This document shows positions 1-64,000 of a DNA stretch of 64,000 nucleotides, piece by piece. Within the stretch, counting starts at the first letter, position 1. Each line of letters opens with the position of its first letter. The notes under the pieces are model-generated. The model ran no database searches. It saw only the letters and a program-made list of their open reading frames with translations, and was not told where the DNA came from. A program made the position numbers and the translations under genes. Source of the stretch: Pseudobdellovibrionaceae bacterium (GTDB taxonomy: Bacteria > Bdellovibrionota > Bdellovibrionia > Bdellovibrionales > UBA1609). The stretch lies in assembly GCA_020635075.1 (NCBI GenBank), contig JACKAM010000001.1, positions 1,155,402 to 1,219,401 of the forward strand, given 5' to 3'.

Positions 1-2
1 TT

Positions 3-1805
3 CCTTTCAACACCTTCGACGATTTCGTCGCCTCATTTAAATCCCGCTTCCTGAATAACCTCATCCCCTACGCCGATAACTGGGTGATGAACACCGATAC
101 CATTTCAGCCAGCGCGAAACACACGGGCTACTTTAATGCTCAGTTGGACGAAGATGGTTCCATTCGCCGAAGCCTTCTCATCTACCGCACTGGCAGCCAC
201 TACATGCCCTCCATTGCCCTAAAGTCATTCCTGGTGGCAAATGGCTATAACGCCCAGATCGAATTGGCCGAAGATGCAAAGTACGCGGCAAAGGGGATAA
301 AAAAGTTCACCATTACTAACGACAATGGAGAACCGGTCTTCGACGTTCCGGTTGATCCTCAGGGACGGCTGATGATCAATTACGCCGGTCCACAAAAAAT
401 GTTCCCTTACATGAGTGTCGCCGAGCTTCTATCTGACAGCCCATCGGCCAAAGTCACCCAAACAGTCTGGAACCGCGAAACAAAGCGATGGGATAGGGAG
501 CAAAGCCTCAAGGTCAACAAGGCAGAATGGATTAAGGACAAGATCTTTGTCTTTGGAGCCACGGCAATTGGCATTTTTGACCTTCGAGTCACCCCCTTCG
601 ATGAAAACTACCCGGGAGCTGAAACTCATGCCAACGTGATCGACAATCTGGTGCGCAGGGATTTTCTCCGCCCTCATCCAGATGAGGACATTCGCATGCC
701 ATTGGTGCTTTTGGCCCTGGGAATTGTTCTGTCCATTGCCATCGCACAGCTGGGGGCCCTGTGGGGACTGCTCCTCACCACCCTGACCATGGTGGCGATA
801 TTCTTGTTTGACAAGCACTACCTCTTTGCCAATGGCTTTGTCGTCACAATTATCCACCCTATTCTTCTAGTTTTGACCCTCTATGTTTCTCTCACCTTCT
901 ACAAATACTTCACTGAAGAGAGGAATAAACGTGAATTACGCAGCACCTTCCAAAAGTACGTCTCACCTGCTATTGTGGAAGAGATTCTCTCTGACCCCGA
1001 CAACATTGAGCTCGGTGGTCGCAAAGTCACAATGACCGTCTTTTTCTCCGACATTCGCGGATTCACCACCATTTCGGAGAAGCTGGATCCTCGGGCCTTG
1101 AGCGATCTCCTCAACAGCTACCTGACTCCCATGACTGAAATCGTCTTCAAAAACCGTGGCACACTCGACAAGTACATGGGCGATGCCATTATGGCCTTCT
1201 TTGGCGCCCCCATCTATTACCCTGACCATGCCAAGTACGGTTGTCGGGCGGCCCTGCAACAACTCGAAACACTTAAAGTGTTACAGGAGGAATATCGGCA
1301 AAAAGGCCTTCCCCCCATCGATATTGGAATTGGACTCAATACTGGTGAAATGAGCGTTGGCAACATGGGCTCGGAGACTGTCCGCAGCTACACAGTCATG
1401 GGAGACGCGGTAAATTTGGGATCTCGCCTTGAGGGCATTAACAAACAATACGGCACACGCATTATTATATCTGAATTCACCTACCAGGATGTCAAAGACG
1501 ACTTCACCTGCCGTGAGATTGATTGGGTGCGAGTAAAAGGTAAGGTCTTGCCGGTCAAAATCTATGAGTTGATTTGTGAAAAGGCCCCTCCGGAAAAAGT
1601 GCGTGAAATGCTTAGATGGTTTGATGAAGGCTATGCCTATTACCACGAAATGGCCTGGGCTGCGGCCATCAAGTCCTTCAGCCAGGCACTCAACATCAAT
1701 CCTGCCGATCCGGTTTCCCAGTTGTATCTGGAAAGATCAACGGACTACCACAACAATCCTCCCGCCTCTGACTGGGACGGGGTTTTTATTATGACCACTA
1801 AGTAG
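3..1805 (+). CDS. CHASE2-type sensor adenylate/guanylate cyclase (class III); 5' end lies outside the window
   Basis: The frame is open from base 3, with no stop before the listed ORF at 84, so the N-terminus is cut by the window edge. An extracytoplasmic-type region is followed by hydrophobic segments (LVLLALGIVLSIAIAQLGALWGLLLTTLTMVAIFLF, VVTIIHPILLVLTLYVSLTF). The cyclase core follows: 'VTMTVFFSDIRGFTTISE', 'LDKYMGDAIMAFFGAP', 'GLNTGEMSVGNMGS', 'YTVMGDAVNLGSRLEG'. Confidence 0.85.
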   Translation, partial: PFNTFDDFVASFKSRFLNNLIPYADNWVMNTDTISASAKHTGYFNAQLDEDGSIRRSLLIYRTGSHYMPSIALKSFLVANGYNAQIELAEDAKYAAKGIKKFTITNDNGEPVFDVPVDPQGRLMINYAGPQKMFPYMSVAELLSDSPSAKVTQTVWNRETKRWDREQSLKVNKAEWIKDKIFVFGATAIGIFDLRVTPFDENYPGAETHANVIDNLVRRDFLRPHPDEDIRMPLVLLALGIVLSIAIAQLGALWGLLLTTLTMVAIFLFDKHYLFANGFVVTIIHPILLVLTLYVSLTFYKYFTEERNKRELRSTFQKYVSPAIVEEILSDPDNIELGGRKVTMTVFFSDIRGFTTISEKLDPRALSDLLNSYLTPMTEIVFKNRGTLDKYMGDAIMAFFGAPIYYPDHAKYGCRAALQQLETLKVLQEEYRQKGLPPIDIGIGLNTGEMSVGNMGSETVRSYTVMGDAVNLGSRLEGINKQYGTRIIISEFTYQDVKDDFTCREIDWVRVKGKVLPVKIYELICEKAPPEKVREMLRWFDEGYAYYHEMAWAAAIKSFSQALNINPADPVSQLYLERSTDYHNNPPASDWDGVFIMTTK

Positions 1806-1812
1806 ACCCATC

Positions 1813-2595
1813 CTAGATAGCGGCACTCACCGTAATCGGAAAGCGAAAGTGGAGCATTCCGTAAACCCCTTTAAAATTCCATACGTCCTGTTGGTTAAAA
1901 AACTCCTGAGGAATGTAGGCGTCACCCTTCACGCCAGCCTCAAACAATAGGTACTTGGTAAACACTGGAAACCGAATGCCCAAGCCGCCGCGCAGTCCAG
2001 GGCGAATAAAATGAACGCTTTGCTTGTCCTCAGGCAGACGATCATCCCGATAATAGAGATAGGTTAAAACAATGCCGCCGTTGATGACAAATTTGAAGGA
2101 TGGCCAACCCAGCATAATGGTGGGCACCAGCCCCCAAGTGACTCCGTAGGCTTCTCGATGATCGTGCAAGGGCTGGATGTAAAGGGATTTAGGGATGAGC
2201 AGATGGGAAACACTCACCTCATTGAGCTTTGAAGCCGCCTTGCGGAACTTGGGCGGAACCCGATCTTTAAACCGATCCAATACCTCGCGCTCCGCCACCG
2301 CCGACAGGTTTAACTCTGTTCCAAATATCAGACCATCATGATCGCCATAGAGCTCAGCCAACTTGTATTGACTGAGTCCAAAACCCACATTGACCAACAG
2401 CGGGATGTCTTGCTTCTGTCTTTTTGTCTTTTGCTGACGGCCAGACGACATCCCAGTGGGAGCAGTTAGGGTTTGCGTTTTGTCACCTGTCGGATTTTGG
2501 CCTTCCTCGATCTGAGCCAGGGCCCCGATGGTCATCGGGGCCAAGGACAACACTCCAACGAACTTTAAACGGACGATAATTCTAATCCAGGCCAT
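1813..2595 (-). CDS. Hypothetical secreted protein, possibly an outer-membrane beta-barrel
   Basis: 260-aa ORF with an N-terminal hydrophobic leader (VGVLSLAPMTIGALAQ). The C-terminal half has alternating aromatic/hydrophobic strands and ends in 'GMLHFRFPITVSAAI'. I recognise no family motif. Confidence 0.5.
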   Translation of the reverse strand: MAWIRIIVRLKFVGVLSLAPMTIGALAQIEEGQNPTGDKTQTLTAPTGMSSGRQQKTKRQKQDIPLLVNVGFGLSQYKLAELYGDHDGLIFGTELNLSAVAEREVLDRFKDRVPPKFRKAASKLNEVSVSHLLIPKSLYIQPLHDHREAYGVTWGLVPTIMLGWPSFKFVINGGIVLTYLYYRDDRLPEDKQSVHFIRPGLRGGLGIRFPVFTKYLLFEAGVKGDAYIPQEFFNQQDVWNFKGVYGMLHFRFPITVSAAI

Positions 2596-2642
2596 GAAGA
2601 TACCCCTTTGCCGTCACATCTACCCACGATCAGAAGGTTTGC

Positions 2643-3167
2643 CTATTGGGCAGCTTCATCCTGATTGGGGTAGCAGTAGCTGTAGTAAGTTTCCCGGTCA
2701 TCATCTTCGTCTTCACGCTCAGTGACTTCAACCACTTTTGCCACCAATGTGTCTTCTTTTTTGCGCACATAGGCGGTAAGGGTGTGATTCTCGGACATGT
2801 TGTGGGTGATAACAAAATCACGAATGGTTACATCATTGGTGACGGCCTCAAACTGACGGATATCTGCATTGCGCCCGAAGATGGCCTTTGTCACTTTGCG
2901 CTCTGGGAACAATGGCCCACGAGCGGCATAGGTCTTTTGGAACTTATTAAGCCGAGTATAGGCGAACTCATCCGGCCGAAACTCTTTGATTTCGATACAC
3001 AGACGCTCTTTGGGCTGCCCCGGAAAATCAAAGTCGGTAACCTCGGGAATTTCCCGTGCTGACCTATAATAGTCTTTCACCAAATCAAACATGGTTTCGG
3101 CCTGCGCATCCGCGAAGACCAGGCTCATCGCCATCATCATTCCTACCAATGTAAAAACCTTTTTCAT
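2643..3167 (-). CDS. Hypothetical secreted protein
   Basis: Start trimmed to the ATG at 3167 (MKKVFTLVGMMMAMSLVFADAQAE is signal-peptide-like). An upstream GGGAGAG acts as a Shine-Dalgarno. It lies 13 nt downstream of the preceding lipoprotein gene on the same strand. Confidence 0.55.
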   Translation of the reverse strand: MKKVFTLVGMMMAMSLVFADAQAETMFDLVKDYYRSAREIPEVTDFDFPGQPKERLCIEIKEFRPDEFAYTRLNKFQKTYAARGPLFPERKVTKAIFGRNADIRQFEAVTNDVTIRDFVITHNMSENHTLTAYVRKKEDTLVAKVVEVTEREDEDDDRETYYSYCYPNQDEAAQ

Positions 3168-3180
3168 CTTTGCTCTCCCT

Positions 3181-3654
3181 TTAGTCTTCATCATCATGTT
3201 GGGTCCCGTGCCACTTCATATTCACTTCAAGTGGATAATCGTAGCCGGGCTTGGTCTGGCGAATGGTTTCAAGCTCCTTACAGGTGGGCGGCCCCAGTTC
3301 TTTAACTGGAGTGCTGGTCACCTCCCCACGACGGTTAAAACCCTTCAACTGAAAGTAGTAATTGATCCCGCGAATAAGGGGACCCAATTCAATTGATGTG
3401 GCCGGGACATTTACTTCTTCCACAAAGGCGAGCTGGTCCTTTTTGTAACCCCAGTCCAGTTGCACGTGCTGAATGCTATGAGCCGGTGCATCCTCCAAAC
3501 TCCAATTCACCTTAATGCTAATGTCTTCAAAACAGGGTCCGACCGGCTTCTCCTCGGCCGGAGGCGGCGCTGCTCCATTGTCCTTGTCTTTTCCACAGCC
3601 AATTCCAGCCCCCGCGAGAGCCATGGCCGCCAGGAATAAAATAGTTTTCTTCAC
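3181..3654 (-). CDS. Lipoprotein with an FN3-like beta-sandwich domain
   Basis: Lipobox 'LAGAGIGC' follows MKKTILFLAAMA, then a Pro-rich linker (AAPPPAEEKPVGP). The body is FN3-like: 'VQLDWGYKKDQ...ATSIELGPLIRGINYYFQLKGFNRRGEVTSTPV'. Confidence 0.6.
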   Translation of the reverse strand: MKKTILFLAAMALAGAGIGCGKDKDNGAAPPPAEEKPVGPCFEDISIKVNWSLEDAPAHSIQHVQLDWGYKKDQLAFVEEVNVPATSIELGPLIRGINYYFQLKGFNRRGEVTSTPVKELGPPTCKELETIRQTKPGYDYPLEVNMKWHGTQHDDED

Positions 3655-4319
3655 TCAATCCCCCTTTGTCTTCCTAAGGATTTCCTCAGTCTGGCCATCA
3701 CCTCTTGGTAGACGACGGGCCGAGACTTCCCTGCCTTTTGTTTCATCGGTCGCTGGCTTAATGGGACCACCCTGACCTGGTTTTTGCCAAAAACGATTTT
3801 CCCTTCTCTGTTAATCAGCACCTCCGTCAATGGTTCCACCCCTTTTTCAATCAAAGAGCGGCAATTCAGAACATCCAATGACACTTCATTGGAGTAATCA
3901 GACTCGCCGTTGGTGTATGTGGCGGTAACACCAAAGAACCAAAACAACCCTCGCTGGACAGGAAAGTGCGTGGTGGTGTTCGTCGGTCCCTGAACCTCGA
4001 CACTGTGGGAATAGGGCACATCCTGCCGGGAGTTGTTGCCGTAATAAACGGTAAAATTGACCGGCTGATGATCTCCCTGAATAGCGTCCCAAGCCAGACC
4101 AATATTGAACTCCGGTCCGCAGGGTCCGTCACCGGGATCACTGGGATTCGCCGGCTGCTGGGCTTCAGGAGACGAGGCCCGAAATCCCTTCTTTTTGCTA
4201 CACCCACTTAAAACAAACGACGTCAGCGCCAGGCAGACTGCCCAGCAATATATAGAATACCTCAAGTTCTTCCCCCCTATGGAAGACTGGAACAAACCCT
4301 CGCCGAGGGCACATGTCAC
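3651..4319 (-). CDS. Lipoprotein with an FN3-like domain; architectural paralog of the 3181-3654 gene
   Basis: Lipobox 'FVLSGC', then linker 'SSPEAQQPANPSDPGDGP', then an FN3-like segment 'LAWDAIQGDHQPVNFTVYYGNNS...FWFFGVTATYTNGESDYSNEVSLDV'. The listed start is GTG, so the exact start is uncertain. Its stop overlaps the next gene's start by 4 nt. Confidence 0.55.
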   Translation of the reverse strand: MTCALGEGLFQSSIGGKNLRYSIYCWAVCLALTSFVLSGCSKKKGFRASSPEAQQPANPSDPGDGPCGPEFNIGLAWDAIQGDHQPVNFTVYYGNNSRQDVPYSHSVEVQGPTNTTTHFPVQRGLFWFFGVTATYTNGESDYSNEVSLDVLNCRSLIEKGVEPLTEVLINREGKIVFGKNQVRVVPLSQRPMKQKAGKSRPVVYQEVMARLRKSLGRQRGIE

Positions 4320-4558
4320 TCAGTTTGTGGAAAATGAAATTTCCCTATGTCCAGGAGAGCTCCAGCGGGCAAATTATTTCTCTAATACTGCCCGCAATTG
4401 CCAAATATTCGCCGCGTTATCTTCTCGCCAGATCTGATCTGCCACAGGCCACGACTCACAAGGTAAGCAGGGTCAAATTGACAACTGAAGCCAGCCCAAG
4501 GTCTAATAAGTGCAGTCAACACACAGCCTTCCTGTAGGATGCAGGGAGTCGATCGGGG

Positions 4559-6955
4559 ATGAGAACTCACTTCATGCGGCCACTACTCAGGGAATTATTC
4601 GCCCCAGGATGGGCTTCGAGACTTCGGGAAATGGCATTCCTGTGCCTCTTCCTTGCCGCTCTCCAAGCATTTGATGTGGCCCAAGCTCAAACCTCCTTAG
4701 AAGGCATTTCAATTAATGCCAACAAAATGAGCCGGGACACGGCCCACAACACGATTGAGTTGTCCGGCAACGTCCAGGTGATTTTTCAAGGCCAACATCT
4801 GTCCTGTGATAAAGCGACCATTAACCTGAAAACACGGGAGGTGGAGGCTGAAGGCCATGTGGTTTTGCAAAACCCCAAAGTCTATTCCGAAGGCTCCCGA
4901 CTCAAGCTCAACTATGACACCAACCTCGGAACTCTTTACGAGGGATTTGTCAAAGCTGGCCAGGTCATTTTCGAAGGGGAAGTCATCGAGAAAACCGGTG
5001 AGGACGAGTACGTGGCGGAAAAGGCCTACTACTCAGCTTGTGCCACCTGCCCGCCGGCCTGGAGCTTTACCGGGTCTAAGATCAAAGCTGAAATTGGCGG
5101 ATACGCTTACATTGACTATCCGATTTTGCGCATCGCCGATGTGCCAATCTTTATTTTGCCCTGGATTTTGGTGCCCTTGAAGTCAGCCCGTCAGTCTGGG
5201 TTTTTGGTACCCAAGTTTTCCTTCAACGATGCCGGCAAATTGGGTTTTGCTGTCAGTTATTTTTGGGCTATTTCCCGCAGCCAGGACGCCACCATCACCT
5301 TAACCAAATTTGAAAAGAGGGGTCTAAAACCCCATATTGAGTACCGCTATGTTCTTTCTGAAAATTCCAAGGGGTCTTTGCGCACTTCATTTTTTGAGGA
5401 CAAGGTCTTCGAACGCCGGGTGCGCACAGCTGCCGCCCCGGATGACCCGGTGACGGTTCAACAAAAGCAAGAACGTTGGTTTCTCAACTATCACCACTTT
5501 TATGAAATGCCCGAACAGGTCACTCACAGAGCAAATCTTAACATGGTAAGCGACGTTAAATACGCCCGAGACTTCCCCCGCGATCTCGATGCCGACGGTG
5601 AACCCGCCCTCGAAAACCGTATATCGGTGACCAAAAACCACCACAACACTCACTTGAGTGGGGAGGTCGATTACTACGTCAATCAACTGATTGAAGACCC
5701 CTTGGAGGAAAACCGCACTTCTGTACACCGCTTTCCTGAAGTGCACTTTAACCTGATGGACCAGCAATTGGGGGAAACGCCCATTTACTTCGGCTTTGAC
5801 TCCCACTACGTGCACTTCACCCGTCGCCATTTTGCCTATGACGATGTCGTCACCACCGGTTCAGCCATCGGCGACGGCTTTTTCTGTCCGCCTGAAAGCG
5901 ACAAGTGTATTTCGCGCATTCGTGACGGCGCCTTCGAACCCAGCAAGGGCGACATTCTCCGCACCGGGCATCGCTTTGAGTTTAAGCCAAAGTTAACTCT
6001 CCCTTTTCGCCTGGGAAATTTTCTCGAAGTCCTTCCCTCACTCTCCTATCGCGAAACTCAGTATCGTTTTACCGCCCATACCCTGGAGCAGGACACCCTT
6101 TATGGCCCAACGGCTGCCCGTCGCTTTTTGGAGTTGGATGTGGGAGCCAAGACTCGCCTCTCTTCGATCTTTGGGGATCTGGAAACTGCAGAAGGCACTC
6201 GCTACAAACACATCATTGAACCGGAGATTCGCTATTCAACCATTCCGTGGATTCGCCGCCCCAATCATTATTTTTTCGGTCAGTTTGAGGGCCAACCCTA
6301 TTCGCAAACCAATGAGCCCCTCAGTGACGACGACTTCTTTGGCTTTAACAAAGTTCAATTTGACTACAATGACCGGATTTTCGACCGACGTCTGGTGGAC
6401 TTCGGGGTCACCAATCGCATTATCCGCAAACGTTGGCGTGGAGATCAGGAGGACTACCACACCTTGGGGATTTTTAGGCTCTCCCAGAGTTTCGATATGA
6501 ACGAGGCCAACCGTGAAGAGTCGCCTCAGCCCTGGTCAACCATCAACGCTCTTGTCGATGTCCGCCTGGATCACTTTGAAACCCACTCAACTGCCGTGTA
6601 CTACCCCTATGCTCGGGTCACCAACTCATCCAGTCGTTTTAAATTTAAGGACCAGGTGGGCAATTTTGTTCAGCTGGCATTGACCCGTTCGGTGTTAGTG
6701 AACAAAGATAATGAAATCGACCCATCCAATAAAACGGACAACTTGGGTCTATCCCTGGGCTGGGTCGGGCGTTACTTTAATCTCACTGGTGGTTTTGATT
6801 ATTCGCGAATTACCAGTAAAATCTTTTCATGGAAGTATGAAGCGCAGATAAAACCCCCTGGTAATTGCTGGGATATTCGCCTGGCTCAATTCCAACTTCC
6901 TGAAGGAAAGCCAGAGTTTGAGTTCGGAGTGAACTTCCAGTTTGGTGGGGATTAA
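4559..6955 (+). CDS. lptD: LPS-assembly outer membrane protein LptD (OstA family)
   Basis: 798 aa with a signal-like N-terminus. The OstA N-domain pattern is present: 'INANKMSRDTAHNTIELSGNVQVIFQGQHLSCDKATINLKTREVEAEGHVVLQ'. A long C-terminal beta-barrel region rich in aromatic-terminated strands follows. Size and layout are typical of LptD. Confidence 0.85.
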   Translation: MRTHFMRPLLRELFAPGWASRLREMAFLCLFLAALQAFDVAQAQTSLEGISINANKMSRDTAHNTIELSGNVQVIFQGQHLSCDKATINLKTREVEAEGHVVLQNPKVYSEGSRLKLNYDTNLGTLYEGFVKAGQVIFEGEVIEKTGEDEYVAEKAYYSACATCPPAWSFTGSKIKAEIGGYAYIDYPILRIADVPIFILPWILVPLKSARQSGFLVPKFSFNDAGKLGFAVSYFWAISRSQDATITLTKFEKRGLKPHIEYRYVLSENSKGSLRTSFFEDKVFERRVRTAAAPDDPVTVQQKQERWFLNYHHFYEMPEQVTHRANLNMVSDVKYARDFPRDLDADGEPALENRISVTKNHHNTHLSGEVDYYVNQLIEDPLEENRTSVHRFPEVHFNLMDQQLGETPIYFGFDSHYVHFTRRHFAYDDVVTTGSAIGDGFFCPPESDKCISRIRDGAFEPSKGDILRTGHRFEFKPKLTLPFRLGNFLEVLPSLSYRETQYRFTAHTLEQDTLYGPTAARRFLELDVGAKTRLSSIFGDLETAEGTRYKHIIEPEIRYSTIPWIRRPNHYFFGQFEGQPYSQTNEPLSDDDFFGFNKVQFDYNDRIFDRRLVDFGVTNRIIRKRWRGDQEDYHTLGIFRLSQSFDMNEANREESPQPWSTINALVDVRLDHFETHSTAVYYPYARVTNSSSRFKFKDQVGNFVQLALTRSVLVNKDNEIDPSNKTDNLGLSLGWVGRYFNLTGGFDYSRITSKIFSWKYEAQIKPPGNCWDIRLAQFQLPEGKPEFEFGVNFQFGGD

Positions 6956-7289
6956 TTTCACCCCAGATCTCTTTTACCCGCCTTCCCCAATTACATGGTT
7001 CCAAAATTAGTTCATCTGAAATTCTGACATTTGCTTTCGGAATCACCGATTTTATTGTGACACACCCGCTTTCCGGCTAATTCCCCGGCGCAAGCGAATC
7101 GTGATTGGTCGCAAGTTGTGGGAGATTTCCCCGATTCGAGATAGCGGGTATCGGCCTGAGTCCATTTGTAAACGGACTTATGAAGGCCGTCGTGTATCCA
7201 TCCGCCTTCCGTGACCCTTCCTGTTCGCACTTTTGGCTAAGAACACAACACACTAAAAGTGTTTAACCCCCTACTCGAAGGAGTACACT

Positions 7290-7883
7290 ATGTCTATCAA
7301 GAGTCTTGTTCTTGCGCTTACTGTTGCTTTCTCCAGCGCTGCAATTGCCGATGGCATTCGCCTGGGCGAAAACGTGGGCTATGGCGGAAACGGCTGCCCT
7401 GCAGGATCTGCATCTATTACTTTGAGCCCTGATGCCTCTACTTTGTCGATTCTTTTCGACCAGTACATGGCTGAAGCCGCTCCGAGAAAGTTTGCTCGTA
7501 AATCTTGTAACATTTCTGTTCCTGTTCACGTTCCTCAAGGGTACAGCGTTTCTCTGATGAAGATCGACTATCGTGGATTCAACATGCTTCCTCGTGGCGC
7601 ATATTCTGATTTCAACGTTGAGTACTTCTTTGCTGGTCAGCGCGGCCCAAAGATGACTCGTCGTTTTCGTGGAGAGCAGGCTGAAGAATATTTGATTCAG
7701 GATGGTCTTGTCGCCTCAGCCATGGTTTGGTCTGCTTGCGGAGCCGACGTAAATCTGCGTGTGAACTCAAGCATTATGGTCAACAACACTCGTAACCGCT
7801 CTGAAGATGCCCTGATGACTGTTGACTCTGTCGACATTAAGTCAGGTATCGTCTATCACCTGGCCTGGAGAACCTGCCGTTAA
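7290..7883 (+). CDS. Secreted protein, DUF4360-like (family assignment from memory, unverified)
   Basis: GAAGGAG lies 8 nt upstream of the ATG. Signal peptide MSIKSLVLALTVAFSSAAIA. Conserved blocks 'GNGCPAGSASITLSPDASTLSILFDQYMAEA', 'KIDYRGFNMLP', 'WSACGADVNL' and 'YHLAWRTC' are shared with the next gene. Confidence 0.65.
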   Translation: MSIKSLVLALTVAFSSAAIADGIRLGENVGYGGNGCPAGSASITLSPDASTLSILFDQYMAEAAPRKFARKSCNISVPVHVPQGYSVSLMKIDYRGFNMLPRGAYSDFNVEYFFAGQRGPKMTRRFRGEQAEEYLIQDGLVASAMVWSACGADVNLRVNSSIMVNNTRNRSEDALMTVDSVDIKSGIVYHLAWRTCR

Positions 7884-7967
7884 TTTTGGACTTTGCATTT
7901 TTTCGGCGATTGGGTTGAGAAGCAAGACTCAACCCTTCGCCACCTTCATGTTCTGAAGGAGGAACCT

Positions 7968-8795
7968 ATGAAATTGCACATGACATTCCTGAGCTTGCTC
8001 GTCGCCTGCGGTTTGGTGTTTTCAATTTCTGCTCAGGCCAATGATTTCGGACCCGGATCGCCCACTGAAGACACTGAGGATTTTGCCAATGGTTTGGGTG
8101 GGGCTCCTGATAACGCTGACTCAGTTCGCGTCACAGGTGTGAAGGTGGGAATGCCTCGCCATGCGGGCAGTGGCTGCCCGGCCGGCACTCTTTCGGCAAC
8201 CTTGAGCCCAGATGCCAAAACTCTCTCCATGTTATTTGATAACTACATGGTGGAGGCTGGCGACAGCTCAGGCACCAGAAGGTCCATGTTGGACTGCCAG
8301 CTCGTCATACCAGTGGATGTCCCTAACGGATACCAAGTTTCGGTTGTGAAACTTGATTACCGCGGGTTTAACCTGCTTCCCAACAAAGCCGTCGCTCGTT
8401 ACGATGCGGTTTACTTTTTCACCGACACCCAAACCGGACATAAATACCGAAAGAAGTTTCGCCGTAAAAAGGAATTCCGTGGACCCGTGGAAGAAGAATA
8501 CGCCATGAGCTCTAAGATCAACAAAAGAGAGATTTGGTCAGCCTGTGGGCGCAGCTTCGATTTGAACATTAACACTTCTATTTGGGTACAAAGCCAAACA
8601 GGAGAGGATGCCTTGGCGACTTTGGATTCCATTGACTCCAACGTTGAAGAGTATGTGGATTACCACCTGGTATGGAGGGCTTGTTCGATGGCACCGCCCA
8701 GTCGTCCACCCCGCTTTGATCCGCGAAACCCAGGCCGCCCTGGGCCCGGTCGAGGCAATGGACCACCCAACGGACCTGGCCGCCCGAGACGCTAA
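7968..8795 (+). CDS. Secreted DUF4360-like paralog with a basic Pro/Gly-rich C-terminal tail
   Basis: Start trimmed to the ATG at 7968, which has GAAGGAGG upstream and begins MKLHMTFLSLLVACGLVFSISAQA. Blocks 'GSGCPAGTLSATLSPDAKTLSMLFDNYMVEA', 'KLDYRGFNLLP', 'WSACGRSFDL' and 'YHLVWRAC' parallel the 7290-7883 gene. The tail reads 'PPSRPPRFDPRNPGRPGPGRGNGPPNGPGRPRR'. Confidence 0.65.
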   Translation: MKLHMTFLSLLVACGLVFSISAQANDFGPGSPTEDTEDFANGLGGAPDNADSVRVTGVKVGMPRHAGSGCPAGTLSATLSPDAKTLSMLFDNYMVEAGDSSGTRRSMLDCQLVIPVDVPNGYQVSVVKLDYRGFNLLPNKAVARYDAVYFFTDTQTGHKYRKKFRRKKEFRGPVEEEYAMSSKINKREIWSACGRSFDLNINTSIWVQSQTGEDALATLDSIDSNVEEYVDYHLVWRACSMAPPSRPPRFDPRNPGRPGPGRGNGPPNGPGRPRR

Positions 8796-8819
8796 AGTCT
8801 CTTTGTATTTGACCCATTC

Positions 8820-8880
8820 AGCCCGTCGCTCATCCTTGATGATGCGCACACCCTACCACCTTGCGACGGGCTTATTTTCT
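8820..8880 (+). terminator. Terminator-like long hairpin after the second DUF4360-like gene
   Basis: A perfect 10-bp inverted repeat, AGCCCGTCGC (8820-8829) / GCGACGGGCT (8863-8872), is followed by TATTTTCT. The loop is large (33 nt) and contains a smaller TCATC/GATGA stem, so this is atypical. Confidence 0.4.
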
Positions 8881-8963
8881 CCGCAAGCTGACTCCCCTGA
8901 CCTGGCATATTCCTTGAAGTTCGAGGGCTTAGCTCTCTGAGCGACCAGTGATTGGAAGTCGAA

Positions 8964-10652
8964 ATGCCGTTAAAGCCCAGACTGTTTAAGGCTCTCTTCT
9001 TGGGGACTGCCATTTTTTGTTGGTCTTTGCCCTGTTGGGGCAATGCCTGGTCCAACTACAGTCCCGGCCTCTGCTCCTCCGTGGGGCTTGCTCCTTCCTA
9101 CCGACAATACAGCCAGTTCACTTCTGCCCAGTCCAACACCTTTGTCACCCTTTACCGCCGGGCCAATATGGCTGGAAATGGCTACACCCTGTTTGATCAA
9201 GACACCTTGTTGCTCGAAGACCAATTTGGGAAACGTTACTATTCAGCCTACAAAGTCATTGATCCGACATTCATCGGCCGCTGTGATGAACCCTTAAACC
9301 TCATCGAACAAACCTTGGTTGAGGTCTTAAAGACGCCTTTGGGACTGAGCCTGGTCAGACAAGTTCTCGATTGCTCCAGCCACCGCCTGCAACGCCATTT
9401 TGGCATTCGTTCCGCACCAGCTGAATACCTGGCCGAGATCTGCCGACGCTCTGACATGAGCCACCCCTGGGTCCGCCCCAGCCGGGCAGAGGAAATCGAA
9501 CAAAGCCTAGCCAAAGCCATTGCTGATCTTCCCTGGTTCTATCTTCTGCCCAAAGAAAATTGGGGATTGATGTTACAGTTGGCGCAAAAACACCAATCCA
9601 CAGGGCTTGGCTCGATTGAGATCTTGTTCTCTCCCCAGGTGGAGGCGGAAAGACAAAGACTTCTACAACTATTGAGTGAGCCGCGGCAGTACACCTTTTT
9701 TGTCTCCAAGGACAATCCATCTCCCATTGATAGCTTTACTGATGGCGTTGGCCACCAGACCTATCTGGTGGTCCCCATTCAACCCAAACGAGAACACGGC
9801 CGCGTTGAGCCGTCCTGGGCCCAGCCTTTACTTGACAGCCGTTTTGATTTTTCCAGCGAAATTGCCCGTCTCAGACACTTAGTTGTCTCCGCGCTGACCC
9901 ACGAAACTCTGGCGGTCTTTTTTGATTCCAAAACTAACTTTTTTCAGAACCCGGGGGGATCATTTCAGATTTCCGGAGCCGGTTCTGGAGCACTCGGCGA
10001 AACTCGGGCCAAAGAACTCCTCTCTCACCCCCTCATCCAAGATGCATTTGTGGCCTTTCGTGCCTTTGCGGTTGAGAGAGACGTCTTCACCAGCCAGCCA
10101 ACACTCCTTCCTGACTATCAAAGCCCCGTCCCTAATGGGTCTGCCTTAACCGCAAGGAGTTGCATCCAAACGATGAAGAACCTGACTCAGGCATTGGCTC
10201 CCATTAGCTTGCCGCTAGCCATGCGCAACGTCCCCCGCTTGCTGCGCTCGCCGATCAAAGCGGACCAGGTGGAGTTGCTCTCCGTTGCCCATAGGATCAA
10301 CCGTTTCAATCTTGATTTTGCCGTCAAGTATGGACGCAGCCTTGGCCTCGATCTTTTGGCAGCAATGGACTTGAGCCGATTTAAACTCGATGAGAACTCG
10401 GCCTTAAAGCCCCTAATTGAAATCACCGACCAACAGTGGGCTGACTTAGAAAACTTGAGCATTTCATTTGAAGGTGGATCACCTGAATCACTCTGTGTCT
10501 TCCTTGCCACCCCACGTTTGAGTGGCTTTAATCTGGCATTCCAATCGGGCCCCCGTCCGCGCATCAAGGGCGATGGAAATTTTGATCCGATAAAGATGAT
10601 AAAGAAAACCCGCAAATGGCAATTTCCTGTCTTTCAAGGAAGTGACAAATGA
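8964..10652 (+). CDS. Hypothetical secreted protein (562 aa), no recognisable domain
   Basis: The listed ORF starts at a TTG (8952). The ATG at 8964 gives MPLKPRLFKALFLGTAIFCWSLPCWG, which is signal-like. The ORF is long and uninterrupted. Its stop overlaps the next start (ATGA at 10649-10652). Confidence 0.55.
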   Translation: MPLKPRLFKALFLGTAIFCWSLPCWGNAWSNYSPGLCSSVGLAPSYRQYSQFTSAQSNTFVTLYRRANMAGNGYTLFDQDTLLLEDQFGKRYYSAYKVIDPTFIGRCDEPLNLIEQTLVEVLKTPLGLSLVRQVLDCSSHRLQRHFGIRSAPAEYLAEICRRSDMSHPWVRPSRAEEIEQSLAKAIADLPWFYLLPKENWGLMLQLAQKHQSTGLGSIEILFSPQVEAERQRLLQLLSEPRQYTFFVSKDNPSPIDSFTDGVGHQTYLVVPIQPKREHGRVEPSWAQPLLDSRFDFSSEIARLRHLVVSALTHETLAVFFDSKTNFFQNPGGSFQISGAGSGALGETRAKELLSHPLIQDAFVAFRAFAVERDVFTSQPTLLPDYQSPVPNGSALTARSCIQTMKNLTQALAPISLPLAMRNVPRLLRSPIKADQVELLSVAHRINRFNLDFAVKYGRSLGLDLLAAMDLSRFKLDENSALKPLIEITDQQWADLENLSISFEGGSPESLCVFLATPRLSGFNLAFQSGPRPRIKGDGNFDPIKMIKKTRKWQFPVFQGSDK

Positions 10653-12037
10653 GCGTACACACACAATCCAACTGGCCGATCCCTAAAGGACTTGGCTTTA
10701 GCGAGCGTGTCCATAAGGTCAAACAGTATTTACAGAGGGGTGAGTTCTCTCTGGCCGAGGCTTCACTCACCCGTCTCAATCCAGTTTCAAAATCCCAAAT
10801 GCGCACTCATGCCCATTACCTGGGTCGGGTTTATCTTTACCGTGGGGACTTTACTGAAGCTCTTAGTCTCTTTTTGCAGGCCGAACGTCGTTTCGGCCCC
10901 AACATCAATTTAACGGTAGACATTGCCAATTGCCGTTACAGACTGGGTCACAACCATGCCTGGGAGCAACGGGTGGTACTGCTTGAGAAGACTTTGCGCG
11001 GTGAACATCTCCTGTGTGAGGAAAGCTCGCTTTATGCTCAGCTGAGCCTTGCCAAATTTAAAGAAGAACTTGGCGAAATCAGCGAAGCCCTAAAGATCTA
11101 CCTGAGGCTTCGTGATCAACATCGGGATAAGACTTCGCTTCCCTACTTTTCCCTCCTCGCTCAACTGCTCCGCGTATTGAGCCTGGGGCAAGATCAACCT
11201 CTCTTGGCAGAGACTTATCGGGAATTGATTCACGTTAAAGAGCTCCACCCCCAACTCTATCTCGATATTGAAATCCAACACGCTTTAATGCTGGCCGAAG
11301 TGCGCCAAATTGGCCCCAACGCGGCCTTGGCACGAATGGAGTCCCAGTTTCAACGTCTGGATATTGATCAATCAGATCGTAGGCTGATCCTATTTGACCT
11401 GCTGGACGAGTTTCTTCTCCGTCGATTGGACATTACACCACTCTTAGAACGGGCCCAGAAGCATTCCCTCTCCCATCTTGACCCCTACGAAGCCACACTG
11501 CTTCGTTTGGCCGACAATGAGGTGCTTTCCTCCCAGGACTGGATTCAACTCCCTCGCCAGGTTTCCACCGGATGCTACTTGCGCCTATTGAGCCTCTCCC
11601 TAAACAGTGAGTGTAACCCCGAGCTCACCCACCGCTGGCACTTGTTGATGGGGGCTCTGTCCCCCGCCTCTGCCCAAGCCTGGAGCGGGCGACTGGCCCA
11701 ATCCCAAAGTCAAAACCGCTTTATCTTCAACTCCCACACCGGAGAACTGCGTCTGCCAAGCCACAAGTCCGTTAGCTTCAAGAGGCGCAAGGCCCTGTCT
11801 CATCTTCTGAGGATTCTTTCCAGAAGCAATCGCATCCCCGTCGAGACTGCGATTCAGGAGCTCTGGGGAACTGGGTATAGCCCGAGTCATTTTGAACGCC
11901 TGCGCATTTCTGCTCACCGACTCAATCAGGAAATTCAAAAATCAGGATGGAAAGAGAAACTCCTTCTGGTGTCCTCAGAGTCTTTAGAGGTGTCTGCCAA
12001 TTCCCGACTCGTGGAAGGCGAATCCACCGCTATTTGA
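10649..12037 (+). CDS. TPR-like repeat protein with a C-terminal OmpR/PhoB-type winged-helix (trans_reg_C-like) domain and no receiver domain
   Basis: There is no signal peptide. The N-terminal helical repeats are TPR-like: 'HAHYLGRVYLYRGDFTEALSLFLQAERRFG', 'AQLSLAKFKEELGEISEALKIYLRL'. The C-terminus 'KALSHLLRILSRSNRIPVETAIQELWGTGYSPSHFERLRISAHRLNQEI' fits the OmpR effector-domain pattern (L..L....v....L...lWG......l...I.rLr..l). Confidence 0.6.
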   Translation: MSVHTQSNWPIPKGLGFSERVHKVKQYLQRGEFSLAEASLTRLNPVSKSQMRTHAHYLGRVYLYRGDFTEALSLFLQAERRFGPNINLTVDIANCRYRLGHNHAWEQRVVLLEKTLRGEHLLCEESSLYAQLSLAKFKEELGEISEALKIYLRLRDQHRDKTSLPYFSLLAQLLRVLSLGQDQPLLAETYRELIHVKELHPQLYLDIEIQHALMLAEVRQIGPNAALARMESQFQRLDIDQSDRRLILFDLLDEFLLRRLDITPLLERAQKHSLSHLDPYEATLLRLADNEVLSSQDWIQLPRQVSTGCYLRLLSLSLNSECNPELTHRWHLLMGALSPASAQAWSGRLAQSQSQNRFIFNSHTGELRLPSHKSVSFKRRKALSHLLRILSRSNRIPVETAIQELWGTGYSPSHFERLRISAHRLNQEIQKSGWKEKLLLVSSESLEVSANSRLVEGESTAI

Positions 12038-12055
12038 AATTGTACGGAATTGTAC
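12038..12055. promoter_or_regulatory. Tandem direct repeat AATTGTAC-N2-AATTGTAC (10-bp phasing); candidate winged-helix operator
   Basis: AATTGTAC occurs at 12038-12045 and again at 12048-12055. It starts immediately after the stop of the wHTH gene and ends 93 nt upstream of the next ATG (12148). The functional role is inference only. Confidence 0.3.
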
Positions 12056-12147
12056 ATAGCAAGATGGACGAATCTTCATTAAGTCTACTCCCACGTGAAT
12101 CGTAGGCACTGAATTTTTCACTCATTGAACTCTTGTGGGAGATCACT

Positions 12148-13212
12148 ATGAAACCCTTGGCACAATGGTTTTGTCTTGCTTCGTTTGTTTTTTGTAGTCT
12201 TGCCGCCCAAGCGGTTAATCAATCTGACTTGATCTGGGAGTTTGTGGACCCAGCCCATGTGGCTGTTGATGGTCAGACCCGCGTGGTGGACCTTTACCAG
12301 GTCCTGGACCTGAGTCAGGCCCGTGGGCGCCTGGAATCTCTCTATTTTGAGGGTATTGGCAAAGGCTCCGTTACCATTCGGGTCAATGGCCGACCACAAG
12401 CCGTCATTACATTTACCGATGAATCGGGCGAGCAATTGCGGGGAAAAAAGATCGCCCTGCGCTTAGGCCGCCTGAGTTCACTGGATGCCCAATTGGCATT
12501 TGGCGATGTCACACTCTTTCGCGTGGCTGCTGTTTTGTCTGAAGGACGTCACGGGGGCGGAGGCCCCATCGACGGCCCGGACCGTCCCCATCCAAACCCG
12601 GAACTGGACACCTGCATACTGCAAAGGGATGCCTTAGCGAAGGAGCTGGAAATCCTCAAAAGCTCGGACCTCACTTGTCATGACCCACAAATGATCGTGG
12701 AGATCTTTGGCGATGCCGGTTGTTCCTACACCCGCATGGTGGCCCACCCCTTCGAACTAACATCCAACTACGCGACTGATTTAGGCAAATGCCTGGACCT
12801 GGCCAAGGAGACCGATATGTCAGCGATCAAAACCAGTCATCTCATGGGCATCAAAGTCAACGGCGCCTGCAGCACCATCAATGCCACCAAGGATCTGACC
12901 GCTCTGTGTTTGGCGGCCTCTCAAAACTCGATTCCGACGGCGAAGCCCGAAGTCACCATCCAGGCCTTTGGTAGCTCCGACTGCAAAAGCTATGAAATCA
13001 CCAGGCCTGAGGAATTCAGGATTTTTGGCTCACCGGAAATCGACAAGGAGCTCTGTTCCCGATTTGCCAAAAAGGCAGCGGCAGCCAGCTATTACACCTA
13101 CGCTGTTAAAATTAATGGAATTTGCAAAGATACGAAAGATACCAAGGTCGAATCAGAACTCTACTCCGAGTGCATGCGCTTTTCCAAGGCCTATGCCTCC
13201 TCACAACCCTAA
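12148..13212 (+). CDS. Secreted protein: N-terminal domain, Gly/Pro linker, then two tandem 4-Cys modules
   Basis: Start trimmed to the ATG at 12148 (MKPLAQWFCLASFVFCSLAAQA). The linker is 'GRHGGGGPIDGPDRPHPNPE'. It is followed by two ~77-aa repeats sharing 'FG..(x)C ... C ... (I/V)K(V/I)NG.C ... C'. Confidence 0.6.
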   Translation: MKPLAQWFCLASFVFCSLAAQAVNQSDLIWEFVDPAHVAVDGQTRVVDLYQVLDLSQARGRLESLYFEGIGKGSVTIRVNGRPQAVITFTDESGEQLRGKKIALRLGRLSSLDAQLAFGDVTLFRVAAVLSEGRHGGGGPIDGPDRPHPNPELDTCILQRDALAKELEILKSSDLTCHDPQMIVEIFGDAGCSYTRMVAHPFELTSNYATDLGKCLDLAKETDMSAIKTSHLMGIKVNGACSTINATKDLTALCLAASQNSIPTAKPEVTIQAFGSSDCKSYEITRPEEFRIFGSPEIDKELCSRFAKKAAAASYYTYAVKINGICKDTKDTKVESELYSECMRFSKAYASSQP

Positions 13213-13228
13213 TACCTCTACCATTGCT

Positions 13229-13263
13229 GAGTGAGGCAAGCCCCCTCTGCCTCACTCATTTTG
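13229..13263 (+). terminator. Rho-independent terminator
   Basis: Perfect 10-bp stem GAGTGAGGCA (13229-13238) / TGCCTCACTC (13248-13257) with a 9-nt loop, followed by ATTTTG. It begins 17 nt after the stop at 13212. Confidence 0.65.
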
Positions 13264-13407
13264 TCCAAATCTCCACCCCCCCTGAAAATTTGCTAATCCC
13301 ACCCTCCCGTCAGTTGGACTAATCAGACAAATTATTCTGACGCAAAAGCACTTGTGGCAAGGCTGTCAATGCTGTCATATCACTGCAATTCTAATCGGGG
13401 GGAACTT

Positions 13408-13923
13408 ATGAAGAAAATTGGCATTCTATTGGCGATCACGGCAGGAGCCTTTTCGGCCCAGGCTCAAGTCGAGCAGTTTCATGGCACATACAACCTTCAG
13501 CAGGGAGACCGCTCTTGTTCTGAGGTCTTGCTTGTTGAGGCCTGTAACGCCCACTTCGCGGATCAACAACCCTGCCTTTGGTACACCAAGCAGAATCGGG
13601 CGGGTCACTTCAGGGGCAATGGGGTCTTGGCCAATCTGAAACAAATGGGCACCTTGGAAATCGAGGAATGCCCCACGGCTGGCCCTGTGATCCCTGGCTG
13701 CAAAGTGTGGAAGACCCAACAGTCACTGCTGAATAGTGATTCCGTTCTCTCGCGAGTCACCTCCACCACTCGCCACTGGGGTGTTACTGTCAGTCGCCAG
13801 ATCAAAACAGTGCGGATGGTAAAAAAGGGGGACGACCAACTTGTCTTTGAGGAGTCGAACAAGAACTTTAAGGGCTGGGTCGCTGAATCGGCTAAATCCC
13901 AAACCTGCAACTACTCAAAGTAA
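13408..13923 (+). CDS. Hypothetical Cys-containing secreted protein
   Basis: Start trimmed to the ATG at 13408, with GGGGGGAA upstream and signal peptide MKKIGILLAITAGAFSAQAQ. 171 aa with 7 Cys after the predicted signal cleavage. No recognised motif. Confidence 0.55.
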   Translation: MKKIGILLAITAGAFSAQAQVEQFHGTYNLQQGDRSCSEVLLVEACNAHFADQQPCLWYTKQNRAGHFRGNGVLANLKQMGTLEIEECPTAGPVIPGCKVWKTQQSLLNSDSVLSRVTSTTRHWGVTVSRQIKTVRMVKKGDDQLVFEESNKNFKGWVAESAKSQTCNYSK

Positions 13924-13964
13924 TTGATTTTTTGAGCGCCCGGCACCTAACTGGAGGATGGCGC

Positions 13965-14951
13965 TTAAGGGACATTCACCACCGTGGTGTAGAGAGCTTC
14001 CACCACCAGCTTCATTTTTTCAAAGTCCAGGCGACCGGCTGTATCGCCTGGCTTGTGGTACTCAAGATTTCGGTAAAAGGCCGTATCGGACACCATAATG
14101 GCCGGCCATTCATGCTCCCAGTAACTGCGGTGATCCGAGTAATCAATTCCAGGCAAAATCGTCGGTGCATTAATGGAGTAAGTCTTCAGGCCTTCAATGG
14201 ATGAAAAAGAGTCCTTCACCATCCGCACTTCTTTTCTTTCTGACGGACTGGCCACTAAAGATATGAAGTTCCCTCTCCAGGGATAAAGGGCATAAAGAAG
14301 CGGAATTGGGAACTTCTGCGAGAACCATTCATCTGAATAGTAACCAATCATTTCCAGGGACAGCATTAGTTTGACCTCTTCTCCCCTCTCTTTGATTTGG
14401 TCGGCATGGTAAACACTTCCCATCCCAAATGTCGCAAAATAAGGAGGCTCTTCCAGTGTGTAGGCTACCAGCTCCACAGGACTCTTGAGTTCAGGCTCAT
14501 TCTCTTTGAGTAGCCGTGCCAACTCCAAAAGCCCCGCCACGCCACTGGCATTATCGTCGGCTCCCGGATTGTCTTCTTCAGCCACATCGTAATGGGCTCC
14601 AATGACAACCAAAGGACCCGTCTCCGCCCCCAAGCGTACAATGACATTATGATAAACGGTTTTATCCTCGTAGACCTCCTGCAGAGACACCTTGTATCCC
14701 AGAGAGGTCAGGTAATCTGAAATATACCTCTCAGCACGAAACATGGAGTCCGCATTTTGATAGCTCCGATTGGGCACAATGCCCGAGAGAAACTCCACAT
14801 GAGTCTTTAAACGCGAGGCATCTGCCCGGTGCTTGATCTGGACGCTACTTCCAATTCCCATGGAAGGATTGCGCAAATACCAGAAGGCCACTGCGTAGAG
14901 GAGACCGACCAAAACAAAGAGGAGCAGAGCAATGGATTTCAGGGCTTTCAT
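13965..14951 (-). CDS. M28-family zinc aminopeptidase
   Basis: N-terminal membrane anchor/signal MKALKSIALLLFVLVGLLYAVAF. Metal-ligand blocks are typical of M28: 'VVIGAHYDV...NPGADDNASGVAGLLELARLL' and 'LEEPPYF...GS'. Confidence 0.85.
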   Translation of the reverse strand: MKALKSIALLLFVLVGLLYAVAFWYLRNPSMGIGSSVQIKHRADASRLKTHVEFLSGIVPNRSYQNADSMFRAERYISDYLTSLGYKVSLQEVYEDKTVYHNVIVRLGAETGPLVVIGAHYDVAEEDNPGADDNASGVAGLLELARLLKENEPELKSPVELVAYTLEEPPYFATFGMGSVYHADQIKERGEEVKLMLSLEMIGYYSDEWFSQKFPIPLLYALYPWRGNFISLVASPSERKEVRMVKDSFSSIEGLKTYSINAPTILPGIDYSDHRSYWEHEWPAIMVSDTAFYRNLEYHKPGDTAGRLDFEKMKLVVEALYTTVVNVP

Positions 14952-15076
14952 AGAAGGATTCTAACCTAAAAGGTGAACTCACGACACTCATATTCCAAAT
15001 CATATAGACGGAGCCCACAAACAATGGCCAGGAACGACCTGACCATTTTCTCAGTCTTCCGGAACGTCATAGAGAC

Positions 15077-15388
15077 CTAGTGGACCCAATCAATCTTGCA
15101 CTGAGTTTCCTGTCCGCGCAGCTTAATGACTTCGATCCAGCCCAAATTGATATGAGGTTGAGACTTGGTCACAAACATAAAGGTGTATTTGTAGCCAGGG
15201 CGATCAGTAAATAGATGTCCTGAACCCAACCGGGCATTGATTTTGGTCATCTCGGCCAACTCAGTGGGACACTCAAGTAGAGCGTTGATCGAACGGATCT
15301 CCTGTCCTGTGAGATCAGTGATAAGAGAGGCTTGGGCAGCCACACTCAGCATCAATCCGCCCACAAGGGCAGCAATAGTTTTTTTCAT
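15077..15388 (-). CDS. Small hypothetical secreted protein
   Basis: Start trimmed to the ATG at 15388, with AGGAGAAATC upstream and signal peptide MKKTIAALVGGLMLSVAAQA. 103 aa. Confidence 0.5.
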   Translation of the reverse strand: MKKTIAALVGGLMLSVAAQASLITDLTGQEIRSINALLECPTELAEMTKINARLGSGHLFTDRPGYKYTFMFVTKSQPHINLGWIEVIKLRGQETQCKIDWVH

Positions 15389-15492
15389 GTGATTTCTCCT
15401 TTTGGCTAATGACTTCAGTCCTCTTGATGTCCCTTGTACCCCAGCCCTATTGGGAGAAAAACACTGCACTGATTTTTGTGATTATTTCGCAG

Positions 15493-15936
15493 TTAAAAGG
15501 ACAGGACCTTATAAGTCGCAGCTGCGCCTTCAATTCCATTGTGAGAGATCAGCGGATATACCTGTAGCCGATTGAGAGCTCCTTCGGGAGGAGGAAGCCC
15601 TTGCTGTTCATACAAATCAAGCTTCTCTTGTTCGATTTGCCCTGGGACAACATAGACGACATAAAGTCCCAGGAGAATGCCGGCATAGAGACCAATAGAT
15701 GCACCGCGGGCCACGTTCTGCAAATTATCACCCGGCTTGTCTTCAAAGGCCAAGGTGGCTGTCCCCACCAAAGCCCCTGCTAAAACACCATAGGTGCAAG
15801 CCGTGATAAATTCCTTCATGGGAGTAGCCGGAGGTGGCTGACCTGGCTGAGGCACCTGGGCGCGCACGGACAAGGGAGCGAGGGCCAACGTCATCAACAG
15901 CAAATACCGAACAATCATCATCCCACCCTCACTCAT
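15493..15936 (-). CDS. Hypothetical membrane protein with Gly-zipper-like segments
   Basis: Signal-like 'VRYLLLMTLALAPLSVRAQ', then 'GVLAGALVGTATLAF' and 'GASIGLYAGILLGLYVVYV'. Start is ambiguous: ATG at 15936, or the ATGATG at 15921/15918. Confidence 0.5.
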   Translation of the reverse strand: MSEGGMMIVRYLLLMTLALAPLSVRAQVPQPGQPPPATPMKEFITACTYGVLAGALVGTATLAFEDKPGDNLQNVARGASIGLYAGILLGLYVVYVVPGQIEQEKLDLYEQQGLPPPEGALNRLQVYPLISHNGIEGAAATYKVLSF

Positions 15937-16003
15937 AGGATTAGTCTTCCATAGCCTCGCGCAGAGTCAAGAATTAGCCGCCATCTCCCAGGCTTGCGCG
16001 GCG

Positions 16004-16342
16004 TCACTCGGCAAGAAAGTCGGTCCACCAATGGATACGGCCCGAGGGAAGAACCACAGCCAAATGAAAGAGAATCTCTTTCTCCGGATACACTTCCACC
16101 AGATTCTCCAAAACCCGTAAGAGTCGGTGTTTCTGCTTTCGGCTGATGGCCCGATCCAAGTGGGAGAGGCTTCTGCGAGACTTCACCTCTACGAGGAGGA
16201 TTTGTCCTCGCCGAACATACACTCCATCCACTTCGGCCCAAGGGGTTTTCCAGCGGCGGACCTGAGGACTCCAGCCCCTTTTGCGCAAATGATTTTCAAC
16301 CACATCCTCGGAGTACTGCCCCCGTAGGTTGCGATCCACCAT
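16004..16342 (-). CDS. yraN: YraN-family (UPF0102) endonuclease-like protein
   Basis: The listed 205-aa ORF overlaps rnhB. I trimmed it to the ATG at 16342 (MVDRNLRGQYSEDVVENHLRKRGW...). The core 'AEVDGVYVRRGQILLVEVKSRRS' matches the YraN pattern (GEiDli....l.fVEVK.R). Confidence 0.7.
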   Translation of the reverse strand: MVDRNLRGQYSEDVVENHLRKRGWSPQVRRWKTPWAEVDGVYVRRGQILLVEVKSRRSLSHLDRAISRKQKHRLLRVLENLVEVYPEKEILFHLAVVLPSGRIHWWTDFLAE

Positions 16343-16409
16343 TTGGCTGTCGGCTTTTGTGTAACCTGCGGGCCCACCCCTTATCAGCCCGTCTAGTCTT
16401 TGACGGAGT

Positions 16410-17066
16410 CTAGAGATACTCTCGCACCCCTGCAAAGGTGGGTCGATGAAGAGCGCAGGGTCCCAGCTTTTGTATCGCCTCTTTGTGGACCGGAGTCGCA
16501 TAGCCTTTGTGCTCCTCAAAACCATAGTTAGGATACTTAATTGCCGCCTCTTTGAGCAGTCGATCGCGGGTGACTTTGGCCACAATTGATGCCGCCGCCA
16601 CAGGCTCAGCCCTGAGATCACCTTTAATCAGAGTCGTTTGTTCAAAGCGTTCACTGACTCCAGGAATGCGCTGATTCCCGTCGACAATGATATGTCCCGC
16701 ATGCAAGCCCAACTGTTCGACCGCCCTTTTCATCGCCAAGAGGGCGGCACGCAAAATATTCAGCTCGGTGATCTCTTCAACCGTAGCAAAACCAATTCCC
16801 ACCTGATGGTCAGCCAGGATTTGTTCGGCGTATTCTTCGCGCCGAGATTCGGACAATTTTTTCGAGTCTGTGTAGTGCTGCCAAGGTTTATTGGGATTAA
16901 TGATGACAGCTGCGGCGTAGACCGGCCCGGCCAAACAACCTCTTCCCACCTCGTCCACGCCAATGATCGGTAGGGATGTGCTCAATGTCTGCCAGGGAAA
17001 TTTCTCCCAAATCTGTTGGCGTTTTTTGGACTTTGTCTTTGACGACTGCTTGGCTTCGCTCACCAT
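16410..17066 (-). CDS. rnhB: Ribonuclease HII
   Basis: Hallmark '[21 protein letters not shown]', '[12 protein letters not shown]', 'IVDGN' and '[10 protein letters not shown]' are present. The ~200-aa core is typical. Confidence 0.9.
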
Positions 17067-17116
17067 TTTCCCTCTAAGATGTTACTTCTCTATGCTGAAT
17101 AGATCCACGCGGACGC

Positions 17117-17151
17117 AAAAAAAAAGCCGCTCCTTTATGGGCGGCTTTTTG
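17117..17151 (-). terminator. Rho-independent terminator after rplS
   Basis: Stem AGCCGC (17125-17130) / GCGGCT (17141-17146). The minus-strand transcript reads stem-loop followed by U9 (A-run 17117-17125 on the plus strand). It begins 18 nt after the rplS stop. Confidence 0.7.
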
Positions 17152-17168
17152 TTATCCGGCTGATCGCC

Positions 17169-17591
17169 TTACTTTTCGCTGGTCTCTGCAACTGGAGCAG
17201 CCTGAGCTGTTTCTTCTGGCTGAGCCACTGTGCGCTCTTCTTCACTCACACGCTCAGTGGACAGACGAGCCGCACGGCCTTTCAGGTCGCGCAGATAAAA
17301 CAGGCGAGCGCGACGGACTTTACCACGGCTCACAAGCTCAATTTTATCAATGGCAGGACTGGCAAAGGGGAAAGTTCTCTCGACACCCACTCCAGCCGAA
17401 ATCTTACGAACGGTAAAAGAACGGCCTGTGCCCTTCCCTTGGATTTTGAGAACCACACCTTGGAAGACCTGAATTCTCTCTTTGGCTCCCTCTTTCACCT
17501 TGGCGTGAACGTTAAGCGTATCACCAGGTGTAAAGCGTGGAAATTTCTTCTGTTTTGTCCGACCCATGGTCAAGCGTTGTACGATATCCAT
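17169..17591 (-). CDS. rplS: 50S ribosomal protein L19, with an acidic C-terminal extension
   Basis: Start trimmed to the ATG at 17591 (MDIVQRL...). Conserved '[75 protein letters not shown]' is present. Confidence 0.9.
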
Positions 17592-17626
17592 ATGACTCAC
17601 TCCGCAAAATTCAAGAACGTGTAGGG

Positions 17627-18238
17627 TTACCATGTTGCCAGGAGCCGGTCAAGACAGATACTTACGGCCGATCTAACTGGCAAGTGGCGGAAGTTGTCCT
17701 CAGCCGCCCCCCAAATAGGCTCCAGGAGCAAATCGCAGCTCTGGAGCACCTCCTGGGTGAGGCCAAATCCGGTACCAAAAATCATAAAATAGGGCCTTTT
17801 AGGCTCCTCCTGCATGCGGTTTTTGAGCCCCTGGAAGGTCACACGCTCCACTCCGGGGAACTCCCGGGCTGCGGTGGCAATCAAAAGGGGCTTTTCATCA
17901 AAGGTCTTAAGGGCGTCCTGCAGGGTCTCCTGGAGATTCACAATGTTGAGAGCCGTCCCCCGATTGGGATTCCAGCGGGATCCATAGCCCACTTTCCAGT
18001 GGTCGAGAATGCGGCTCACGTACATCAGCTGCTCTCTCTGGCGGTGAATGATAAAATATTTGTTCACCCCATAGGAGCGGCAAGTACGGGCGATGTCGTG
18101 AATATCGAAGTTGGTCACATTGGTGGCCACCACATTGCCTGGCTTGTCCAGCACCGGCCAGTGAACCAATCCGACTGAAATATTGATCCCTAGTTTGTGT
18201 CCCATACCACTCATTTTCCCAACACCTTGTCTCGACAT
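17627..18238 (-). CDS. SPOUT-fold putative RNA methyltransferase (TM1570 / Methyltrn_RNA_4-like)
   Basis: 203 aa wedged between trmD and rplS, as for Thermotoga TM1570. Sequence '[36 protein letters not shown]' and C-terminal 'FGTGFGL...LEPI' are consistent with that family as I recall it. Not verified. Confidence 0.65.
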
Positions 18239-18241
18239 CAG

Positions 18242-19060
18242 CTAAGGGTTTTGATTCTCAAGATGCTCTAAAAGATCTGCCAACTGAGTCCGCTCAAGTC
18301 CCAAGGACTTTAACTCCTTCTCCGACAAATTCAAGAGCCGCGGTAGGGCTTGAAGAAGCTTCCCAGCCGCCTCCCCTCTTCCGGCCAGCAAATCCGGGCG
18401 GAAGAGCTGAGTCTGTACCCAGGCCACGTCCTGGCGAAACTCCTCGATCCGTCCATGATGACCACTCAGCAGGGCTTCAGGAACTGGCAACTCACCAAAC
18501 TCCCGAGGGCGAGAAAACAAGGGACATTCCAGGAGCCCTTCGGCGAAGCTCTCTTTATCGGGACTGTCCGCATTGCCCAAAACCTCAGGCAACAAGCGGA
18601 CCACTGAGTCGATCAACACCAGAGCGCCCAATTCGCCGCCACTAAGGACATAGTCGCCAATAGAGATCTCTTCATCCACCAGGGTTTCGATAAAACGCTG
18701 GTCCACTCCACCATAGCGGCCACAGACCAGAGTGATGGGCTCTGATGATTGAGCCCACTCGCGAGCCAGGGAGTCTGACCACACCCGCCCTTGAGGACTC
18801 AAATAGACCACCCGGCCCCGCTTTTCCCCTAGGCTCTCCACCGCCTGTCTGAGGGGCTCGGCCAAAAACACCATCCCATCACCGCCACCAAAGGGGCGAT
18901 CATCCACCGACTGGTGGACGTCCTGGGTGAAGCTACGGGGGTTGACCACATCAAGAACCACCTTGCCCGAATGAAAGGCCTGGCCCACCAACCCCTCCTT
19001 GAGAGCTCCGCGAATCATGTCAGGGAAAATGGTGATGACGTTGAATTGCCTCTTCCCCAT
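18242..19060 (-). CDS. trmD: tRNA (guanine37-N1)-methyltransferase TrmD
   Basis: 'FNVITIFPDMI', 'YLSPQGRVW', 'LVCGRYGGVDQRFIE..VDEEISIGDYVLSGGELGALVLIDSVVRLLPEVLGN' and 'LLSGHHGRIEEFR' are present. Confidence 0.92.
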   Translation of the reverse strand: MGKRQFNVITIFPDMIRGALKEGLVGQAFHSGKVVLDVVNPRSFTQDVHQSVDDRPFGGGDGMVFLAEPLRQAVESLGEKRGRVVYLSPQGRVWSDSLAREWAQSSEPITLVCGRYGGVDQRFIETLVDEEISIGDYVLSGGELGALVLIDSVVRLLPEVLGNADSPDKESFAEGLLECPLFSRPREFGELPVPEALLSGHHGRIEEFRQDVAWVQTQLFRPDLLAGRGEAAGKLLQALPRLLNLSEKELKSLGLERTQLADLLEHLENQNP

Positions 19061-19623
19061 CAGACCTCCATCAGCCCTTCGGGAAGGTCCATTTCAATCT
19101 CTTTGGCCGCAAAGCGAATTTCGACAATAAACTCCTCGACCAGAGGGATTTCAAATTCGGCATCACCCGCCTGTACACGGATGATGTCCTGGGGGCCATT
19201 ACTGGAAAAGCCGACAATTTGTCCGACCGGCCCCCCGCCCTTCTGGATCACGCTGAAACCTTCGATCTCGGCCAAATAAATGGTTTCCCCCGGTTCGGAC
19301 ACGAGAAATTCTTCGGGAATAAAGAACTCGGCCCCTTTAAGCTCCTCGGCCTGATTGCGATCGGTAATGGTCTCGGTCTTGGCAATAAAGCCCTGCTTGT
19401 GAACCCGGGCATTCTTCAGCGGGATCTCCAACCAGCCACCTCGGCCAGTGTGATAAAGCTGAACAACCTTGAGGTCCTGCAACCAACTGGTCTCACCCGA
19501 AAAGATAAGCACATAAAGCTCACCACGGATCCCATGGGCATCTTTGACTTTGCCCACCAGGCGTAAACCCCGCTCTTGCGCCTCCTGGGGGGGATGTTGA
19601 GACTTTACCTTTGTTCCGCTCAT
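19060..19623 (-). CDS. rimM: 16S rRNA processing protein RimM
   Basis: Start trimmed to the ATG at 19623. 'VGKVKDAHGIRGELYV' (RimM N-domain) and a PRC-barrel-like C-terminus 'IPLVEEFIVEI....KEIEMDLPEGL' are present. The position between the KH protein and trmD is canonical. Confidence 0.85.
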   Translation of the reverse strand: MSGTKVKSQHPPQEAQERGLRLVGKVKDAHGIRGELYVLIFSGETSWLQDLKVVQLYHTGRGGWLEIPLKNARVHKQGFIAKTETITDRNQAEELKGAEFFIPEEFLVSEPGETIYLAEIEGFSVIQKGGGPVGQIVGFSSNGPQDIIRVQAGDAEFEIPLVEEFIVEIRFAAKEIEMDLPEGLMEV

Positions 19624-19703
19624 TCTGATTGATCTCTCTTTTGACAACAAAAAACGGCTGTGGTTCCCCACAGCCGCCCATCATTCAATTCTTCTTACTG
19701 GTC

Positions 19704-19949
19704 TTATTCGACAATTTCCAGAACAGAACGCTTCTGCAACTTAGTGCTGGCAGCATTCAAAATCGTTCTCATGGAACGGGCGGTTCTGCCCTGTTTGCCG
19801 ATGACCTTACCCAAGTCCTCTTTGGCCACTTTCAGTTCAACAACTGTAGTCTGCTCACCGATGACTTCGTTCACTTCCACTTCTTCGGGCTTGTCCACCA
19901 GACTCTTGGCCATGAATTCAACCAGGTCTTTCAAGCTTGACGGATCCAT
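19704..19949 (-). CDS. KH-domain RNA-binding protein (YlqC/UPF0109 family)
   Basis: Start trimmed to the ATG at 19949. '[55 protein letters not shown]' carries the GxxG KH signature. It follows rpsP as in many bacteria. Confidence 0.85.
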
Positions 19950-20024
19950 TCTCACCTCACTCACTACTGACTCAGATTCAACTTCAGCGGCGCCAGTGTA
20001 GCTCATGCACACTAGCCAGTAATG

Positions 20025-20276
20025 TTAATTTTTCCCTTGTTCCGCTTTGCGAATGAGACTCTTGACCCGATCTGTCGGGCGGGCGCCCTTTTTGATCCAC
20101 TCTTGGGTCTTAGTGAGGTCCAACTCCAAGCCCTTTTCCTTACCTGAAGGGTTCGGGTTGTAGTGGCCAAGAACTTCCAGGAAACGTCCCTGGGGGTGGC
20201 GACGCTGGTCTGCCACAGTGATGCGATACTTAGGTGCGTGTGTTGCTCCAACACGATTCAAACGAATCACGACCAT
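20025..20276 (-). CDS. rpsP: 30S ribosomal protein S16
   Basis: 'MVVIRLNRVGATHAPKYRITVADQRRHPQGRFLEVLGHYNP' is the classic S16 N-terminus. Confidence 0.92.
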   Translation of the reverse strand: MVVIRLNRVGATHAPKYRITVADQRRHPQGRFLEVLGHYNPNPSGKEKGLELDLTKTQEWIKKGARPTDRVKSLIRKAEQGKN

Positions 20277-20463
20277 TGAGATAACTCCTTATTACTCAGT
20301 TCTGATCCAAGTTCAGATACGTAGAAGACCCCCGAGACAACAAATGCCTCCGGGTTTTCCATTCAAACGGCCTTTTCGCAGGCGGTCTAAGCCCTAGACA
20401 TTTACTCGCTTTGGGTTTGAATCGCAAGGGTAAAGATTGAAAAGAATTTATGTTTTTCAAATT

Positions 20464-20500
20464 CCGGAGAGGGAAATCGGCAATTTCCCACGGCCTCCGG
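20464..20500 (-). other. Extended GC-rich hairpin immediately 3' of ffh (attenuator/processing/terminator-like, no clear U-tract)
   Basis: The structure is CCGGAG-A-GGGAAAT-CGGCA-ATTTCCC-ACGGC-CTCCGG. The inner 7-bp and outer 6-bp stems are both perfect. It lies 5 nt after the ffh stop, inside a 228-nt ffh-rpsP spacer. Confidence 0.35.
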
Positions 20501-20504
20501 GGAT

Positions 20505-21845
20505 TTAAAAGGGAAAGCCCATGCCACGGCCTCCACCTCGGCCCATCCCCATTTTCATCATTTGGGACATCATCTTTTTGGCCCCCTCAAACTGCTTCAC
20601 GAACTTGTTCACATCCTGAACCCGGGTGCCCGAGCCATTGGCTATCCTTAAGCGTCTGGAACCATTCAGGATTTTATAGTTCTCACGTTCTTCTGGAGTC
20701 ATGGAGCGGATAATGGCTTCGATTTTCTTGAGTTCCTTGTCCGGCGGGGTCATATCCTTCATCTTCTTCATCATCTGGCCCGCCCCGGGGATCATCTTGA
20801 GCAGACTTTCCATGGAACCCAGCTTTTTCATGGTCTGAATCTGCTGAAGAAAGTCCTCCATGGTGAACTGGTTTTTGGCCATTTTCTTGGCTGATTCCAT
20901 GGCCGACTTCTCGTCGATCACCTCTTGGGCCTTTTCGACAAGACTCAACACATCGCCCATGTCCAGGATTCGGCTGGCCAGACGATCCGGATGAAAAACC
21001 TCAAGGGCCGACACCTTTTCACCCACGCCGAGAAACTTAATGGGCACTCCCGTGGCTTCGCGGATACTCAGAGCCGCACCCCCACGGGCATCACCATCCA
21101 CTTTGGTGAGAATCAAACCACTCAATCCGAGCTTTTCGTGAAAGCCCTCAGCCACATTGACCGACTGCTGACCGAGCATGGCATCGGCAACCAGGAGAAT
21201 CTCCTTCGGCTCCCACACGCCTTTCAGGCGCTTGAGTTCCTCCATCAGTTCTTCATCAATTTGCAGTCGACCGGCGGTATCGACAATGACCACGTCGACC
21301 ATCTCATCAGCTGCCCACTTTTTGGCCGCCTCAAGAAGCTCTTCCGGTTTTTTGCCAGCCTCAGAGGGAAAAACGGGCAAGTTGTTTTGCTTACCCAAAG
21401 TCTTGAGCTGCTCAATCGCGGCTGGACGATAGACGTCCACCGGAATCAGACCGGGCTTCTTACCGAGTTTTTGTCGGATGTGGAGGGCGAGCTTGGCCGA
21501 ACTGGTTGTCTTTCCCGTTCCCTGCAAGCCCACCAAAAAAATCACACCTGGATTGCCGCGGACATTAAGCTCAACTGCCTCTTCACCTAAAACCCGAACC
21601 AACTCTTCATGGACGATCTTCACAAACTGCTGACCCGCGGTGATACTGGTCAGAACTTCTTCACCCAGGGCCTTTTCCTTCACACGATCGACAAAGCTTT
21701 TCACCACTTTAAAATTCACGTCGGCTTCAAGCAGACTCATGCGAATTTCTTTAATGGTATCTTGGATGTTCTTCTCGGTGATCCGCCCCTGACCGCGAAT
21801 TTTCTTAAGACTGCCGAGCAATTTATCCTGAAGATTATCAAACAT
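20505..21845 (-). CDS. ffh: Signal recognition particle protein Ffh (SRP54)
   Basis: 'LVGLQGTGKTTSSAKLA', 'DTAGRL', 'LTKVDGDARGGAALS' and a Met-rich M-domain tail 'KKMMSQMMKMGMG' are present. Confidence 0.95.
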   Translation of the reverse strand: MFDNLQDKLLGSLKKIRGQGRITEKNIQDTIKEIRMSLLEADVNFKVVKSFVDRVKEKALGEEVLTSITAGQQFVKIVHEELVRVLGEEAVELNVRGNPGVIFLVGLQGTGKTTSSAKLALHIRQKLGKKPGLIPVDVYRPAAIEQLKTLGKQNNLPVFPSEAGKKPEELLEAAKKWAADEMVDVVIVDTAGRLQIDEELMEELKRLKGVWEPKEILLVADAMLGQQSVNVAEGFHEKLGLSGLILTKVDGDARGGAALSIREATGVPIKFLGVGEKVSALEVFHPDRLASRILDMGDVLSLVEKAQEVIDEKSAMESAKKMAKNQFTMEDFLQQIQTMKKLGSMESLLKMIPGAGQMMKKMKDMTPPDKELKKIEAIIRSMTPEERENYKILNGSRRLRIANGSGTRVQDVNKFVKQFEGAKKMMSQMMKMGMGRGGGRGMGFPF

Positions 21846-21864
21846 CCCTAAAACCTTTCATTCA

Positions 21865-22668
21865 CTACCAACGCGAAAAAGAACCCTTGCGAAGACTTAC
21901 CAATGCCACTCCATGGAAAAACAAAAGGGCTAAAATCGCCACCGGTGCAGAGGTGGTCAATGGTACATCGGACACCCCCAAAATCCCATAGCGCACACCG
22001 TTGATCAAATACAACAATGGGTTGGCTTGGGAGAGACTTTTCCAAAAGGGGTGAAGATTTTCAATGGAAAAAAACACCCCGCCCAAATAGAGCAAGGGCA
22101 GGAGGACAAAACTGGACACGGCACTCAGCTGGTCCACGGTTTTGGCCCAAAAGGCGACAAAAACCCCCAGCTTGGCAAATGCCAATCCACCGAGCACCAA
22201 GAAGTACAACAGCCACAGCGGATGCTGTATCACCAACCACCCCCCGTGGGTGGTGTGGTAAAAAAGTTGACCCACTCCAAAAGTGATAGTTCCCACAGTC
22301 AGCCCGCGCGTGAGGCCCCCAAAGGCAAAAGCCCAGATGATTTGCTGGTCGCTCAGGGGTGACACGCGGAAGTCTTCCAGATCGCCGCCAAACTTGGCAC
22401 TGACAATAGAGCTGGAACTATTTTGAAAACAATTGTTCAAACAGCTCATCATGATCAGACCGGGAATCAAGAATGCCAAATAACTCACTCCACCTGGAAC
22501 ACTGATACTGGCTCCAAGACTGACACCAAAAATCAGCAGGTAGAGAGTCGAGTTAATCATCGGCGCCACCAGAGTTTGAATTAAAACCTTCAGGTAACGC
22601 CTGATTTCACGGCAAAAAAGAACGAAAAAAGGGGTAAACCTAATTTCTTGCTTCAGCTCTGGAATCAT
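21865..22668 (-). CDS. ABC-2 type transporter permease
   Basis: 267 aa with about 6 hydrophobic segments. It overlaps the upstream ATPase gene by 4 nt. The layout is ABC-2-like. Confidence 0.8.
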   Translation of the reverse strand: MIPELKQEIRFTPFFVLFCREIRRYLKVLIQTLVAPMINSTLYLLIFGVSLGASISVPGGVSYLAFLIPGLIMMSCLNNCFQNSSSSIVSAKFGGDLEDFRVSPLSDQQIIWAFAFGGLTRGLTVGTITFGVGQLFYHTTHGGWLVIQHPLWLLYFLVLGGLAFAKLGVFVAFWAKTVDQLSAVSSFVLLPLLYLGGVFFSIENLHPFWKSLSQANPLLYLINGVRYGILGVSDVPLTTSAPVAILALLFFHGVALVSLRKGSFSRW

Positions 22669-23567
22669 AAGTGGCCTCCAATGACCTGGCGGAAGACGTC
22701 CTCCAAATTACCCTCTTCAATCTTAAGGTCCTCGATGGCATTAAGCTCCACTTGAAGTTCCTGGAGCAAGTCTCCCAATCCCATGTGGTATGGAACCCGA
22801 AACTCCACAACTTGCTCTTCCTGACGGATCAAGAGAGGGTGATTAAAGTCTCTCAGTGCCCCTTTGAATTGCAAGCGCACTTGGCGGTGAGTGAATTCGG
22901 TAATGAGGTCCGCGGTATTGCCAAGGCGCTGAAGTCTCCCCATGTGGATCATCCCCACCCGATCACAAAGGCGTTCAGCCTCCTCTAGGTAGTGAGTGGT
23001 CAACAAAATGGTCATCCCCTGTTCTCGCAACTCTTTAACAAAGTCCCACAAGGTCGCACGCAACTCAATATCCACGCCGGCTGTGGGTTCGTCGAGCAAC
23101 AGAAGCTTTGGCCGATGAACCAGAGCCTTGGCAATCAGCAGGCGGCGCTTCATTCCACCACTGAGCTGCTTCACCCTTTTATGACGATGGTCCCACAGGG
23201 CAAGGCGCTTAAGGAGGTATTGCTCCTGCTCCCGGTTGTTGCGAATACCATAATAACCGGAGTGGAAAGACAGAACCTCTTCAATGTTAAAGTAACCGTG
23301 GTTGACCAGCTCCTGGGGCACCAGACCCACCCGAACCTTGGCGAGTCTCGGCTCTTGGGTGACATCGTGGCCGAACACCTGAACCCGACCTGAAGTGGGC
23401 TTTTCCAATGTGACGATGGTCGAGATGACAGATGTCTTTCCCGCCCCGTTGGGCCCCAACAGACCAAAGATCTCGCCCGGCTTGAGACTGAAGCTCACTC
23501 CGTCGACAGCCCGTAAAGAGCCATAATCCTTCACCAAATTTTCCACAATCAGGGGTGATAACGACAT
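22665..23567 (-). CDS. ABC transporter ATP-binding protein
   Basis: Walker A 'GLLGPNGAGKTS', Q-loop, signature 'LSGGMKRRL', Walker B 'LLLLDEPTAGVD' and H-loop 'LLTTHYLEEAE' are all present. Confidence 0.9.
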   Translation of the reverse strand: MSLSPLIVENLVKDYGSLRAVDGVSFSLKPGEIFGLLGPNGAGKTSVISTIVTLEKPTSGRVQVFGHDVTQEPRLAKVRVGLVPQELVNHGYFNIEEVLSFHSGYYGIRNNREQEQYLLKRLALWDHRHKRVKQLSGGMKRRLLIAKALVHRPKLLLLDEPTAGVDIELRATLWDFVKELREQGMTILLTTHYLEEAERLCDRVGMIHMGRLQRLGNTADLITEFTHRQVRLQFKGALRDFNHPLLIRQEEQVVEFRVPYHMGLGDLLQELQVELNAIEDLKIEEGNLEDVFRQVIGGHL

Positions 23568-23697
23568 TAAGACCTCAAAAGTCCAACACTATAACCTAGG
23601 TCGAGTGCCGGGGAAAAGGAATGATGCGGGCCCACCCCAGTCAATAGTGAGCCCCCTCGCTTGAGAATTTCTCAAATATTTCCGAAAAGTTAGTGAT

Positions 23698-24675
23698 ATG
23701 AATACCCAGGACATGATCCCCATTCCCATTCGCGAGTTCATCAGCGGATTGACCGTCCCGGTCGATCTTTACGTAAAGCTGGGGGATGACAAGTTTGTTC
23801 TCATTGCCAAGCAGGGAACCAAAACCCAAAAGGACCACCTGACCTCTTACAAAGAAAAAGACGTGGAATATTTGTGGGTGGAAAAGGCCGCCTATCATAA
23901 GATCTCCAATCAGACTATTCAATTGGCCGGCATTGTCCTTAGCAAAAAGGATCTGGATTCAGGCAAGAAGACTCAGGTGGTAACCGCCGCTGCGCAAACC
24001 ATGTTTCGCCATCTGGATCACTTGGGCCTTGATGAGATAGCCTTTAGTCAGGCCAAACAGGTGGCCGATGTGACCGTGCAACTGGTGGAGTGCCACAGTC
24101 GCATATCCCAACTGATGGATAGCCTCAATCAGTGTAGCGACGATCTGCTTCGCCACTCTATGGCGGTAAGCGCGGTTTCAACAATGCTCGGCCAAGCACA
24201 CAACTGGCAAGGCAAAGGCACCATGGAGAAGCTGGCCCTCGGGGGCCTTCTCCATGACATTGGCAAAAAAGCCCTGCCCGATGATCTTCTTAAAAAAGCC
24301 CGGGTTCACATGACCTTTGAAGAACTGCAGCTCTACGAAACCCATGCCTTTAAAGGTATGGATATGGCCACAGGCTTGGGACTCATTCCGGATGATATTG
24401 TGGCCATGATTTACCAGCACCACGAGAATTCGTTGGGACAGGGGTTCCCTCAACGCCTCAGAGATTTGAAGACCCATCCCTTTGCCCGCATCGTGGCCCT
24501 AGCTGATGCCTTTGTGAACCTCACCGTGGCCAACCCCAATTGCCCGGTGCCGAAAACAGCTCATGAAGCAGTAGACTACATTGAGTTGGCTATGGGACAA
24601 CCATTTAACAAAGAAGCCTTCCGCTGCTTGAAGCGAATCGTAGAAACAGAAAAACGCGGCACGCGCTCTGCCTGA
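23698..24675 (+). CDS. HD-GYP-type phosphohydrolase domain protein (GYP degenerated to GFP)
   Basis: 'GGLLHDIGKKALP', 'THAFKG' and 'IYQHHENSLGQGFPQRLRDLKTHPFARIVALADAFV' match the HD-GYP layout (HD...HHE..G.GYP). An N-terminal ~130-aa non-catalytic region precedes it. Confidence 0.8.
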   Translation: MNTQDMIPIPIREFISGLTVPVDLYVKLGDDKFVLIAKQGTKTQKDHLTSYKEKDVEYLWVEKAAYHKISNQTIQLAGIVLSKKDLDSGKKTQVVTAAAQTMFRHLDHLGLDEIAFSQAKQVADVTVQLVECHSRISQLMDSLNQCSDDLLRHSMAVSAVSTMLGQAHNWQGKGTMEKLALGGLLHDIGKKALPDDLLKKARVHMTFEELQLYETHAFKGMDMATGLGLIPDDIVAMIYQHHENSLGQGFPQRLRDLKTHPFARIVALADAFVNLTVANPNCPVPKTAHEAVDYIELAMGQPFNKEAFRCLKRIVETEKRGTRSA

Positions 24676-24706
24676 CAACAACTTGGAATAGACGAACACG
24701 CAGGTC

Positions 24707-26524
24707 ATGACGGAACAATTTAAGGACTACTATGAGACTCACTTACAGCGACTGGCTCGCCGCCTGGTTCGCCTGGAACAAAAACTCCATAAGGCCAATC
24801 GCCAAATCCTTGTCCTTCTCAATTGGCGCCTAACCGTCGCCGCCCTGGCCATTGGCGTGGGACTGCTCGTCGCCTCGGGCCGGGAATACCGCAATTGGGG
24901 AATTTTGTTTTTGGGACTCGTGGCTTTTTTTGTTTGGCTTGTTGCCAAGTCCCGACGGGTGCGGAGGTGGCACAAAAGACTGGAGACCTGGAAGGCCTTT
25001 CAAATCCGTCAAATGGCCCGCCTCAGGGGCAAGACTTTGGAACTCCATCTACCCGAGCACCCTCTCGACCCATTGGACAGCGAACAGGCCATTCTTGCCC
25101 GCGATCTCTACCTTGTTGGTGACAACTCCCTGTTTAAACTCATGAACGAATGCTTCACTTCCGGTGGACAAAATCGTCTGGCGCAAATACTGATAAACCC
25201 CCTGCGCGGCAAACAAGAGATCCTTGATCGTCAACAGCAAATCCGTGAATTGGCTTCGCGTCGCTGGCCCTTGACCCGCTTGTTTTTACTTGGACAAAGT
25301 GGCGAGACCCAGCCGGACTCCAGGCAACTCAAACTGGAGTTGGAGAAGCCACTCATTTCTCCGGGCTTTAAGGCCTATGCAATCCTGCACCTCATCCTCT
25401 ATTCCTTGTTTGTGTGGATTGTGGCCAGTTGGCTTTCCGGGCGCACAGTTTTTCCACCCCATTTGGCTCTTGGGATTTACTTCCTCTTTAGCCTGGCCAG
25501 CCTGGGAAAGGCGGCCAAGGGCTTTACCCAAGGGGAAAGCCTGGGCCTTTACTTAGAATCCCTTCTCCCCGTCTATGAGTGGCTGGAGAAACACCAGGGC
25601 ATTACCCAAAAATTGGCGCCAACAACATTGAAACTCAAACCCACGCGACAAATGAAGTGGCTGAGACTTTGCCTGAGTTGCTTGAGTATCCAGGCCCACC
25701 CTTTGGTTTTTCTCATCGTCAATGGCCTGTTTCCATGGACCTATTTGTGGGCGGGACTACTGGAGCGCTGGCGGCAAAGACACTTTGACGAGTTCTTGCA
25801 GACTTTAAGTGAGGTGGAGGAGCTGGAGGCCCTAGGGTCTTTAGCACTATTCCACTGCTACCAAACACCTGTCTTCCCACAATTCACAGACTCGTCGGAG
25901 ATTCAAACCAGGGGGCTGTTTCACCCCTTGATTGTGCGTTCACAAGTCGTGTCCAATGATTTCTCTCTCCAGAGCCCCACACGATTGGGCCTCATCACTG
26001 GATCCAATATGTCGGGCAAGTCCACTTTCCTGAGAACACTCGGTATCAATCAACACTTGGCCATGGTCGGTGCATCGGTGTTCGCCGATGAGATGACGAC
26101 CTTTGTGGGGCCGGTGGTGACCTGCCTGCAGATTCGTGACTCACTGGAAGATGGCTACTCGTCTTTTTACTATGAAGTCAAACGGGTCAAACAGGTGATT
26201 GAGCAAGCCACAGAAGGCCAGTCGTTTTTGTATTTGATCGATGAGATCTTTCGCGGCACCAATAACCGCGAGCGCCTGCTGGGTAGCCAGGCCGTCATCC
26301 GTAAACTACTTGAGTCGCCGCGCGCTTTGGGCATGATCACCACCCACGACCTGGAACTCACGCAGCTGGAGAGTGAATTTCCACAATTGGCTAACGGACA
26401 CTTTCGTGACGAAGTCAAAGAGGGCTCCAGCGGGCTGCACTTTTCCTATCTCTATCATCCCGGGCCCTGCCCAACCACCAACGCCCTCAAGATCATGGCG
26501 GCCGAAGGATTGCCTATCACTTAG
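24707..26524 (+). CDS. Membrane-anchored MutS-family ATPase (MutS domain V only; no mismatch-recognition domain seen)
   Basis: N-terminal hydrophobic pairs (LTVAALAIGVGLLVA / GILFLGLVAFFVWLVA, and again at around aa 215-270). C-terminal 'ITGSNMSGKSTFLRTLG', 'YLIDEIFRGTNNRERL' and 'TTHDLELT' form the MutS ATPase core. Confidence 0.8.
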   Translation: MTEQFKDYYETHLQRLARRLVRLEQKLHKANRQILVLLNWRLTVAALAIGVGLLVASGREYRNWGILFLGLVAFFVWLVAKSRRVRRWHKRLETWKAFQIRQMARLRGKTLELHLPEHPLDPLDSEQAILARDLYLVGDNSLFKLMNECFTSGGQNRLAQILINPLRGKQEILDRQQQIRELASRRWPLTRLFLLGQSGETQPDSRQLKLELEKPLISPGFKAYAILHLILYSLFVWIVASWLSGRTVFPPHLALGIYFLFSLASLGKAAKGFTQGESLGLYLESLLPVYEWLEKHQGITQKLAPTTLKLKPTRQMKWLRLCLSCLSIQAHPLVFLIVNGLFPWTYLWAGLLERWRQRHFDEFLQTLSEVEELEALGSLALFHCYQTPVFPQFTDSSEIQTRGLFHPLIVRSQVVSNDFSLQSPTRLGLITGSNMSGKSTFLRTLGINQHLAMVGASVFADEMTTFVGPVVTCLQIRDSLEDGYSSFYYEVKRVKQVIEQATEGQSFLYLIDEIFRGTNNRERLLGSQAVIRKLLESPRALGMITTHDLELTQLESEFPQLANGHFRDEVKEGSSGLHFSYLYHPGPCPTTNALKIMAAEGLPIT

Positions 26525-26566
26525 GTCCAAATGGGGCTCCCATAATACTATCCGAGGCGGGACTGG

Positions 26567-28198
26567 CTACCGAGGGCTATAGAGGGGGCCGTTGATACTC
26601 TTAAAGGAGCGGTATCCCAGGTCGGTCCAGCGCCTAGGCACGTTCTCATTGCCGGAATTGTAGAAGATGGTGATCTTTCCACCACCCCAAGTGAGCACCT
26701 CTTCTCGACCGTCACCGATCAGGTCCACCGCAATACCGGCTGCCTCATAAGGGTTAAAAAAACCACCCCGACTGTTGTACCCGGTCCATCCGCTTGGGTT
26801 TTCCATCACTCCTCCACCAAAGGCATCGGTCAGCCGTTGATCGTTGATGGGCGAGACCACGACAAAGCGAGAGCGCACGGCATTGTTGTTCACCTGAGTC
26901 ACATGGCGCTCAAGATAGAGGACTTCGGTTCCAGCTTTGCCATCCCATTCAATGCTGTGGACATATTCCCCATCGCCATTCCAACCGGGGTTTACCCGCC
27001 AGTTGGCGCGAGCAATTTTTCCTTTAGTGTCGGTGAACCAGTGGTTATAGCCGTTGGCATTGCGAGCTAATACTTCAAGACCCGGCTTTTCAGGAAAAAA
27101 GTCTCCTGTGGTGTGCTGATGGGGATGGCGCTCGCTATGTGGCGAGTAAGCCCGCCACATCTCATTACGCCCAGTGGAATACCCATAGCCCAACAAGGAG
27201 GGCTGACCGGCATGAGGACCATAGGCGCTAAAGACCGCCTCAAGACCCGCACGACTGGGGTCCAAATCGCGAATGGTGAGAGCATGAATTCCACCCACGG
27301 CCACGGCGTCAGCATTGACCAGCCAAATGTTTTGCCCGCCTTCACTAATGGCATGAGTACCGTGAAAGACCTCATCGCCCCCTTTGCCATCGAGGTTGGC
27401 AATTTGCGGAGGGGGATAGATAAACCGTCCCCCGTCTTTCATGTTTCGTCGATAGCTCCACTCTTGTTTAAAGGATCCACCGCGAATATCAAATGACACG
27501 GCATCGACAATGGACCCATAGTTACTGCCACTAGCAGGACCCAGGACCACGACTCTTGTGGCCATGTTGGTTTCACCACTGCGTCTGGCAAGAGCCACAA
27601 ACATCCATTCCTGGATCGCCGGCATCTGGTGCTGCTGCTTTACCTGACCGGTCTTTCCATCTCGGACATACACGGTACGCCAGTCACCGCCAATATGCAG
27701 GAACTCTCCCTTGCCGTCGCCGTCGGCATCGCCCACCACACCAAATGTGGTGTAATTCCAGAAGTAATGGGGCTTCCAATCCCAGTTCGTGGCCACATTC
27801 ACATCCCAGAGCTTCTGACCGCAAAGGGAGTAGGCGGCAATACGATTTCTTTGAGCCACTACAAAGTCAGGAAAGCCATCATTGGTGAGATCACCAAAAG
27901 TGATCCGACCGTTAAAAGCTATGGGGATATCAAACTGTCGAAGTGCGCCTGAATTCCCATTGAATAAGCCCTTCAAGCAATTGGGCTCCGCAGGACCAGA
28001 AGGTGGTGACGGAGGCGTCGGAGGTGGTGGCTGTGGTTGTCCAGGAGGGTTGGGTGGGTTCGTTGGCGGCGGGGTGGAAAACCCATCCTGAGACTGAGGA
28101 GTGTCATTGGCCCTAAACTCCCCCGAGCAACTCAGGAGGAACATAAGACTGCCAATTAAGATCAACTCGAATCTAAACCAACCCATACATAACACCAT
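26567..28198 (-). CDS. Secreted lipoprotein, FG-GAP/VCBS-like beta-propeller resembling PL11 rhamnogalacturonan-lyase-type propellers
   Basis: Start trimmed to 28198 (MVLCMGWFRFELILIGSLMFLLSC, lipobox). A Pro-rich linker follows (27992-28072). Repeated Ca-site-like motifs are present: 'GDLTNDGFPDFVV', 'GDADGDGKGEFLHI', 'ANLDGKGGDEVFHG', 'VDLIGDGREEVLTWGGGKITIF'. Confidence 0.7.
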   Translation of the reverse strand: MVLCMGWFRFELILIGSLMFLLSCSGEFRANDTPQSQDGFSTPPPTNPPNPPGQPQPPPPTPPSPPSGPAEPNCLKGLFNGNSGALRQFDIPIAFNGRITFGDLTNDGFPDFVVAQRNRIAAYSLCGQKLWDVNVATNWDWKPHYFWNYTTFGVVGDADGDGKGEFLHIGGDWRTVYVRDGKTGQVKQQHQMPAIQEWMFVALARRSGETNMATRVVVLGPASGSNYGSIVDAVSFDIRGGSFKQEWSYRRNMKDGGRFIYPPPQIANLDGKGGDEVFHGTHAISEGGQNIWLVNADAVAVGGIHALTIRDLDPSRAGLEAVFSAYGPHAGQPSLLGYGYSTGRNEMWRAYSPHSERHPHQHTTGDFFPEKPGLEVLARNANGYNHWFTDTKGKIARANWRVNPGWNGDGEYVHSIEWDGKAGTEVLYLERHVTQVNNNAVRSRFVVVSPINDQRLTDAFGGGVMENPSGWTGYNSRGGFFNPYEAAGIAVDLIGDGREEVLTWGGGKITIFYNSGNENVPRRWTDLGYRSFKSINGPLYSPR

Positions 28199-28522
28199 CC
28201 GTGGTCTTTCATCTGGCCTTCCAGGGCCGACCACTTCTTCGGTCGCCGACAAAAGAACCTCAAATCCACGGCATTTCTCAAAATTTGCCAACCCAACTCA
28301 AACATCTGCAAGGGCTATTCCCTATGAGGGCCCCGCGGGGCCCGACTGAGGGGGGAATACCTAACGAATGTTACGAGCCTACCCGTCTGACTAAATTTCT
28401 TTGTAAGTGTCAGGTCAATAGACGCCTGGCTCGACTGGCGAGCCACCCGACAGCCGGGCAGGCTTCTCACCCGCCCGGAGGGTTTTTATGAAGATTCAAA
28501 CCCCGCACAATTGGGCCGATCC

Positions 28523-29083
28523 TTACATCTTCATTCGATCCAATTCGAGGCTCAAGCCTTGCCCTCTATCAGGCACATCATAGGGCTGCCCATCTTTTTT
28601 GTAGCTGACATCAAGTTCGACCTTGTCGTCCGTCACGGACATGGTGAAGGCAACATCGTAGATCCAGGTGGTCGAGAGTTGGAACTCACACTGCCTTTTT
28701 CCTTCATCGCATTTGGCTTTGCCTACACCGAAGGATGCGGCATCAGGAGTGTAGCGGGTCATATCCTGAATAAGGGCCGCAAAGAGAAACTCACCTTGTT
28801 GAAGGCCATCAATCAAGTCTTGAATGGACTTCTCACCGAAACGCGCCGTGATTTGCGGCTTGATCGCATCAGAGGCGGGGGAAGCCCACATGATGAGTGA
28901 ATAGGACATTTGCTCCCCAGCGATCATAAACTGAGCCCCGTCGGGTCTCATAATCAACTGACTTCCATCAGCACCCATGGCCATGGCGTCACTGATGGCG
29001 AGAGGAATCGGGGTCAGTTGTGGGGTGGCCAAAGACATTTGGGTGGTGAAACAAATCACCACCAATAGCAGTAGACTTTTCAT
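28523..29083 (-). CDS. Hypothetical secreted protein
   Basis: AAAGGAG lies 6 nt upstream of the ATG. Signal peptide MKSLLLLVVICFTTQMSLA. 186 aa with no recognised motif. Confidence 0.55.
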   Translation of the reverse strand: MKSLLLLVVICFTTQMSLATPQLTPIPLAISDAMAMGADGSQLIMRPDGAQFMIAGEQMSYSLIMWASPASDAIKPQITARFGEKSIQDLIDGLQQGEFLFAALIQDMTRYTPDAASFGVGKAKCDEGKRQCEFQLSTTWIYDVAFTMSVTDDKVELDVSYKKDGQPYDVPDRGQGLSLELDRMKM

Positions 29084-29186
29084 TCTTGACTCCTTTGATA
29101 CCCCAATTCATTTTTGATGCCTCACCTCTGAGCAAGATGTGTTCCCGGTATCAAATCAATGCAATCAATTCTATGCGCCCAATCTC

Positions 29187-29220
29187 TAAACTCCTTTCAC
29201 GGCGCAGTGAAAGGAGTTTA
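29187..29220. other. Perfect 14-bp stem / 6-nt loop hairpin in a non-coding gap
   Basis: TAAACTCCTTTCAC (29187-29200) / GTGAAAGGAGTTTA (29207-29220). Each strand's transcript would base-pair an AAGGAG. It lies 104 nt upstream of the 28523-29083 gene start. Confidence 0.5.
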
Positions 29221-29867
29221 TTCCGCACAACTTATCGACGAAAGTGAGGAATTCGCACCTATTTTGTTCACTCTTTTTCAATCTTCACCTGGATGGAGGA
29301 AAAATGTGAAGATTTGCAGGATGCACCAGGCAAAAGTCTCAATTTATTGTGTTCCCTCTTTGACAGTCGTTTTGTTGTTGAGCGAATCGTCGCGGTTTTG
29401 CGACCTCTCATGCGAACTGGAGTTTTGCCCGTGACCTCCCCCTAACAGACCTCCCAAAATCTTCATTTTTGACGCCGCCGCAGTTAAAATAAAATCATGA
29501 AGCACAGGAAGTTTAATTTCATTTTGAGCGGCGTCTTTCTTATCAGTCTTCTGATGAGCGGGTACCGTGACCTGGGCACTGACTTGGTGTTGGTCACCAG
29601 GGCTGCTCAAAAATGGAATGATGACGAAGCCAATGGCGTGAAAGGAGACCAACAGAGGATGAACTTACGAAGGGACTTCGGTTGTCGATCCTGCCCGCAC
29701 ATGGTCAGGACTGCCAGTCAATGACATGACCGGAGATCTCACCGCCAACGATTCAGCTGCTTAGGAGACATCTGAGGAAAGACATCATTTGAAGGTCGTA
29801 ATCCGATTCCCTACCTTATCTCTCTTCCTTCTTCTTTTCCTCTGTCTCCTAGGCAGTTTACTACCGA

Positions 29868-30062
29868 CTACCTGGGAAATTTTTGATCGATGGGCAGGCG
29901 AAACACCAGAGCCTGGGGCTTTTCATCGCCTTCCTCAACTTGAGGGGTGGCGGACTGAGAGTTCCAGCTGCCCTGCCCGGTCGTGCTGATCGAAACATGA
30001 GAACAGGCACTCAGGATGGTGAAAACCAAGAGGACAAAAGTAATGTGTACCAGCCGGCTCAT
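29868..30062 (-). CDS. Small lipoprotein (64 aa)
   Basis: Start trimmed to the ATG at 30062, with AAGGAG 6 nt upstream. 'MSRLVHITFVLLVFTILSAC' is a signal peptide plus lipobox. Confidence 0.5.
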   Translation of the reverse strand: MSRLVHITFVLLVFTILSACSHVSISTTGQGSWNSQSATPQVEEGDEKPQALVFRLPIDQKFPR

Positions 30063-30201
30063 GCCTTGCTCCTTTAGCTGACCCACCCCAATTTGTGATT
30101 GAGGGGGAACAGTCGCACATGAGGGAGCCAATGCCAAGCACTAGGCCAAATTGCCTTCTAGGAGCAGTGAATTTTACAGGATCGTCTAACCCGCTTGCCG
30201 T

Positions 30202-33075
30202 TTATTTGGAGTTCAAATCACCGGTTGCCGGAAGGGCTGGAAATCCCCAGCCCACTTCCCCCTTGCGCACCGATTCTCCGGTAAGCCATTGGTAGAGCGT
30301 CGGAGCGACGGAACCATTGACTGCCGATTTGATCTGCTCAGGTGCGGCCTTAGCCGGCTCTCCCCAAAAGCCCACCCATGCGTCTTTTTCATAAAAGTGT
30401 TCGCCCGCGTGGCGCCCGGGCACCTTGGTGTTGTAGCCCATCCCCGGCAAGGGAAAGAGATTGACGGTTCCACTGCGACTCTCGTCGTAGATGTGAGCCA
30501 GTTGCACAAGGGCATCGGGTCGGTCCGTGTGGTAAGTCAACTCTCGCCACTCGGACTCATCACACCAGGTGTTAACCTGATCCGGCTTGGGCTCTGTCAT
30601 GCACTTCTTTCTCCATCGCACCAACTCTAGCGCGTTGGCCGAACTTCGATAGCGAGAGACACGGTCGATGCCGAGAAGACGGCCCTGAGACTCTTTGTAG
30701 TAAATATGATCCGCCTTGCGCATGATAAACTCATCATACCGACGGCCCTTGCGATGACCCACCAACCGCACGAAGGATCCACTGACATCGCTGGGCTCTT
30801 CGCGAACCACCAAGTATTCAAGAGTCTCCGACAGGCGCTTTGCCAACTCCTGAATCATATCAATGGGCGGACCTCCTGCCAGAGGGACCCAATAAGTCAA
30901 ATCTCGGTACAAGGGCTGTTGCTGCCACTCCTCATCACTTGCATGGCTAAAAAAATCCATCATGAAATTACCCCCGGCAGTTGACGCAATGACAATGTCT
31001 TTGCGTTTCATCGACTCGGGCTCTATGGCATGGTTGATCTTGGGCCCTTCCCCCTCATCCGAGGAGATTTTTTCGACCACAAACGTGCGACCCATTTCCT
31101 CTTCCATACGGGCCAGGACTTCCACCTCTGGATTGAGCTGATGAAAGATCGGGGCGAGCCCATGGTCACCGGCCATGCCATAAAGAGTTCGATCTTGAAG
31201 GCCCGCCTGTTGGTACTGCTGTTGAACCCGCCCCAACCAATAATCCAGGCGATTTAGCTCGCCAGTTGGAGCAATGATCTCATCACTGAAGGGCCCTACA
31301 AAGTGAGCAAAGTGATCGGGCCAGGGCAAATAGTACAATAGATACTGGGGAAGACCTTGATCCTGAATCTTTGCCAGGGCCTTAATGGCCGATTCGATTT
31401 GCTTAGCCACCGGATAATAGATCCAGACCTCATAGCCCTTGGCCTTTTGGTAAGCTTCCAGGGCGGCCAATAGTTCAGTCTGCTTCACCCGAATGTCTTT
31501 TTCCATCTTGGCGCGGGTCGAGAGATCGCGCAGACACAGCACTTCTCCAAAGTCGCGTATGGCCTCGCCAACGCCTAGGTTTAGTAGCCCATCATAGCTG
31601 GCCTGGGAAAACCAGTCATACTGGGCAAAACAGTTCATACTGGTGGTCTTGGCCAAGCGTTCAAACATAGAACGCATGCCCTTTTCGGCTGTTAGTTCAT
31701 CCAATAGTAGTGCATCGTTACCGAAAAAATAGTAAGCCCGATCTTTTTTGCGATCCACAAAGTGGAAGTTGGGGATGCCTGTCCCCCCACTACCAGCCAC
31801 TTGGGCTCCAGTTTTAACAATGGGCAGGTTGCGCACACTGATGGTGGGCGTGGTGGACACTCCCATTTCGGCAATAGTCCTTCCGTTGCCGGCGTAAATC
31901 CCCTTAAAGAAGGGCAGGTACAGGGGGTCCTGATAGTCTGCAGAAAGGAAATGCTGCAAAAAGCTGAGAGTGTGAGGATGTTGAGGGGGATCCACCTTCT
32001 CCCGCTTAGGCTTTAACTGATCCGTCTGCTCAAAGTCTCTGGCCACGACATTCAGGAATTGGCTGGATCGTTGACCTTGCACCAATTCCCTTAGCAACTC
32101 CCCCTGCAATCCATCCACAGCGACATGGACAGCGAATCGCTTTTGATTCATATGATAATCCAGATAGCTTTCTAGGGCTGCATAATCTCCAGCCTTGAAT
32201 TTTTCCATCGCCCACTTTTCGAAATCAGCCTGGCGGACAAAACGCAGAGCAAACATACGATAGGACTTGTGAGCCATCATGCGCACAAAATCCACCAAAG
32301 AAATGGTCATGGCCTCCAGCTTCTTTTCGTTCTTTAATATAACTCCAAAGGCGTCAGCAATCTCCGAAGAGGACTTCTCCCCCTCAGCCGATTCCTGCTT
32401 CCCTTCCCCCAACAGTTGCTGCAAAAGCTCCCGAACCAGGGGTTTGGCTGCGGCGATGACGGGTTCCTCAACCGACTGGACCCTTTTGTAGGGCTCAGTC
32501 AGATTTGAGGCCAAGTGGAGATCAAAGTCATCGCGGACAAAAAGAATGTCATAGAGTTCAATGAGCTTTGCCGCAATTTCCTTGGAAAATTTAAAACCGC
32601 CGCTCTTCTCCTCCTTAGCCGGAGGGCTCCATTTGAAGTAATCGTGTTCACCACCTGGCACCTGGCGGTTGGGATATGTCTCCCTCATGTAGTGGTCAAA
32701 GGTCAATTTGTCAAATTCCTCAGGCGGTGTATAGTGTTCCTTGAGGGACCAAACAAAGGGGACCAGCTGCCTCATATAGCGGTCCTCATCAAGACGTTTT
32801 AGGACCCGATCCCGCAGCTCGGCTTCAAGTGGTAAGGTGCGGATATAGACCGGCAGGGCCACTTCAATGGCAAACTCCTTGATCAGGGCCCCCGGGATAT
32901 TCGCCAGAGTGGCTGCCGTCTGGTAGATGTCACTAGTGACATTTTTAAACGTGGCCTTGAGAGGAGTACCTATTCCCTGGGGGTCACGGGCAACCGGACG
33001 ATAGGACTGGAGGTGAAGAAAGGAAAGGGCCGCAAGACCCACGAATAAGGAAAAGAAGACCCACTTTTTTGTCAT
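30202..33075 (-). CDS. Large alkaline-phosphatase-superfamily protein (type I phosphodiesterase/nucleotide pyrophosphatase-like) with a ~330-aa unknown N-terminal region
   Basis: Start trimmed to the ATG at 33075 (MTKKWVFFSLFVGLAALSFL, membrane anchor/signal). NPP-like metal and nucleophile blocks are present: 'AVHVAVDGLQGELL', 'VSTTPTISVRNLPIVKTGA', 'YLPWPDHFAHFVGPFS', 'GMAGDHGLAP'. Confidence 0.7.
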   Translation of the reverse strand: MTKKWVFFSLFVGLAALSFLHLQSYRPVARDPQGIGTPLKATFKNVTSDIYQTAATLANIPGALIKEFAIEVALPVYIRTLPLEAELRDRVLKRLDEDRYMRQLVPFVWSLKEHYTPPEEFDKLTFDHYMRETYPNRQVPGGEHDYFKWSPPAKEEKSGGFKFSKEIAAKLIELYDILFVRDDFDLHLASNLTEPYKRVQSVEEPVIAAAKPLVRELLQQLLGEGKQESAEGEKSSSEIADAFGVILKNEKKLEAMTISLVDFVRMMAHKSYRMFALRFVRQADFEKWAMEKFKAGDYAALESYLDYHMNQKRFAVHVAVDGLQGELLRELVQGQRSSQFLNVVARDFEQTDQLKPKREKVDPPQHPHTLSFLQHFLSADYQDPLYLPFFKGIYAGNGRTIAEMGVSTTPTISVRNLPIVKTGAQVAGSGGTGIPNFHFVDRKKDRAYYFFGNDALLLDELTAEKGMRSMFERLAKTTSMNCFAQYDWFSQASYDGLLNLGVGEAIRDFGEVLCLRDLSTRAKMEKDIRVKQTELLAALEAYQKAKGYEVWIYYPVAKQIESAIKALAKIQDQGLPQYLLYYLPWPDHFAHFVGPFSDEIIAPTGELNRLDYWLGRVQQQYQQAGLQDRTLYGMAGDHGLAPIFHQLNPEVEVLARMEEEMGRTFVVEKISSDEGEGPKINHAIEPESMKRKDIVIASTAGGNFMMDFFSHASDEEWQQQPLYRDLTYWVPLAGGPPIDMIQELAKRLSETLEYLVVREEPSDVSGSFVRLVGHRKGRRYDEFIMRKADHIYYKESQGRLLGIDRVSRYRSSANALELVRWRKKCMTEPKPDQVNTWCDESEWRELTYHTDRPDALVQLAHIYDESRSGTVNLFPLPGMGYNTKVPGRHAGEHFYEKDAWVGFWGEPAKAAPEQIKSAVNGSVAPTLYQWLTGESVRKGEVGWGFPALPATGDLNSK

Positions 33076-33179
33076 ACTTCCAGAGTAGAGCCTCCACAAA
33101 AAAGGGGCAACCTCCGGCTGCCCCCTACCAAGCTTTCAAGACCCAACTCCTACGGCCCAAAGTCCACGCCAGGACTGGA

Positions 33180-33959
33180 TTAAAAGAAGTTCTCCAGTTC
33201 CCAGTCGTAAAGACTTTCTTCAAGGGCCTCTCCCTCACCCTCTGGCTCCCAGCCATTGTTCACACCCGATTCATTTTCCTCGCCTTCGTTGGGGAGTTTG
33301 ACGACAATGCCGTCCTCTTCCGCATCGGGATCGTCACCCGGCTCTTGGACAGTGGCCTCTTTTAGTTTTAATACGGGCTTAAGGAGACACCCGCCATTGC
33401 CCTTCACCACCACCGACTTAAGGGCATCGAAATCAATGAGCAAAGAGTAGGTGTTCCCGGCATCAAAGCGAATTGGCGATGAGAAGACAATCTTCACCCC
33501 ACTTTGTTGCCCGCTAGGCGTGGCCAATTCACAAATGTCGCCACTACCCTTGATTCCGTAATGACCCTCGCTCTTGAGCACCAATCGAACTTGCGTGGCC
33601 CTGACCCCATCTGGGATAGCCACGTCCGCCAAAGGCAGGGTGACGCCGTTTTGCAGGGTCAAGAGATCCACATAGCCAAGATTTTCAGCGACAATCAAAC
33701 GGCCCTTTTTCCCCTGTCCTTCAAGCAGAACCTCCAGGTGGGAGACATTCACCACCACTGAAGTCAAATCAGGAGTGGGAGCATCAGTCAGAGAAAGTTT
33801 GAGCCATGCAGAATTCCCGCTATTGATCTTTTCCACCTGATTGTCGAGAGAATTTGACGAGTCACCACTTCCACAACCCGTCAGGATGGGAAAGCAAATG
33901 ACCAAGACAATGACAACAATAAAGCGCACCACCTGTAGGTGGTCTTCACGCACACGCAT
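33180..33959 (-). CDS. DUF4382-like lipoprotein
   Basis: Lipobox 'PILTGC'. 'LKLSLTDAP...VVVNVSHLEVLL', 'GYVDLLTLQNGVTLPLADVAIPDGVRATQVRLVL' and 'ATPSGQQSGVKIVF..PIRF.AGNTYSLLIDFDALKSV' fit DUF4382 as I recall it. An acidic C-terminal tail follows. Confidence 0.75.
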   Translation of the reverse strand: MRVREDHLQVVRFIVVIVLVICFPILTGCGSGDSSNSLDNQVEKINSGNSAWLKLSLTDAPTPDLTSVVVNVSHLEVLLEGQGKKGRLIVAENLGYVDLLTLQNGVTLPLADVAIPDGVRATQVRLVLKSEGHYGIKGSGDICELATPSGQQSGVKIVFSSPIRFDAGNTYSLLIDFDALKSVVVKGNGGCLLKPVLKLKEATVQEPGDDPDAEEDGIVVKLPNEGEENESGVNNGWEPEGEGEALEESLYDWELENFF

Positions 33960-34438
33960 AAGCCTCTCCTAAAAACGTCCAGCAAAATTAGAGGAATGAT
34001 TTTTAAATGTGCCGAGGGAGCTTACAGGAGAAGCTCGGCAGGATGGTTTATTTTACCGAAGCGCAGCGTTACTGAAAAGTTGATAGGCAAAAATATTCAG
34101 CTTTGTCTCGATTAGATCTGGGAGTGTTTAACTTTTGAACGCTTTCCGAATCTTTTCAAACTAATTTGAAACGATTGAGGCCGTGGCCTCGTCTGATAGG
34201 ACAAATACCACGACGAACTACAAACTGATTTGGGAGGGTTCCGTGGATCATTTTAAGACAGTAAGAGTTTCCTATCATAAGCCCCAGGATTTCGTCCTTT
34301 ATGTTGTGACAGCTCTGTTGTTCTTTGGAGTGATCGCCTCCGCCGTGATTCCTTTGTAGAGAGTCGCCCCATATTTCGCTTTTGTCCCAAGACCATTTTA
34401 TCCTTTGTCCCGGGTTTGCCAGAGCCCGGGACCCCAAT

Positions 34439-36208
34439 TTATTTTTGCTCCTTTTCGGGCAAAATGGTCGGGGGAGGATACTCACCCTCTTTCACCGGAA
34501 GAGGATCGGGCATCGGTGGCGGCGGCACCGGGTCCTCACTAGAGGGCTCTCTCGCCGTCGACGTGGGCTCAGGCGGCACTGGAGGAGGGGCCTTCTTGAC
34601 AGGCTTGGCAAATGGCGGAGGCTTTGGCTTTTGTTTTACCGGCTCCTGAGACTTTTTTGATGCGGGAGTACGTGGTTCCTTAGCCGCCCCCTCATCATTT
34701 AGGGTTAGAGCCTCAACCGTCGGGTAAATGGACTCGAGGAATTCCTTGCGATCTTTGAAACTAAAATCGAGAAGACAATCCGGACACTGAAAGACCACTT
34801 GCGCACAAAGATCAGGTTTATAGGCATCGATGCACAAGGCCTTCACCTTGGCCGAAAAATATTTCTTATCAAACCCCGTCTCCGTTTCAATTGCTTGAGT
34901 TGCAACCATTTGTACAAAGAGAATGGCCGCGAAGGTGACCGCAGTCAGGTAAAAGGACTTTGTCCCCTTGGTCCATCCCGTACGCATACGCACCGTCTGA
35001 ATGGGAATTCCGATGAGAAAGGGAGGTACTATGAGAGCAAGGACCCAAAGGACGATTTCCACTGGATCACTGAGGCTTTGCAACATCTTGGACTTAATCG
35101 GGTCGGCAATGAGATACATGGGGCCCACGGCTAAAAACAGCAGCAGCATAAGAATCGTGCGGAAAATGCTGGGCTTTTCTAAACGCGCAAAAACCACTTC
35201 TTCACTGCTCGGCGAGGAGCTCTTTTTCGGGCTCGGAATGTTGATCCGACTTTGCTCCATCTTTTTTTCGCTGTTCTGCATTTTCTTTACCGAGCCTGAC
35301 TTCTCCTCTTTCTTAAACCCGCGAAGAATATTGGATAGGAAATTGGTGGTGCTACTCCTCTCCTCCTCATCCAAATCCCCGGGGTCGGCCCTGCGGGCTG
35401 CTGGTTTGGCCTCTCGAGAGGCAGCCTTTTGCGGCTTCATGGACTTAAGGGATTCGCTGAGTTCACGGCTCTTTTCTGGCTCAGGAAGACCTTCAACTTC
35501 CTCTTGTTCAAATGAAAGAGGGTCGAATGTCGATTCATTCATCGGATCCAACCCACGAGATTTTCCATGTTTGGGCTGATCTCCAGGAAGGGCGCTTGAC
35601 GGTGAAGAGTTCAGACTCACTTCGTCGTCCGGCTTGGGAAGGTCAGGATGATTAACAAATTCACAATTCCCCGTCTTGCCAAACGCAATGCTGGGGCTGC
35701 TATCAACAACGGTGCGATCCATGCTTTCCGGGACTACCTCGGTTCGAGACAGATCATCGGCCTGAGGTCCAAAATTCAAATCAGGTGCTTTAATCGTCGG
35801 TGGCTCCGTCATATCTAAGGAGGAGTCATGTTGTGAGGCGTACTCCTCCCCAGGAGCTGCTTCCAGGATTTCTGTAGCATCTCCCTCTTCACCCGCGGCT
35901 TTGTTTACTTCTTTAGCTTTGCCTTTAAACAGGATTTCAAAATTCTGATCGCCAACGGTGAGCACATCCCCTTCCACCAATTCCACTGGAGTTCGCGGGG
36001 TAATGTTCATTTCGGCGATTTGTGTTCCGTTCTTTGATCCCAAATCCTCGACTGTTAATAACTCTCCATCAAAGCGTAGAATGCAGTGGGAGCGACTCAT
36101 CCGACCGTCGTTCGGATAAGTTCTGTCACCGTCCATACGGCCGATAACGAACTCTTTTTTGATTCGCAGCTTTTTCTTGCTGCCCTGATGGACAATAAAT
36201 GCTTTCAT
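34439..36208 (-). CDS. FHA-domain membrane protein with a Pro-rich C-terminal tail
   Basis: Start trimmed to the ATG at 36208. The FHA core is 'FVIGRMDGDRTYPNDGRMSRSHCILRFDGELLTVEDLGSKNGTQI'. It is followed by ~270 aa of low-complexity sequence, 4 hydrophobic segments, a Cys cluster 'CIDAYKPDLCAQVVFQCPDC', and the tail 'KPKPPPFAKPVKKAPPPVPPEP...PVPPPPMPDPLP'. Confidence 0.8.
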   Translation of the reverse strand: MKAFIVHQGSKKKLRIKKEFVIGRMDGDRTYPNDGRMSRSHCILRFDGELLTVEDLGSKNGTQIAEMNITPRTPVELVEGDVLTVGDQNFEILFKGKAKEVNKAAGEEGDATEILEAAPGEEYASQHDSSLDMTEPPTIKAPDLNFGPQADDLSRTEVVPESMDRTVVDSSPSIAFGKTGNCEFVNHPDLPKPDDEVSLNSSPSSALPGDQPKHGKSRGLDPMNESTFDPLSFEQEEVEGLPEPEKSRELSESLKSMKPQKAASREAKPAARRADPGDLDEEERSSTTNFLSNILRGFKKEEKSGSVKKMQNSEKKMEQSRINIPSPKKSSSPSSEEVVFARLEKPSIFRTILMLLLFLAVGPMYLIADPIKSKMLQSLSDPVEIVLWVLALIVPPFLIGIPIQTVRMRTGWTKGTKSFYLTAVTFAAILFVQMVATQAIETETGFDKKYFSAKVKALCIDAYKPDLCAQVVFQCPDCLLDFSFKDRKEFLESIYPTVEALTLNDEGAAKEPRTPASKKSQEPVKQKPKPPPFAKPVKKAPPPVPPEPTSTAREPSSEDPVPPPPMPDPLPVKEGEYPPPTILPEKEQK

Positions 36209-36418
36209 CTCACTCCAGCCCAATCCCTTATCGGCCTTTATTGCCCAAAGGATGAGGAACGAGGCCCTCTATAGCCTGGGAATTCATGGGTTTTTCCATG
36301 GATTTGACGCGCCATGTTTTTGATCTTGTGGAAAGCATCCCTTGACTGAGGTCGGGACCAGGGGTACACCTGGTCCACTCTTGCAATCTGAACGTTTGTT
36401 TCTCGCAAGTTTTCCTGG

Positions 36419-36495
<77 letters not shown>

Positions 36496-36525
36496 ATTTT
36501 CAAATTTAACCTGAGAGTCTCTAGA

Positions 36526-37284
36526 CTAGAGACTACAATGCGATTCTATTTTCAGATCGATATCGGATTCTGAAAGACTTGGATATTGGCGTCGAATGAG
36601 CATCTTCAACTGCGGACAACTCAGCGGCCCTTTGCCTGAAAAGACCGGGCTTGGACGAGAAACAATCTCATCGACAATGCCCATCTTCATGAAGTCATGA
36701 GCTGAATAGTAAAAATCGTTTCGACAGTTCACGGATCGATTAAACAACTCCGTTGGGTAGTCATATTTCTCAAGGAAAGGCTCCAAGAAGACTCTCGTAA
36801 ATCCATCGTTGAACTGCTCATCCTCGAATCGCGGGCGATGAACCATAAAAATCGTGTCTTCATAAGCAACACGATGTGAACCGGCGATAAACAGATTTGT
36901 ACACGCCGAGGCACAGACATTGTTAGCCATGACAGTCAATTGTCGATCACGAATAAGTTTCATCGCATGGTCAACACTATCTAGCCTTCCACCTGTGCTG
37001 TCTATTTCAATCACCTGAATGTTGGTTCCAACAGCGGAGTCTAGGAGCTCTAGTATGTCGTCTGCAATTGAAGGCTGAATCTTGCCTTTAACGACAATCC
37101 TCGTTCCTTCCAATTTCGTTTGTGAAACCATTGAGCCCTGTCTTGAATTAAAGATATCAATGAGATGTGCGTTAGGATCAATACAGGTATCTGATCCAAA
37201 AGCTGGGAAACATATGACCAAGCCTTGGACAGCAAGAAAGAGAAGAGATAAGAGTGAAAAACCGTCTTTGAGGTGCACTTGCAA
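36526..37284 (-). CDS. Secreted ClpP/crotonase-fold protein (COG3904-like predicted periplasmic protein)
   Basis: Signal-like 'FSLLSLLFLAVQGLVICFPAFG'. 'IQVIEIDSTGGRLDSVDHAMKLIRDRQLTVMANNVCASACTNLFIAGSHRV....IFMVH' matches the pattern I recall for COG3904 (SpGG...A...g..ir......v....C.SAC...f.aG..R). Confidence 0.55.
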   Translation of the reverse strand: MQVHLKDGFSLLSLLFLAVQGLVICFPAFGSDTCIDPNAHLIDIFNSRQGSMVSQTKLEGTRIVVKGKIQPSIADDILELLDSAVGTNIQVIEIDSTGGRLDSVDHAMKLIRDRQLTVMANNVCASACTNLFIAGSHRVAYEDTIFMVHRPRFEDEQFNDGFTRVFLEPFLEKYDYPTELFNRSVNCRNDFYYSAHDFMKMGIVDEIVSRPSPVFSGKGPLSCPQLKMLIRRQYPSLSESDIDLKIESHCSL

Positions 37285-37415
37285 CTAAATTGCAATCCCA
37301 ATGCCACAACTGAGACTTCCCGATCGACCTGATCCCACCGAGGTCGAAGCAATGGCCACTTGCCGAGGCCCCTAAGTTGCTGGATTTATTGACAACCTGC
37401 CAAGGTAACCATGTT

Positions 37416-38603
37416 TCACATTAAACGCGTTTTTGCTCGTTGGTGCTGGCGAAGGTCACTCAAGGGGTAATAGGTGTCCTTCCAGGAGACCCCTTGGTTT
37501 TTGAGCACAATGAAGGCGGAACGGACTAACACAAATAGTGCTGACAGGTGAGCCAAGGGGAAAAAGAAAACCGCTAAAGGATGGAGATTGAAGTCTTCAT
37601 TGTGAATCATCGTAATGAGGCCAGGTAAAACAAAATAGACGCTCACCCATGCAGCCACACCTGCAAAACTCGAAAAATACAAGCTGCCGATCAGGGGAAA
37701 GAACACAACGAACAGGCAGATACTTGCCATTGCCAATACCCTAAGGAGACTAAATCCTCCCACAAAGCCGAAGACATTCTTCTCCAATCCCTTCATCATG
37801 TCACGGGCTGTCCCGTACCAAACGATGCCAATCTCGTCGACCCCCTTTAGAATCAGGCTCTTTCCTCCATAGAGCTTGACCATCATCCCGAGCCCCATGT
37901 CATCCACCAGCTCAAGTCGCAGCCAACTCAAGTCCTTGGCTTGATCCAATACCGATTTTTTCACCAGATTGAAAGCTCCAGATCCAAAAAAGTACTTCTC
38001 ATCAGGCGAATCGATCTTCCGCGTGCGCAAAAGGTTTACGGCCAGGGCTCCGTAGCCGAGTGTCATTACTGAGAGCCAAAACGAGCGAAGACAGGCTGGG
38101 TTGTCAAACATCACTCCCAGGTGCTGCCCACTCTCTTGCTCACAATAAGAAACGGCCTTCTCCAAAGTGTGAGTATTCAGTTTGACATCAGCATCGCAAA
38201 ACAAAACCCACTCTCCCCGCGCGTGCTCAAGCCCCTTTTGCAGGGCATGTACTTTGCCCACCCAACCAGATGGAAGTTCCTTCACCTGGACGGAATGAAG
38301 CCGAGAATCCCGGGATTGCCACTGGTCAATGATCTCCTGAGTTTGATCAGTGGACCGATCATTGACGACGATAAACTCAAGATTGGGGTAATTGAGACTG
38401 AGGGTATTTGAAAGCGACTTATGGATGTTCTTTTCTTCATCTTTGGCGGTGATCACCACACTCACCAAAGGCCACTCAGACCTCTGCACCACATCCACGT
38501 CGCGCAAAAGAGGAATACCCTTCACCTGGCTGTCAACCAGTCGATGATACACAATCCACATCAGGATGGCCGATAAGGAGAGCATGAGAATGACAACAGA
38601 CAT
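37416..38603 (-). CDS. Family 2 glycosyltransferase, membrane-embedded
   Basis: 'VSVVITAKDEEKNI...NYPNLEFIVVNDRSTDQT' and 'FCDADV' (DxD) are present, with an N-terminal TM segment and 4-5 C-terminal TM segments. Confidence 0.8.
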   Translation of the reverse strand: MSVVILMLSLSAILMWIVYHRLVDSQVKGIPLLRDVDVVQRSEWPLVSVVITAKDEEKNIHKSLSNTLSLNYPNLEFIVVNDRSTDQTQEIIDQWQSRDSRLHSVQVKELPSGWVGKVHALQKGLEHARGEWVLFCDADVKLNTHTLEKAVSYCEQESGQHLGVMFDNPACLRSFWLSVMTLGYGALAVNLLRTRKIDSPDEKYFFGSGAFNLVKKSVLDQAKDLSWLRLELVDDMGLGMMVKLYGGKSLILKGVDEIGIVWYGTARDMMKGLEKNVFGFVGGFSLLRVLAMASICLFVVFFPLIGSLYFSSFAGVAAWVSVYFVLPGLITMIHNEDFNLHPLAVFFFPLAHLSALFVLVRSAFIVLKNQGVSWKDTYYPLSDLRQHQRAKTRLM

Positions 38604-38665
38604 GATTGCCCCACTGAAAAAAAACCGTCTTCAAACCCTGGCCTGATGTGATAGTAGTTTTAGTC

Positions 38666-39457
38666 ATGAACAAAGGCAACCTCACAGTCCTTATTACCGG
38701 AGCAACATCAGGAATTGGCCTGGAGTTGGCAAAGGTGTTTTACGAGCAAGGGCACCCTCTTGTGCTTGTCAGCCGAAATCCACAAAAGCTCCGCCAGGTC
38801 CGGGCTGGTTTTTCTGACCCCAGTCGGGTCGAAATCTTAACTCAAGATTTATCCGAGCCGAACGCAGCCCTGGAGGTCTTTAAAAAGTGCCAAGAAATGA
38901 ATCTAACGATTGATGTTCTTGTGAATAACGCCGGCATGGGCAAGATGGGTGAACATGTGGATATCAGCCCTGCCAGCACAAAAGACATGATTCAGCTCAA
39001 TGTGCTTTCTCTCACCTTGCTCAGCGCCCTGTTTGGCGCGGAGATGAAGAAGATGGGACGGGGTTATATTCTCAATGTCGGCTCGACGGCAGGATTTCTT
39101 TTGGCTCCCTATATGGCTACCTACATTGCCAGCAAGCATTTTATAAAGAGCTTTTCTATATCGATTGCCAAAGAGCTAGAGGATCATGGCGTGATCGTTC
39201 GTTGCCTCTGCCCCGGGCCTACAGAAACCAGTTTCTTTGAGAAGACTGGTAAAGAAGCAAAGTTCTTTTTTTCTCCCCGGCTCAGAGCTTCGGCTGAGCA
39301 GGTGGCCCAACAGGGATACTACTCTTTGTTTAGGCGCGGATATATCTGCATCCCCGACTGGCGGAACTACCTGATGACATTGCTCCCCCGTTTTTTCCCC
39401 TATTCCCTTAATGCCTGGGTGGCAAAACGTCTGATGCGAAAGTCAGTATCGAATTGA
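38666..39457 (+). CDS. Short-chain dehydrogenase/reductase (SDR)
   Basis: Start trimmed to the ATG at 38666. 'VLITGATSGIGLELAK' (TGxxxGIG), 'NNAG', and catalytic 'S...YIASK' are present. Confidence 0.85.
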   Translation: MNKGNLTVLITGATSGIGLELAKVFYEQGHPLVLVSRNPQKLRQVRAGFSDPSRVEILTQDLSEPNAALEVFKKCQEMNLTIDVLVNNAGMGKMGEHVDISPASTKDMIQLNVLSLTLLSALFGAEMKKMGRGYILNVGSTAGFLLAPYMATYIASKHFIKSFSISIAKELEDHGVIVRCLCPGPTETSFFEKTGKEAKFFFSPRLRASAEQVAQQGYYSLFRRGYICIPDWRNYLMTLLPRFFPYSLNAWVAKRLMRKSVSN

Positions 39458-39536
39458 GACGCTTGCTTAAATGAACCAACCTGCCGATAGGTCTAGGTGG
39501 TAGGTTTGTAATCTCGTTTTTTGGTATGGCGGAAAA

Positions 39537-40193
39537 TTGAAGATCATTAAAGACACCATAAAGCGGCACCGCGTGCGCCGCGCTGGCCGATGGCTGGATC
39601 GACGGTTTGATTCCTTAGAGGATACCGAGTTGGCCCTGATCGCCTTGACGACAGCAAAGGTCATGAGGGACCTCAGCGCCAACCTCAACGAGGAATTGGC
39701 AAACTGTATCTTGCGCGGGCCGGACTTCACAGTTGAAGAACGCTACCATTACTACTTTGGCCTCAAGACCATTTTGCGCGACATTATCGACAAGCAAGAA
39801 CAGCGGCGAATGGAGCAACTGGAGAAGTCAAAGTATGATCCCAACTATTTCACCGAAAACCGCAAAATCCTTGTTCCTCTTGAAGCAGCCGAACGAATCT
39901 TTCGCGACACCAATCGCCTGCTCATTGTTGCCCTAGGGGCCTCCATTGACGGCAAAACGGAAAGACTTGCCCGCGGACTCTGGAATAAATTAGCCCATGC
40001 CCGCAAGCGCACTTTTGACCAATTGGACGAAGAAACCGCAAGACTGATCCGCCGCCTTGGATATGGCCCCCTTGGCCTCAATGAGGAGAGTGATCAGCTG
40101 TCCGCGATACGTAGCAGTTTTATGAATCTACCCATGCCCGAACCCTGGTTTATGAATCCATGCCCAAGTGGAGACGTTTTGATGGCCGCCTAG
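39537..40193 (+). CDS. Hypothetical cytoplasmic helical protein
   Basis: 218-aa ORF with a TTG start and a weak RBS. The sequence is charged and helical. No motif recognised. Confidence 0.4.
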   Translation: MKIIKDTIKRHRVRRAGRWLDRRFDSLEDTELALIALTTAKVMRDLSANLNEELANCILRGPDFTVEERYHYYFGLKTILRDIIDKQEQRRMEQLEKSKYDPNYFTENRKILVPLEAAERIFRDTNRLLIVALGASIDGKTERLARGLWNKLAHARKRTFDQLDEETARLIRRLGYGPLGLNEESDQLSAIRSSFMNLPMPEPWFMNPCPSGDVLMAA

Positions 40194-40261
40194 CCTCTAT
40201 AAGAATGGCACTGCCAATGGCCAAAGAAACCCAAAACAGAATGGTCAAAAATCTGGCCCCT

Positions 40262-40660
40262 CTATGATGACCGCAGAGGTTCCACATACAACAGTTGCCG
40301 GCAGTGCTCGCAGCTATCGCGAAAGGTCCCGGTCAATTGAACCCTGGTCAAATTGCTATCCTTGCCGCAATAGGGGCACTTGGCTCGTGCGGAAAGAATT
40401 TTTTGCTTATTCAAAGGAACAAATACCAAGGACCCTAGGGCCAAAAGAGCAAACGTTGGAACCGCAACGAAGTGAACCACAGGAATGAGGGCTGAAACCA
40501 ATCCTATGCCAAGGAAAATCCCAAACCATTTAAGAGTCTTTTTCAGCCTCTCAGCTGAGGAGTATCGATGAATTTGAACTTCCAAAGTCGACGCCTCACT
40601 CACGCCATCTCCCCTGACCACCATTGTTAGCTTATCCATTGACCCTGCCTCGCCTTCCAT
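40262..40660 (-). CDS. Small membrane protein with a C-terminal zinc-ribbon
   Basis: Two hydrophobic segments (WFGIFLGIGLVSALIPVVHFV, TFALLALGSLVFV) followed by 'CPYCG...CEHC'. The start is either 40660 or 40639. Confidence 0.5.
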   Translation of the reverse strand: MEGEAGSMDKLTMVVRGDGVSEASTLEVQIHRYSSAERLKKTLKWFGIFLGIGLVSALIPVVHFVAVPTFALLALGSLVFVPLNKQKILSARAKCPYCGKDSNLTRVQLTGTFRDSCEHCRQLLYVEPLRSS

Positions 40661-40722
40661 CTATACCCCACCTATATCATGACTGAGGGAGCAAGAAAAA
40701 CGCCCGATTGGACAACTGAGCT

Positions 40723-41337
40723 ATGAGTCATGCAGATTTTAAAATGGGTGCCGATTTATGGTCGCAGTTTTTGGCTGAACTTGGGCCAAATGCCTTTCTT
40801 GTCGGGCCTCTCTGCGCGTCACCACCAGCCAACTCAGGACCGACCATCTATGTGGACGGCGGAGCCCGGTGGTTTCGCGAGCCTGGCATCAGTATCGGCG
40901 ATGGCGACTCCTGGGATGAGATCCCACAGGTACTTCTTTACCCCGACAAGGATGTTTCCGATTTGGGGTTTGTGCTGCGAAGTCTGCCTTTGACTGTGCG
41001 CTTATTGGAGCTGGTGGGCTTCCTTGGTGGCGACAGGGATCATGAGCTTTTCAACCTGGGCGAGATTCACCGCTTTCTTGGGGCTCAGTCAGGCCGAGTC
41101 GCTCACATGGACCAGTCGGTTTTAGGGTTTTCCTCGGGCACCTGGCAATTGGAACATGAAGGCGTATTTTCCCTTTTGAGCCTTGCTCATGTACAGGTGC
41201 AGATTCAAGGAGAAGTGGAGTTCCCTGTCGATCTGCCAATTGAATTCCACCCTCTCGATAGCCGTGGACTGTCCAACGAGTCTCGAGGACTTATTTCTCT
41301 GACCACCACAGGCCCCATTTTTATCTTTCTGCGGTAA
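40723..41337 (+). CDS. Thiamine pyrophosphokinase-like protein
   Basis: 'IYVDGGARW....ISIGDGDS', 'PDKDVSDLGFVL' and 'GFLGGDRDHELFNL' parallel the TPK catalytic blocks (aDgGa...GDfDS; K..tD.e.A; G..GgR.DH.l.N). Confidence 0.6.
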   Translation: MSHADFKMGADLWSQFLAELGPNAFLVGPLCASPPANSGPTIYVDGGARWFREPGISIGDGDSWDEIPQVLLYPDKDVSDLGFVLRSLPLTVRLLELVGFLGGDRDHELFNLGEIHRFLGAQSGRVAHMDQSVLGFSSGTWQLEHEGVFSLLSLAHVQVQIQGEVEFPVDLPIEFHPLDSRGLSNESRGLISLTTTGPIFIFLR

Positions 41338-41471
41338 GGCGCCTATCTACCTCACCCGTATGAGGTGGTTGAATAGATACTTTACAGTGACAAGCGACTC
41401 GACGACAGAGAAGAAACTGGACAGTTTCGAGCGAGCTGAATCTTGCACAGTTCAGAACGTGGGAGAATTTT

Positions 41472-42500
41472 ATGGGGGAAAGGAAACGGGTTCAAGACCT
41501 CGTTATGGCAGTGCTGTGCCTGACGAGTGGGGCCTTGTCGTTTAGTTGTTCGCCCTTTCACGCAGCGGAAAGGGACAGAACAGATACCAATTCGCTCGGA
41601 CAAGCGACGCCAGGGACACAACAGTCTCTGTCAGTCACTTCGTTTTCAACGACTCTTTATCCGGTTTTGAAAGCCAATTGCGGATCCTGCCACGGCACCT
41701 ATGTTCACCCACTGTTTGCAGTTAGCGACATCCGTTTTGCTCACGATGCGGTTATCAGCTACAACCTGGTCAACCTCCAGGATCCATCCACCTCGTCAGT
41801 ACTCAGTAAAATCGGAAGTGGTCACCAATCGGTGAACACGAGCCTGAACAACGATTTGGAACGATCCATCCGGGACTGGGCCGGGCTGATGGACCCGAGC
41901 AAAGACCATCAGGCCCCAAGTGTCCGAGTCATTTCACCCCTTGACCAAGCGACTGTCAGTGGCTCCTTGTTTATTCACGTTTCGGCAACGGACAACGTCG
42001 GCGTCACATCAGTCACCCTCGTTCTCAATGGCAAGGTGTTAAATGCACTGGAGCTGACCCAGCCGCCCTTTGGCTGGCCGTGGGATACAACCAAGGTGGC
42101 AAATGGCACTCACACCCTTGCGGCTCAAGCCAAAGATGGGGCTGGGAATATTGCCACCTCCACTGTCGTCACTGTAACGGTCAATAATGTGGCATCAACT
42201 CCATCGCCCCCACCGCCGCCACCACCACCCGTGGCCGAGGACTCCTACACCTGGATTTCGCAAAACATTCTCGTCCCCAAGTGCTTGTCCTGTCATAGTG
42301 CAAGTACCCATTATAAAGGCGTGGACTACTCCACCTATGCGAAAACCATCAGTACTGGCGGTGTTGTATCTGGAAATCCGGGCGCCAGTAAGCTCTATAC
42401 GACTTGCCAAAATGGTTCCATGCCGAAGAACTCAGGAAAGCTCTCCAGTGATCAGCTCAATGCACTCAGCACATGGATCATCAATGGGGCTAAGCAGTAA
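41472..42500 (+). CDS. Secreted protein: CxxCH module / Ig-like domain / poly-Pro linker / CxxCH module (PSCyt1-like)
   Basis: Signal/lipobox-like 'LVMAVLCLTSGALSFSC'. 'VLKANCGSCHG' and 'LVPKCLSCHS...GNPGASKLYTTCQNGSMPKNSGKLSSDQLNALSTWIINGA' resemble the Planctomycete cytochrome C (PSCyt1) pattern. The central Ig-like segment is 'APSVRVISPLDQATVSG...TDNVGVTSVTLVLNG...GTHTLAAQAKDGAGN'. Confidence 0.65.
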   Translation: MGERKRVQDLVMAVLCLTSGALSFSCSPFHAAERDRTDTNSLGQATPGTQQSLSVTSFSTTLYPVLKANCGSCHGTYVHPLFAVSDIRFAHDAVISYNLVNLQDPSTSSVLSKIGSGHQSVNTSLNNDLERSIRDWAGLMDPSKDHQAPSVRVISPLDQATVSGSLFIHVSATDNVGVTSVTLVLNGKVLNALELTQPPFGWPWDTTKVANGTHTLAAQAKDGAGNIATSTVVTVTVNNVASTPSPPPPPPPPVAEDSYTWISQNILVPKCLSCHSASTHYKGVDYSTYAKTISTGGVVSGNPGASKLYTTCQNGSMPKNSGKLSSDQLNALSTWIINGAKQ

Positions 42501-42506
42501 GACACC

Positions 42507-44147
42507 TTAGGGATGGTCAGGATTAAAGATCTGAAAGTCCCGACTGAGGAAGCTGCCAATGCTTCCTGTGCCCTGGTCGAAATCCTCATAATACAGGGTG
42601 CGGTGGGCGTAGAGGAGAACCGGCGGGGCCGATGGGTTGTCTTCCAAGACCTGAAAGAACATCAGCTTGATGACATTGCCGCCGGCTTCATGACGAAGGG
42701 GCAACATGGTTTCTGCTCCCGGATCGCCGGTTGGAAACAAGGGTACATTCTTTAAGGACACCCGATAGCAGCGTTGGCCATTTTGAGGGGGAGCTTCCTG
42801 AACACTCACATCGATGAGCGGTCCATGCTTCACCTCCCGGTCATTCATGAACACACCAGTATGGCGGATGGACTCTTCAAAGCTGGTTAAACCATCGGTG
42901 CCCATATCAGCCGTGGCATCACGTGGATCCAAGGGGTTAGAGCCAATGCGGAACTCAAGGCCATCAAAAATCAAATCCCCATCTCGATCAAAGTTGTAGG
43001 GGTCCGTACTCAATGAAAGATCGTCGCAATCACTTAAACCGTCCTGGTCCGAATCCAGGTAAGCCATACCTTCAATACAAGCGGCCGGACAGAACCCCCC
43101 GTTTTTCAGCCAAATCTTGTCAGAGCAATCCTTGTGAGTGCTATGAATCAAAGGATTCAGTCCCAGTGCAATCTCCTCGGCGTCAGGCAGGCCATCACTG
43201 TCTGAGTCGGTGGCCAGGGCTCCTGATGATGAGATGGCTCCATTCATGTTAACAGCCGCAAAATGACGTAGGACATATTTACGATTGGCAAATATCCCCA
43301 CCGCATTGTAATCAACCGGCCCGGTGTCATCCGCCACAATGGAGCGGCTGCCGAAGCCACCTGCGGCCTGGGCTGCCAACACCGCTCTGTGCATCATCAA
43401 ACCACCGTCTGGGTTGCCGTTGAAATTATCCATAAAATAAAAATAGACATTCACCCGACTGGCCTCAACAGGATCTTTTGGGTTGACCTTCCCCGTGTGG
43501 ATCAATTCGACTACCTTATCGCTCAGCTCCTTGGGTGTCACATCGGTGGGCGCACCATCAGTGACAATGACCACACTGTAGCGGCCTGAAGTATTGGTGG
43601 CCAAATCGTCTTCGATACAGCGCTTGGTGTTTTCTAAGATAGCTTTAAAGGGCGAGTTCCCCAGATGAGGATTACTCAGGGTGTCCATCTGGTTCATGGC
43701 CTTTTGTAGCTGATTGTAATCGGTGTCCACCCGAGACTTGAGAAACTGACAGGCGGTTCTCAGCTGAGGGAGCGTGGGCGGATTGGTGCTCGCATCCGGA
43801 AGAAAACCAAAAACATCCTGATGAAGAGCGCCTAATGTAATCGTGAAATTGTCGTCATCCTTGTATTCGTCGACAAGCTTGCGCAGGCCTGCGACCCGAC
43901 GAGTGGTGCCCGTCGTGGCGTTGTGGGGGTCCACACCTTCCATACTCTGAGACATGTCGGTAATAAAGATCACTCGATTCAGATTCTCAAGGTAATTGGG
44001 CGTTTGCGTACACACCAATCCGTCCTCGGATGCCGCGATAAAGGACTCCTTTTGGAAAAGCCTCACATCGGAGCAACCAAAGAGACCCGCCAGAGCCAAT
44101 GCTGGCAAGACCTGGATTATAATAATTGAGCACTTCTTTGGACTCAT
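42507..44147 (-). CDS. Lipoprotein with a VWA domain and thrombospondin-type-3-like Ca-binding repeats
   Basis: Lipobox 'LAGLFGC'. The MIDAS-like motif is 'VIFITDMSQSMEG', with 'VVIVTDGAPTD' downstream. Asp-rich repeats 'DSDSDGLPDAEE', 'DSDQDGLSDCDD' and 'DRDGDLIFDGLE' follow. Confidence 0.7.
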   Translation of the reverse strand: MSPKKCSIIIIQVLPALALAGLFGCSDVRLFQKESFIAASEDGLVCTQTPNYLENLNRVIFITDMSQSMEGVDPHNATTGTTRRVAGLRKLVDEYKDDDNFTITLGALHQDVFGFLPDASTNPPTLPQLRTACQFLKSRVDTDYNQLQKAMNQMDTLSNPHLGNSPFKAILENTKRCIEDDLATNTSGRYSVVIVTDGAPTDVTPKELSDKVVELIHTGKVNPKDPVEASRVNVYFYFMDNFNGNPDGGLMMHRAVLAAQAAGGFGSRSIVADDTGPVDYNAVGIFANRKYVLRHFAAVNMNGAISSSGALATDSDSDGLPDAEEIALGLNPLIHSTHKDCSDKIWLKNGGFCPAACIEGMAYLDSDQDGLSDCDDLSLSTDPYNFDRDGDLIFDGLEFRIGSNPLDPRDATADMGTDGLTSFEESIRHTGVFMNDREVKHGPLIDVSVQEAPPQNGQRCYRVSLKNVPLFPTGDPGAETMLPLRHEAGGNVIKLMFFQVLEDNPSAPPVLLYAHRTLYYEDFDQGTGSIGSFLSRDFQIFNPDHP

Positions 44148-44211
44148 CCCCCACCCATAATTAAGACAACCGCTCGCTGTCCTTAAAACGACAACAACCC
44201 CGAATCACTTT

Positions 44212-44715
44212 CTATTGATCTAATTTGGCAACTCTCACTTTCTGGGGCCAACCCTCACAGCCCAATTCGCGAATAAAGCTAACCTTCTTTTCCGCATCAA
44301 CATCAATTCGGTATTCATATCCCGATTCACTCTCAAAACAGACTTTCACCTGGCCACCTGAAGCCGGAGTTTCGCAGTCGCCTATAGTGGCCGGTAGCCG
44401 CTGAATTCCCAGGTCGATTTTCTCCCCGGTATCCACTTTGGTGATTTCCATTTCTGCCGTGTCACCAGACTCACGACCTTCCAAATCGAATAACACCACC
44501 CATGCCCCGGCCTCGTTATCGCAGACAGGACCTGTTTCGGATACGCCAGAAAACACGCTCTCCGATCCCAGCCACGACACCACCAAGCGACTGCCACTTT
44601 CTACGATGCCCACATCACCCGCATTGGTGAAAAGGAAACCGACGGCAAAAGTGACAACAAAGCTGATCCCAAAAATATAAAGTCTGAACATCTTGTCCCT
44701 GATCTTTTCTCTCAT
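44212..44715 (-). CDS. Hypothetical membrane-anchored protein
   Basis: Start trimmed to the ATG at 44715. It has a single N-terminal TM segment 'LYIFGISFVVTFAVGFLF'. It sits directly upstream of the VWA lipoprotein on the same strand. Confidence 0.5.
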   Translation of the reverse strand: MREKIRDKMFRLYIFGISFVVTFAVGFLFTNAGDVGIVESGSRLVVSWLGSESVFSGVSETGPVCDNEAGAWVVLFDLEGRESGDTAEMEITKVDTGEKIDLGIQRLPATIGDCETPASGGQVKVCFESESGYEYRIDVDAEKKVSFIRELGCEGWPQKVRVAKLDQ

Positions 44716-44907
44716 TGCTCCACCCAACCAACCCCAACCATCGGGGTTATTCTAAGCTCTATGTGAGCAACGGATGTGCCACTTTTGGGCCCAATAGAGA
44801 ATAGATCGACACCGAAGCTTGTCTAAGCCCTTCGAAAGCGTTTGATTTCTTGTCTCACGTTAAGACATTGACGAAGTGTCAAAAAGATCGGCAACCCTAG
44901 GAGCCGT

Positions 44908-45243
44908 CTAGTTGTTTTTCCAGATGGATCGGCAGTTGCGCAGACGTTCCAACTGTATGCCCTGAGACTTAAAGGTACCCTCGGCGTAACAACGATACTC
45001 CGCCTCACGATTGAGGGCATGGAGTTCTTTCACCACTCCGGGGGACATACCTAGGAGTTTGAGTCCCTCACCCTGCCTCTTAATCCTCCAGGCAGGAGAC
45101 TGGTATCGGACCTCCACTTTAAGAGCCTGTCCAACTCGTTGCTCTTCATCCACTTCCAAAAGTAGACTATCCACTTCGCTGGCGATTTCACTACTGCTGG
45201 CGGACGCCCCAGCAGGAAAACAGAGAAGCGCAATAAACATCAT
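44908..45243 (-). CDS. Small hypothetical secreted protein
   Basis: The listed ORF starts at a GTG (45285). The ATGATG at 45243/45240 gives MMFIALLCFPAGASASSS, which is signal-like. The RBS is weak. Confidence 0.4.
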   Translation of the reverse strand: MMFIALLCFPAGASASSSEIASEVDSLLLEVDEEQRVGQALKVEVRYQSPAWRIKRQGEGLKLLGMSPGVVKELHALNREAEYRCYAEGTFKSQGIQLERLRNCRSIWKNN

Positions 45244-45389
45244 GGCTAAGGTTCTCACATCACTCTCCCGACGTTTTTCAGGCACACAAGGACCAAAAGG
45301 GGCACTTTTTCACGCCTTTAGACCGTCTAAACCCCATTCAAGGGCACAGGAAGCCTAAAAAGCAGGTTTCGTGCCGAAATCGAGAGAAA

Positions 45390-46163
45390 TCAGACTCTTA
45401 AGTCTTCCTGGAGGCTGGCATCAAGCATTTTCCTGGCATAAGCCTCCGCTTGATCCGAATGAAGTTGGGAGAGGAGTTCCATAGAGATCAACACATTTTT
45501 GTTCTCATCCATGCTCACCCTAATTTTGCCTGTCTTTGCCCTATAGGGCGAAAAGTAAAGATGCTTCTCCAAACGCATGACAAAATCCGGGGATGGCGAC
45601 CGATCCCCCAGCGACACATGAAAGTCCAACGGATGAATCATTCCCTTAGCTAGTTTTTTGAGTCCTAGGCGACTGATGGTGCGTGTGGGTACAAAGTAAG
45701 ACTCCCCCTCAGAATTCTGCAGTTGACAGCGGAACAGGCCAACTCTCTGCAGACGACCCTTAGAACCACCGATCTGTATCCAATCCCCCTCTCCCAGGCC
45801 GGCCGTCACCAACATGGCCACAGCCGGCATGAGTCCGCGACTGAATTCCACCAGTAGGACGATGAGCATGGCAACCAATGCCACGAGACCCGCCAATTCG
45901 AAAAGCACACTCCTACGGGCCATGAAAAAGGTGGCGTTAATGACAAAAAACAAGGGAAAGATGAGGTTAAAAACCACGCGCAGGGTGGGCACGTGAAGTC
46001 GTCGCGACCACCCCGTCCTTTCCAGGTGACGCAAGAGGGCCTGTACAGTGAAGAACACGGCAAAGCCCACAGCAATAATCCAAAACAGAGCGGCCAATCC
46101 ATACCAAGAAAACCAGGCCAGTGAACGATCAATCTCTTCGAGCAGATAGGATTTATCTTCCAA
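45390..46163 (-). CDS. MscS-family mechanosensitive channel-like protein
   Basis: Three TM segments are followed by 'GEGDWIQIGGSKGRLQRVGLFRCQLQNSEGESYFVPTRTIS'. This matches the MscS beta-domain pattern (G..v.v.g..G.V..i.l..t.l...dg....iPN). Confidence 0.7.
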   Translation of the reverse strand: MEDKSYLLEEIDRSLAWFSWYGLAALFWIIAVGFAVFFTVQALLRHLERTGWSRRLHVPTLRVVFNLIFPLFFVINATFFMARRSVLFELAGLVALVAMLIVLLVEFSRGLMPAVAMLVTAGLGEGDWIQIGGSKGRLQRVGLFRCQLQNSEGESYFVPTRTISRLGLKKLAKGMIHPLDFHVSLGDRSPSPDFVMRLEKHLYFSPYRAKTGKIRVSMDENKNVLISMELLSQLHSDQAEAYARKMLDASLQEDLRV

Positions 46164-46171
46164 TTTTCCCC

Positions 46172-49100
46172 CTATACCCAGTGGGTGTCCTGAAAGTGAG
46201 TACCAATGGAAAAAGTCAAATCTGGAGGAATCTGATATATGCGCCCATCCCGATCACAACGTGCCACCAAGCCAGTAGCCTCAAGGGAATTCAACTCACG
46301 GCGCAAGATGCGGACATCCCAGATCAGGGATTCCCGTAATTGACCAATTGTCCTTGGGCCATAGCGATAGAGCTCCTTGAGGAGAATCAAAGAGCCTTCA
46401 CTAAAGGCGTCCAAAAATCCAAAGCCTTCAACCATGGATTTATGTAGCGAAATTTGCAATCGATCGCCGGAAACTCCCTCCAGGCTATGGACCCACAGAG
46501 CCAAGGCCAAGCGCAGGTTGCCATGGCTGCGACTCTTAAGAGTGCTAAAGAACAAATGTTCATCCCCAGTCTTCCAAATTTGCTTAATCCGATCCAGGCC
46601 GAGGGAGCTGGCAAATTCAAGCTCCAAGCCACTTAATTTGTGCCGATCATAAATCACTCGTCTCAAGCATTCACCATCTAAAGGTTTGAGTCGAACCACT
46701 TCGGTGAAGACCGAACGCAAATCAAAGGCATCTTGAAAGAGTCCGTAATTGGGGTCACGAATCGTGGCGATCCAACTCACATTCTCAGGGGCCCGGACAA
46801 CAAGATCGCAAAATCGCTCCATGCCCTCATAGCCGGAGGGCTGAAGCCAGTTATCCAGATTGTCGATCATCACAACCATGTTTTGCCGGCGTAACTCACG
46901 CAGAAGGTTGTTGATTGAGGCGTCAGTTCCCAGCTCCGCCCCCAGCGCAGGGAGAATTCGGGTTGTGGTGTGATAAACATCCTGCTCTAAGCGGACGATC
47001 CGCGCATTAGGGAATTCCAACTGACAGATGTTCAGCAGTGAGGTTCGCCCCATTCCGGGCTCCGCCGTCACCAAGAGTCTGCGTCCAATGTTTTGTTGTC
47101 GCCCTTGCCCCAAGACCACATCTAAGGCCTCCCGGTGGGCCGAAAAGAATCTCCGATCCTGTAGAGGGTCCAAAGAAAAAAGCCTCTGGTAAAGCCGCGG
47201 CAACTCTTCTCTGGTTTGGGCGAGATAATGATCTTCGAGATAACTTCTCACAACTTGGGCATCCAGACGACCCTCATGAATCCTCTCCCTTAAGGCGGTG
47301 GCTGCTTGATGGCCCTCCAGTACCTTAAGACTCCTTCGCAGATCTTTGCCCACCCGCCTTGTTTTTTCCCCGATCACCCTTTTGCGGACTTCCCACTTTT
47401 GCGCTAGCCACCCCTGAACCCCGCGAATCCGCGTGGTGGCCGAATCAACAACGCCAGCACGATGGAGGCCTTTCCAAAGTTCCGTATTGGCCTCACCTAT
47501 AAACTGGTGAACATCCTCCTCGGTTTGAGACAGTTGCTTCAGAAAGTCGTTCTCCAAATCCGAAATCTTATCAATGGCCCTGGCCACCGCACCTTCAGCA
47601 TTGGATTTGGCCTCCGCAAACTCTTCGGCTGCACTTCCGTGTGTTGACTCCAAGGAGTATTCAAGAACATTAAGAGCGTCCTCACACTCCACTGCCAAGG
47701 ACTCATTAAATCCAAAGACCCTTTCCATTCGTGACTCAATGAGAGGCAGGACTTCAATCAAAACCGACTCGTGGAAGTTGTTGTCCAGATTGATACTGAT
47801 GACATCCAATTCCTGAGGCCTATAGACATCTCGACCAATGGAATCCTCAGTCAAAATCTCGAGCTCTCGCTGATGGACCGGCAGGCGCTCACGGATGGCA
47901 TGGGTCAAATCGCGATTGAGAAGTCGATTGCTACCGAGGGAAAGAGATCTGAATCTCAGCTTCCGCAAGCAGTCCGCTCCCACGGCGCGGATATTGTTTT
48001 CCATAGCTTTGACATCAACCTGAGTTTCGGGAGTGATTGTGGCAAGACGTTTTTTGACTTCAGCCAAATGTCCCTTTAATTCCCCACAGACGTGATGGAC
48101 CATTTCCCGTGCACCTTCCAATGGTTGTAGACATCGGCCCTCGATAATCTCGTCCACAACTTTCTGGATATAGCCCGTCATCAGGTGAGCTCGTAGAGTA
48201 TTATTAACAAAGAGAAACTTTTCTTCCCAAAGTTTCACGTCTGCTTCGGCACCGTGGAGATAACGACTGACCTCTGGTTCAGCCAGGGAAAACCTCACCT
48301 CATCACTTCTCAAAAATGGACTGCCCACATTATTTAGTGACCAGCTCAACCCCCGACCTGCCTTTGAAAGCATAAAACGAAAATCCGACTGCGCCAGGTC
48401 CAGGCTCCCCTTTAACAACTCCTGACATTTTGTCCAGATCTCCTTCTCCTCCACATTGCCTGCTACCAAGCCACGACGAACCTCCTCGGTGATCAGATAT
48501 ACCGCACGAATCCAATTGTTAGAAAAGGTCCAACTAAACTGAGACAATGCCGGACACAGGTGATAGCGGACAATGGATTGGAGGGGAACCTCACGGCGCA
48601 GAGGTCGATGCTTAGGGTTCAAAAACAGTTTGAACCGCAATCCCATCTTTTTGATTCGAATGGACCAACTGTCTCCCGTCTGCCAGCGAAAATGCTCCTC
48701 TCGGAAGGGAACCGTCACTACCGAGGACTGTTGCAGGAGCAAACCGTCTTGCTTCTGATAGAGAGATAATACCGCTTTTGCCCTTTGTCTCAAACGAAAG
48801 GTCTGCTCCTCCATGGCATCCAAAATCTCATCATTAAATACTCCTTTGCTGCCAATATGACTCTGAAGATCTTCGATCACGCCAGAAACCAAAGGCTGAA
48901 AACGCGCTCCCATTAGGTCCTCAAAACCCTGTTCCAATTGCGCGAACAAATCCTTTGCTCTTGTGCGAACCTCCTCATCATGCACATCCCTTAAATCGAG
49001 GGAAGGGTGCAAATCTGAGACTTCAATTGGGGCCAGCTCTGTCCTTTCCCCGTGGGCAGATTGATCCTCAGTGGCGACCCGGGGTATCGTCGCCTGAAGG

Positions 49101-50365
49101 GCTTGTCTCAGCGTCACCGGGCCCACTAACAGATTCAATGCCACCATGCCCATTCCAACCAATTCAATGGGGCCTGCCAGAGCGGGCAACTCATGGGCCG
49201 CCACTCCGACGAGGCCCAGAGTCACCCCCGCCTGAGGCAGATAGGCCAACCATGAACTTTCTGTAACTTTGGAATTCTCGCCACCCAACTTCGATCCCCA
49301 CCGGGATGAAAAATAGTAGGAAATTGCCCGCAGAGCAAACAGCAGCAGAGCCAAGAGCCCCACACTTTTAACCCCACTCAAATCCAAGGCGGCTCCGGCA
49401 TTGGTAAAAAACACGATAAATACAGGAAGGCTGATTTTTTCCAAAGGTCGATGAAGCTCACCCTCCCACTTGGAAAAGTTCCCCACCACCATGCCTGCAA
49501 TAATAAACACTAAAAGTAATTCCAGCTTGAAGGCAGCACTCAGCTCGGCCACACCAAGAATGGTTGCTGCCACAAACAGCAGCATCTCTCGGCGAACAAA
49601 ATGCAAATAAAGCATCAGCAGTCCACCCAATACTCCGCCAGCAAGCAGAGATAGGCCGAGTTCAATCAAAAGATGCACCACAACCGAGGCATGACTCGCG
49701 GTTTGACCTCCATCATCATCAGTAAGCACTCCCGCCATCGCCAATACAAAGGCCAACACCAACACCACTATCAAATCTTTGGCTACTGCCATGCCCAAGA
49801 CCAAATCGGTCATTCGCCCCTTGGACTGAGCCTCGTTGGTAACCGCCAAAGCAATTGCGGGAGACGTGCCAATGGAGAGAGCCGCAAAGATCATTGCCAA
49901 GGCCAAATCCGCCATAGCACTGCCAGTGGCAATGATTTGAAACTGCCGCTGTACAAGGAAAAAGCCACCGCCCACCAGTAATGCCAGAGTGATGATCTTA
50001 AAGCCAATGGTCGCCAGCAGAGTCTTAGAAACCTGACGCAAAGATTCAAAACGCAACTCCAACCCAGCATTCAAGGCAATGAGCCCCAAAGCCAGGGTGC
50101 TAAACATCTTAATATCCTCAACGACTGATGTACTGAGGACATTCATCACTCCAGGGCCCAAAATGACACCTGCCAAAATGTAACCCGTCACCTTCGGCAA
50201 TTTAAACCGGCCGGCAATTTCAGAGGCCGAATAGGCCGCCAGGAGCACAAAGCCAACACTGGCCAAAAACAAGGGTACCCCTCCCGTTTGCGCCACTCCC
50301 AAGGTCTTCAAGGCAATCATTGCCGCGAGAAGAATTCCAAGTACCACGACTTGTCTAAACACCAA
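46172..50365 (-). CDS. Fusion protein: CPA2-type cation/proton antiporter + ~670-aa unknown helical region + P-loop NTPase (ATPase_2/AAA_16-like) + winged helix
   Basis: A single 1397-codon ORF. The N-terminus 'KLPKVTGYILAGVILGP' plus about 12 hydrophobic segments (~aa 1-420) is Na_H_Exchanger-like. The C-terminal 303 aa carries 'LLVTAEPGMGRTSLLN' (Walker A, R for K), 'MVVMIDNLDNW' (Walker B) and 'GPRTIGQLRESL...LNSLEATGLVARCDRDGRIYQI' (wHTH-like). Confidence 0.8.
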   Translation of the reverse strand: MVFRQVVVLGILLAAMIALKTLGVAQTGGVPLFLASVGFVLLAAYSASEIAGRFKLPKVTGYILAGVILGPGVMNVLSTSVVEDIKMFSTLALGLIALNAGLELRFESLRQVSKTLLATIGFKIITLALLVGGGFFLVQRQFQIIATGSAMADLALAMIFAALSIGTSPAIALAVTNEAQSKGRMTDLVLGMAVAKDLIVVLVLAFVLAMAGVLTDDDGGQTASHASVVVHLLIELGLSLLAGGVLGGLLMLYLHFVRREMLLFVAATILGVAELSAAFKLELLLVFIIAGMVVGNFSKWEGELHRPLEKISLPVFIVFFTNAGAALDLSGVKSVGLLALLLFALRAISYYFSSRWGSKLGGENSKVTESSWLAYLPQAGVTLGLVGVAAHELPALAGPIELVGMGMVALNLLVGPVTLRQALQATIPRVATEDQSAHGERTELAPIEVSDLHPSLDLRDVHDEEVRTRAKDLFAQLEQGFEDLMGARFQPLVSGVIEDLQSHIGSKGVFNDEILDAMEEQTFRLRQRAKAVLSLYQKQDGLLLQQSSVVTVPFREEHFRWQTGDSWSIRIKKMGLRFKLFLNPKHRPLRREVPLQSIVRYHLCPALSQFSWTFSNNWIRAVYLITEEVRRGLVAGNVEEKEIWTKCQELLKGSLDLAQSDFRFMLSKAGRGLSWSLNNVGSPFLRSDEVRFSLAEPEVSRYLHGAEADVKLWEEKFLFVNNTLRAHLMTGYIQKVVDEIIEGRCLQPLEGAREMVHHVCGELKGHLAEVKKRLATITPETQVDVKAMENNIRAVGADCLRKLRFRSLSLGSNRLLNRDLTHAIRERLPVHQRELEILTEDSIGRDVYRPQELDVISINLDNNFHESVLIEVLPLIESRMERVFGFNESLAVECEDALNVLEYSLESTHGSAAEEFAEAKSNAEGAVARAIDKISDLENDFLKQLSQTEEDVHQFIGEANTELWKGLHRAGVVDSATTRIRGVQGWLAQKWEVRKRVIGEKTRRVGKDLRRSLKVLEGHQAATALRERIHEGRLDAQVVRSYLEDHYLAQTREELPRLYQRLFSLDPLQDRRFFSAHREALDVVLGQGRQQNIGRRLLVTAEPGMGRTSLLNICQLEFPNARIVRLEQDVYHTTTRILPALGAELGTDASINNLLRELRRQNMVVMIDNLDNWLQPSGYEGMERFCDLVVRAPENVSWIATIRDPNYGLFQDAFDLRSVFTEVVRLKPLDGECLRRVIYDRHKLSGLELEFASSLGLDRIKQIWKTGDEHLFFSTLKSRSHGNLRLALALWVHSLEGVSGDRLQISLHKSMVEGFGFLDAFSEGSLILLKELYRYGPRTIGQLRESLIWDVRILRRELNSLEATGLVARCDRDGRIYQIPPDLTFSIGTHFQDTHWV

Positions 50366-50371
50366 TTACTC

Positions 50372-51817
50372 CTAACGCCGCCAACACTCCGGATAAAACA
50401 CGGCAAACAAAACAAATATCTCCAGACGTCCCGCAATCATCAAAAAACTTAAGGCCATCTTGCCCAAGGCAGGGATAAACTCATAGTTCTGCAGTGGCCC
50501 GACACCGGAGAGTCCGGGACCTACACTCGATAAGCAAGCCACAACCGAACTCATGGCCGTCATCAGGTCCAATCCCAAAAAAACCATTAAGATTGACCCA
50601 AACGCAAAGAGCAGAAAGTAAGCGCAAAAAAACAATAAAATGCCATTAACCACATAGCCCGGAATTGTTGCTCCCCCTAGGCGGAACGAAAAAACTGCTT
50701 GAGGATGAAGCACTGAGCGAAGTTCGTGAAGAACTGCCCGATACATGACAAAGACCCGGGAGGCCTTCAGTCCACCAGCTGTTGATCCGGCACTTGCCCC
50801 AATAAACATACACACAAACAGCAGGAACCTAGCCAAATTTGGGTAGGCATCGAAGTCTTCGGTCATCAATCCAGTGGTCGTAGTAACAGCGACAGTCTGA
50901 AACAAACTGTAACGGAGAGACTCAAAAAAACCGCCATGGCGGTCTAAGGTCAAAAGGGTGATCACTCCACCCACCAGCAGATTGATCCCAAGGAAAAATC
51001 GCAATTCGTAATTACGCCAAAAGGATCTTAGCTGTCCTTTGATGAGACCATAGTAAAGACCAAAGTTAAGACCTCCCAGCAGCATGAACACAATAGAGAT
51101 CCAATCAATAACCGGACTTCTAAAAGCCCCAATACTTGCCCCACGCGTGGAAAACCCACCCGTCGATAAAATCGAAAAGGCATGACAAAAACTCTCAAAA
51201 AGATTCATTCCAGCCAAATGAAGAAGGACAAGACAAATACTGGTTAACCCGGCGTAAATCCACCATAACCGCAAAGCTGTTTGCCGAATACGTGGCTTCA
51301 AATCCTCTGACACGGGGCCTGGAGCCTCCGTGCGAAACAACTGTTTGGCCCCGACTCCCATTTGAGGAAATACGGCCACAAACAGCACGACAATCCCCAT
51401 GCCGCCAATCCAGTGAGACAAACACCTCCACAGATTTGTCGACCGACTCAAGCCATCCACATCTGCCACAACCGTCGCGCCAGTCGTAGTAAAGCCAGAG
51501 ACTGCCTCAAAGATGGAGCTGGAAAGGGAGGGGATGGCGCCCTCCAAATAAAAAGGCAATCCACCAAAAAAGCCCAGGGCAATCCAAATAAAAGCCACTA
51601 CGCCAAAGGCATCTTTGCGGTGGATCTCCGCCTTTGCCCTGCCTCCTACCTTTCTCAACACCAAAGCCACGATCACAACCAGCACTGCGGTCATACCGTA
51701 GGCAAAAACACCATCACCATTGTTGTCAATGACGGCCACTGCAAGAGGGGCCACCAAAAACAAAGCCAATAGCATCAACAAAGAAGACACATATAAACAA
51801 ACGACTCTTAGATTCAA
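50372..51817 (-). CDS. trkH: Trk-type K+ uptake membrane subunit TrkH
   Basis: 481 aa, polytopic. Selectivity-filter-like repeats 'SGFTTTGATV', 'LSTGGFS', 'VTTTTGLMT' and 'STAGGLK' are present. TTG start. It lies 10 nt after trkA. Confidence 0.9.
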   Translation of the reverse strand: MNLRVVCLYVSSLLMLLALFLVAPLAVAVIDNNGDGVFAYGMTAVLVVIVALVLRKVGGRAKAEIHRKDAFGVVAFIWIALGFFGGLPFYLEGAIPSLSSSIFEAVSGFTTTGATVVADVDGLSRSTNLWRCLSHWIGGMGIVVLFVAVFPQMGVGAKQLFRTEAPGPVSEDLKPRIRQTALRLWWIYAGLTSICLVLLHLAGMNLFESFCHAFSILSTGGFSTRGASIGAFRSPVIDWISIVFMLLGGLNFGLYYGLIKGQLRSFWRNYELRFFLGINLLVGGVITLLTLDRHGGFFESLRYSLFQTVAVTTTTGLMTEDFDAYPNLARFLLFVCMFIGASAGSTAGGLKASRVFVMYRAVLHELRSVLHPQAVFSFRLGGATIPGYVVNGILLFFCAYFLLFAFGSILMVFLGLDLMTAMSSVVACLSSVGPGLSGVGPLQNYEFIPALGKMALSFLMIAGRLEIFVLFAVFYPECWRR

Positions 51818-51827
51818 CTTCTCACTC

Positions 51828-53174
51828 CTAAGATCCTAGAACCCGTTTTAGAGTGCGACTGAGTTCATTGATCTTTGCGGAATCCACCGCAAATAGCAAA
51901 TGACTGTCGGGAGCCAACCGCAATGCTGGTTCTAATGGCGCGAATTCTTCGTGGCGAGAAACAGCAAGAAGGTGGCAGTCAGAGGGCCAACTCAAATCTC
52001 CAAGACGAACCTCTCCTCCATGCCAACTTTCCGGAATATGGACCTCGGCAATCTCGTGATGGCACGAAGGCAGAGATTTGCGTTGTACAATCCAGTCGGG
52101 GGTGGTCAGCATGTGGATGTGTTTACCCACCAACTCATGGGAACTCGCGGTCCCGGTGACGCCGAGGCGATCGTACACCTGGGCATAGCCGGGGCGGTGA
52201 ACCAGAGCAAATGTAGCAGCAACACCCAACTCCTTTCCCAATAGAGAACTCATCAAATTCACCTCGTCGGCACGAGTCACAGCAAGCAGACAATTGGCTG
52301 CCTCCACATGCTCATCGTGAAGCATGGAAATATTGGTTCCATCGCCATGAACAACGGTGACGCTTTCCAACTCTTCAGAAATTCGCTGGCAGCGGGAGCG
52401 ATTAACATCGATGACCATCATCTTGCCACATTCGGCCTGAAGACCCTGGGCCAATTGAAATCCAACATCCCCACCGCCAATGATCACAGTCCGCTTGCCA
52501 CCAAAGCGGTCACTCAGTCGGCGTAAGGCCACGCCAAAGGATTCGGCAGACCCGCACACGAGAAGCCTGTCGCCTTCATAAACCCGGCTGATTTCTTCGA
52601 CCCGGCGAAATGTGTTTTCCCGCAGGACACCGGCAATTCTGGTTTGCTTCCCAAGCTCGATCTCACTCGGAGGTTTATCCAAGTGGCGAAATCCATCCGC
52701 CACTTCAGCCACCCCGATGTTGATAGAATTTAAGGCGAAATTGCCCACGAACTCGCAGTCCAGCTGACGAACTCGACGAATCAGCTCGCTGCTCACCAGG
52801 CGAGAAGCACACAAAATTGCTGAGACACCCAGGACGTTTCGGTCTACTCCACGGGGGTTGAGATAAAAAGCGGGGGCATCAACACGCGCCACAGATTTTT
52901 TAACTGCCACCTCGCGTGCCAAAGAGGCACTCACCATATTGACCTCATCAATGCCTGTCACGGACACAAACAAATCACAATTCTCGATCCTCGCTTTCTT
53001 GAGTACCGGCCGGAAGGTGGCATTCCCACAGAGAGTCATGACATCCAGATTTTCCTCAACTCGCTTTAGAGCCTCGGGTGATTGGTCAATCACTGTCACT
53101 TCATTGCCTGCTGCACTGAAGTTAGCCGCTAAAAAAGTTCCCACATCACCTGCACCGACAACCACGACTCTCAT
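51828..53174 (-). CDS. trkA: Trk system NAD-binding subunit TrkA (tandem RCK)
   Basis: Two Rossmann starts, 'MRVVVVGAGDVGTFLA' and 'VIIGGGDVGFQLAQ', are each followed by RCK_C-like segments. 448 aa is typical of TrkA. Confidence 0.9.
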   Translation of the reverse strand: MRVVVVGAGDVGTFLAANFSAAGNEVTVIDQSPEALKRVEENLDVMTLCGNATFRPVLKKARIENCDLFVSVTGIDEVNMVSASLAREVAVKKSVARVDAPAFYLNPRGVDRNVLGVSAILCASRLVSSELIRRVRQLDCEFVGNFALNSINIGVAEVADGFRHLDKPPSEIELGKQTRIAGVLRENTFRRVEEISRVYEGDRLLVCGSAESFGVALRRLSDRFGGKRTVIIGGGDVGFQLAQGLQAECGKMMVIDVNRSRCQRISEELESVTVVHGDGTNISMLHDEHVEAANCLLAVTRADEVNLMSSLLGKELGVAATFALVHRPGYAQVYDRLGVTGTASSHELVGKHIHMLTTPDWIVQRKSLPSCHHEIAEVHIPESWHGGEVRLGDLSWPSDCHLLAVSRHEEFAPLEPALRLAPDSHLLFAVDSAKINELSRTLKRVLGS

Positions 53175-54529
53175 CAGGAATCCCCTTCCGTTTGAGCAGG
53201 TAAATCAATCTTTACCTGGATTTCGCCGGCATCCAAAAGCAGGCGCCTCAACTCCACATAGCCCAAAAGCTGATTGAGGAGCACTCCTCCTAAGACTGCC
53301 GACAAAACGAGATTCCCCCCCGCGGGAAATCGCTCCAAAAAACTCAAGCCGATGGCAATTGCCATCAAATCCTGACCCATCAGGCCAGCACCTAAATTGG
53401 GCCCCCTCTCCCCATGGGTTCCCGCCAGTTGCCGAAAGATTGAAGGCGTGACTTGCTTCATCGCCCAATAGCGAATGGCGAAGTAGGCCGATGGGAACAC
53501 CCATTCTAGCCCACTTACAGGTTCCCAGTGGGCTCCGGCAAATATCAACAACATCACAAAAATTGGTTCGGCAATCCGATCAAGTGCCGGTCGAATATCC
53601 ACCGCATATTGAGAGGCCAGCCCCAGTGTTGCGCCAAAAATAAAATTCACAAACAAAGGGGAAATCCCAAGTGCTGTGCCCACACCACTGGCAAACACCA
53701 CACCACCGAAGGACGCCAGGTAGAGGCGATCCTCTTGAGATTCCCGTCCGATAAACAAAGAAAACAAAAATCCACAGGACACTCCGGCGGCAATTGCTGT
53801 CAATGCCCACTCTGAAACCGTAATTCCCATGCTGCCCGCAGTTTCCACTGCGCGGGAAGAGGAAAGGGCAAATCCAAAGACCAACACCGCCACCATCTGG
53901 AAGACTCGGGCCAGTAACTGCAACCTCTCCGTCACCGGTCCACTGTTGCGATAGAGGCTTTGGGCATTGTTCAGCAAGATGGTCGAGGCCGAAGCCGCCC
54001 CGGCCCCTAAGGTCAGGGCAATCCACAAATGGGTATCGCAAAATTCAAATCTGCTGACCTCCTGCCATGGCCATACCCACTCGAAGCTCCACAAAACCAC
54101 GCCATGGCCCACCTCACTTGAGAGAATGAACAAAGTCATTGCACCCATCAGGACGGAAACCACCAAAAGGACGACCAAAGAAGCTGAAACCCCGGCCCAG
54201 AAAACTTCCCGCGACTTCAGGGTGTCGCGAATATGCAATCCTAGAACAAAACCCACCAAGCCAATCAATAGACTTAAAAAAGGCTGAAATTGCGACAATG
54301 TTTCGACATTGATGAGATGAAATCCTACTTTGGGGCCAATAACCGCACCCAAAAGAATGTACAATAATCCCGAGACCGAGATCAGGTTGGACTTGGTTTT
54401 TTTAAGTGTCGCACTAATGAGAAAACTAAATACAACCAAGAGGAGCAGGGCCACTGTGGTGTTGACCATCGCGCTGAAAATCCTTTCGCAGAGCCAGCCA
54501 AAATTTACGCTTAATTGTTTCAAGCCCAA
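53174..54529 (-). CDS. Cation/proton antiporter-like membrane protein (Na_H_Exchanger family-like)
   Basis: A polytopic protein (10+ hydrophobic segments) beginning 'LISVSGLLYILLGAVIGPKVGFHL'. Its stop overlaps the trkA start (ATGA). The true start may be the ATG at 54469. Confidence 0.65.
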   Translation of the reverse strand: MGLKQLSVNFGWLCERIFSAMVNTTVALLLLVVFSFLISATLKKTKSNLISVSGLLYILLGAVIGPKVGFHLINVETLSQFQPFLSLLIGLVGFVLGLHIRDTLKSREVFWAGVSASLVVLLVVSVLMGAMTLFILSSEVGHGVVLWSFEWVWPWQEVSRFEFCDTHLWIALTLGAGAASASTILLNNAQSLYRNSGPVTERLQLLARVFQMVAVLVFGFALSSSRAVETAGSMGITVSEWALTAIAAGVSCGFLFSLFIGRESQEDRLYLASFGGVVFASGVGTALGISPLFVNFIFGATLGLASQYAVDIRPALDRIAEPIFVMLLIFAGAHWEPVSGLEWVFPSAYFAIRYWAMKQVTPSIFRQLAGTHGERGPNLGAGLMGQDLMAIAIGLSFLERFPAGGNLVLSAVLGGVLLNQLLGYVELRRLLLDAGEIQVKIDLPAQTEGDS

Positions 54530-54717
54530 AGACTGGTGTCAAACCAGGCCAGTCCATGAACATCATCCTAACTCTTTGTTTTCTATAAATTATGCATCGT
54601 CCCAATAGGCTTCTTTGTGGAAGCCCCTTGAGAAGCAATATTCTTTACAAAGTTCGCCTATCTCTGGCTAATCCCCAGCTTTGAACCTAGATTCTTCCGG
54701 TCTCAGGAGGTCGAAGG

Positions 54718-56163
54718 GTGACAGTGAGGATGATGACGAGAATGCTGGCAGTTGTGATTACAACGTTGGCGATTCAAGCAGAAGCAACTCAAGAACAAAC
54801 AACAGATTCCGCAAAGCAATGGACAGCAAAAGAATTCTTGAGCCAATTCCTGGCTGCTGACGAGGATCTTGTTCAGGCTCAAAGCCGGCTTGAGGTGAGC
54901 CGTCAAATCTGGTTGGGAGCCGATGACCTCTATACCAGCCGACTGTCAGTCTCGCCAACAGCCAACTGGAAGGATCAGACGTTCTCCTCTAGCGCCGGCA
55001 AATCTACCTACGATGATCAAAGCTCCGAGGTCACGGGACGCCTGGTGCAATCTTTCCCCTCAGGAACTGAGCTGGAATTTAAAGCCCAGGGCTACATGGA
55101 AAGAACCAACCCCACCCTCGGTGGCATTGATCGACAATACACTCTCACCCTCAATCAACCACTTTGGCAGAATGCCTTCGGCCGTCAATGGCGTTTGGAG
55201 AGGGATCGGGCCCTCGATTCCTATGAAGGCGAACAGGCTTCTATTGCTGCATCCAAATTAGTCGCTTGCGAGAAGGGATTAAATCTTTACTTTACGGCCT
55301 ACGCAGCTCAAGAGGCGGAGCGAGACCATGCCCTCATTTTGAATTCAGCAGAAAAGGCTCTTCAGATCGCTAAATCCGCTTACCAGAAAAGACTCGTCAG
55401 ACCCATTGACTACATGGCGGCACAAGCTGACTTTTTGCGCATTCAAGGACTGAAGCTCCAAGCTGACCAGGAGCTCAGTCAGTCTCTTACGGTTCTCGCA
55501 TCCTACAATGAAAAGGCCTTGTCCGCCTTGGTGCTGACGGACCCGAGTTCCCTCTTACAGGCTCTTCCCTCTGAGGACCCACAGTGGTCCAGTCACCCCC
55601 AAGCGCTTGCCAGCCTCAAGGAAGTTACCGCCGGGGAAAAGGCCATCGCCAAAGCCGAAGATCTGGCCAAGTCCCAACTGAACCTTCTACTACAGGCCGG
55701 ACAGATGGAAGGTCGAGTGGAATCCGGAGCTGACCTATTGGATTACGACGAAAACTTCTACAAAGTTGGCCTCCAGTGGACCATCCCCCTTGGAGACACC
55801 AACCTCTCAGCCGAGATCGAAAGGAAGCGAGCTGAAAAGAGGGCAGCACTCGCCCGCCAGGCAGCTGCCGAACGCATGTGGAAAGAGGACCTTCAACAAC
55901 AGCGGATCAATCGCGCCACCAAATCCGAGCAACTGAATCTAAGTGAGCGCAAAATCAAACTTTATGATCAGCAACTCAAGGAAGCCTTTCGCTTGCTGCG
56001 CGTCGGCAAACTGGAGTTCAATGATTTTATTCGCTATCAGGACACTCTTCTCAACGAGCGCATCGCCAGACATCGACTGCGTTCGCAGATGTGGGAAGCC
56101 TGGTCCCGATGGCAATTCCTGAGTCACCGGACTCAGGCCTTGTGTTTGGAAGGTGGGGTATGA
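54718..56163 (+). CDS. TolC-like outer membrane efflux factor (OEP family)
   Basis: GTG start, signal 'MLAVVITTLAIQAEA'. Two repeats of long helical/coiled segments with Ala/Gln/Leu-rich heptads are typical of OEP. It overlaps the RND gene start by 4 nt. Confidence 0.8.
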   Translation: MTVRMMTRMLAVVITTLAIQAEATQEQTTDSAKQWTAKEFLSQFLAADEDLVQAQSRLEVSRQIWLGADDLYTSRLSVSPTANWKDQTFSSSAGKSTYDDQSSEVTGRLVQSFPSGTELEFKAQGYMERTNPTLGGIDRQYTLTLNQPLWQNAFGRQWRLERDRALDSYEGEQASIAASKLVACEKGLNLYFTAYAAQEAERDHALILNSAEKALQIAKSAYQKRLVRPIDYMAAQADFLRIQGLKLQADQELSQSLTVLASYNEKALSALVLTDPSSLLQALPSEDPQWSSHPQALASLKEVTAGEKAIAKAEDLAKSQLNLLLQAGQMEGRVESGADLLDYDENFYKVGLQWTIPLGDTNLSAEIERKRAEKRAALARQAAAERMWKEDLQQQRINRATKSEQLNLSERKIKLYDQQLKEAFRLLRVGKLEFNDFIRYQDTLLNERIARHRLRSQMWEAWSRWQFLSHRTQALCLEGGV

Positions 56164-59100
56164 GCCGGATAATTAAGTACTTTATTGACCGTTCCTTTGT
56201 TGTGAATTTGATCGCAGGCTTTATCTGTCTAGCTGGGGCCATCACTCTCACATCCATGAAGAGGGACCTCATACCCCCCTTTGAGTTCCAGATGATCCAA
56301 GCCCACATCTCACTGCCGGGAGCAACACCCGAGGAAATGGAGAAATTTGTCGTCTTCCCATTGGAGGAGTCTCTCAAAGGCTTGCCCGGCCTGGAAAAAG
56401 TGGAGTCAAAAAGCTCTCCAGGTAGCGCAGAAATTAATCTTTTTTATGATGCCAGCTTCAATAAAATGACTGAAGCCACGGAAACCGTTCGCTCACGCAT
56501 CGAAGCCCAAAGAGTGCGCCTGCCTCAGTCCATCCGTCACATTAAAGTCGAACGGGTCAGGGTTAACGAGGTCTTCCTGTTTGTTCTCGCCTTGGAGAAT
56601 TTTGAAGAGGACAACACCGACCATCGGCTCTACATCAAGAAACTAGAGGAAAAACTCGGACAAATCCGTGGCGTGGTAAGAACTGAGGTTCATGCCCGGG
56701 CCAGGGACGTTTACATCGAGTTTTTTCCCGAAAGACTCAAAAGTTATGATATTTCGGCGACTCAGGCCCGGCGCGCAGTGCTTGAGTCACTGAGACTCAC
56801 CCCGATTGGCCAGGTCACCGACAACGAATCCCGCTTTTCCGTGGAACTGGCCAAGGCTGACACTTCGCTTGAGGACCTCAAAAACCTCCCCATCACCTCC
56901 AACCTGCGTGGCGATGCCGTTACTTTGCGACAAATTGCCAAAGTCCATTACCGACTTGCAGATCGGGATCGTATTGTCCAATACAATGGTGAGCCCACCG
57001 TCACCCTACGAATTCTAAAGGACACTCATTCGGATACCATCGACCTCAAGGGGCAGGTTCTTAGGGTTGTGGCCGATTACAACAAAACTCTGCCAACTCC
57101 CCTAGTAGCCACCGTCTTTGCTGATGGGCCGGCCTTTATTGAAAAGCAGATCCAGGTCCTCAACCGCAATGGTCTCCTCGGCCTGGCTTTGGTCATTTTG
57201 ATTTTGGTTCTCTTGCTCAACTGGCGCACCTCAATCATGACGGTATTGGGACTTCCAGTTGCCTACCTGGGCACCCTAGTGGTTCTTCAGCAAATGGGCG
57301 TGGCGATTGATTTGATTTCCATTATCGGCATGATCTTGGTCATCGGAATTCTTGTTGATGACGCCATCATCGTCAGCGAACGCTATGTGGAGAATTTGCA
57401 GGAGGGTCTTCCTCCTCGCGAGGCGGCTTACCGTGCGGCAAGGGATCTGCTTGTTCCGGTGACAGGAACTGTTCTCACCACTATCGTGGCCTTTGCACCC
57501 ATGCTCCTCATCAAAAGTGAGATCTCAACAGTACTGTTTGCCGTCCCCCTGGTGATCATTGTCTCTCTGGTGTTCAGTTGGATGGAAAGCTTTTTTATTC
57601 TGCCCAATCACCTCGCCCACTTCGTCAAGTCTGCGCCCAAGCAATCAGAGGACTCTTGGTTCAATCGTATTCGCCGGGGTTACGAGTCTCTTTTGCGCTG
57701 GACCCTTAAAGGGCGCTACCCCATCATTCTCGTCCTCCTTGTTCTGTTTGGTGCCAGTGGTTACTGGGCGGCAAAGAAATTACGCCATGACTTTAACCTG
57801 CAGATCAATCTTGAGCGGGTCACAGTTTTTGCGGCCCTCAATCAAAGCACCTCCCTGGATGACTCAATGAAGCAACTGGCTCCGCTTCAGGAAACACTAC
57901 TCAAACTTCCCAAGAGCGAGGTCGAGACAGTCTATTCGCGAATCGGTAGTGTGTGGATGGACGGTCGCATGCAGGAGGGCTACCGATTTGCACGCTTCGA
58001 CCTCTATCTGGACAAAAACACCGACTACCCGACTCGACTGAGAGACAAGGTTCAGGAACACACCGAAAAGCTCCTGGCTCCGTTCAAAGAGTCAGGACAG
58101 TTTGAAAAGATCTACTCAAAGGCGAGCAGGGAAAACCTAGACAAAGACAAAAGCTCAATGGTCACCGTGCAGATTCGCGGCGGCGAAGAGGTGGACTTCC
58201 ATGAAATTGAAAAGTCTCTCGCTGCAGCGGCCCTAAAGGTGGAAGGAATCAAGGAAGTGGTAGAAGATCCCGATCGCTACCGCACGTCATGGCAATTTAT
58301 GGCTGATCCCAAATCCCTTCTCCAGCACAACCTGAGCCCGACAGAACTTGCCAACCAGCTGCGCGGCCTGTTTGTCCCTGATGAACTGATTGAAACGCGC
58401 ATTTCGGGGGAACGGGTGTACATTTACACCCAAAGCCTCCGCGACAGACCGCCAAGATTTGAGGAGTTGAGCCATTTGTCCGTGGTCACACCTCGTGGCA
58501 TTGATGTTCCCTTGCGTTTTTTGGGACAGTGGAAACAAAAGACGACCCTCAATAGAATCCAACATTTGGATGGTCGAAGAGAGCTTAAGGTGGATTTTAA
58601 GTTTGATCCGCAAAAGACAAATTCCACGACTGCAAAGGGCAACATCAGGTCTGCGATTGAATCGGTGCAACAGACGTTCCCCACCTATGATATTTCTGTC
58701 GTCGATACCAACGAGGAGGAAGCCAAAAATCGTGCCTGGGCTCTTAAGGTTGCAGCTGTTGCTGTGAGTGCCGTACTATTGATCCTGGCTTTGATATTGG
58801 GCAGTCTGACTCAACCCTTGTTGGTGGGCCTGCCAATTCCCTTTGGCTTGATTGGCATCATATGGGCTCTCTATCTGCACGATTTGCCTTTGGGTCTGAT
58901 GGCGATAATTGGTTTGGTAGGGACTGTGGGAGTCTCAGTGAATGACTCACTCATAATGGTCAACCACATGAATCACCTGGCGGCAAAAGCCGGAAAGACC
59001 TTAGACCGAGAGCATATCATCAACGGCGCTTCGTCTCGGTTTCGCGCGATTCTTCTCACCACCATCACCACTCTCGGTGGCGTCTTCCCCATGGCCTACT

Positions 59101-59399
59101 CCTTTGGCGGAGAATCTGGATTTACCCAACCCCTGGCTTTTTCTATGGGATGGGGTTTGAGCTTTTCCACCCTCCTCACCTTGTTCATTCTTCCAGCACT
59201 CCTAGAGATTCGTGGGGATGTGCTCAAACTATTGGATAGAATTTGGAATTGGCAAAAAGGGAGATCCGCAGTAGCAAAGACAATTCCCTCAATGAGTGAG
59301 GACCTCACACAACCGTCTCTCATCGAGTCGCCTGAACTGGTTGCAATGAAAGAACACAACTGGGAAGACCCCGCCAACAACCAACATCCAGATCTCTAG
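56160..59399 (+). CDS. RND-family efflux transporter (AcrB/AcrD/AcrF-type inner membrane pump)
   Basis: Start trimmed to the ATG at 56160 (MSRIIKYFIDRSFVVNLIAGFICLAG). There are 12 TM segments in a 1+5/1+5 layout with two large periplasmic loops. Conserved 'IGILVDDAIIVSE' and 'VGVSVNDSLIMVNH' are present. Confidence 0.9.
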   Translation: MSRIIKYFIDRSFVVNLIAGFICLAGAITLTSMKRDLIPPFEFQMIQAHISLPGATPEEMEKFVVFPLEESLKGLPGLEKVESKSSPGSAEINLFYDASFNKMTEATETVRSRIEAQRVRLPQSIRHIKVERVRVNEVFLFVLALENFEEDNTDHRLYIKKLEEKLGQIRGVVRTEVHARARDVYIEFFPERLKSYDISATQARRAVLESLRLTPIGQVTDNESRFSVELAKADTSLEDLKNLPITSNLRGDAVTLRQIAKVHYRLADRDRIVQYNGEPTVTLRILKDTHSDTIDLKGQVLRVVADYNKTLPTPLVATVFADGPAFIEKQIQVLNRNGLLGLALVILILVLLLNWRTSIMTVLGLPVAYLGTLVVLQQMGVAIDLISIIGMILVIGILVDDAIIVSERYVENLQEGLPPREAAYRAARDLLVPVTGTVLTTIVAFAPMLLIKSEISTVLFAVPLVIIVSLVFSWMESFFILPNHLAHFVKSAPKQSEDSWFNRIRRGYESLLRWTLKGRYPIILVLLVLFGASGYWAAKKLRHDFNLQINLERVTVFAALNQSTSLDDSMKQLAPLQETLLKLPKSEVETVYSRIGSVWMDGRMQEGYRFARFDLYLDKNTDYPTRLRDKVQEHTEKLLAPFKESGQFEKIYSKASRENLDKDKSSMVTVQIRGGEEVDFHEIEKSLAAAALKVEGIKEVVEDPDRYRTSWQFMADPKSLLQHNLSPTELANQLRGLFVPDELIETRISGERVYIYTQSLRDRPPRFEELSHLSVVTPRGIDVPLRFLGQWKQKTTLNRIQHLDGRRELKVDFKFDPQKTNSTTAKGNIRSAIESVQQTFPTYDISVVDTNEEEAKNRAWALKVAAVAVSAVLLILALILGSLTQPLLVGLPIPFGLIGIIWALYLHDLPLGLMAIIGLVGTVGVSVNDSLIMVNHMNHLAAKAGKTLDREHIINGASSRFRAILLTTITTLGGVFPMAYSFGGESGFTQPLAFSMGWGLSFSTLLTLFILPALLEIRGDVLKLLDRIWNWQKGRSAVAKTIPSMSEDLTQPSLIESPELVAMKEHNWEDPANNQHPDL

Positions 59400-59631
59400 C
59401 CGAATCCTGGCGCTGGCTACTCAGCGGCGCCAAACTGGAACCAGGACCTAGGATGAGATTATTCGGCCAAATCAAATCCAATTCGCTTTCGCACAAATGA
59501 CTGCGTCATTGAATAAATTGGGACTATTCAGTCTTTCAAATTGATCACAATATCACTTTCTCAACACAAGATTTTCTTCGCGACGTCCCCAAAAATTCGA
59601 TTACGATTTTTCTGCCAAGGAGGGCAAGAGT

Positions 59632-60153
59632 ATGACCATTGAACAAAGCATTGAACAGATTGAAAAACTCTTTCACGTTGTAACCGGTCGCTCGGCAAGT
59701 GAACATCAAGGGACTTATGCTCCTCTTCACCCAGAGACTGATCCAGTTGTTACCATCGAACGTCGTATTGAAGATTTGGTGACCCTCCTGCAGAATCCGG
59801 CAGTGATCCCGCCTGCCCAAATTTGGACTCCACCCATGTCGGTTTGGGAAAACGAGCGAGAGTATTTGATCAAGCTGGACCTTGCCGGAGTCAAAAAAGA
59901 GGATATCGACCTGTCGATTCGGGGCAACGTCCTCTTTGTGTCGGGTTCACGCAAACCGCGGGCTCCCGAAGCCGGTTACACCCTGCGTGTGACTGAGAAA
60001 ACCGTAGGCCCCTTTCAGCGGGAAATCATTCTCCCTCTCGGAGTTGCCACGGCTCGCCTCCACTCTCAAGTCATCGACGGAGTGTTGGAAATTCAAATTC
60101 CCAAAGGTGGAGACGAGAATTCGACTTCCTCTGCCAAAACCGGAAAACACTAA
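59632..60153 (+). CDS. Small heat-shock protein (Hsp20/alpha-crystallin family)
   Basis: AAGGAGG is upstream. The alpha-crystallin domain reads 'WTPPMSVWENEREYLIKLDLAGVKKEDIDLSIRGNVLFVSGSRK...FQREIILPLGV...GVLEIQIPK'. Confidence 0.9.
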   Translation: MTIEQSIEQIEKLFHVVTGRSASEHQGTYAPLHPETDPVVTIERRIEDLVTLLQNPAVIPPAQIWTPPMSVWENEREYLIKLDLAGVKKEDIDLSIRGNVLFVSGSRKPRAPEAGYTLRVTEKTVGPFQREIILPLGVATARLHSQVIDGVLEIQIPKGGDENSTSSAKTGKH

Positions 60154-60217
60154 AACCAATTTTGTCAGACACTTTTAAAAATCCGGCTCTTTCATTTCGA
60201 AGGAGCTCAACTCAATC

Positions 60218-60697
60218 ATGGAGGACCCCATGGAAAAAGCGACAGCAAAAATCGACCTACAAAAACTGCAACTGCTCAATGACCGCATTTGCCAAACCAT
60301 TGATGCCTTAAATCAGGTGCGCATGTCTATGCATGGAATCAGCTATGGCATGGGTCACAATGTGCCCGCCATTTACCCGCAAACATCGATCTACGGCTCC
60401 CAGCCTTTCTATGGCCAGCCCGTTTTCACGACACCAAACCCCTATCTCGCTCAGCAAGCCTTCTATGGGGTGCAAAATCCCTACTTGGTGCAACAGCCAT
60501 TCTACGGCCAGAATCTGCCTTTTTACGGATCCGCAGTAAGCGCTCCCGTCAATTTTCAAACTTTTGGTCACCAGGCTCCCTGGACCAATGAATTCGTGGA
60601 GCGTCAGCGTTGGCACCAGTCTCAGGCCACAGCATTTTCCCCTGTGTACAGCCAGGCACCTGTCTACGCACAGGCACCCACTGCAACACACTTTTAA
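60218..60697 (+). CDS. Hypothetical Q/Y/P-rich low-complexity protein with 'xFYG' repeats
   Basis: GAAGGAG is upstream. The N-terminal helix is 'KIDLQKLQLLNDRICQTIDALNQV'. The repeat region reads 'IYGSQPFYGQPVFTTPNPYLAQQAFYGVQNPYLVQQPFYGQNLPFYGS', and the C-terminus carries 'SPVYSQAPVYAQAP'. The start is either 60218 or 60230. Confidence 0.55.
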   Translation: MEDPMEKATAKIDLQKLQLLNDRICQTIDALNQVRMSMHGISYGMGHNVPAIYPQTSIYGSQPFYGQPVFTTPNPYLAQQAFYGVQNPYLVQQPFYGQNLPFYGSAVSAPVNFQTFGHQAPWTNEFVERQRWHQSQATAFSPVYSQAPVYAQAPTATHF

Positions 60698-60704
60698 TTA
60701 GCGA

Positions 60705-60959
60705 CTACTCCCCTTCAGAAAGGCCGGCGCCATCACTGGATTCGTCGGCCTCAAGGGGTTCTGGGGGAAGTTCCTCAAGCGCTGGATCAGGACCCACGCT
60801 TTCGGTCTCATCCATCATACTGGGGTCTCCCTCTTCCACTTCTTCGCTGACCTGCTCAAGAGTGTCATTGGGATCATCCTCTGCCTCACGCCCGCACTTA
60901 CAACCCGGCACTAAAGTGATGAGTGTTCCAACTAAAAGTAGAGCCAAAAGTCCCCGCAT
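60705..60959 (-). CDS. Small acidic lipoprotein
   Basis: Start trimmed to the ATG at 60959 (MRGLLALLLVGTLITLVPGC, lipobox). The mature part is highly acidic (EAEDDPNDTLEQVSEEVEEGD...). Confidence 0.5.
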   Translation of the reverse strand: MRGLLALLLVGTLITLVPGCKCGREAEDDPNDTLEQVSEEVEEGDPSMMDETESVGPDPALEELPPEPLEADESSDGAGLSEGE

Positions 60960-60982
60960 GATTTTTCTCCTGCACAGCATCT

Positions 60983-61930
60983 TTAAAAGTCACCATAAAG
61001 CTTCTTGAGTTCGGTATGCAATAACTGGAACACAGGCCCGGGCCTTCCTGAACCCACGGTTTTGGATTCCCACCTTGTTACGGGTAAAACCCCGATGGTT
61101 GTGCCCGCCAACATCACTTCTTTGGCTCGAGCCAAATCCTCATGTCGTAGTTTTTCCAGGTCCACCCGGCTGACTCCCGTACCGGGCCCAATGAGGTTTC
61201 GCGCCAACTCCAGAACTCGCAACAGGGTTGTCCCTTGAAGAGTATAATCAAAAAGTGGGGCTAACACCTCTCCCATGTCAGTTACAATCAAGATATTTTC
61301 TGTGGAGCCTTCACCCAAGAAGCCGTCTTCTGTAAAACAAACGGTAAAGTCCACTCCGCGATCCACGGATTCTTTCTTCATCATGACGTTAGGCAGGTAA
61401 TTACAGCTCTTGATTTGGCTAAAAGGTGCTGGCTTGGCTAACACATGGCTCGTAACGGCTGACACGCCCTCTGCGTATTTCTCTGCGGGATAAGGCTTAA
61501 ACAGAGTCATGACAATATAGAGCTGACTGGCCACACATTCATAGGGGTTGGTGGTAAAACCTCCAGGCCCCCGTGAAACATACAGGCGAAAAAGAACATC
61601 CTGGCCTGGAGCCAAATTCATCATTTCCACGCAGATCCGGAAGATCTCCTCTCGGCCATGGGGAAGGTGAATTCCCAATGAACCTGCCGATCTCTCCAGT
61701 CGGTCCAAATGAGCATCCATCTCCAACAGTGTTCCCTGCCGAGACCGAAAGGCTTCAAACACCCCATCGCCACGATGAACCATATGATCATCCACCGGAA
61801 CCGTCATCAAGGCTGGCTCCGTCACCACTCCACCAAACCAGGTGGAGTACATGGCAAGATACTTGTCATTGGCATAAGCCGTCTTGAGGCGAAGAACCTC
61901 TAGGACTTTATCTGTGGAGAGGACATCCAT
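60983..61930 (-). CDS. Class IV (fold type IV) PLP aminotransferase (branched-chain/D-amino-acid aminotransferase or ADC-lyase-like)
   Basis: 'DHMVHRGDGVFEAFR', 'HLDRLERSAGSLGI', 'IKSCNYLPNVMMKKE' (catalytic Lys context) and 'GEGSTENILIV' are present. Confidence 0.8.
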   Translation of the reverse strand: MDVLSTDKVLEVLRLKTAYANDKYLAMYSTWFGGVVTEPALMTVPVDDHMVHRGDGVFEAFRSRQGTLLEMDAHLDRLERSAGSLGIHLPHGREEIFRICVEMMNLAPGQDVLFRLYVSRGPGGFTTNPYECVASQLYIVMTLFKPYPAEKYAEGVSAVTSHVLAKPAPFSQIKSCNYLPNVMMKKESVDRGVDFTVCFTEDGFLGEGSTENILIVTDMGEVLAPLFDYTLQGTTLLRVLELARNLIGPGTGVSRVDLEKLRHEDLARAKEVMLAGTTIGVLPVTRWESKTVGSGRPGPVFQLLHTELKKLYGDF

Positions 61931-61959
61931 GTCACCGCCTCCGGAGACCCCATCTTTGA

Positions 61960-63129
61960 TTACATGGGGTCTACACTAATCAGGTTTTTCAGTTCGTTGA
62001 GTCGCTTCTTCTCGTGATAGGGAACATGAACCCCCGAACTACCGGAATAACCAACAAAAACACTTTCTTCCAAACGCTCGTAGCACTTACGGGCCAAGGG
62101 GCCCTTGGGCCACTCACGGACACAGGATTCAAAATAGAATTCATGAAGATTCCAGTATCCCAAGTCACCGAGGACCTCATAACTTTCACCGAGGAGGAAA
62201 TAGGCCTCGGCTAATTGGCTGGCGCGCTTCATTCCGGTTAATCCGTCATGAAGAATCGTCGTAGCTACCAAATATTCCACATCAGAGCTATGATCCTTGC
62301 GGTACTCCTGCCCTTTGCGTGCCTTTTGAATCATGTTCTTTGCTGTGCGGATCGGGTTTTTAGCCGAAGTCCCACCCTTAATCGAGCTGGACCAGGACTC
62401 CAAAGACTTTTTCCATTTGCGAGTGTCTTCAATCAGGTAATAGGGCACGGCCTTCCGCTCTAAGAATTGATCCAACTTGGTGATGGCTCGTGAGGGCTCT
62501 TTCTTCACTCTCACCATCAAGGAAAGGTAACGACGCAGGGCTCTTTCCACTTCAAAAGGAAAATCACGGCCTTCTTTGTTGTCGTCAATGACCGATTCAA
62601 GTGTTGTCAGAGCCTCATCGTAGCGCCGACTGGCGACCAATAGGTCGGACTTCTCCAAGCGATTTAATTTAAGTCCCGCCAAGTCCAGGCCGCCACCTTT
62701 AAACTCAGGTCCCACAGCATTGCGGGTGTGACAACGGAAACAATGACCCACCACCGACTTCATCACGCTGCGGCTGTACTCCTTATGGCCAGAGTCAAAG
62801 CCTTCAACGGCACGATTTAAATCGCCGCGGAACCGATTTAAGGTAAACGTGAATAATGGGTCCTGCCCTACAAGCTCTTTTGATTTGTCCGGTGAAATAT
62901 TGTGAACACTTTTAGAGAAAGACTCCATCCCCGCACGGATCTTCTTTTCATTACGGGAGTCAGTAAACTCTGCACGATCATAAATGAGTGGGATCATGTG
63001 GTTTAGCGATTGCTCCAGATTTTGCATTTGCGAGGGCCAATTTTCACTTTCCCCTTTTTTTTCAGCCTGCTGACAGGCAACAGGTAGTGCCAAAAGCATG
63101 AGAGCAAACATAACGACCGTCTTTTTCAT
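61960..63129 (-). CDS. Lipoprotein with a single CxxCH motif and a helical-repeat C-terminus
   Basis: Lipobox 'LALPVAC'. 'VVGHCFRCHTRNAVGPEF' is a heme-c-type motif. The C-terminal half is TPR-like and helical. No firm family assignment. Confidence 0.55.
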   Translation of the reverse strand: MKKTVVMFALMLLALPVACQQAEKKGESENWPSQMQNLEQSLNHMIPLIYDRAEFTDSRNEKKIRAGMESFSKSVHNISPDKSKELVGQDPLFTFTLNRFRGDLNRAVEGFDSGHKEYSRSVMKSVVGHCFRCHTRNAVGPEFKGGGLDLAGLKLNRLEKSDLLVASRRYDEALTTLESVIDDNKEGRDFPFEVERALRRYLSLMVRVKKEPSRAITKLDQFLERKAVPYYLIEDTRKWKKSLESWSSSIKGGTSAKNPIRTAKNMIQKARKGQEYRKDHSSDVEYLVATTILHDGLTGMKRASQLAEAYFLLGESYEVLGDLGYWNLHEFYFESCVREWPKGPLARKCYERLEESVFVGYSGSSGVHVPYHEKKRLNELKNLISVDPM

Positions 63130-63245
63130 ACACGCCTTCCCTAAAAGTTTACCAATATCGTAACCTTATCCAGAGTCACTGTCTTCTCAAAATCCGGCCT
63201 TGAGGTCAATTGCCCCACTTTCACTGCGAGGCGGCAACTACTCAT

Positions 63246-63273
63246 AAAAAAAGCGATCCCTTGAGGGATCGCT
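63246..63273 (-). terminator. Rho-independent terminator
   Basis: Perfect 9-bp stem AGCGATCCC (63252-63260) / GGGATCGCT (63265-63273) with a 4-nt loop. The minus-strand transcript continues into U7 (A-run 63246-63252). It begins 35 nt after the stop at 63308. Confidence 0.7.
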
Positions 63274-63307
63274 CTTCGTTTTGTCTATTAAGAATGGCAG
63301 AGATTCA

Positions 63308-64000
63308 CTAGCCCTTTTTCTTATAGGTACTGTGGGTCATAAGTGTGCATTCCCGATTAAGTGCCCCACCAAATTTCTGATCCAAAGAAAACCACACCGG
63401 CGCCTTGAGCTCTTTGGAATAAAAGAACTTGGAGTTAACCAAATCAGTCGCTGACGAGCGGGAAGTCACAACCGGCACAATGTCGACCAATCCAAATGGC
63501 GTTGTCTTGTAGGTCGTCTCTGGATGAATGGCCACGCGGATGGTGAACTTTCCATCCTTAACTTGAGGGATATTCACTGTTCCATGATAGGCTCCCGGCT
63601 TCACCCCGGCCCCTGCGAGGGGAGTCAAACCATTCCCACCAGTATCAAAGGTGCGAATCACCTTGCCATTGGCCGAAATCTTCTTCACGAGGCCGGCGTA
63701 AAAAAGCCACGGCGGCGTTTCCACCTCAGTGGCCTTGCCATCTTTCACCAGCTTGATAACTGAATTTCCCGTTCCCGCGCTTTGAATGGTGTATTCTAGC
63801 TCTTTGGTGTCTCCTTTGCACTGATATTTGAGCACTGTCCCCTTGTCCGGCCATGCGAACTGAGTACCCGCAGATTTGGCCAGCTCCTTATCCATTTTTA
63901 TGCCTGCAGTGACACAATCCCAGCCTCGTTCAGGCAGGGCTCCCGCGATCTTTTCCTCGACATTAAAGCGAAAAACCGGGCTGAATTTGACCGATACTGT
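63308..64000 (-). CDS. Hypothetical protein; 5' end outside the window
   Basis: The listed ORF starts at 63895. I translated the minus-strand frame upstream by hand and it stays open to base 64000 (...TVSVKFSPVFRFNVEEKIAGALPERGWDCVTAGIKMDKELAKS...). The gene therefore probably starts beyond the window. No motif recognised. Confidence 0.5.
   Translation of the reverse strand, partial: TVSVKFSPVFRFNVEEKIAGALPERGWDCVTAGIKMDKELAKSAGTQFAWPDKGTVLKYQCKGDTKELEYTIQSAGTGNSVIKLVKDGKATEVETPPWLFYAGLVKKISANGKVIRTFDTGGNGLTPLAGAGVKPGAYHGTVNIPQVKDGKFTIRVAIHPETTYKTTPFGLVDIVPVVTSRSSATDLVNSKFFYSKELKAPVWFSLDQKFGGALNRECTLMTHSTYKKKG

Follow-up and report, generated by a model that had tools for sequence, protein, structure and literature searches.

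A single 1397-residue polypeptide, encoded on the reverse strand of the 64,000-nucleotide stretch of Pseudobdellovibrionaceae DNA analysed here (the window), joins a CPA2-type (monovalent cation/proton) exchanger domain to a long helical arm and a C-terminal module of an Orc1/Cdc6- and STAND-like NTPase with a winged helix (Table 1). It belongs to a widely conserved, unstudied protein family. The reading that we consider moderately probable is that of a CPA2 exchanger whose arm and nucleotide switch control K+ and osmotic ion fluxes. Since an Orc1/Cdc6-like switch replaces the usual regulatory domain and an MscS-type gene lies adjacent, the fusion points to an undescribed control of ion flow in bacteria.

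Table 1. Positions of the fusion gene, its domains and motifs, and the neighbouring operon genes within the window.
Feature	Position	Strand	Basis or description
Whole fusion gene	46172..50365	-	1397-aa CPA2 exchanger, helical scaffold, Orc1/Cdc6-STAND-like NTPase and winged helix
CPA2 (Na_H_Exchanger) transmembrane domain, aa 43-423	49097..50239	-	Pfam PF00999, KefC alignment
Lys196-Asp197, TM5-equivalent helix, CPA-motif positions 6-7	49775..49780	-	Invariant in 40 fused members
Cytoplasmic helical scaffold, aa ~464-1021	47303..48976	-	AlphaFold models, homology to exchanger-less relatives
Nucleotide-binding domain and lid, aa ~1055-1300	46466..47203	-	Foldseek, Pfam of family members
Walker A variant AEPGMGRTS, aa 1101-1109, Arg1107 replacing Lys	47039..47065	-	Translation, family alignment
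Walker B VVMIDNLD, aa 1164-1171	46853..46876	-	Family consensus hhhhDDLE.W
Lid motif SHGNLRLA, aa 1280-1287, sensor 2 / GxP-motif equivalent	46505..46528	-	Profile-vs-PDB alignment
C-terminal winged helix, aa ~1316-1385	46211..46420	-	Profile matches, structural match
Partner gene, 257-aa MscS-family channel	45390..46163	-	Pfam MS_channel_2nd, E 6.6e-6
TrkH, K+ uptake channel subunit	50372..51817	-	Pfam TrkH, E 1e-60
TrkA, two TrkA_N/RCK domains and TrkA_C	51828..53174	-	Pfam TrkA_N, E 6e-45
Degenerate CPA2 paralog, first operon gene	53174..54529	-	BLASTP, family CPA2 HMM
Promoter-like site TTGACA-17-AACAAT (with TG), upstream of operon	54514..54542	-	Consensus match only

The fusion gene opens with a TTG codon and translates without a stop, while the five other frames of the same stretch (GC 50.8%) contain 33-78 stops each, which places the open frame beyond chance. 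The N-terminus aligns with homologues from residue 1-4 (P0002, MRKVIILAIL...; P0013, MRRVVVLVVL...), so that the TTG start is plausible. A contig from a separate MAG assembly (P0001, locus L026, GCA_020435105.1) encodes a protein with 81% amino acid identity that aligns in frame over aa 246-1289, spanning both the exchanger/helical and the helical/NTPase junctions. Between the two genes, differences at the first, second and third codon positions number 18/10/97 for the CPA2 part, 139/78/358 for the middle region and 36/11/142 for the NTPase part, and the middle region carries 269 synonymous versus 147 non-synonymous codon changes. The single uninterrupted frame of the original prediction is thus a real polypeptide under purifying selection, and no stop or frameshift separates the transporter from the soluble part. 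That a missed stop or frameshift artificially joined two or three genes (exchanger, helical protein, ATPase) might be suspected from the helical-plus-ATPase proteins that exist unfused in other phyla, yet this explanation is refuted for practical purposes, its probability being negligible, by the independent in-frame contig with its mostly synonymous changes, by 97 full-length fused representatives (1250-1557 aa) among the best 150 and by fused genes in 14 genome loci.

The N-terminal CPA2 exchanger, as first proposed, is recognized by Pfam (E 2.1e-25; 89.8 bits versus a cutoff of 26.2), with the opening motif KLPKVTGYILAGVILGP at aa 55-71, and aligns to E. coli KefC residues 22-386. No other part of the family's proteins is as strongly conserved (36 invariant columns among 40 sequences), and the ion-binding Asp197 is invariant in the 40 fused members, indicating that the domain remains strongly constrained. 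The Lys196-Asp197 pair aligns with KefC Gln155-Asp156; known clades have Asp, Asn or Gln at CPA-motif position 6 (PMC6181914). We looked for a precedent for an invariant Lys beside the ion-binding Asp and found none, thus the fused membrane domain may be other than a canonical exchanger. The transmembrane domain ends at the same point as that of KefC, whose C-terminal domain is cytoplasmic, suggesting that the tail of the fusion is likewise cytoplasmic.

The charged, helical middle, unrecognised in the original reading, has remained so: searches of Pfam, NCBIfam, PADLOC and PDB sequences returned nothing for the arm (~550-600 aa), and Foldseek found no significant counterpart of its model in the PDB (best E 0.45). 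The AlphaFold model of the helical part alone (pLDDT 78, pTM 0.62) shows long helices in antiparallel arrangement and two small beta-hairpins; its final ~50 residues form a low-confidence linker. In relatives that lack the exchanger, e.g. P0003, the N-terminal part is homologous to the arm.

The tail module (aa ~1055-1397) comprises a nucleotide-binding domain (NBD), a lid and a winged helix. An end module of 303 residues had been placed at 46175-47083, and while these coordinates correspond to aa 1095-1397, the module in fact starts about 40 residues earlier, at the conserved pre-P-loop motif LPRLYQRLFSLDPLQDRRFF (aa 1055-1074). The best PDB match of the AlphaFold tail model in Foldseek is archaeal Cdc6/Orc1 (2qby_A, E 5.9e-7, prob 1.00), followed by further Cdc6/Orc1 structures (2v1u, 1w5t, 1fnn), the alignments extending over ~400 columns and all three subdomains; other matches include ORC subunits, RuvB and NLRs (NLR resistosomes). 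These models, built from a 12-sequence alignment with a whole-tail pTM of 0.41, are uninformative on how arm, NTPase and membrane domain pack. Searched against the PDB, the family profile matches RuvB and winged helices of the ArsR/SmtB/MarR/NmtR type (E 3e-5 to 1e-3 for the latter), and with the Cdc6/Orc1 matches this bears out the proposed Orc/Cdc6-like P-loop NTPase and winged helix. Among family members Pfam reports AAA_16 (29 of 31), AAA_22 (22 of 31), nSTAND1 (18 of 31) and also NACHT. The winged helix of the window protein has a weak Pfam match to HVO_A0114. The NTPase module of the window protein itself falls below every Pfam cutoff, while P0003 exceeds that for AAA_16 (36.5 versus 32.6 bits).

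The GMGRTS sequence of the Walker A motif (aa 1104-1109, 47039-47056) lies where it was predicted, with Arg in place of Lys, but the substitution is not peculiar to this gene. Across 92 family sequences the position is Arg in 47, Lys in 42 and another residue in 3, and on a neighbour-joining tree the two interchange at least 19 times while conservation of the Ser/Thr, the Gly and the Walker B Asp is maintained. This pattern suggests that the module is a nucleotide-binding switch, not a motor. The Walker B motif was likewise correctly located; D1168 is conserved in 98% of the family, whereas the second acidic residue, Asp in 74% of the family, is Asn in the window protein. The combination of Walker A Arg and Walker B Asp-Asn suggests that the window protein binds nucleotide with little or no hydrolysis. 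Replacement of the Walker A Lys by Arg kills function in many P-loop proteins, so that the nucleotide site could even be dead in half the family. In the lid, SHGNLRLA aligns with the RuvB sequence SRGTPRIA, G1282 being invariant and N1283 conserved in 82%, and R1241 of the nucleotide pocket is invariant. Conserved residues of the winged helix are L1329, R1334, G1336, L1361, G1365 and L1366.

The homology search retrieved 1541 representatives with E<=1e-3, of which 669 reached E<=1e-10. The fused architecture occurs in at least 97 distinct 50%-identity clusters from Myxococcota and Bdellovibrionota, and the Pfam Na_H_Exchanger domain is found in the same arrangement in P0002, P0005, P0012, P0039 and P0134. 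Comparison of fused and split genes in related genomes also revealed free-standing tail proteins (P0003, P0006, P0011 and loci L016-L024), exchanger-less versions occurring in Rhodothermales and Gemmatimonadota. The arm and NTPase are an older, originally self-standing protein, which in Myxococcota and Bdellovibrionota became fused to a 'Lys-Asp' clade of CPA2 exchangers. The architecture had been flagged as unfamiliar, and it has stayed unfamiliar: Pfam finds no TrkA_N/RCK (KTN) domain in the tail, neither Pfam nor the literature yielded a characterised family routinely fused to CPA2 that contains it, and we found no paper on the fusion protein.

The operon runs from a degenerate CPA2 paralog through TrkA, TrkH and the fusion to the MscS-like gene, an order that recurs in Myxococcota. 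A cassette of five or three genes is conserved across loci, the fused gene being accompanied by the degenerate paralog and, in many cases, by trkA and trkH. In the window the genes are separated by a 1-nt overlap and by 10, 6 and 8 nt, trkH ending 6 nt ahead of the fusion gene and the MscS-family gene beginning 8 nt past its stop. The equivalent place is taken by trkH in L001, L009, L012, L014, L017 and L023, and TrkA is syntenic in L009, L012, L014, L017 and L023. The NTPase tail is obligately linked to the MscS-family channel gene, the two abutting in all related loci with readable flanks, frequently with 4-nt overlaps; this adjacency is a functional linkage, distinct from physical contact. 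In 10 loci the degenerate paralog is located upstream of either the fusion gene or trkA; the ATG near 54469 probably marks the true start of the window copy. It has no Pfam match, is related to the fused CPA2 domain by BLASTP (E 1e-4) and by the family CPA2 HMM (E 1e-11), and lacks the ion-binding Asp, with Gln-Met where the fusion has Lys-Asp; Gln occupies the Asp position in 8 of 8 upstream-gene orthologues checked. Promoter-like consensus sites are no more numerous in the region than in shuffled sequence.

Of the two inferred roles offered initially, a nucleotide-gated transporter is favoured over a membrane-tethered sensor or regulator. The tail would act as a switch between an ATP state and an ADP or empty one, rather than as a motor, and would set exchanger activity by way of the helical arm while probably contacting the partner MscS-like channel. 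Acting on both, the switch would tie K+/H+ exchange and channel-mediated solute release to the energy or osmotic state of the cell, beside Trk-mediated K+ uptake. As for the degenerate CPA2 paralog, it may be a partner that pairs with the exchanger domain but does not itself transport.

Alternatively, tail and arm might assemble or anchor the MscS-like heptamer and the exchanger dimer as a quality-control factor, leaving their activity unregulated. Such a factor would be consistent with the strict adjacency of the MscS-like gene and the degenerate paralog and their translational coupling, with long helical arms, which are typical of scaffolds, and with the tolerance of Lys or Arg in Walker A, which suits a catalysis-free role. 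We nevertheless regard it as unlikely: the nucleotide pocket is conserved throughout (Gly, Ser/Thr, the Asp of Walker B, R1241 and the lid motif), implying that nucleotide state matters, and a pure scaffold has no need of a complete NBD-lid-winged helix module.

A slightly more doubtful proposal is that of a membrane-tethered transcription regulator, in which the winged helix would bind DNA, with exchanger and NTPase as sensors controlling expression of the ion-transport operon. ToxR and CadC link membrane signals to DNA binding in this way, the sequence pattern of the C-terminal domain is that of the DNA-binding ArsR/SmtB/MarR winged helices, Cdc6/Orc1 binds DNA via its winged helix, and upstream of the operon promoter there is an inverted repeat (54600-54633). 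This repeat is, however, imperfect (79% complementary), and conservation in the winged helix is limited to structural residues, the recognition helix being unconserved in the family. In STAND and AAA+ modules the winged helix is normally packed against the nucleotide-binding domain instead of reading DNA, while the obligate MscS partner and the transporter fusion indicate a function at the membrane.

A role in conflict or abortive infection, with the NTPase sensing an invader and triggering exchanger and MscS-like channel to collapse membrane gradients, is improbable and ranks below both. Bacterial STAND/NLR-related proteins are defence switches that bear N-terminal effectors, and the STAND-like motifs, the nSTAND1 and NACHT matches in family members and the structural matches to NLR resistosomes all recall them. 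However, neither the tail nor the MscS-like protein has a significant PADLOC match (the single match, P0003 to mad8, is weak, E 0.005), and a C-terminal repeat sensor is absent. Synteny with housekeeping Trk K+ uptake is stable over Myxococcota and Bdellovibrionota, the membrane domain is the most conserved part, unlike fast-evolving defence genes, and the neighbours of the operon in the window are efflux and envelope genes rather than a defence island.

The preferred reading, a nucleotide-gated exchanger, invites comparison with KefC and KefB, the glutathione-gated K+/H+ exchangers in which a CPA2 domain carries a C-terminal KTN/RCK domain. The membrane domains are alignable over their whole length with the ion-binding Asp kept, a cytoplasmic regulatory domain follows the last TM helix in both, and the setting is K+ homeostasis. 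In the fusion, however, ~960 residues of arm and Orc/STAND-like NTPase stand in place of KTN/RCK, the Gln-Asp of Kef is an invariant Lys-Asp in the fused clade, and the partner genes encode an MscS-like channel and a degenerate CPA2 paralog instead of KefF or KefG. The TM4 motif also differs, being G-T-S-P in the fusion versus L-S-S-T (PMC6181914). Archaeal Orc1/Cdc6 (AAA+ base, lid and winged helix) shares with the tail its three subdomains and a sensor-2-like lid motif (S.GN.R.A in the fusion), but the two share 14-16% sequence identity, and the tail matches none of the Pfam families for Cdc6/ORC. The module of the fusion is membrane-tethered, often replaces the Walker A Lys by Arg, has no link to replication genes and carries motifs closer to STAND/AAA_16.

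With the STAND NTPases (AAA_16, nSTAND1, NB-ARC/NACHT, MalT-type) the family shares the NBD-HD-WHD order and its Pfam matches. We take its pre-P-loop motif to resemble the STAND hhGRExE (RFLVGREAEM in P0003), its Walker B consensus the NB-ARC LLVLDDVW, and GN[LP]R.AL the STAND GxP motif. STAND-type switches usually have a C-terminal sensor domain, whereas the fusion has no such repeat sensor, its N-terminal 'effector' is a transporter with a helical arm, and the NTPase module of the window protein itself scores under all Pfam cutoffs. TrkA/RCK rings and KATP (SUR/Kir6) are similar by functional analogy only, in that a K+ pathway is, or in the fusion would be, controlled by a cytoplasmic module that binds nucleotide; the fusion also shares its operon with the TrkA and TrkH genes. 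The Rossmann-type RCK or ABC NBD folds of these systems are unrelated to the AAA+/STAND-like fold of the fusion. Finally, ligand-gated MscS-family channels (MscK/KefA; bCNG with its cNMP-binding domain) couple a channel to cytoplasmic ligand sensing in K+ physiology, whereas in this family sensing would fall to an NTPase, separate or fused to the exchanger, whose gene lies beside that of a minimal MscS homologue of 250-300 residues.

Profile and structural searches bear out the three parts of the original prediction: a CPA2-type exchanger at the N-terminus, a helical region of no recognised kind, and an Orc/Cdc6-like NTPase ending in a winged helix. The membrane domain of this 1397-aa protein (the fusion) matches Na_H_Exchanger over aa 43-423 (Pfam PF00999, E 2e-25, 89.8 bits against a gathering cutoff of 26.2) and is the most conserved part in a 40-member comparison. 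It scores 60.5 bits with NCBIfam TIGR00932 (CPA2 '2a37' subfamily), under the curated cutoff of 238.3, and finds no match among PDB sequences. The domain was aligned to E. coli KefC for assignment of CPA-motif residues, and in this HMM alignment the invariant pair Lys196-Asp197 is the counterpart of KefC Gln155-Asp156 (positions 6-7), with Asp197, invariant in 40 members, equivalent to EcNhaA D164 and KefC D156 at position 7. A published phylogenetic analysis identifies position 7 as the essential ion-binding Asp and reports that electrogenic clades have Asp at position 6 where others have Asn or Gln (PMC6181914). Lys196 departs from all three patterns (DD, ND, QD; PMC6181914), and we found no published mention of Lys at position 6. 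Since this unexplained Lys adjoins the ion-binding Asp, the membrane domain may not be a canonical exchanger. The TM4 motif differs as well, reading G-T-S-P in place of the L-S-S-T of Kef-type proteins. The basic residue of CPA-motif position 8 probably corresponds to the invariant Arg346, an assignment that we do not claim because the HMM alignment to KefC is shifted by a few residues.

The tail, comprising the helical arm and the C-terminal nucleotide-binding module, has no match among PDB sequences, and its first part, the middle ~600 aa of the fusion, has none in Pfam, NCBIfam, PADLOC or PDB sequences. AlphaFold models built from a shallow 12-sequence alignment (pLDDT 74.7 and pTM 0.41 for the whole tail, 78.4 and 0.62 for the middle region alone) predict an arm of antiparallel helices up to 84 residues long with two small β-hairpins and, beyond the arm, a linker of low confidence (aa ~972-1021). 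Foldseek returned nothing significant in the PDB for the arm (best E 0.45); because of this, and because the segments concerned are high-bias helical repeats, profile matches to apolipoproteins and BAR domains (E 1e-5 to 5e-4) are discounted as compositional. A repeated β-hairpin and two-helix pattern in the model prompted the idea of an internal duplication, which the sequence does not support (hhalign probability 2-3%).

The C-terminal module (aa ~1055-1397) is modelled (pLDDT 70-93) as a compact α/β domain carrying a helical lid and a winged helix, the predicted arrangement being that of the Orc1/Cdc6-type fold. Its best PDB matches by Foldseek are archaeal Cdc6/Orc1 proteins (2qby_A at E 5.9e-7, then 2qby_B, 2v1u, 1w5t and 1fnn; E 6e-7 to 7e-6, prob 1.00), with ORC subunits, RuvB, ClpX and plant NLR resistosomes further down. 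The family profile matches RuvB in three segments (the P-loop, an 'lrsvF' segment, and the lid with the winged helix), aligning the lid motif 'S.GN.R.A' to RuvB 'SRGTPRIA', and it matches ArsR/SmtB/MarR winged helices as well. Membership of Orc1/Cdc6 nevertheless fails at the level of sequence and of replication context: Cdc6/ORC Pfam families are absent from the matches of the fusion and of family members, the sole trace of ORC4 is a P-loop-local profile match (E about 6e-4), GMGRTS and IDNLD stand in place of the canonical GxxGxGK[ST] and acidic Walker B pair, and the operon consists of ion-transport genes. When 31 family members were scanned one by one against Pfam (E<0.01), AAA_16 was found in 29, AAA_22 in 22 and nSTAND1 in 18 (best E 2e-11). 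The fusion itself scores below the cutoffs for AAA_16 (12.8-17.7 bits against 32.6) and AAA_22 (19.9-21.9 against 27), and the homologue P0003 passes that for AAA_16 (36.5 bits). The family also carries what we take to be STAND-like motifs before the P-loop (RFLVGREAEM in P0003), at Walker B (hhhhDDLE.W) and in the lid ('GN[LP]R.AL'). STAND NTPases usually bear sensing repeats (TPR, WD40, LRR) after the winged helix, whereas the fusion ends ~12 aa past it. Because Cdc6/Orc1-like fold matches coincide with STAND-like profile matches and motifs, we call the module Orc1/Cdc6-STAND-like and place it in neither family.

In an alignment of 92 family members the Walker A glycines are ~100% conserved and the Ser/Thr following the Lys position is retained; at Walker B 98% of members share D1168, and W1198, R1241 and G1282 are invariant or nearly so. 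At the canonical Lys position 47 members have Arg, 42 have Lys and 3 have neither, and a quick neighbour-joining tree of the module calls, as a rough estimate, for at least 19 Lys/Arg changes. In the fusion the Walker A Arg is combined with Asp-Asn at Walker B (consensus Asp-Asp), a pairing seen in only 2 of the 92 members. A pocket conserved everywhere except at the catalytic Lys would be easier to reconcile with a switch that binds nucleotide than with a motor driven by hydrolysis.

We lean slightly towards reading the tail as a nucleotide-sensing regulator of both the exchanger and the MscS-like channel encoded next to it, in place of an RCK/KTN domain. A search that scores the neighbouring TrkA at E 6e-45 finds no TrkA_N (KTN/RCK) domain in the fusion or in six fused homologues. 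The tail would be cytoplasmic, since the transmembrane domain ends where that of KefC does and the C-terminal domain of KefC is cytoplasmic. Replacing the RCK/KTN regulator, it would sense nucleotide state and, by way of the helical arm, relay it to both the exchanger and the MscS-like channel; Trk-mediated K+ uptake, K+/H+ exchange and the release of solutes in an emergency would then be united in one operon. A scaffolding or assembly role for the tail is improbable, the entire nucleotide pocket being conserved. Somewhat less probable still is a transcription factor tethered to the membrane and working through the winged helix, the recognition helix of which is unconserved.

The family is far larger than a single-sequence word-index search indicates: that search found only three relatives of the tail, whereas exhaustive HMMER searching raised the number of cluster representatives to 1541 at E<=1e-3, of which 669 reach E<=1e-10 and 87 reach E<=1e-30. 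A CPA2 domain of the family type is present in 103 of the best 150 tail matches, and 97 of the 150 are fusions at full length (1250-1557 aa); Pfam confirmed Na_H_Exchanger in every fused homologue so tested. Members of the family abound in Myxococcota and Bdellovibrionota, both of them groups of predatory or social bacteria. Source names, where given, are 'cation:proton antiporter' or 'Kef-type K+ transport system membrane component KefB', and under such names annotation overlooks, and conceals, two thirds of the protein. Relatives of ~930-1300 aa that lack the exchanger (proteins P0003, P0006 and P0011; genome loci L016, L018-L022 and L024) keep the helical region and the NTPase, which argues that the tail is an older, free-standing protein.

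Features of the window, with operon genes in gene order followed by sites in the fusion and neighbouring features
Feature	Position	Strand	Remark
451-aa membrane protein (degenerate paralog)	53174-54529	-	operon gene
TrkA	51828-53174	-	operon gene
TrkH	50372-51817	-	operon gene
Fusion	46172-50365	-	operon gene
257-aa MscS-family protein	45390-46163	-	operon gene
Lys196-Asp197	49775-49780	-	CPA-motif positions 6-7
GMGRTS	47039-47056		Walker A
VVMIDNLD	46853-46876		Walker B
Last 303 aa of fusion	46175-47083		
Imperfect inverted repeat	54600-54633		candidate operator
OEP and RND pump genes	54718-59399	+	divergent from operon
594-aa protein	34439-36223	-	FHA-like N-terminus
546-aa protein	42507-44147	-	putative lipoprotein or secreted protein

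The five operon genes are separated, in gene order, by a 1-nt overlap and spacers of 10, 6 and 8 nt, and a promoter-like site, for which the evidence is weak, lies upstream of the first. About 60 nt further upstream, in the divergent intergenic region shared with an outer-membrane efflux gene, an imperfect inverted repeat with 14-nt arms (79% complementary) and a 6-nt spacer could be an operator. One divergent gene encodes the outer-membrane efflux protein (OEP, E 4e-21) and the other an RND pump of 1102 aa (ACR_tran, E 9e-154); as listed, the two ORFs share ~70 nt, and no periplasmic adaptor gene is visible between them. Elsewhere in the window, a 594-aa protein has an FHA-like N-terminus (…FVIGR…SRSHC…GSKNGT…), judged from translation only, followed by a long stretch of disorder rich in Pro, Ser, Glu and Lys and by several hydrophobic helices, and a 546-aa protein carries Asp-rich Ca-binding-like repeats with a weak, below-cutoff match to the bacterial thrombospondin type-3 repeat (E 0.0013).

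A genome scan with a narrow alignment, using the pattern G[SM]GRTSLLN[LV] that takes in Arg-type members only, gave 21 loci, whose ORFs were searched using the window proteins. Five loci, all from Myxococcota, repeat the five-gene order of the window (L009, L012, L014, L017, L023), five more, again all from Myxococcota, have a three-gene version consisting of the membrane protein, the fusion and the MscS-like protein (L004, L005, L006, L008, L015), and one from Bdellovibrionales has TrkH, the fusion and the MscS-like protein (L001). Wherever sequence downstream of a fused gene is available, the next gene is of the MscS family and usually overlaps it by 4 nt. Loci without the exchanger, from Rhodothermales, Salinivenus and Gemmatimonadota (L016, L018-L022, L024), have one directly upstream, and at L002 and L003 one lies directly downstream. 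The partner in the window scores 26.6 bits with the MS_channel β-domain profile PF00924 (cutoff 20.2), and those at other loci score 43-78 bits. Because an MscS-family gene adjoins the NTPase gene in fused and exchanger-less loci alike, the pair of helical-arm NTPase and MscS-like channel is the invariant core, which one lineage extended with the exchanger, the paralog and Trk. Roseithermus sacchariphilus MEBiC09517 (L016, CP030158, 4321-9149), which is in culture and has a complete genome, carries the exchanger-less version as a 426-aa MscS homologue followed by a helical-arm NTPase of ~1200-1295 aa. The TTG start listed for this NTPase runs ~340 nt into the MscS gene, and the real start is therefore probably later. 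A 333-aa ORF considered as the upstream gene is in the wrong frame.

A STAND-triggered abortive-infection device is a distinctly unlikely reading, less so to be entertained than a transcription factor: the synteny is stable and housekeeping in character, the membrane domain is highly conserved, and none of the anti-phage profiles of PADLOC-DB 2.0 matched the tail, the MscS-like partner or the degenerate paralog (P0003 matched mad8 only, E 0.005), leaving membership of a defence system unsupported.

The original prediction of a single uninterrupted reading frame, and its coordinates for Walker A, Walker B and the last 303 aa, prove right. The frame has a TTG start and no internal stop in the ORF listing and translation, and the other five frames hold 33-78 stops each at 50.8% G+C, which rules out a chance open frame of 1397 aa. 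The closest relative is P0001 (81% identity), a partial protein on a separate contig (L026, GCA_020435105.1) of a Bdellovibrionales MAG. The two genes align in frame over aa 246-1289, spanning both the exchanger/helical and helical/NTPase junctions, with differences at first, second and third codon positions of 18/10/97 in the exchanger part, 139/78/358 in the middle region (269 synonymous and 147 non-synonymous codon changes) and 36/11/142 in the NTPase part. The in-frame alignment and the dominance of synonymous differences indicate that all three parts are translated and under purifying selection, and this independent contig excludes a missed stop or frameshift for practical purposes. That separate genes were joined by an assembly or annotation error is barely conceivable, given the independent in-frame contig and the 97 fused representatives.

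The first gene of the operon, missed by Pfam, encodes a diverged paralog of the exchanger domain (BLASTP E 1e-4; family HMM E 1e-11) with Gln-Met at the Lys-Asp positions of the fusion. Gln occupies the ion-binding Asp position in all eight upstream-gene orthologues (L004-L006, L008, L009, L015, L017, L023), and with this replacement the paralog is predicted to be unable to bind an ion in the canonical way. CPA exchangers are functional dimers, and in the three-gene version the paralog gene is translationally coupled to the fusion; hence the paralog may be a non-transporting dimer partner of the exchanger, the heterodimer being an attractive idea. L012 holds a second, tail-less pair (10491-13675, minus strand) in which a 622-aa relative of the degenerate paralog overlaps a 439-aa CPA2 protein with Ala-Asp at CPA-motif positions 6-7, suggesting that pairs of dead paralog and exchanger recur independently of the NTPase tail. 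We put forward, as a tentative and rather doubtful extension of the regulator reading, that an NLR/Orc-like switch with a long helical lever might physically couple a heterodimer of CPA2 exchanger and dead paralog to an MscS-type channel in what would be a hitherto unrecognised class of ion-flux complex, serving in housekeeping osmotic and K+ control and not in immunity or replication, with the Lys/Arg variation at Walker A reflecting hydrolysis-independent sensing.

A literature search with incomplete journal coverage returned nothing on the fusion architecture, on an MscS and ATPase pair, or on STAND with an antiporter. The architecture, widespread as it is, would surprise transport specialists. 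The evidence bears directly on architecture, conservation, selection, synteny, C-terminal fold class and motif patterns; the function we infer throughout. We regard the fusion as a putatively regulated CPA2 exchanger whose regulatory module and set of partners have no precedent known to us. To our knowledge, almost all that is understood of how bacterial K+/H+ exchangers are regulated concerns RCK/KTN domains, and MscS channels are held to be essentially tension-gated. The family would add a regulator of a third type (an AAA+/STAND-like nucleotide switch borne by a predicted helical arm of ~550 aa), a genetic link between exchanger, MscS-type channel and Trk uptake in a single operon, and a natural experiment in which Walker A Lys and Arg are repeatedly swapped while the remaining pocket is kept. 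The hypothesis is directly testable, since the free-standing version is present in the cultured and fully sequenced R. sacchariphilus.

Among known systems, the fusion would work most like a regulated exchanger of the Kef type, yet it differs from these in lacking their C-terminal KTN/RCK (TrkA_N) domain; the switch in its place combines the Orc1/Cdc6 fold with STAND-like motifs, yet by sequence is not of the Orc1/Cdc6 family, scores in the fusion itself below the AAA_16 and AAA_22 cutoffs, and lacks a STAND sensor domain.
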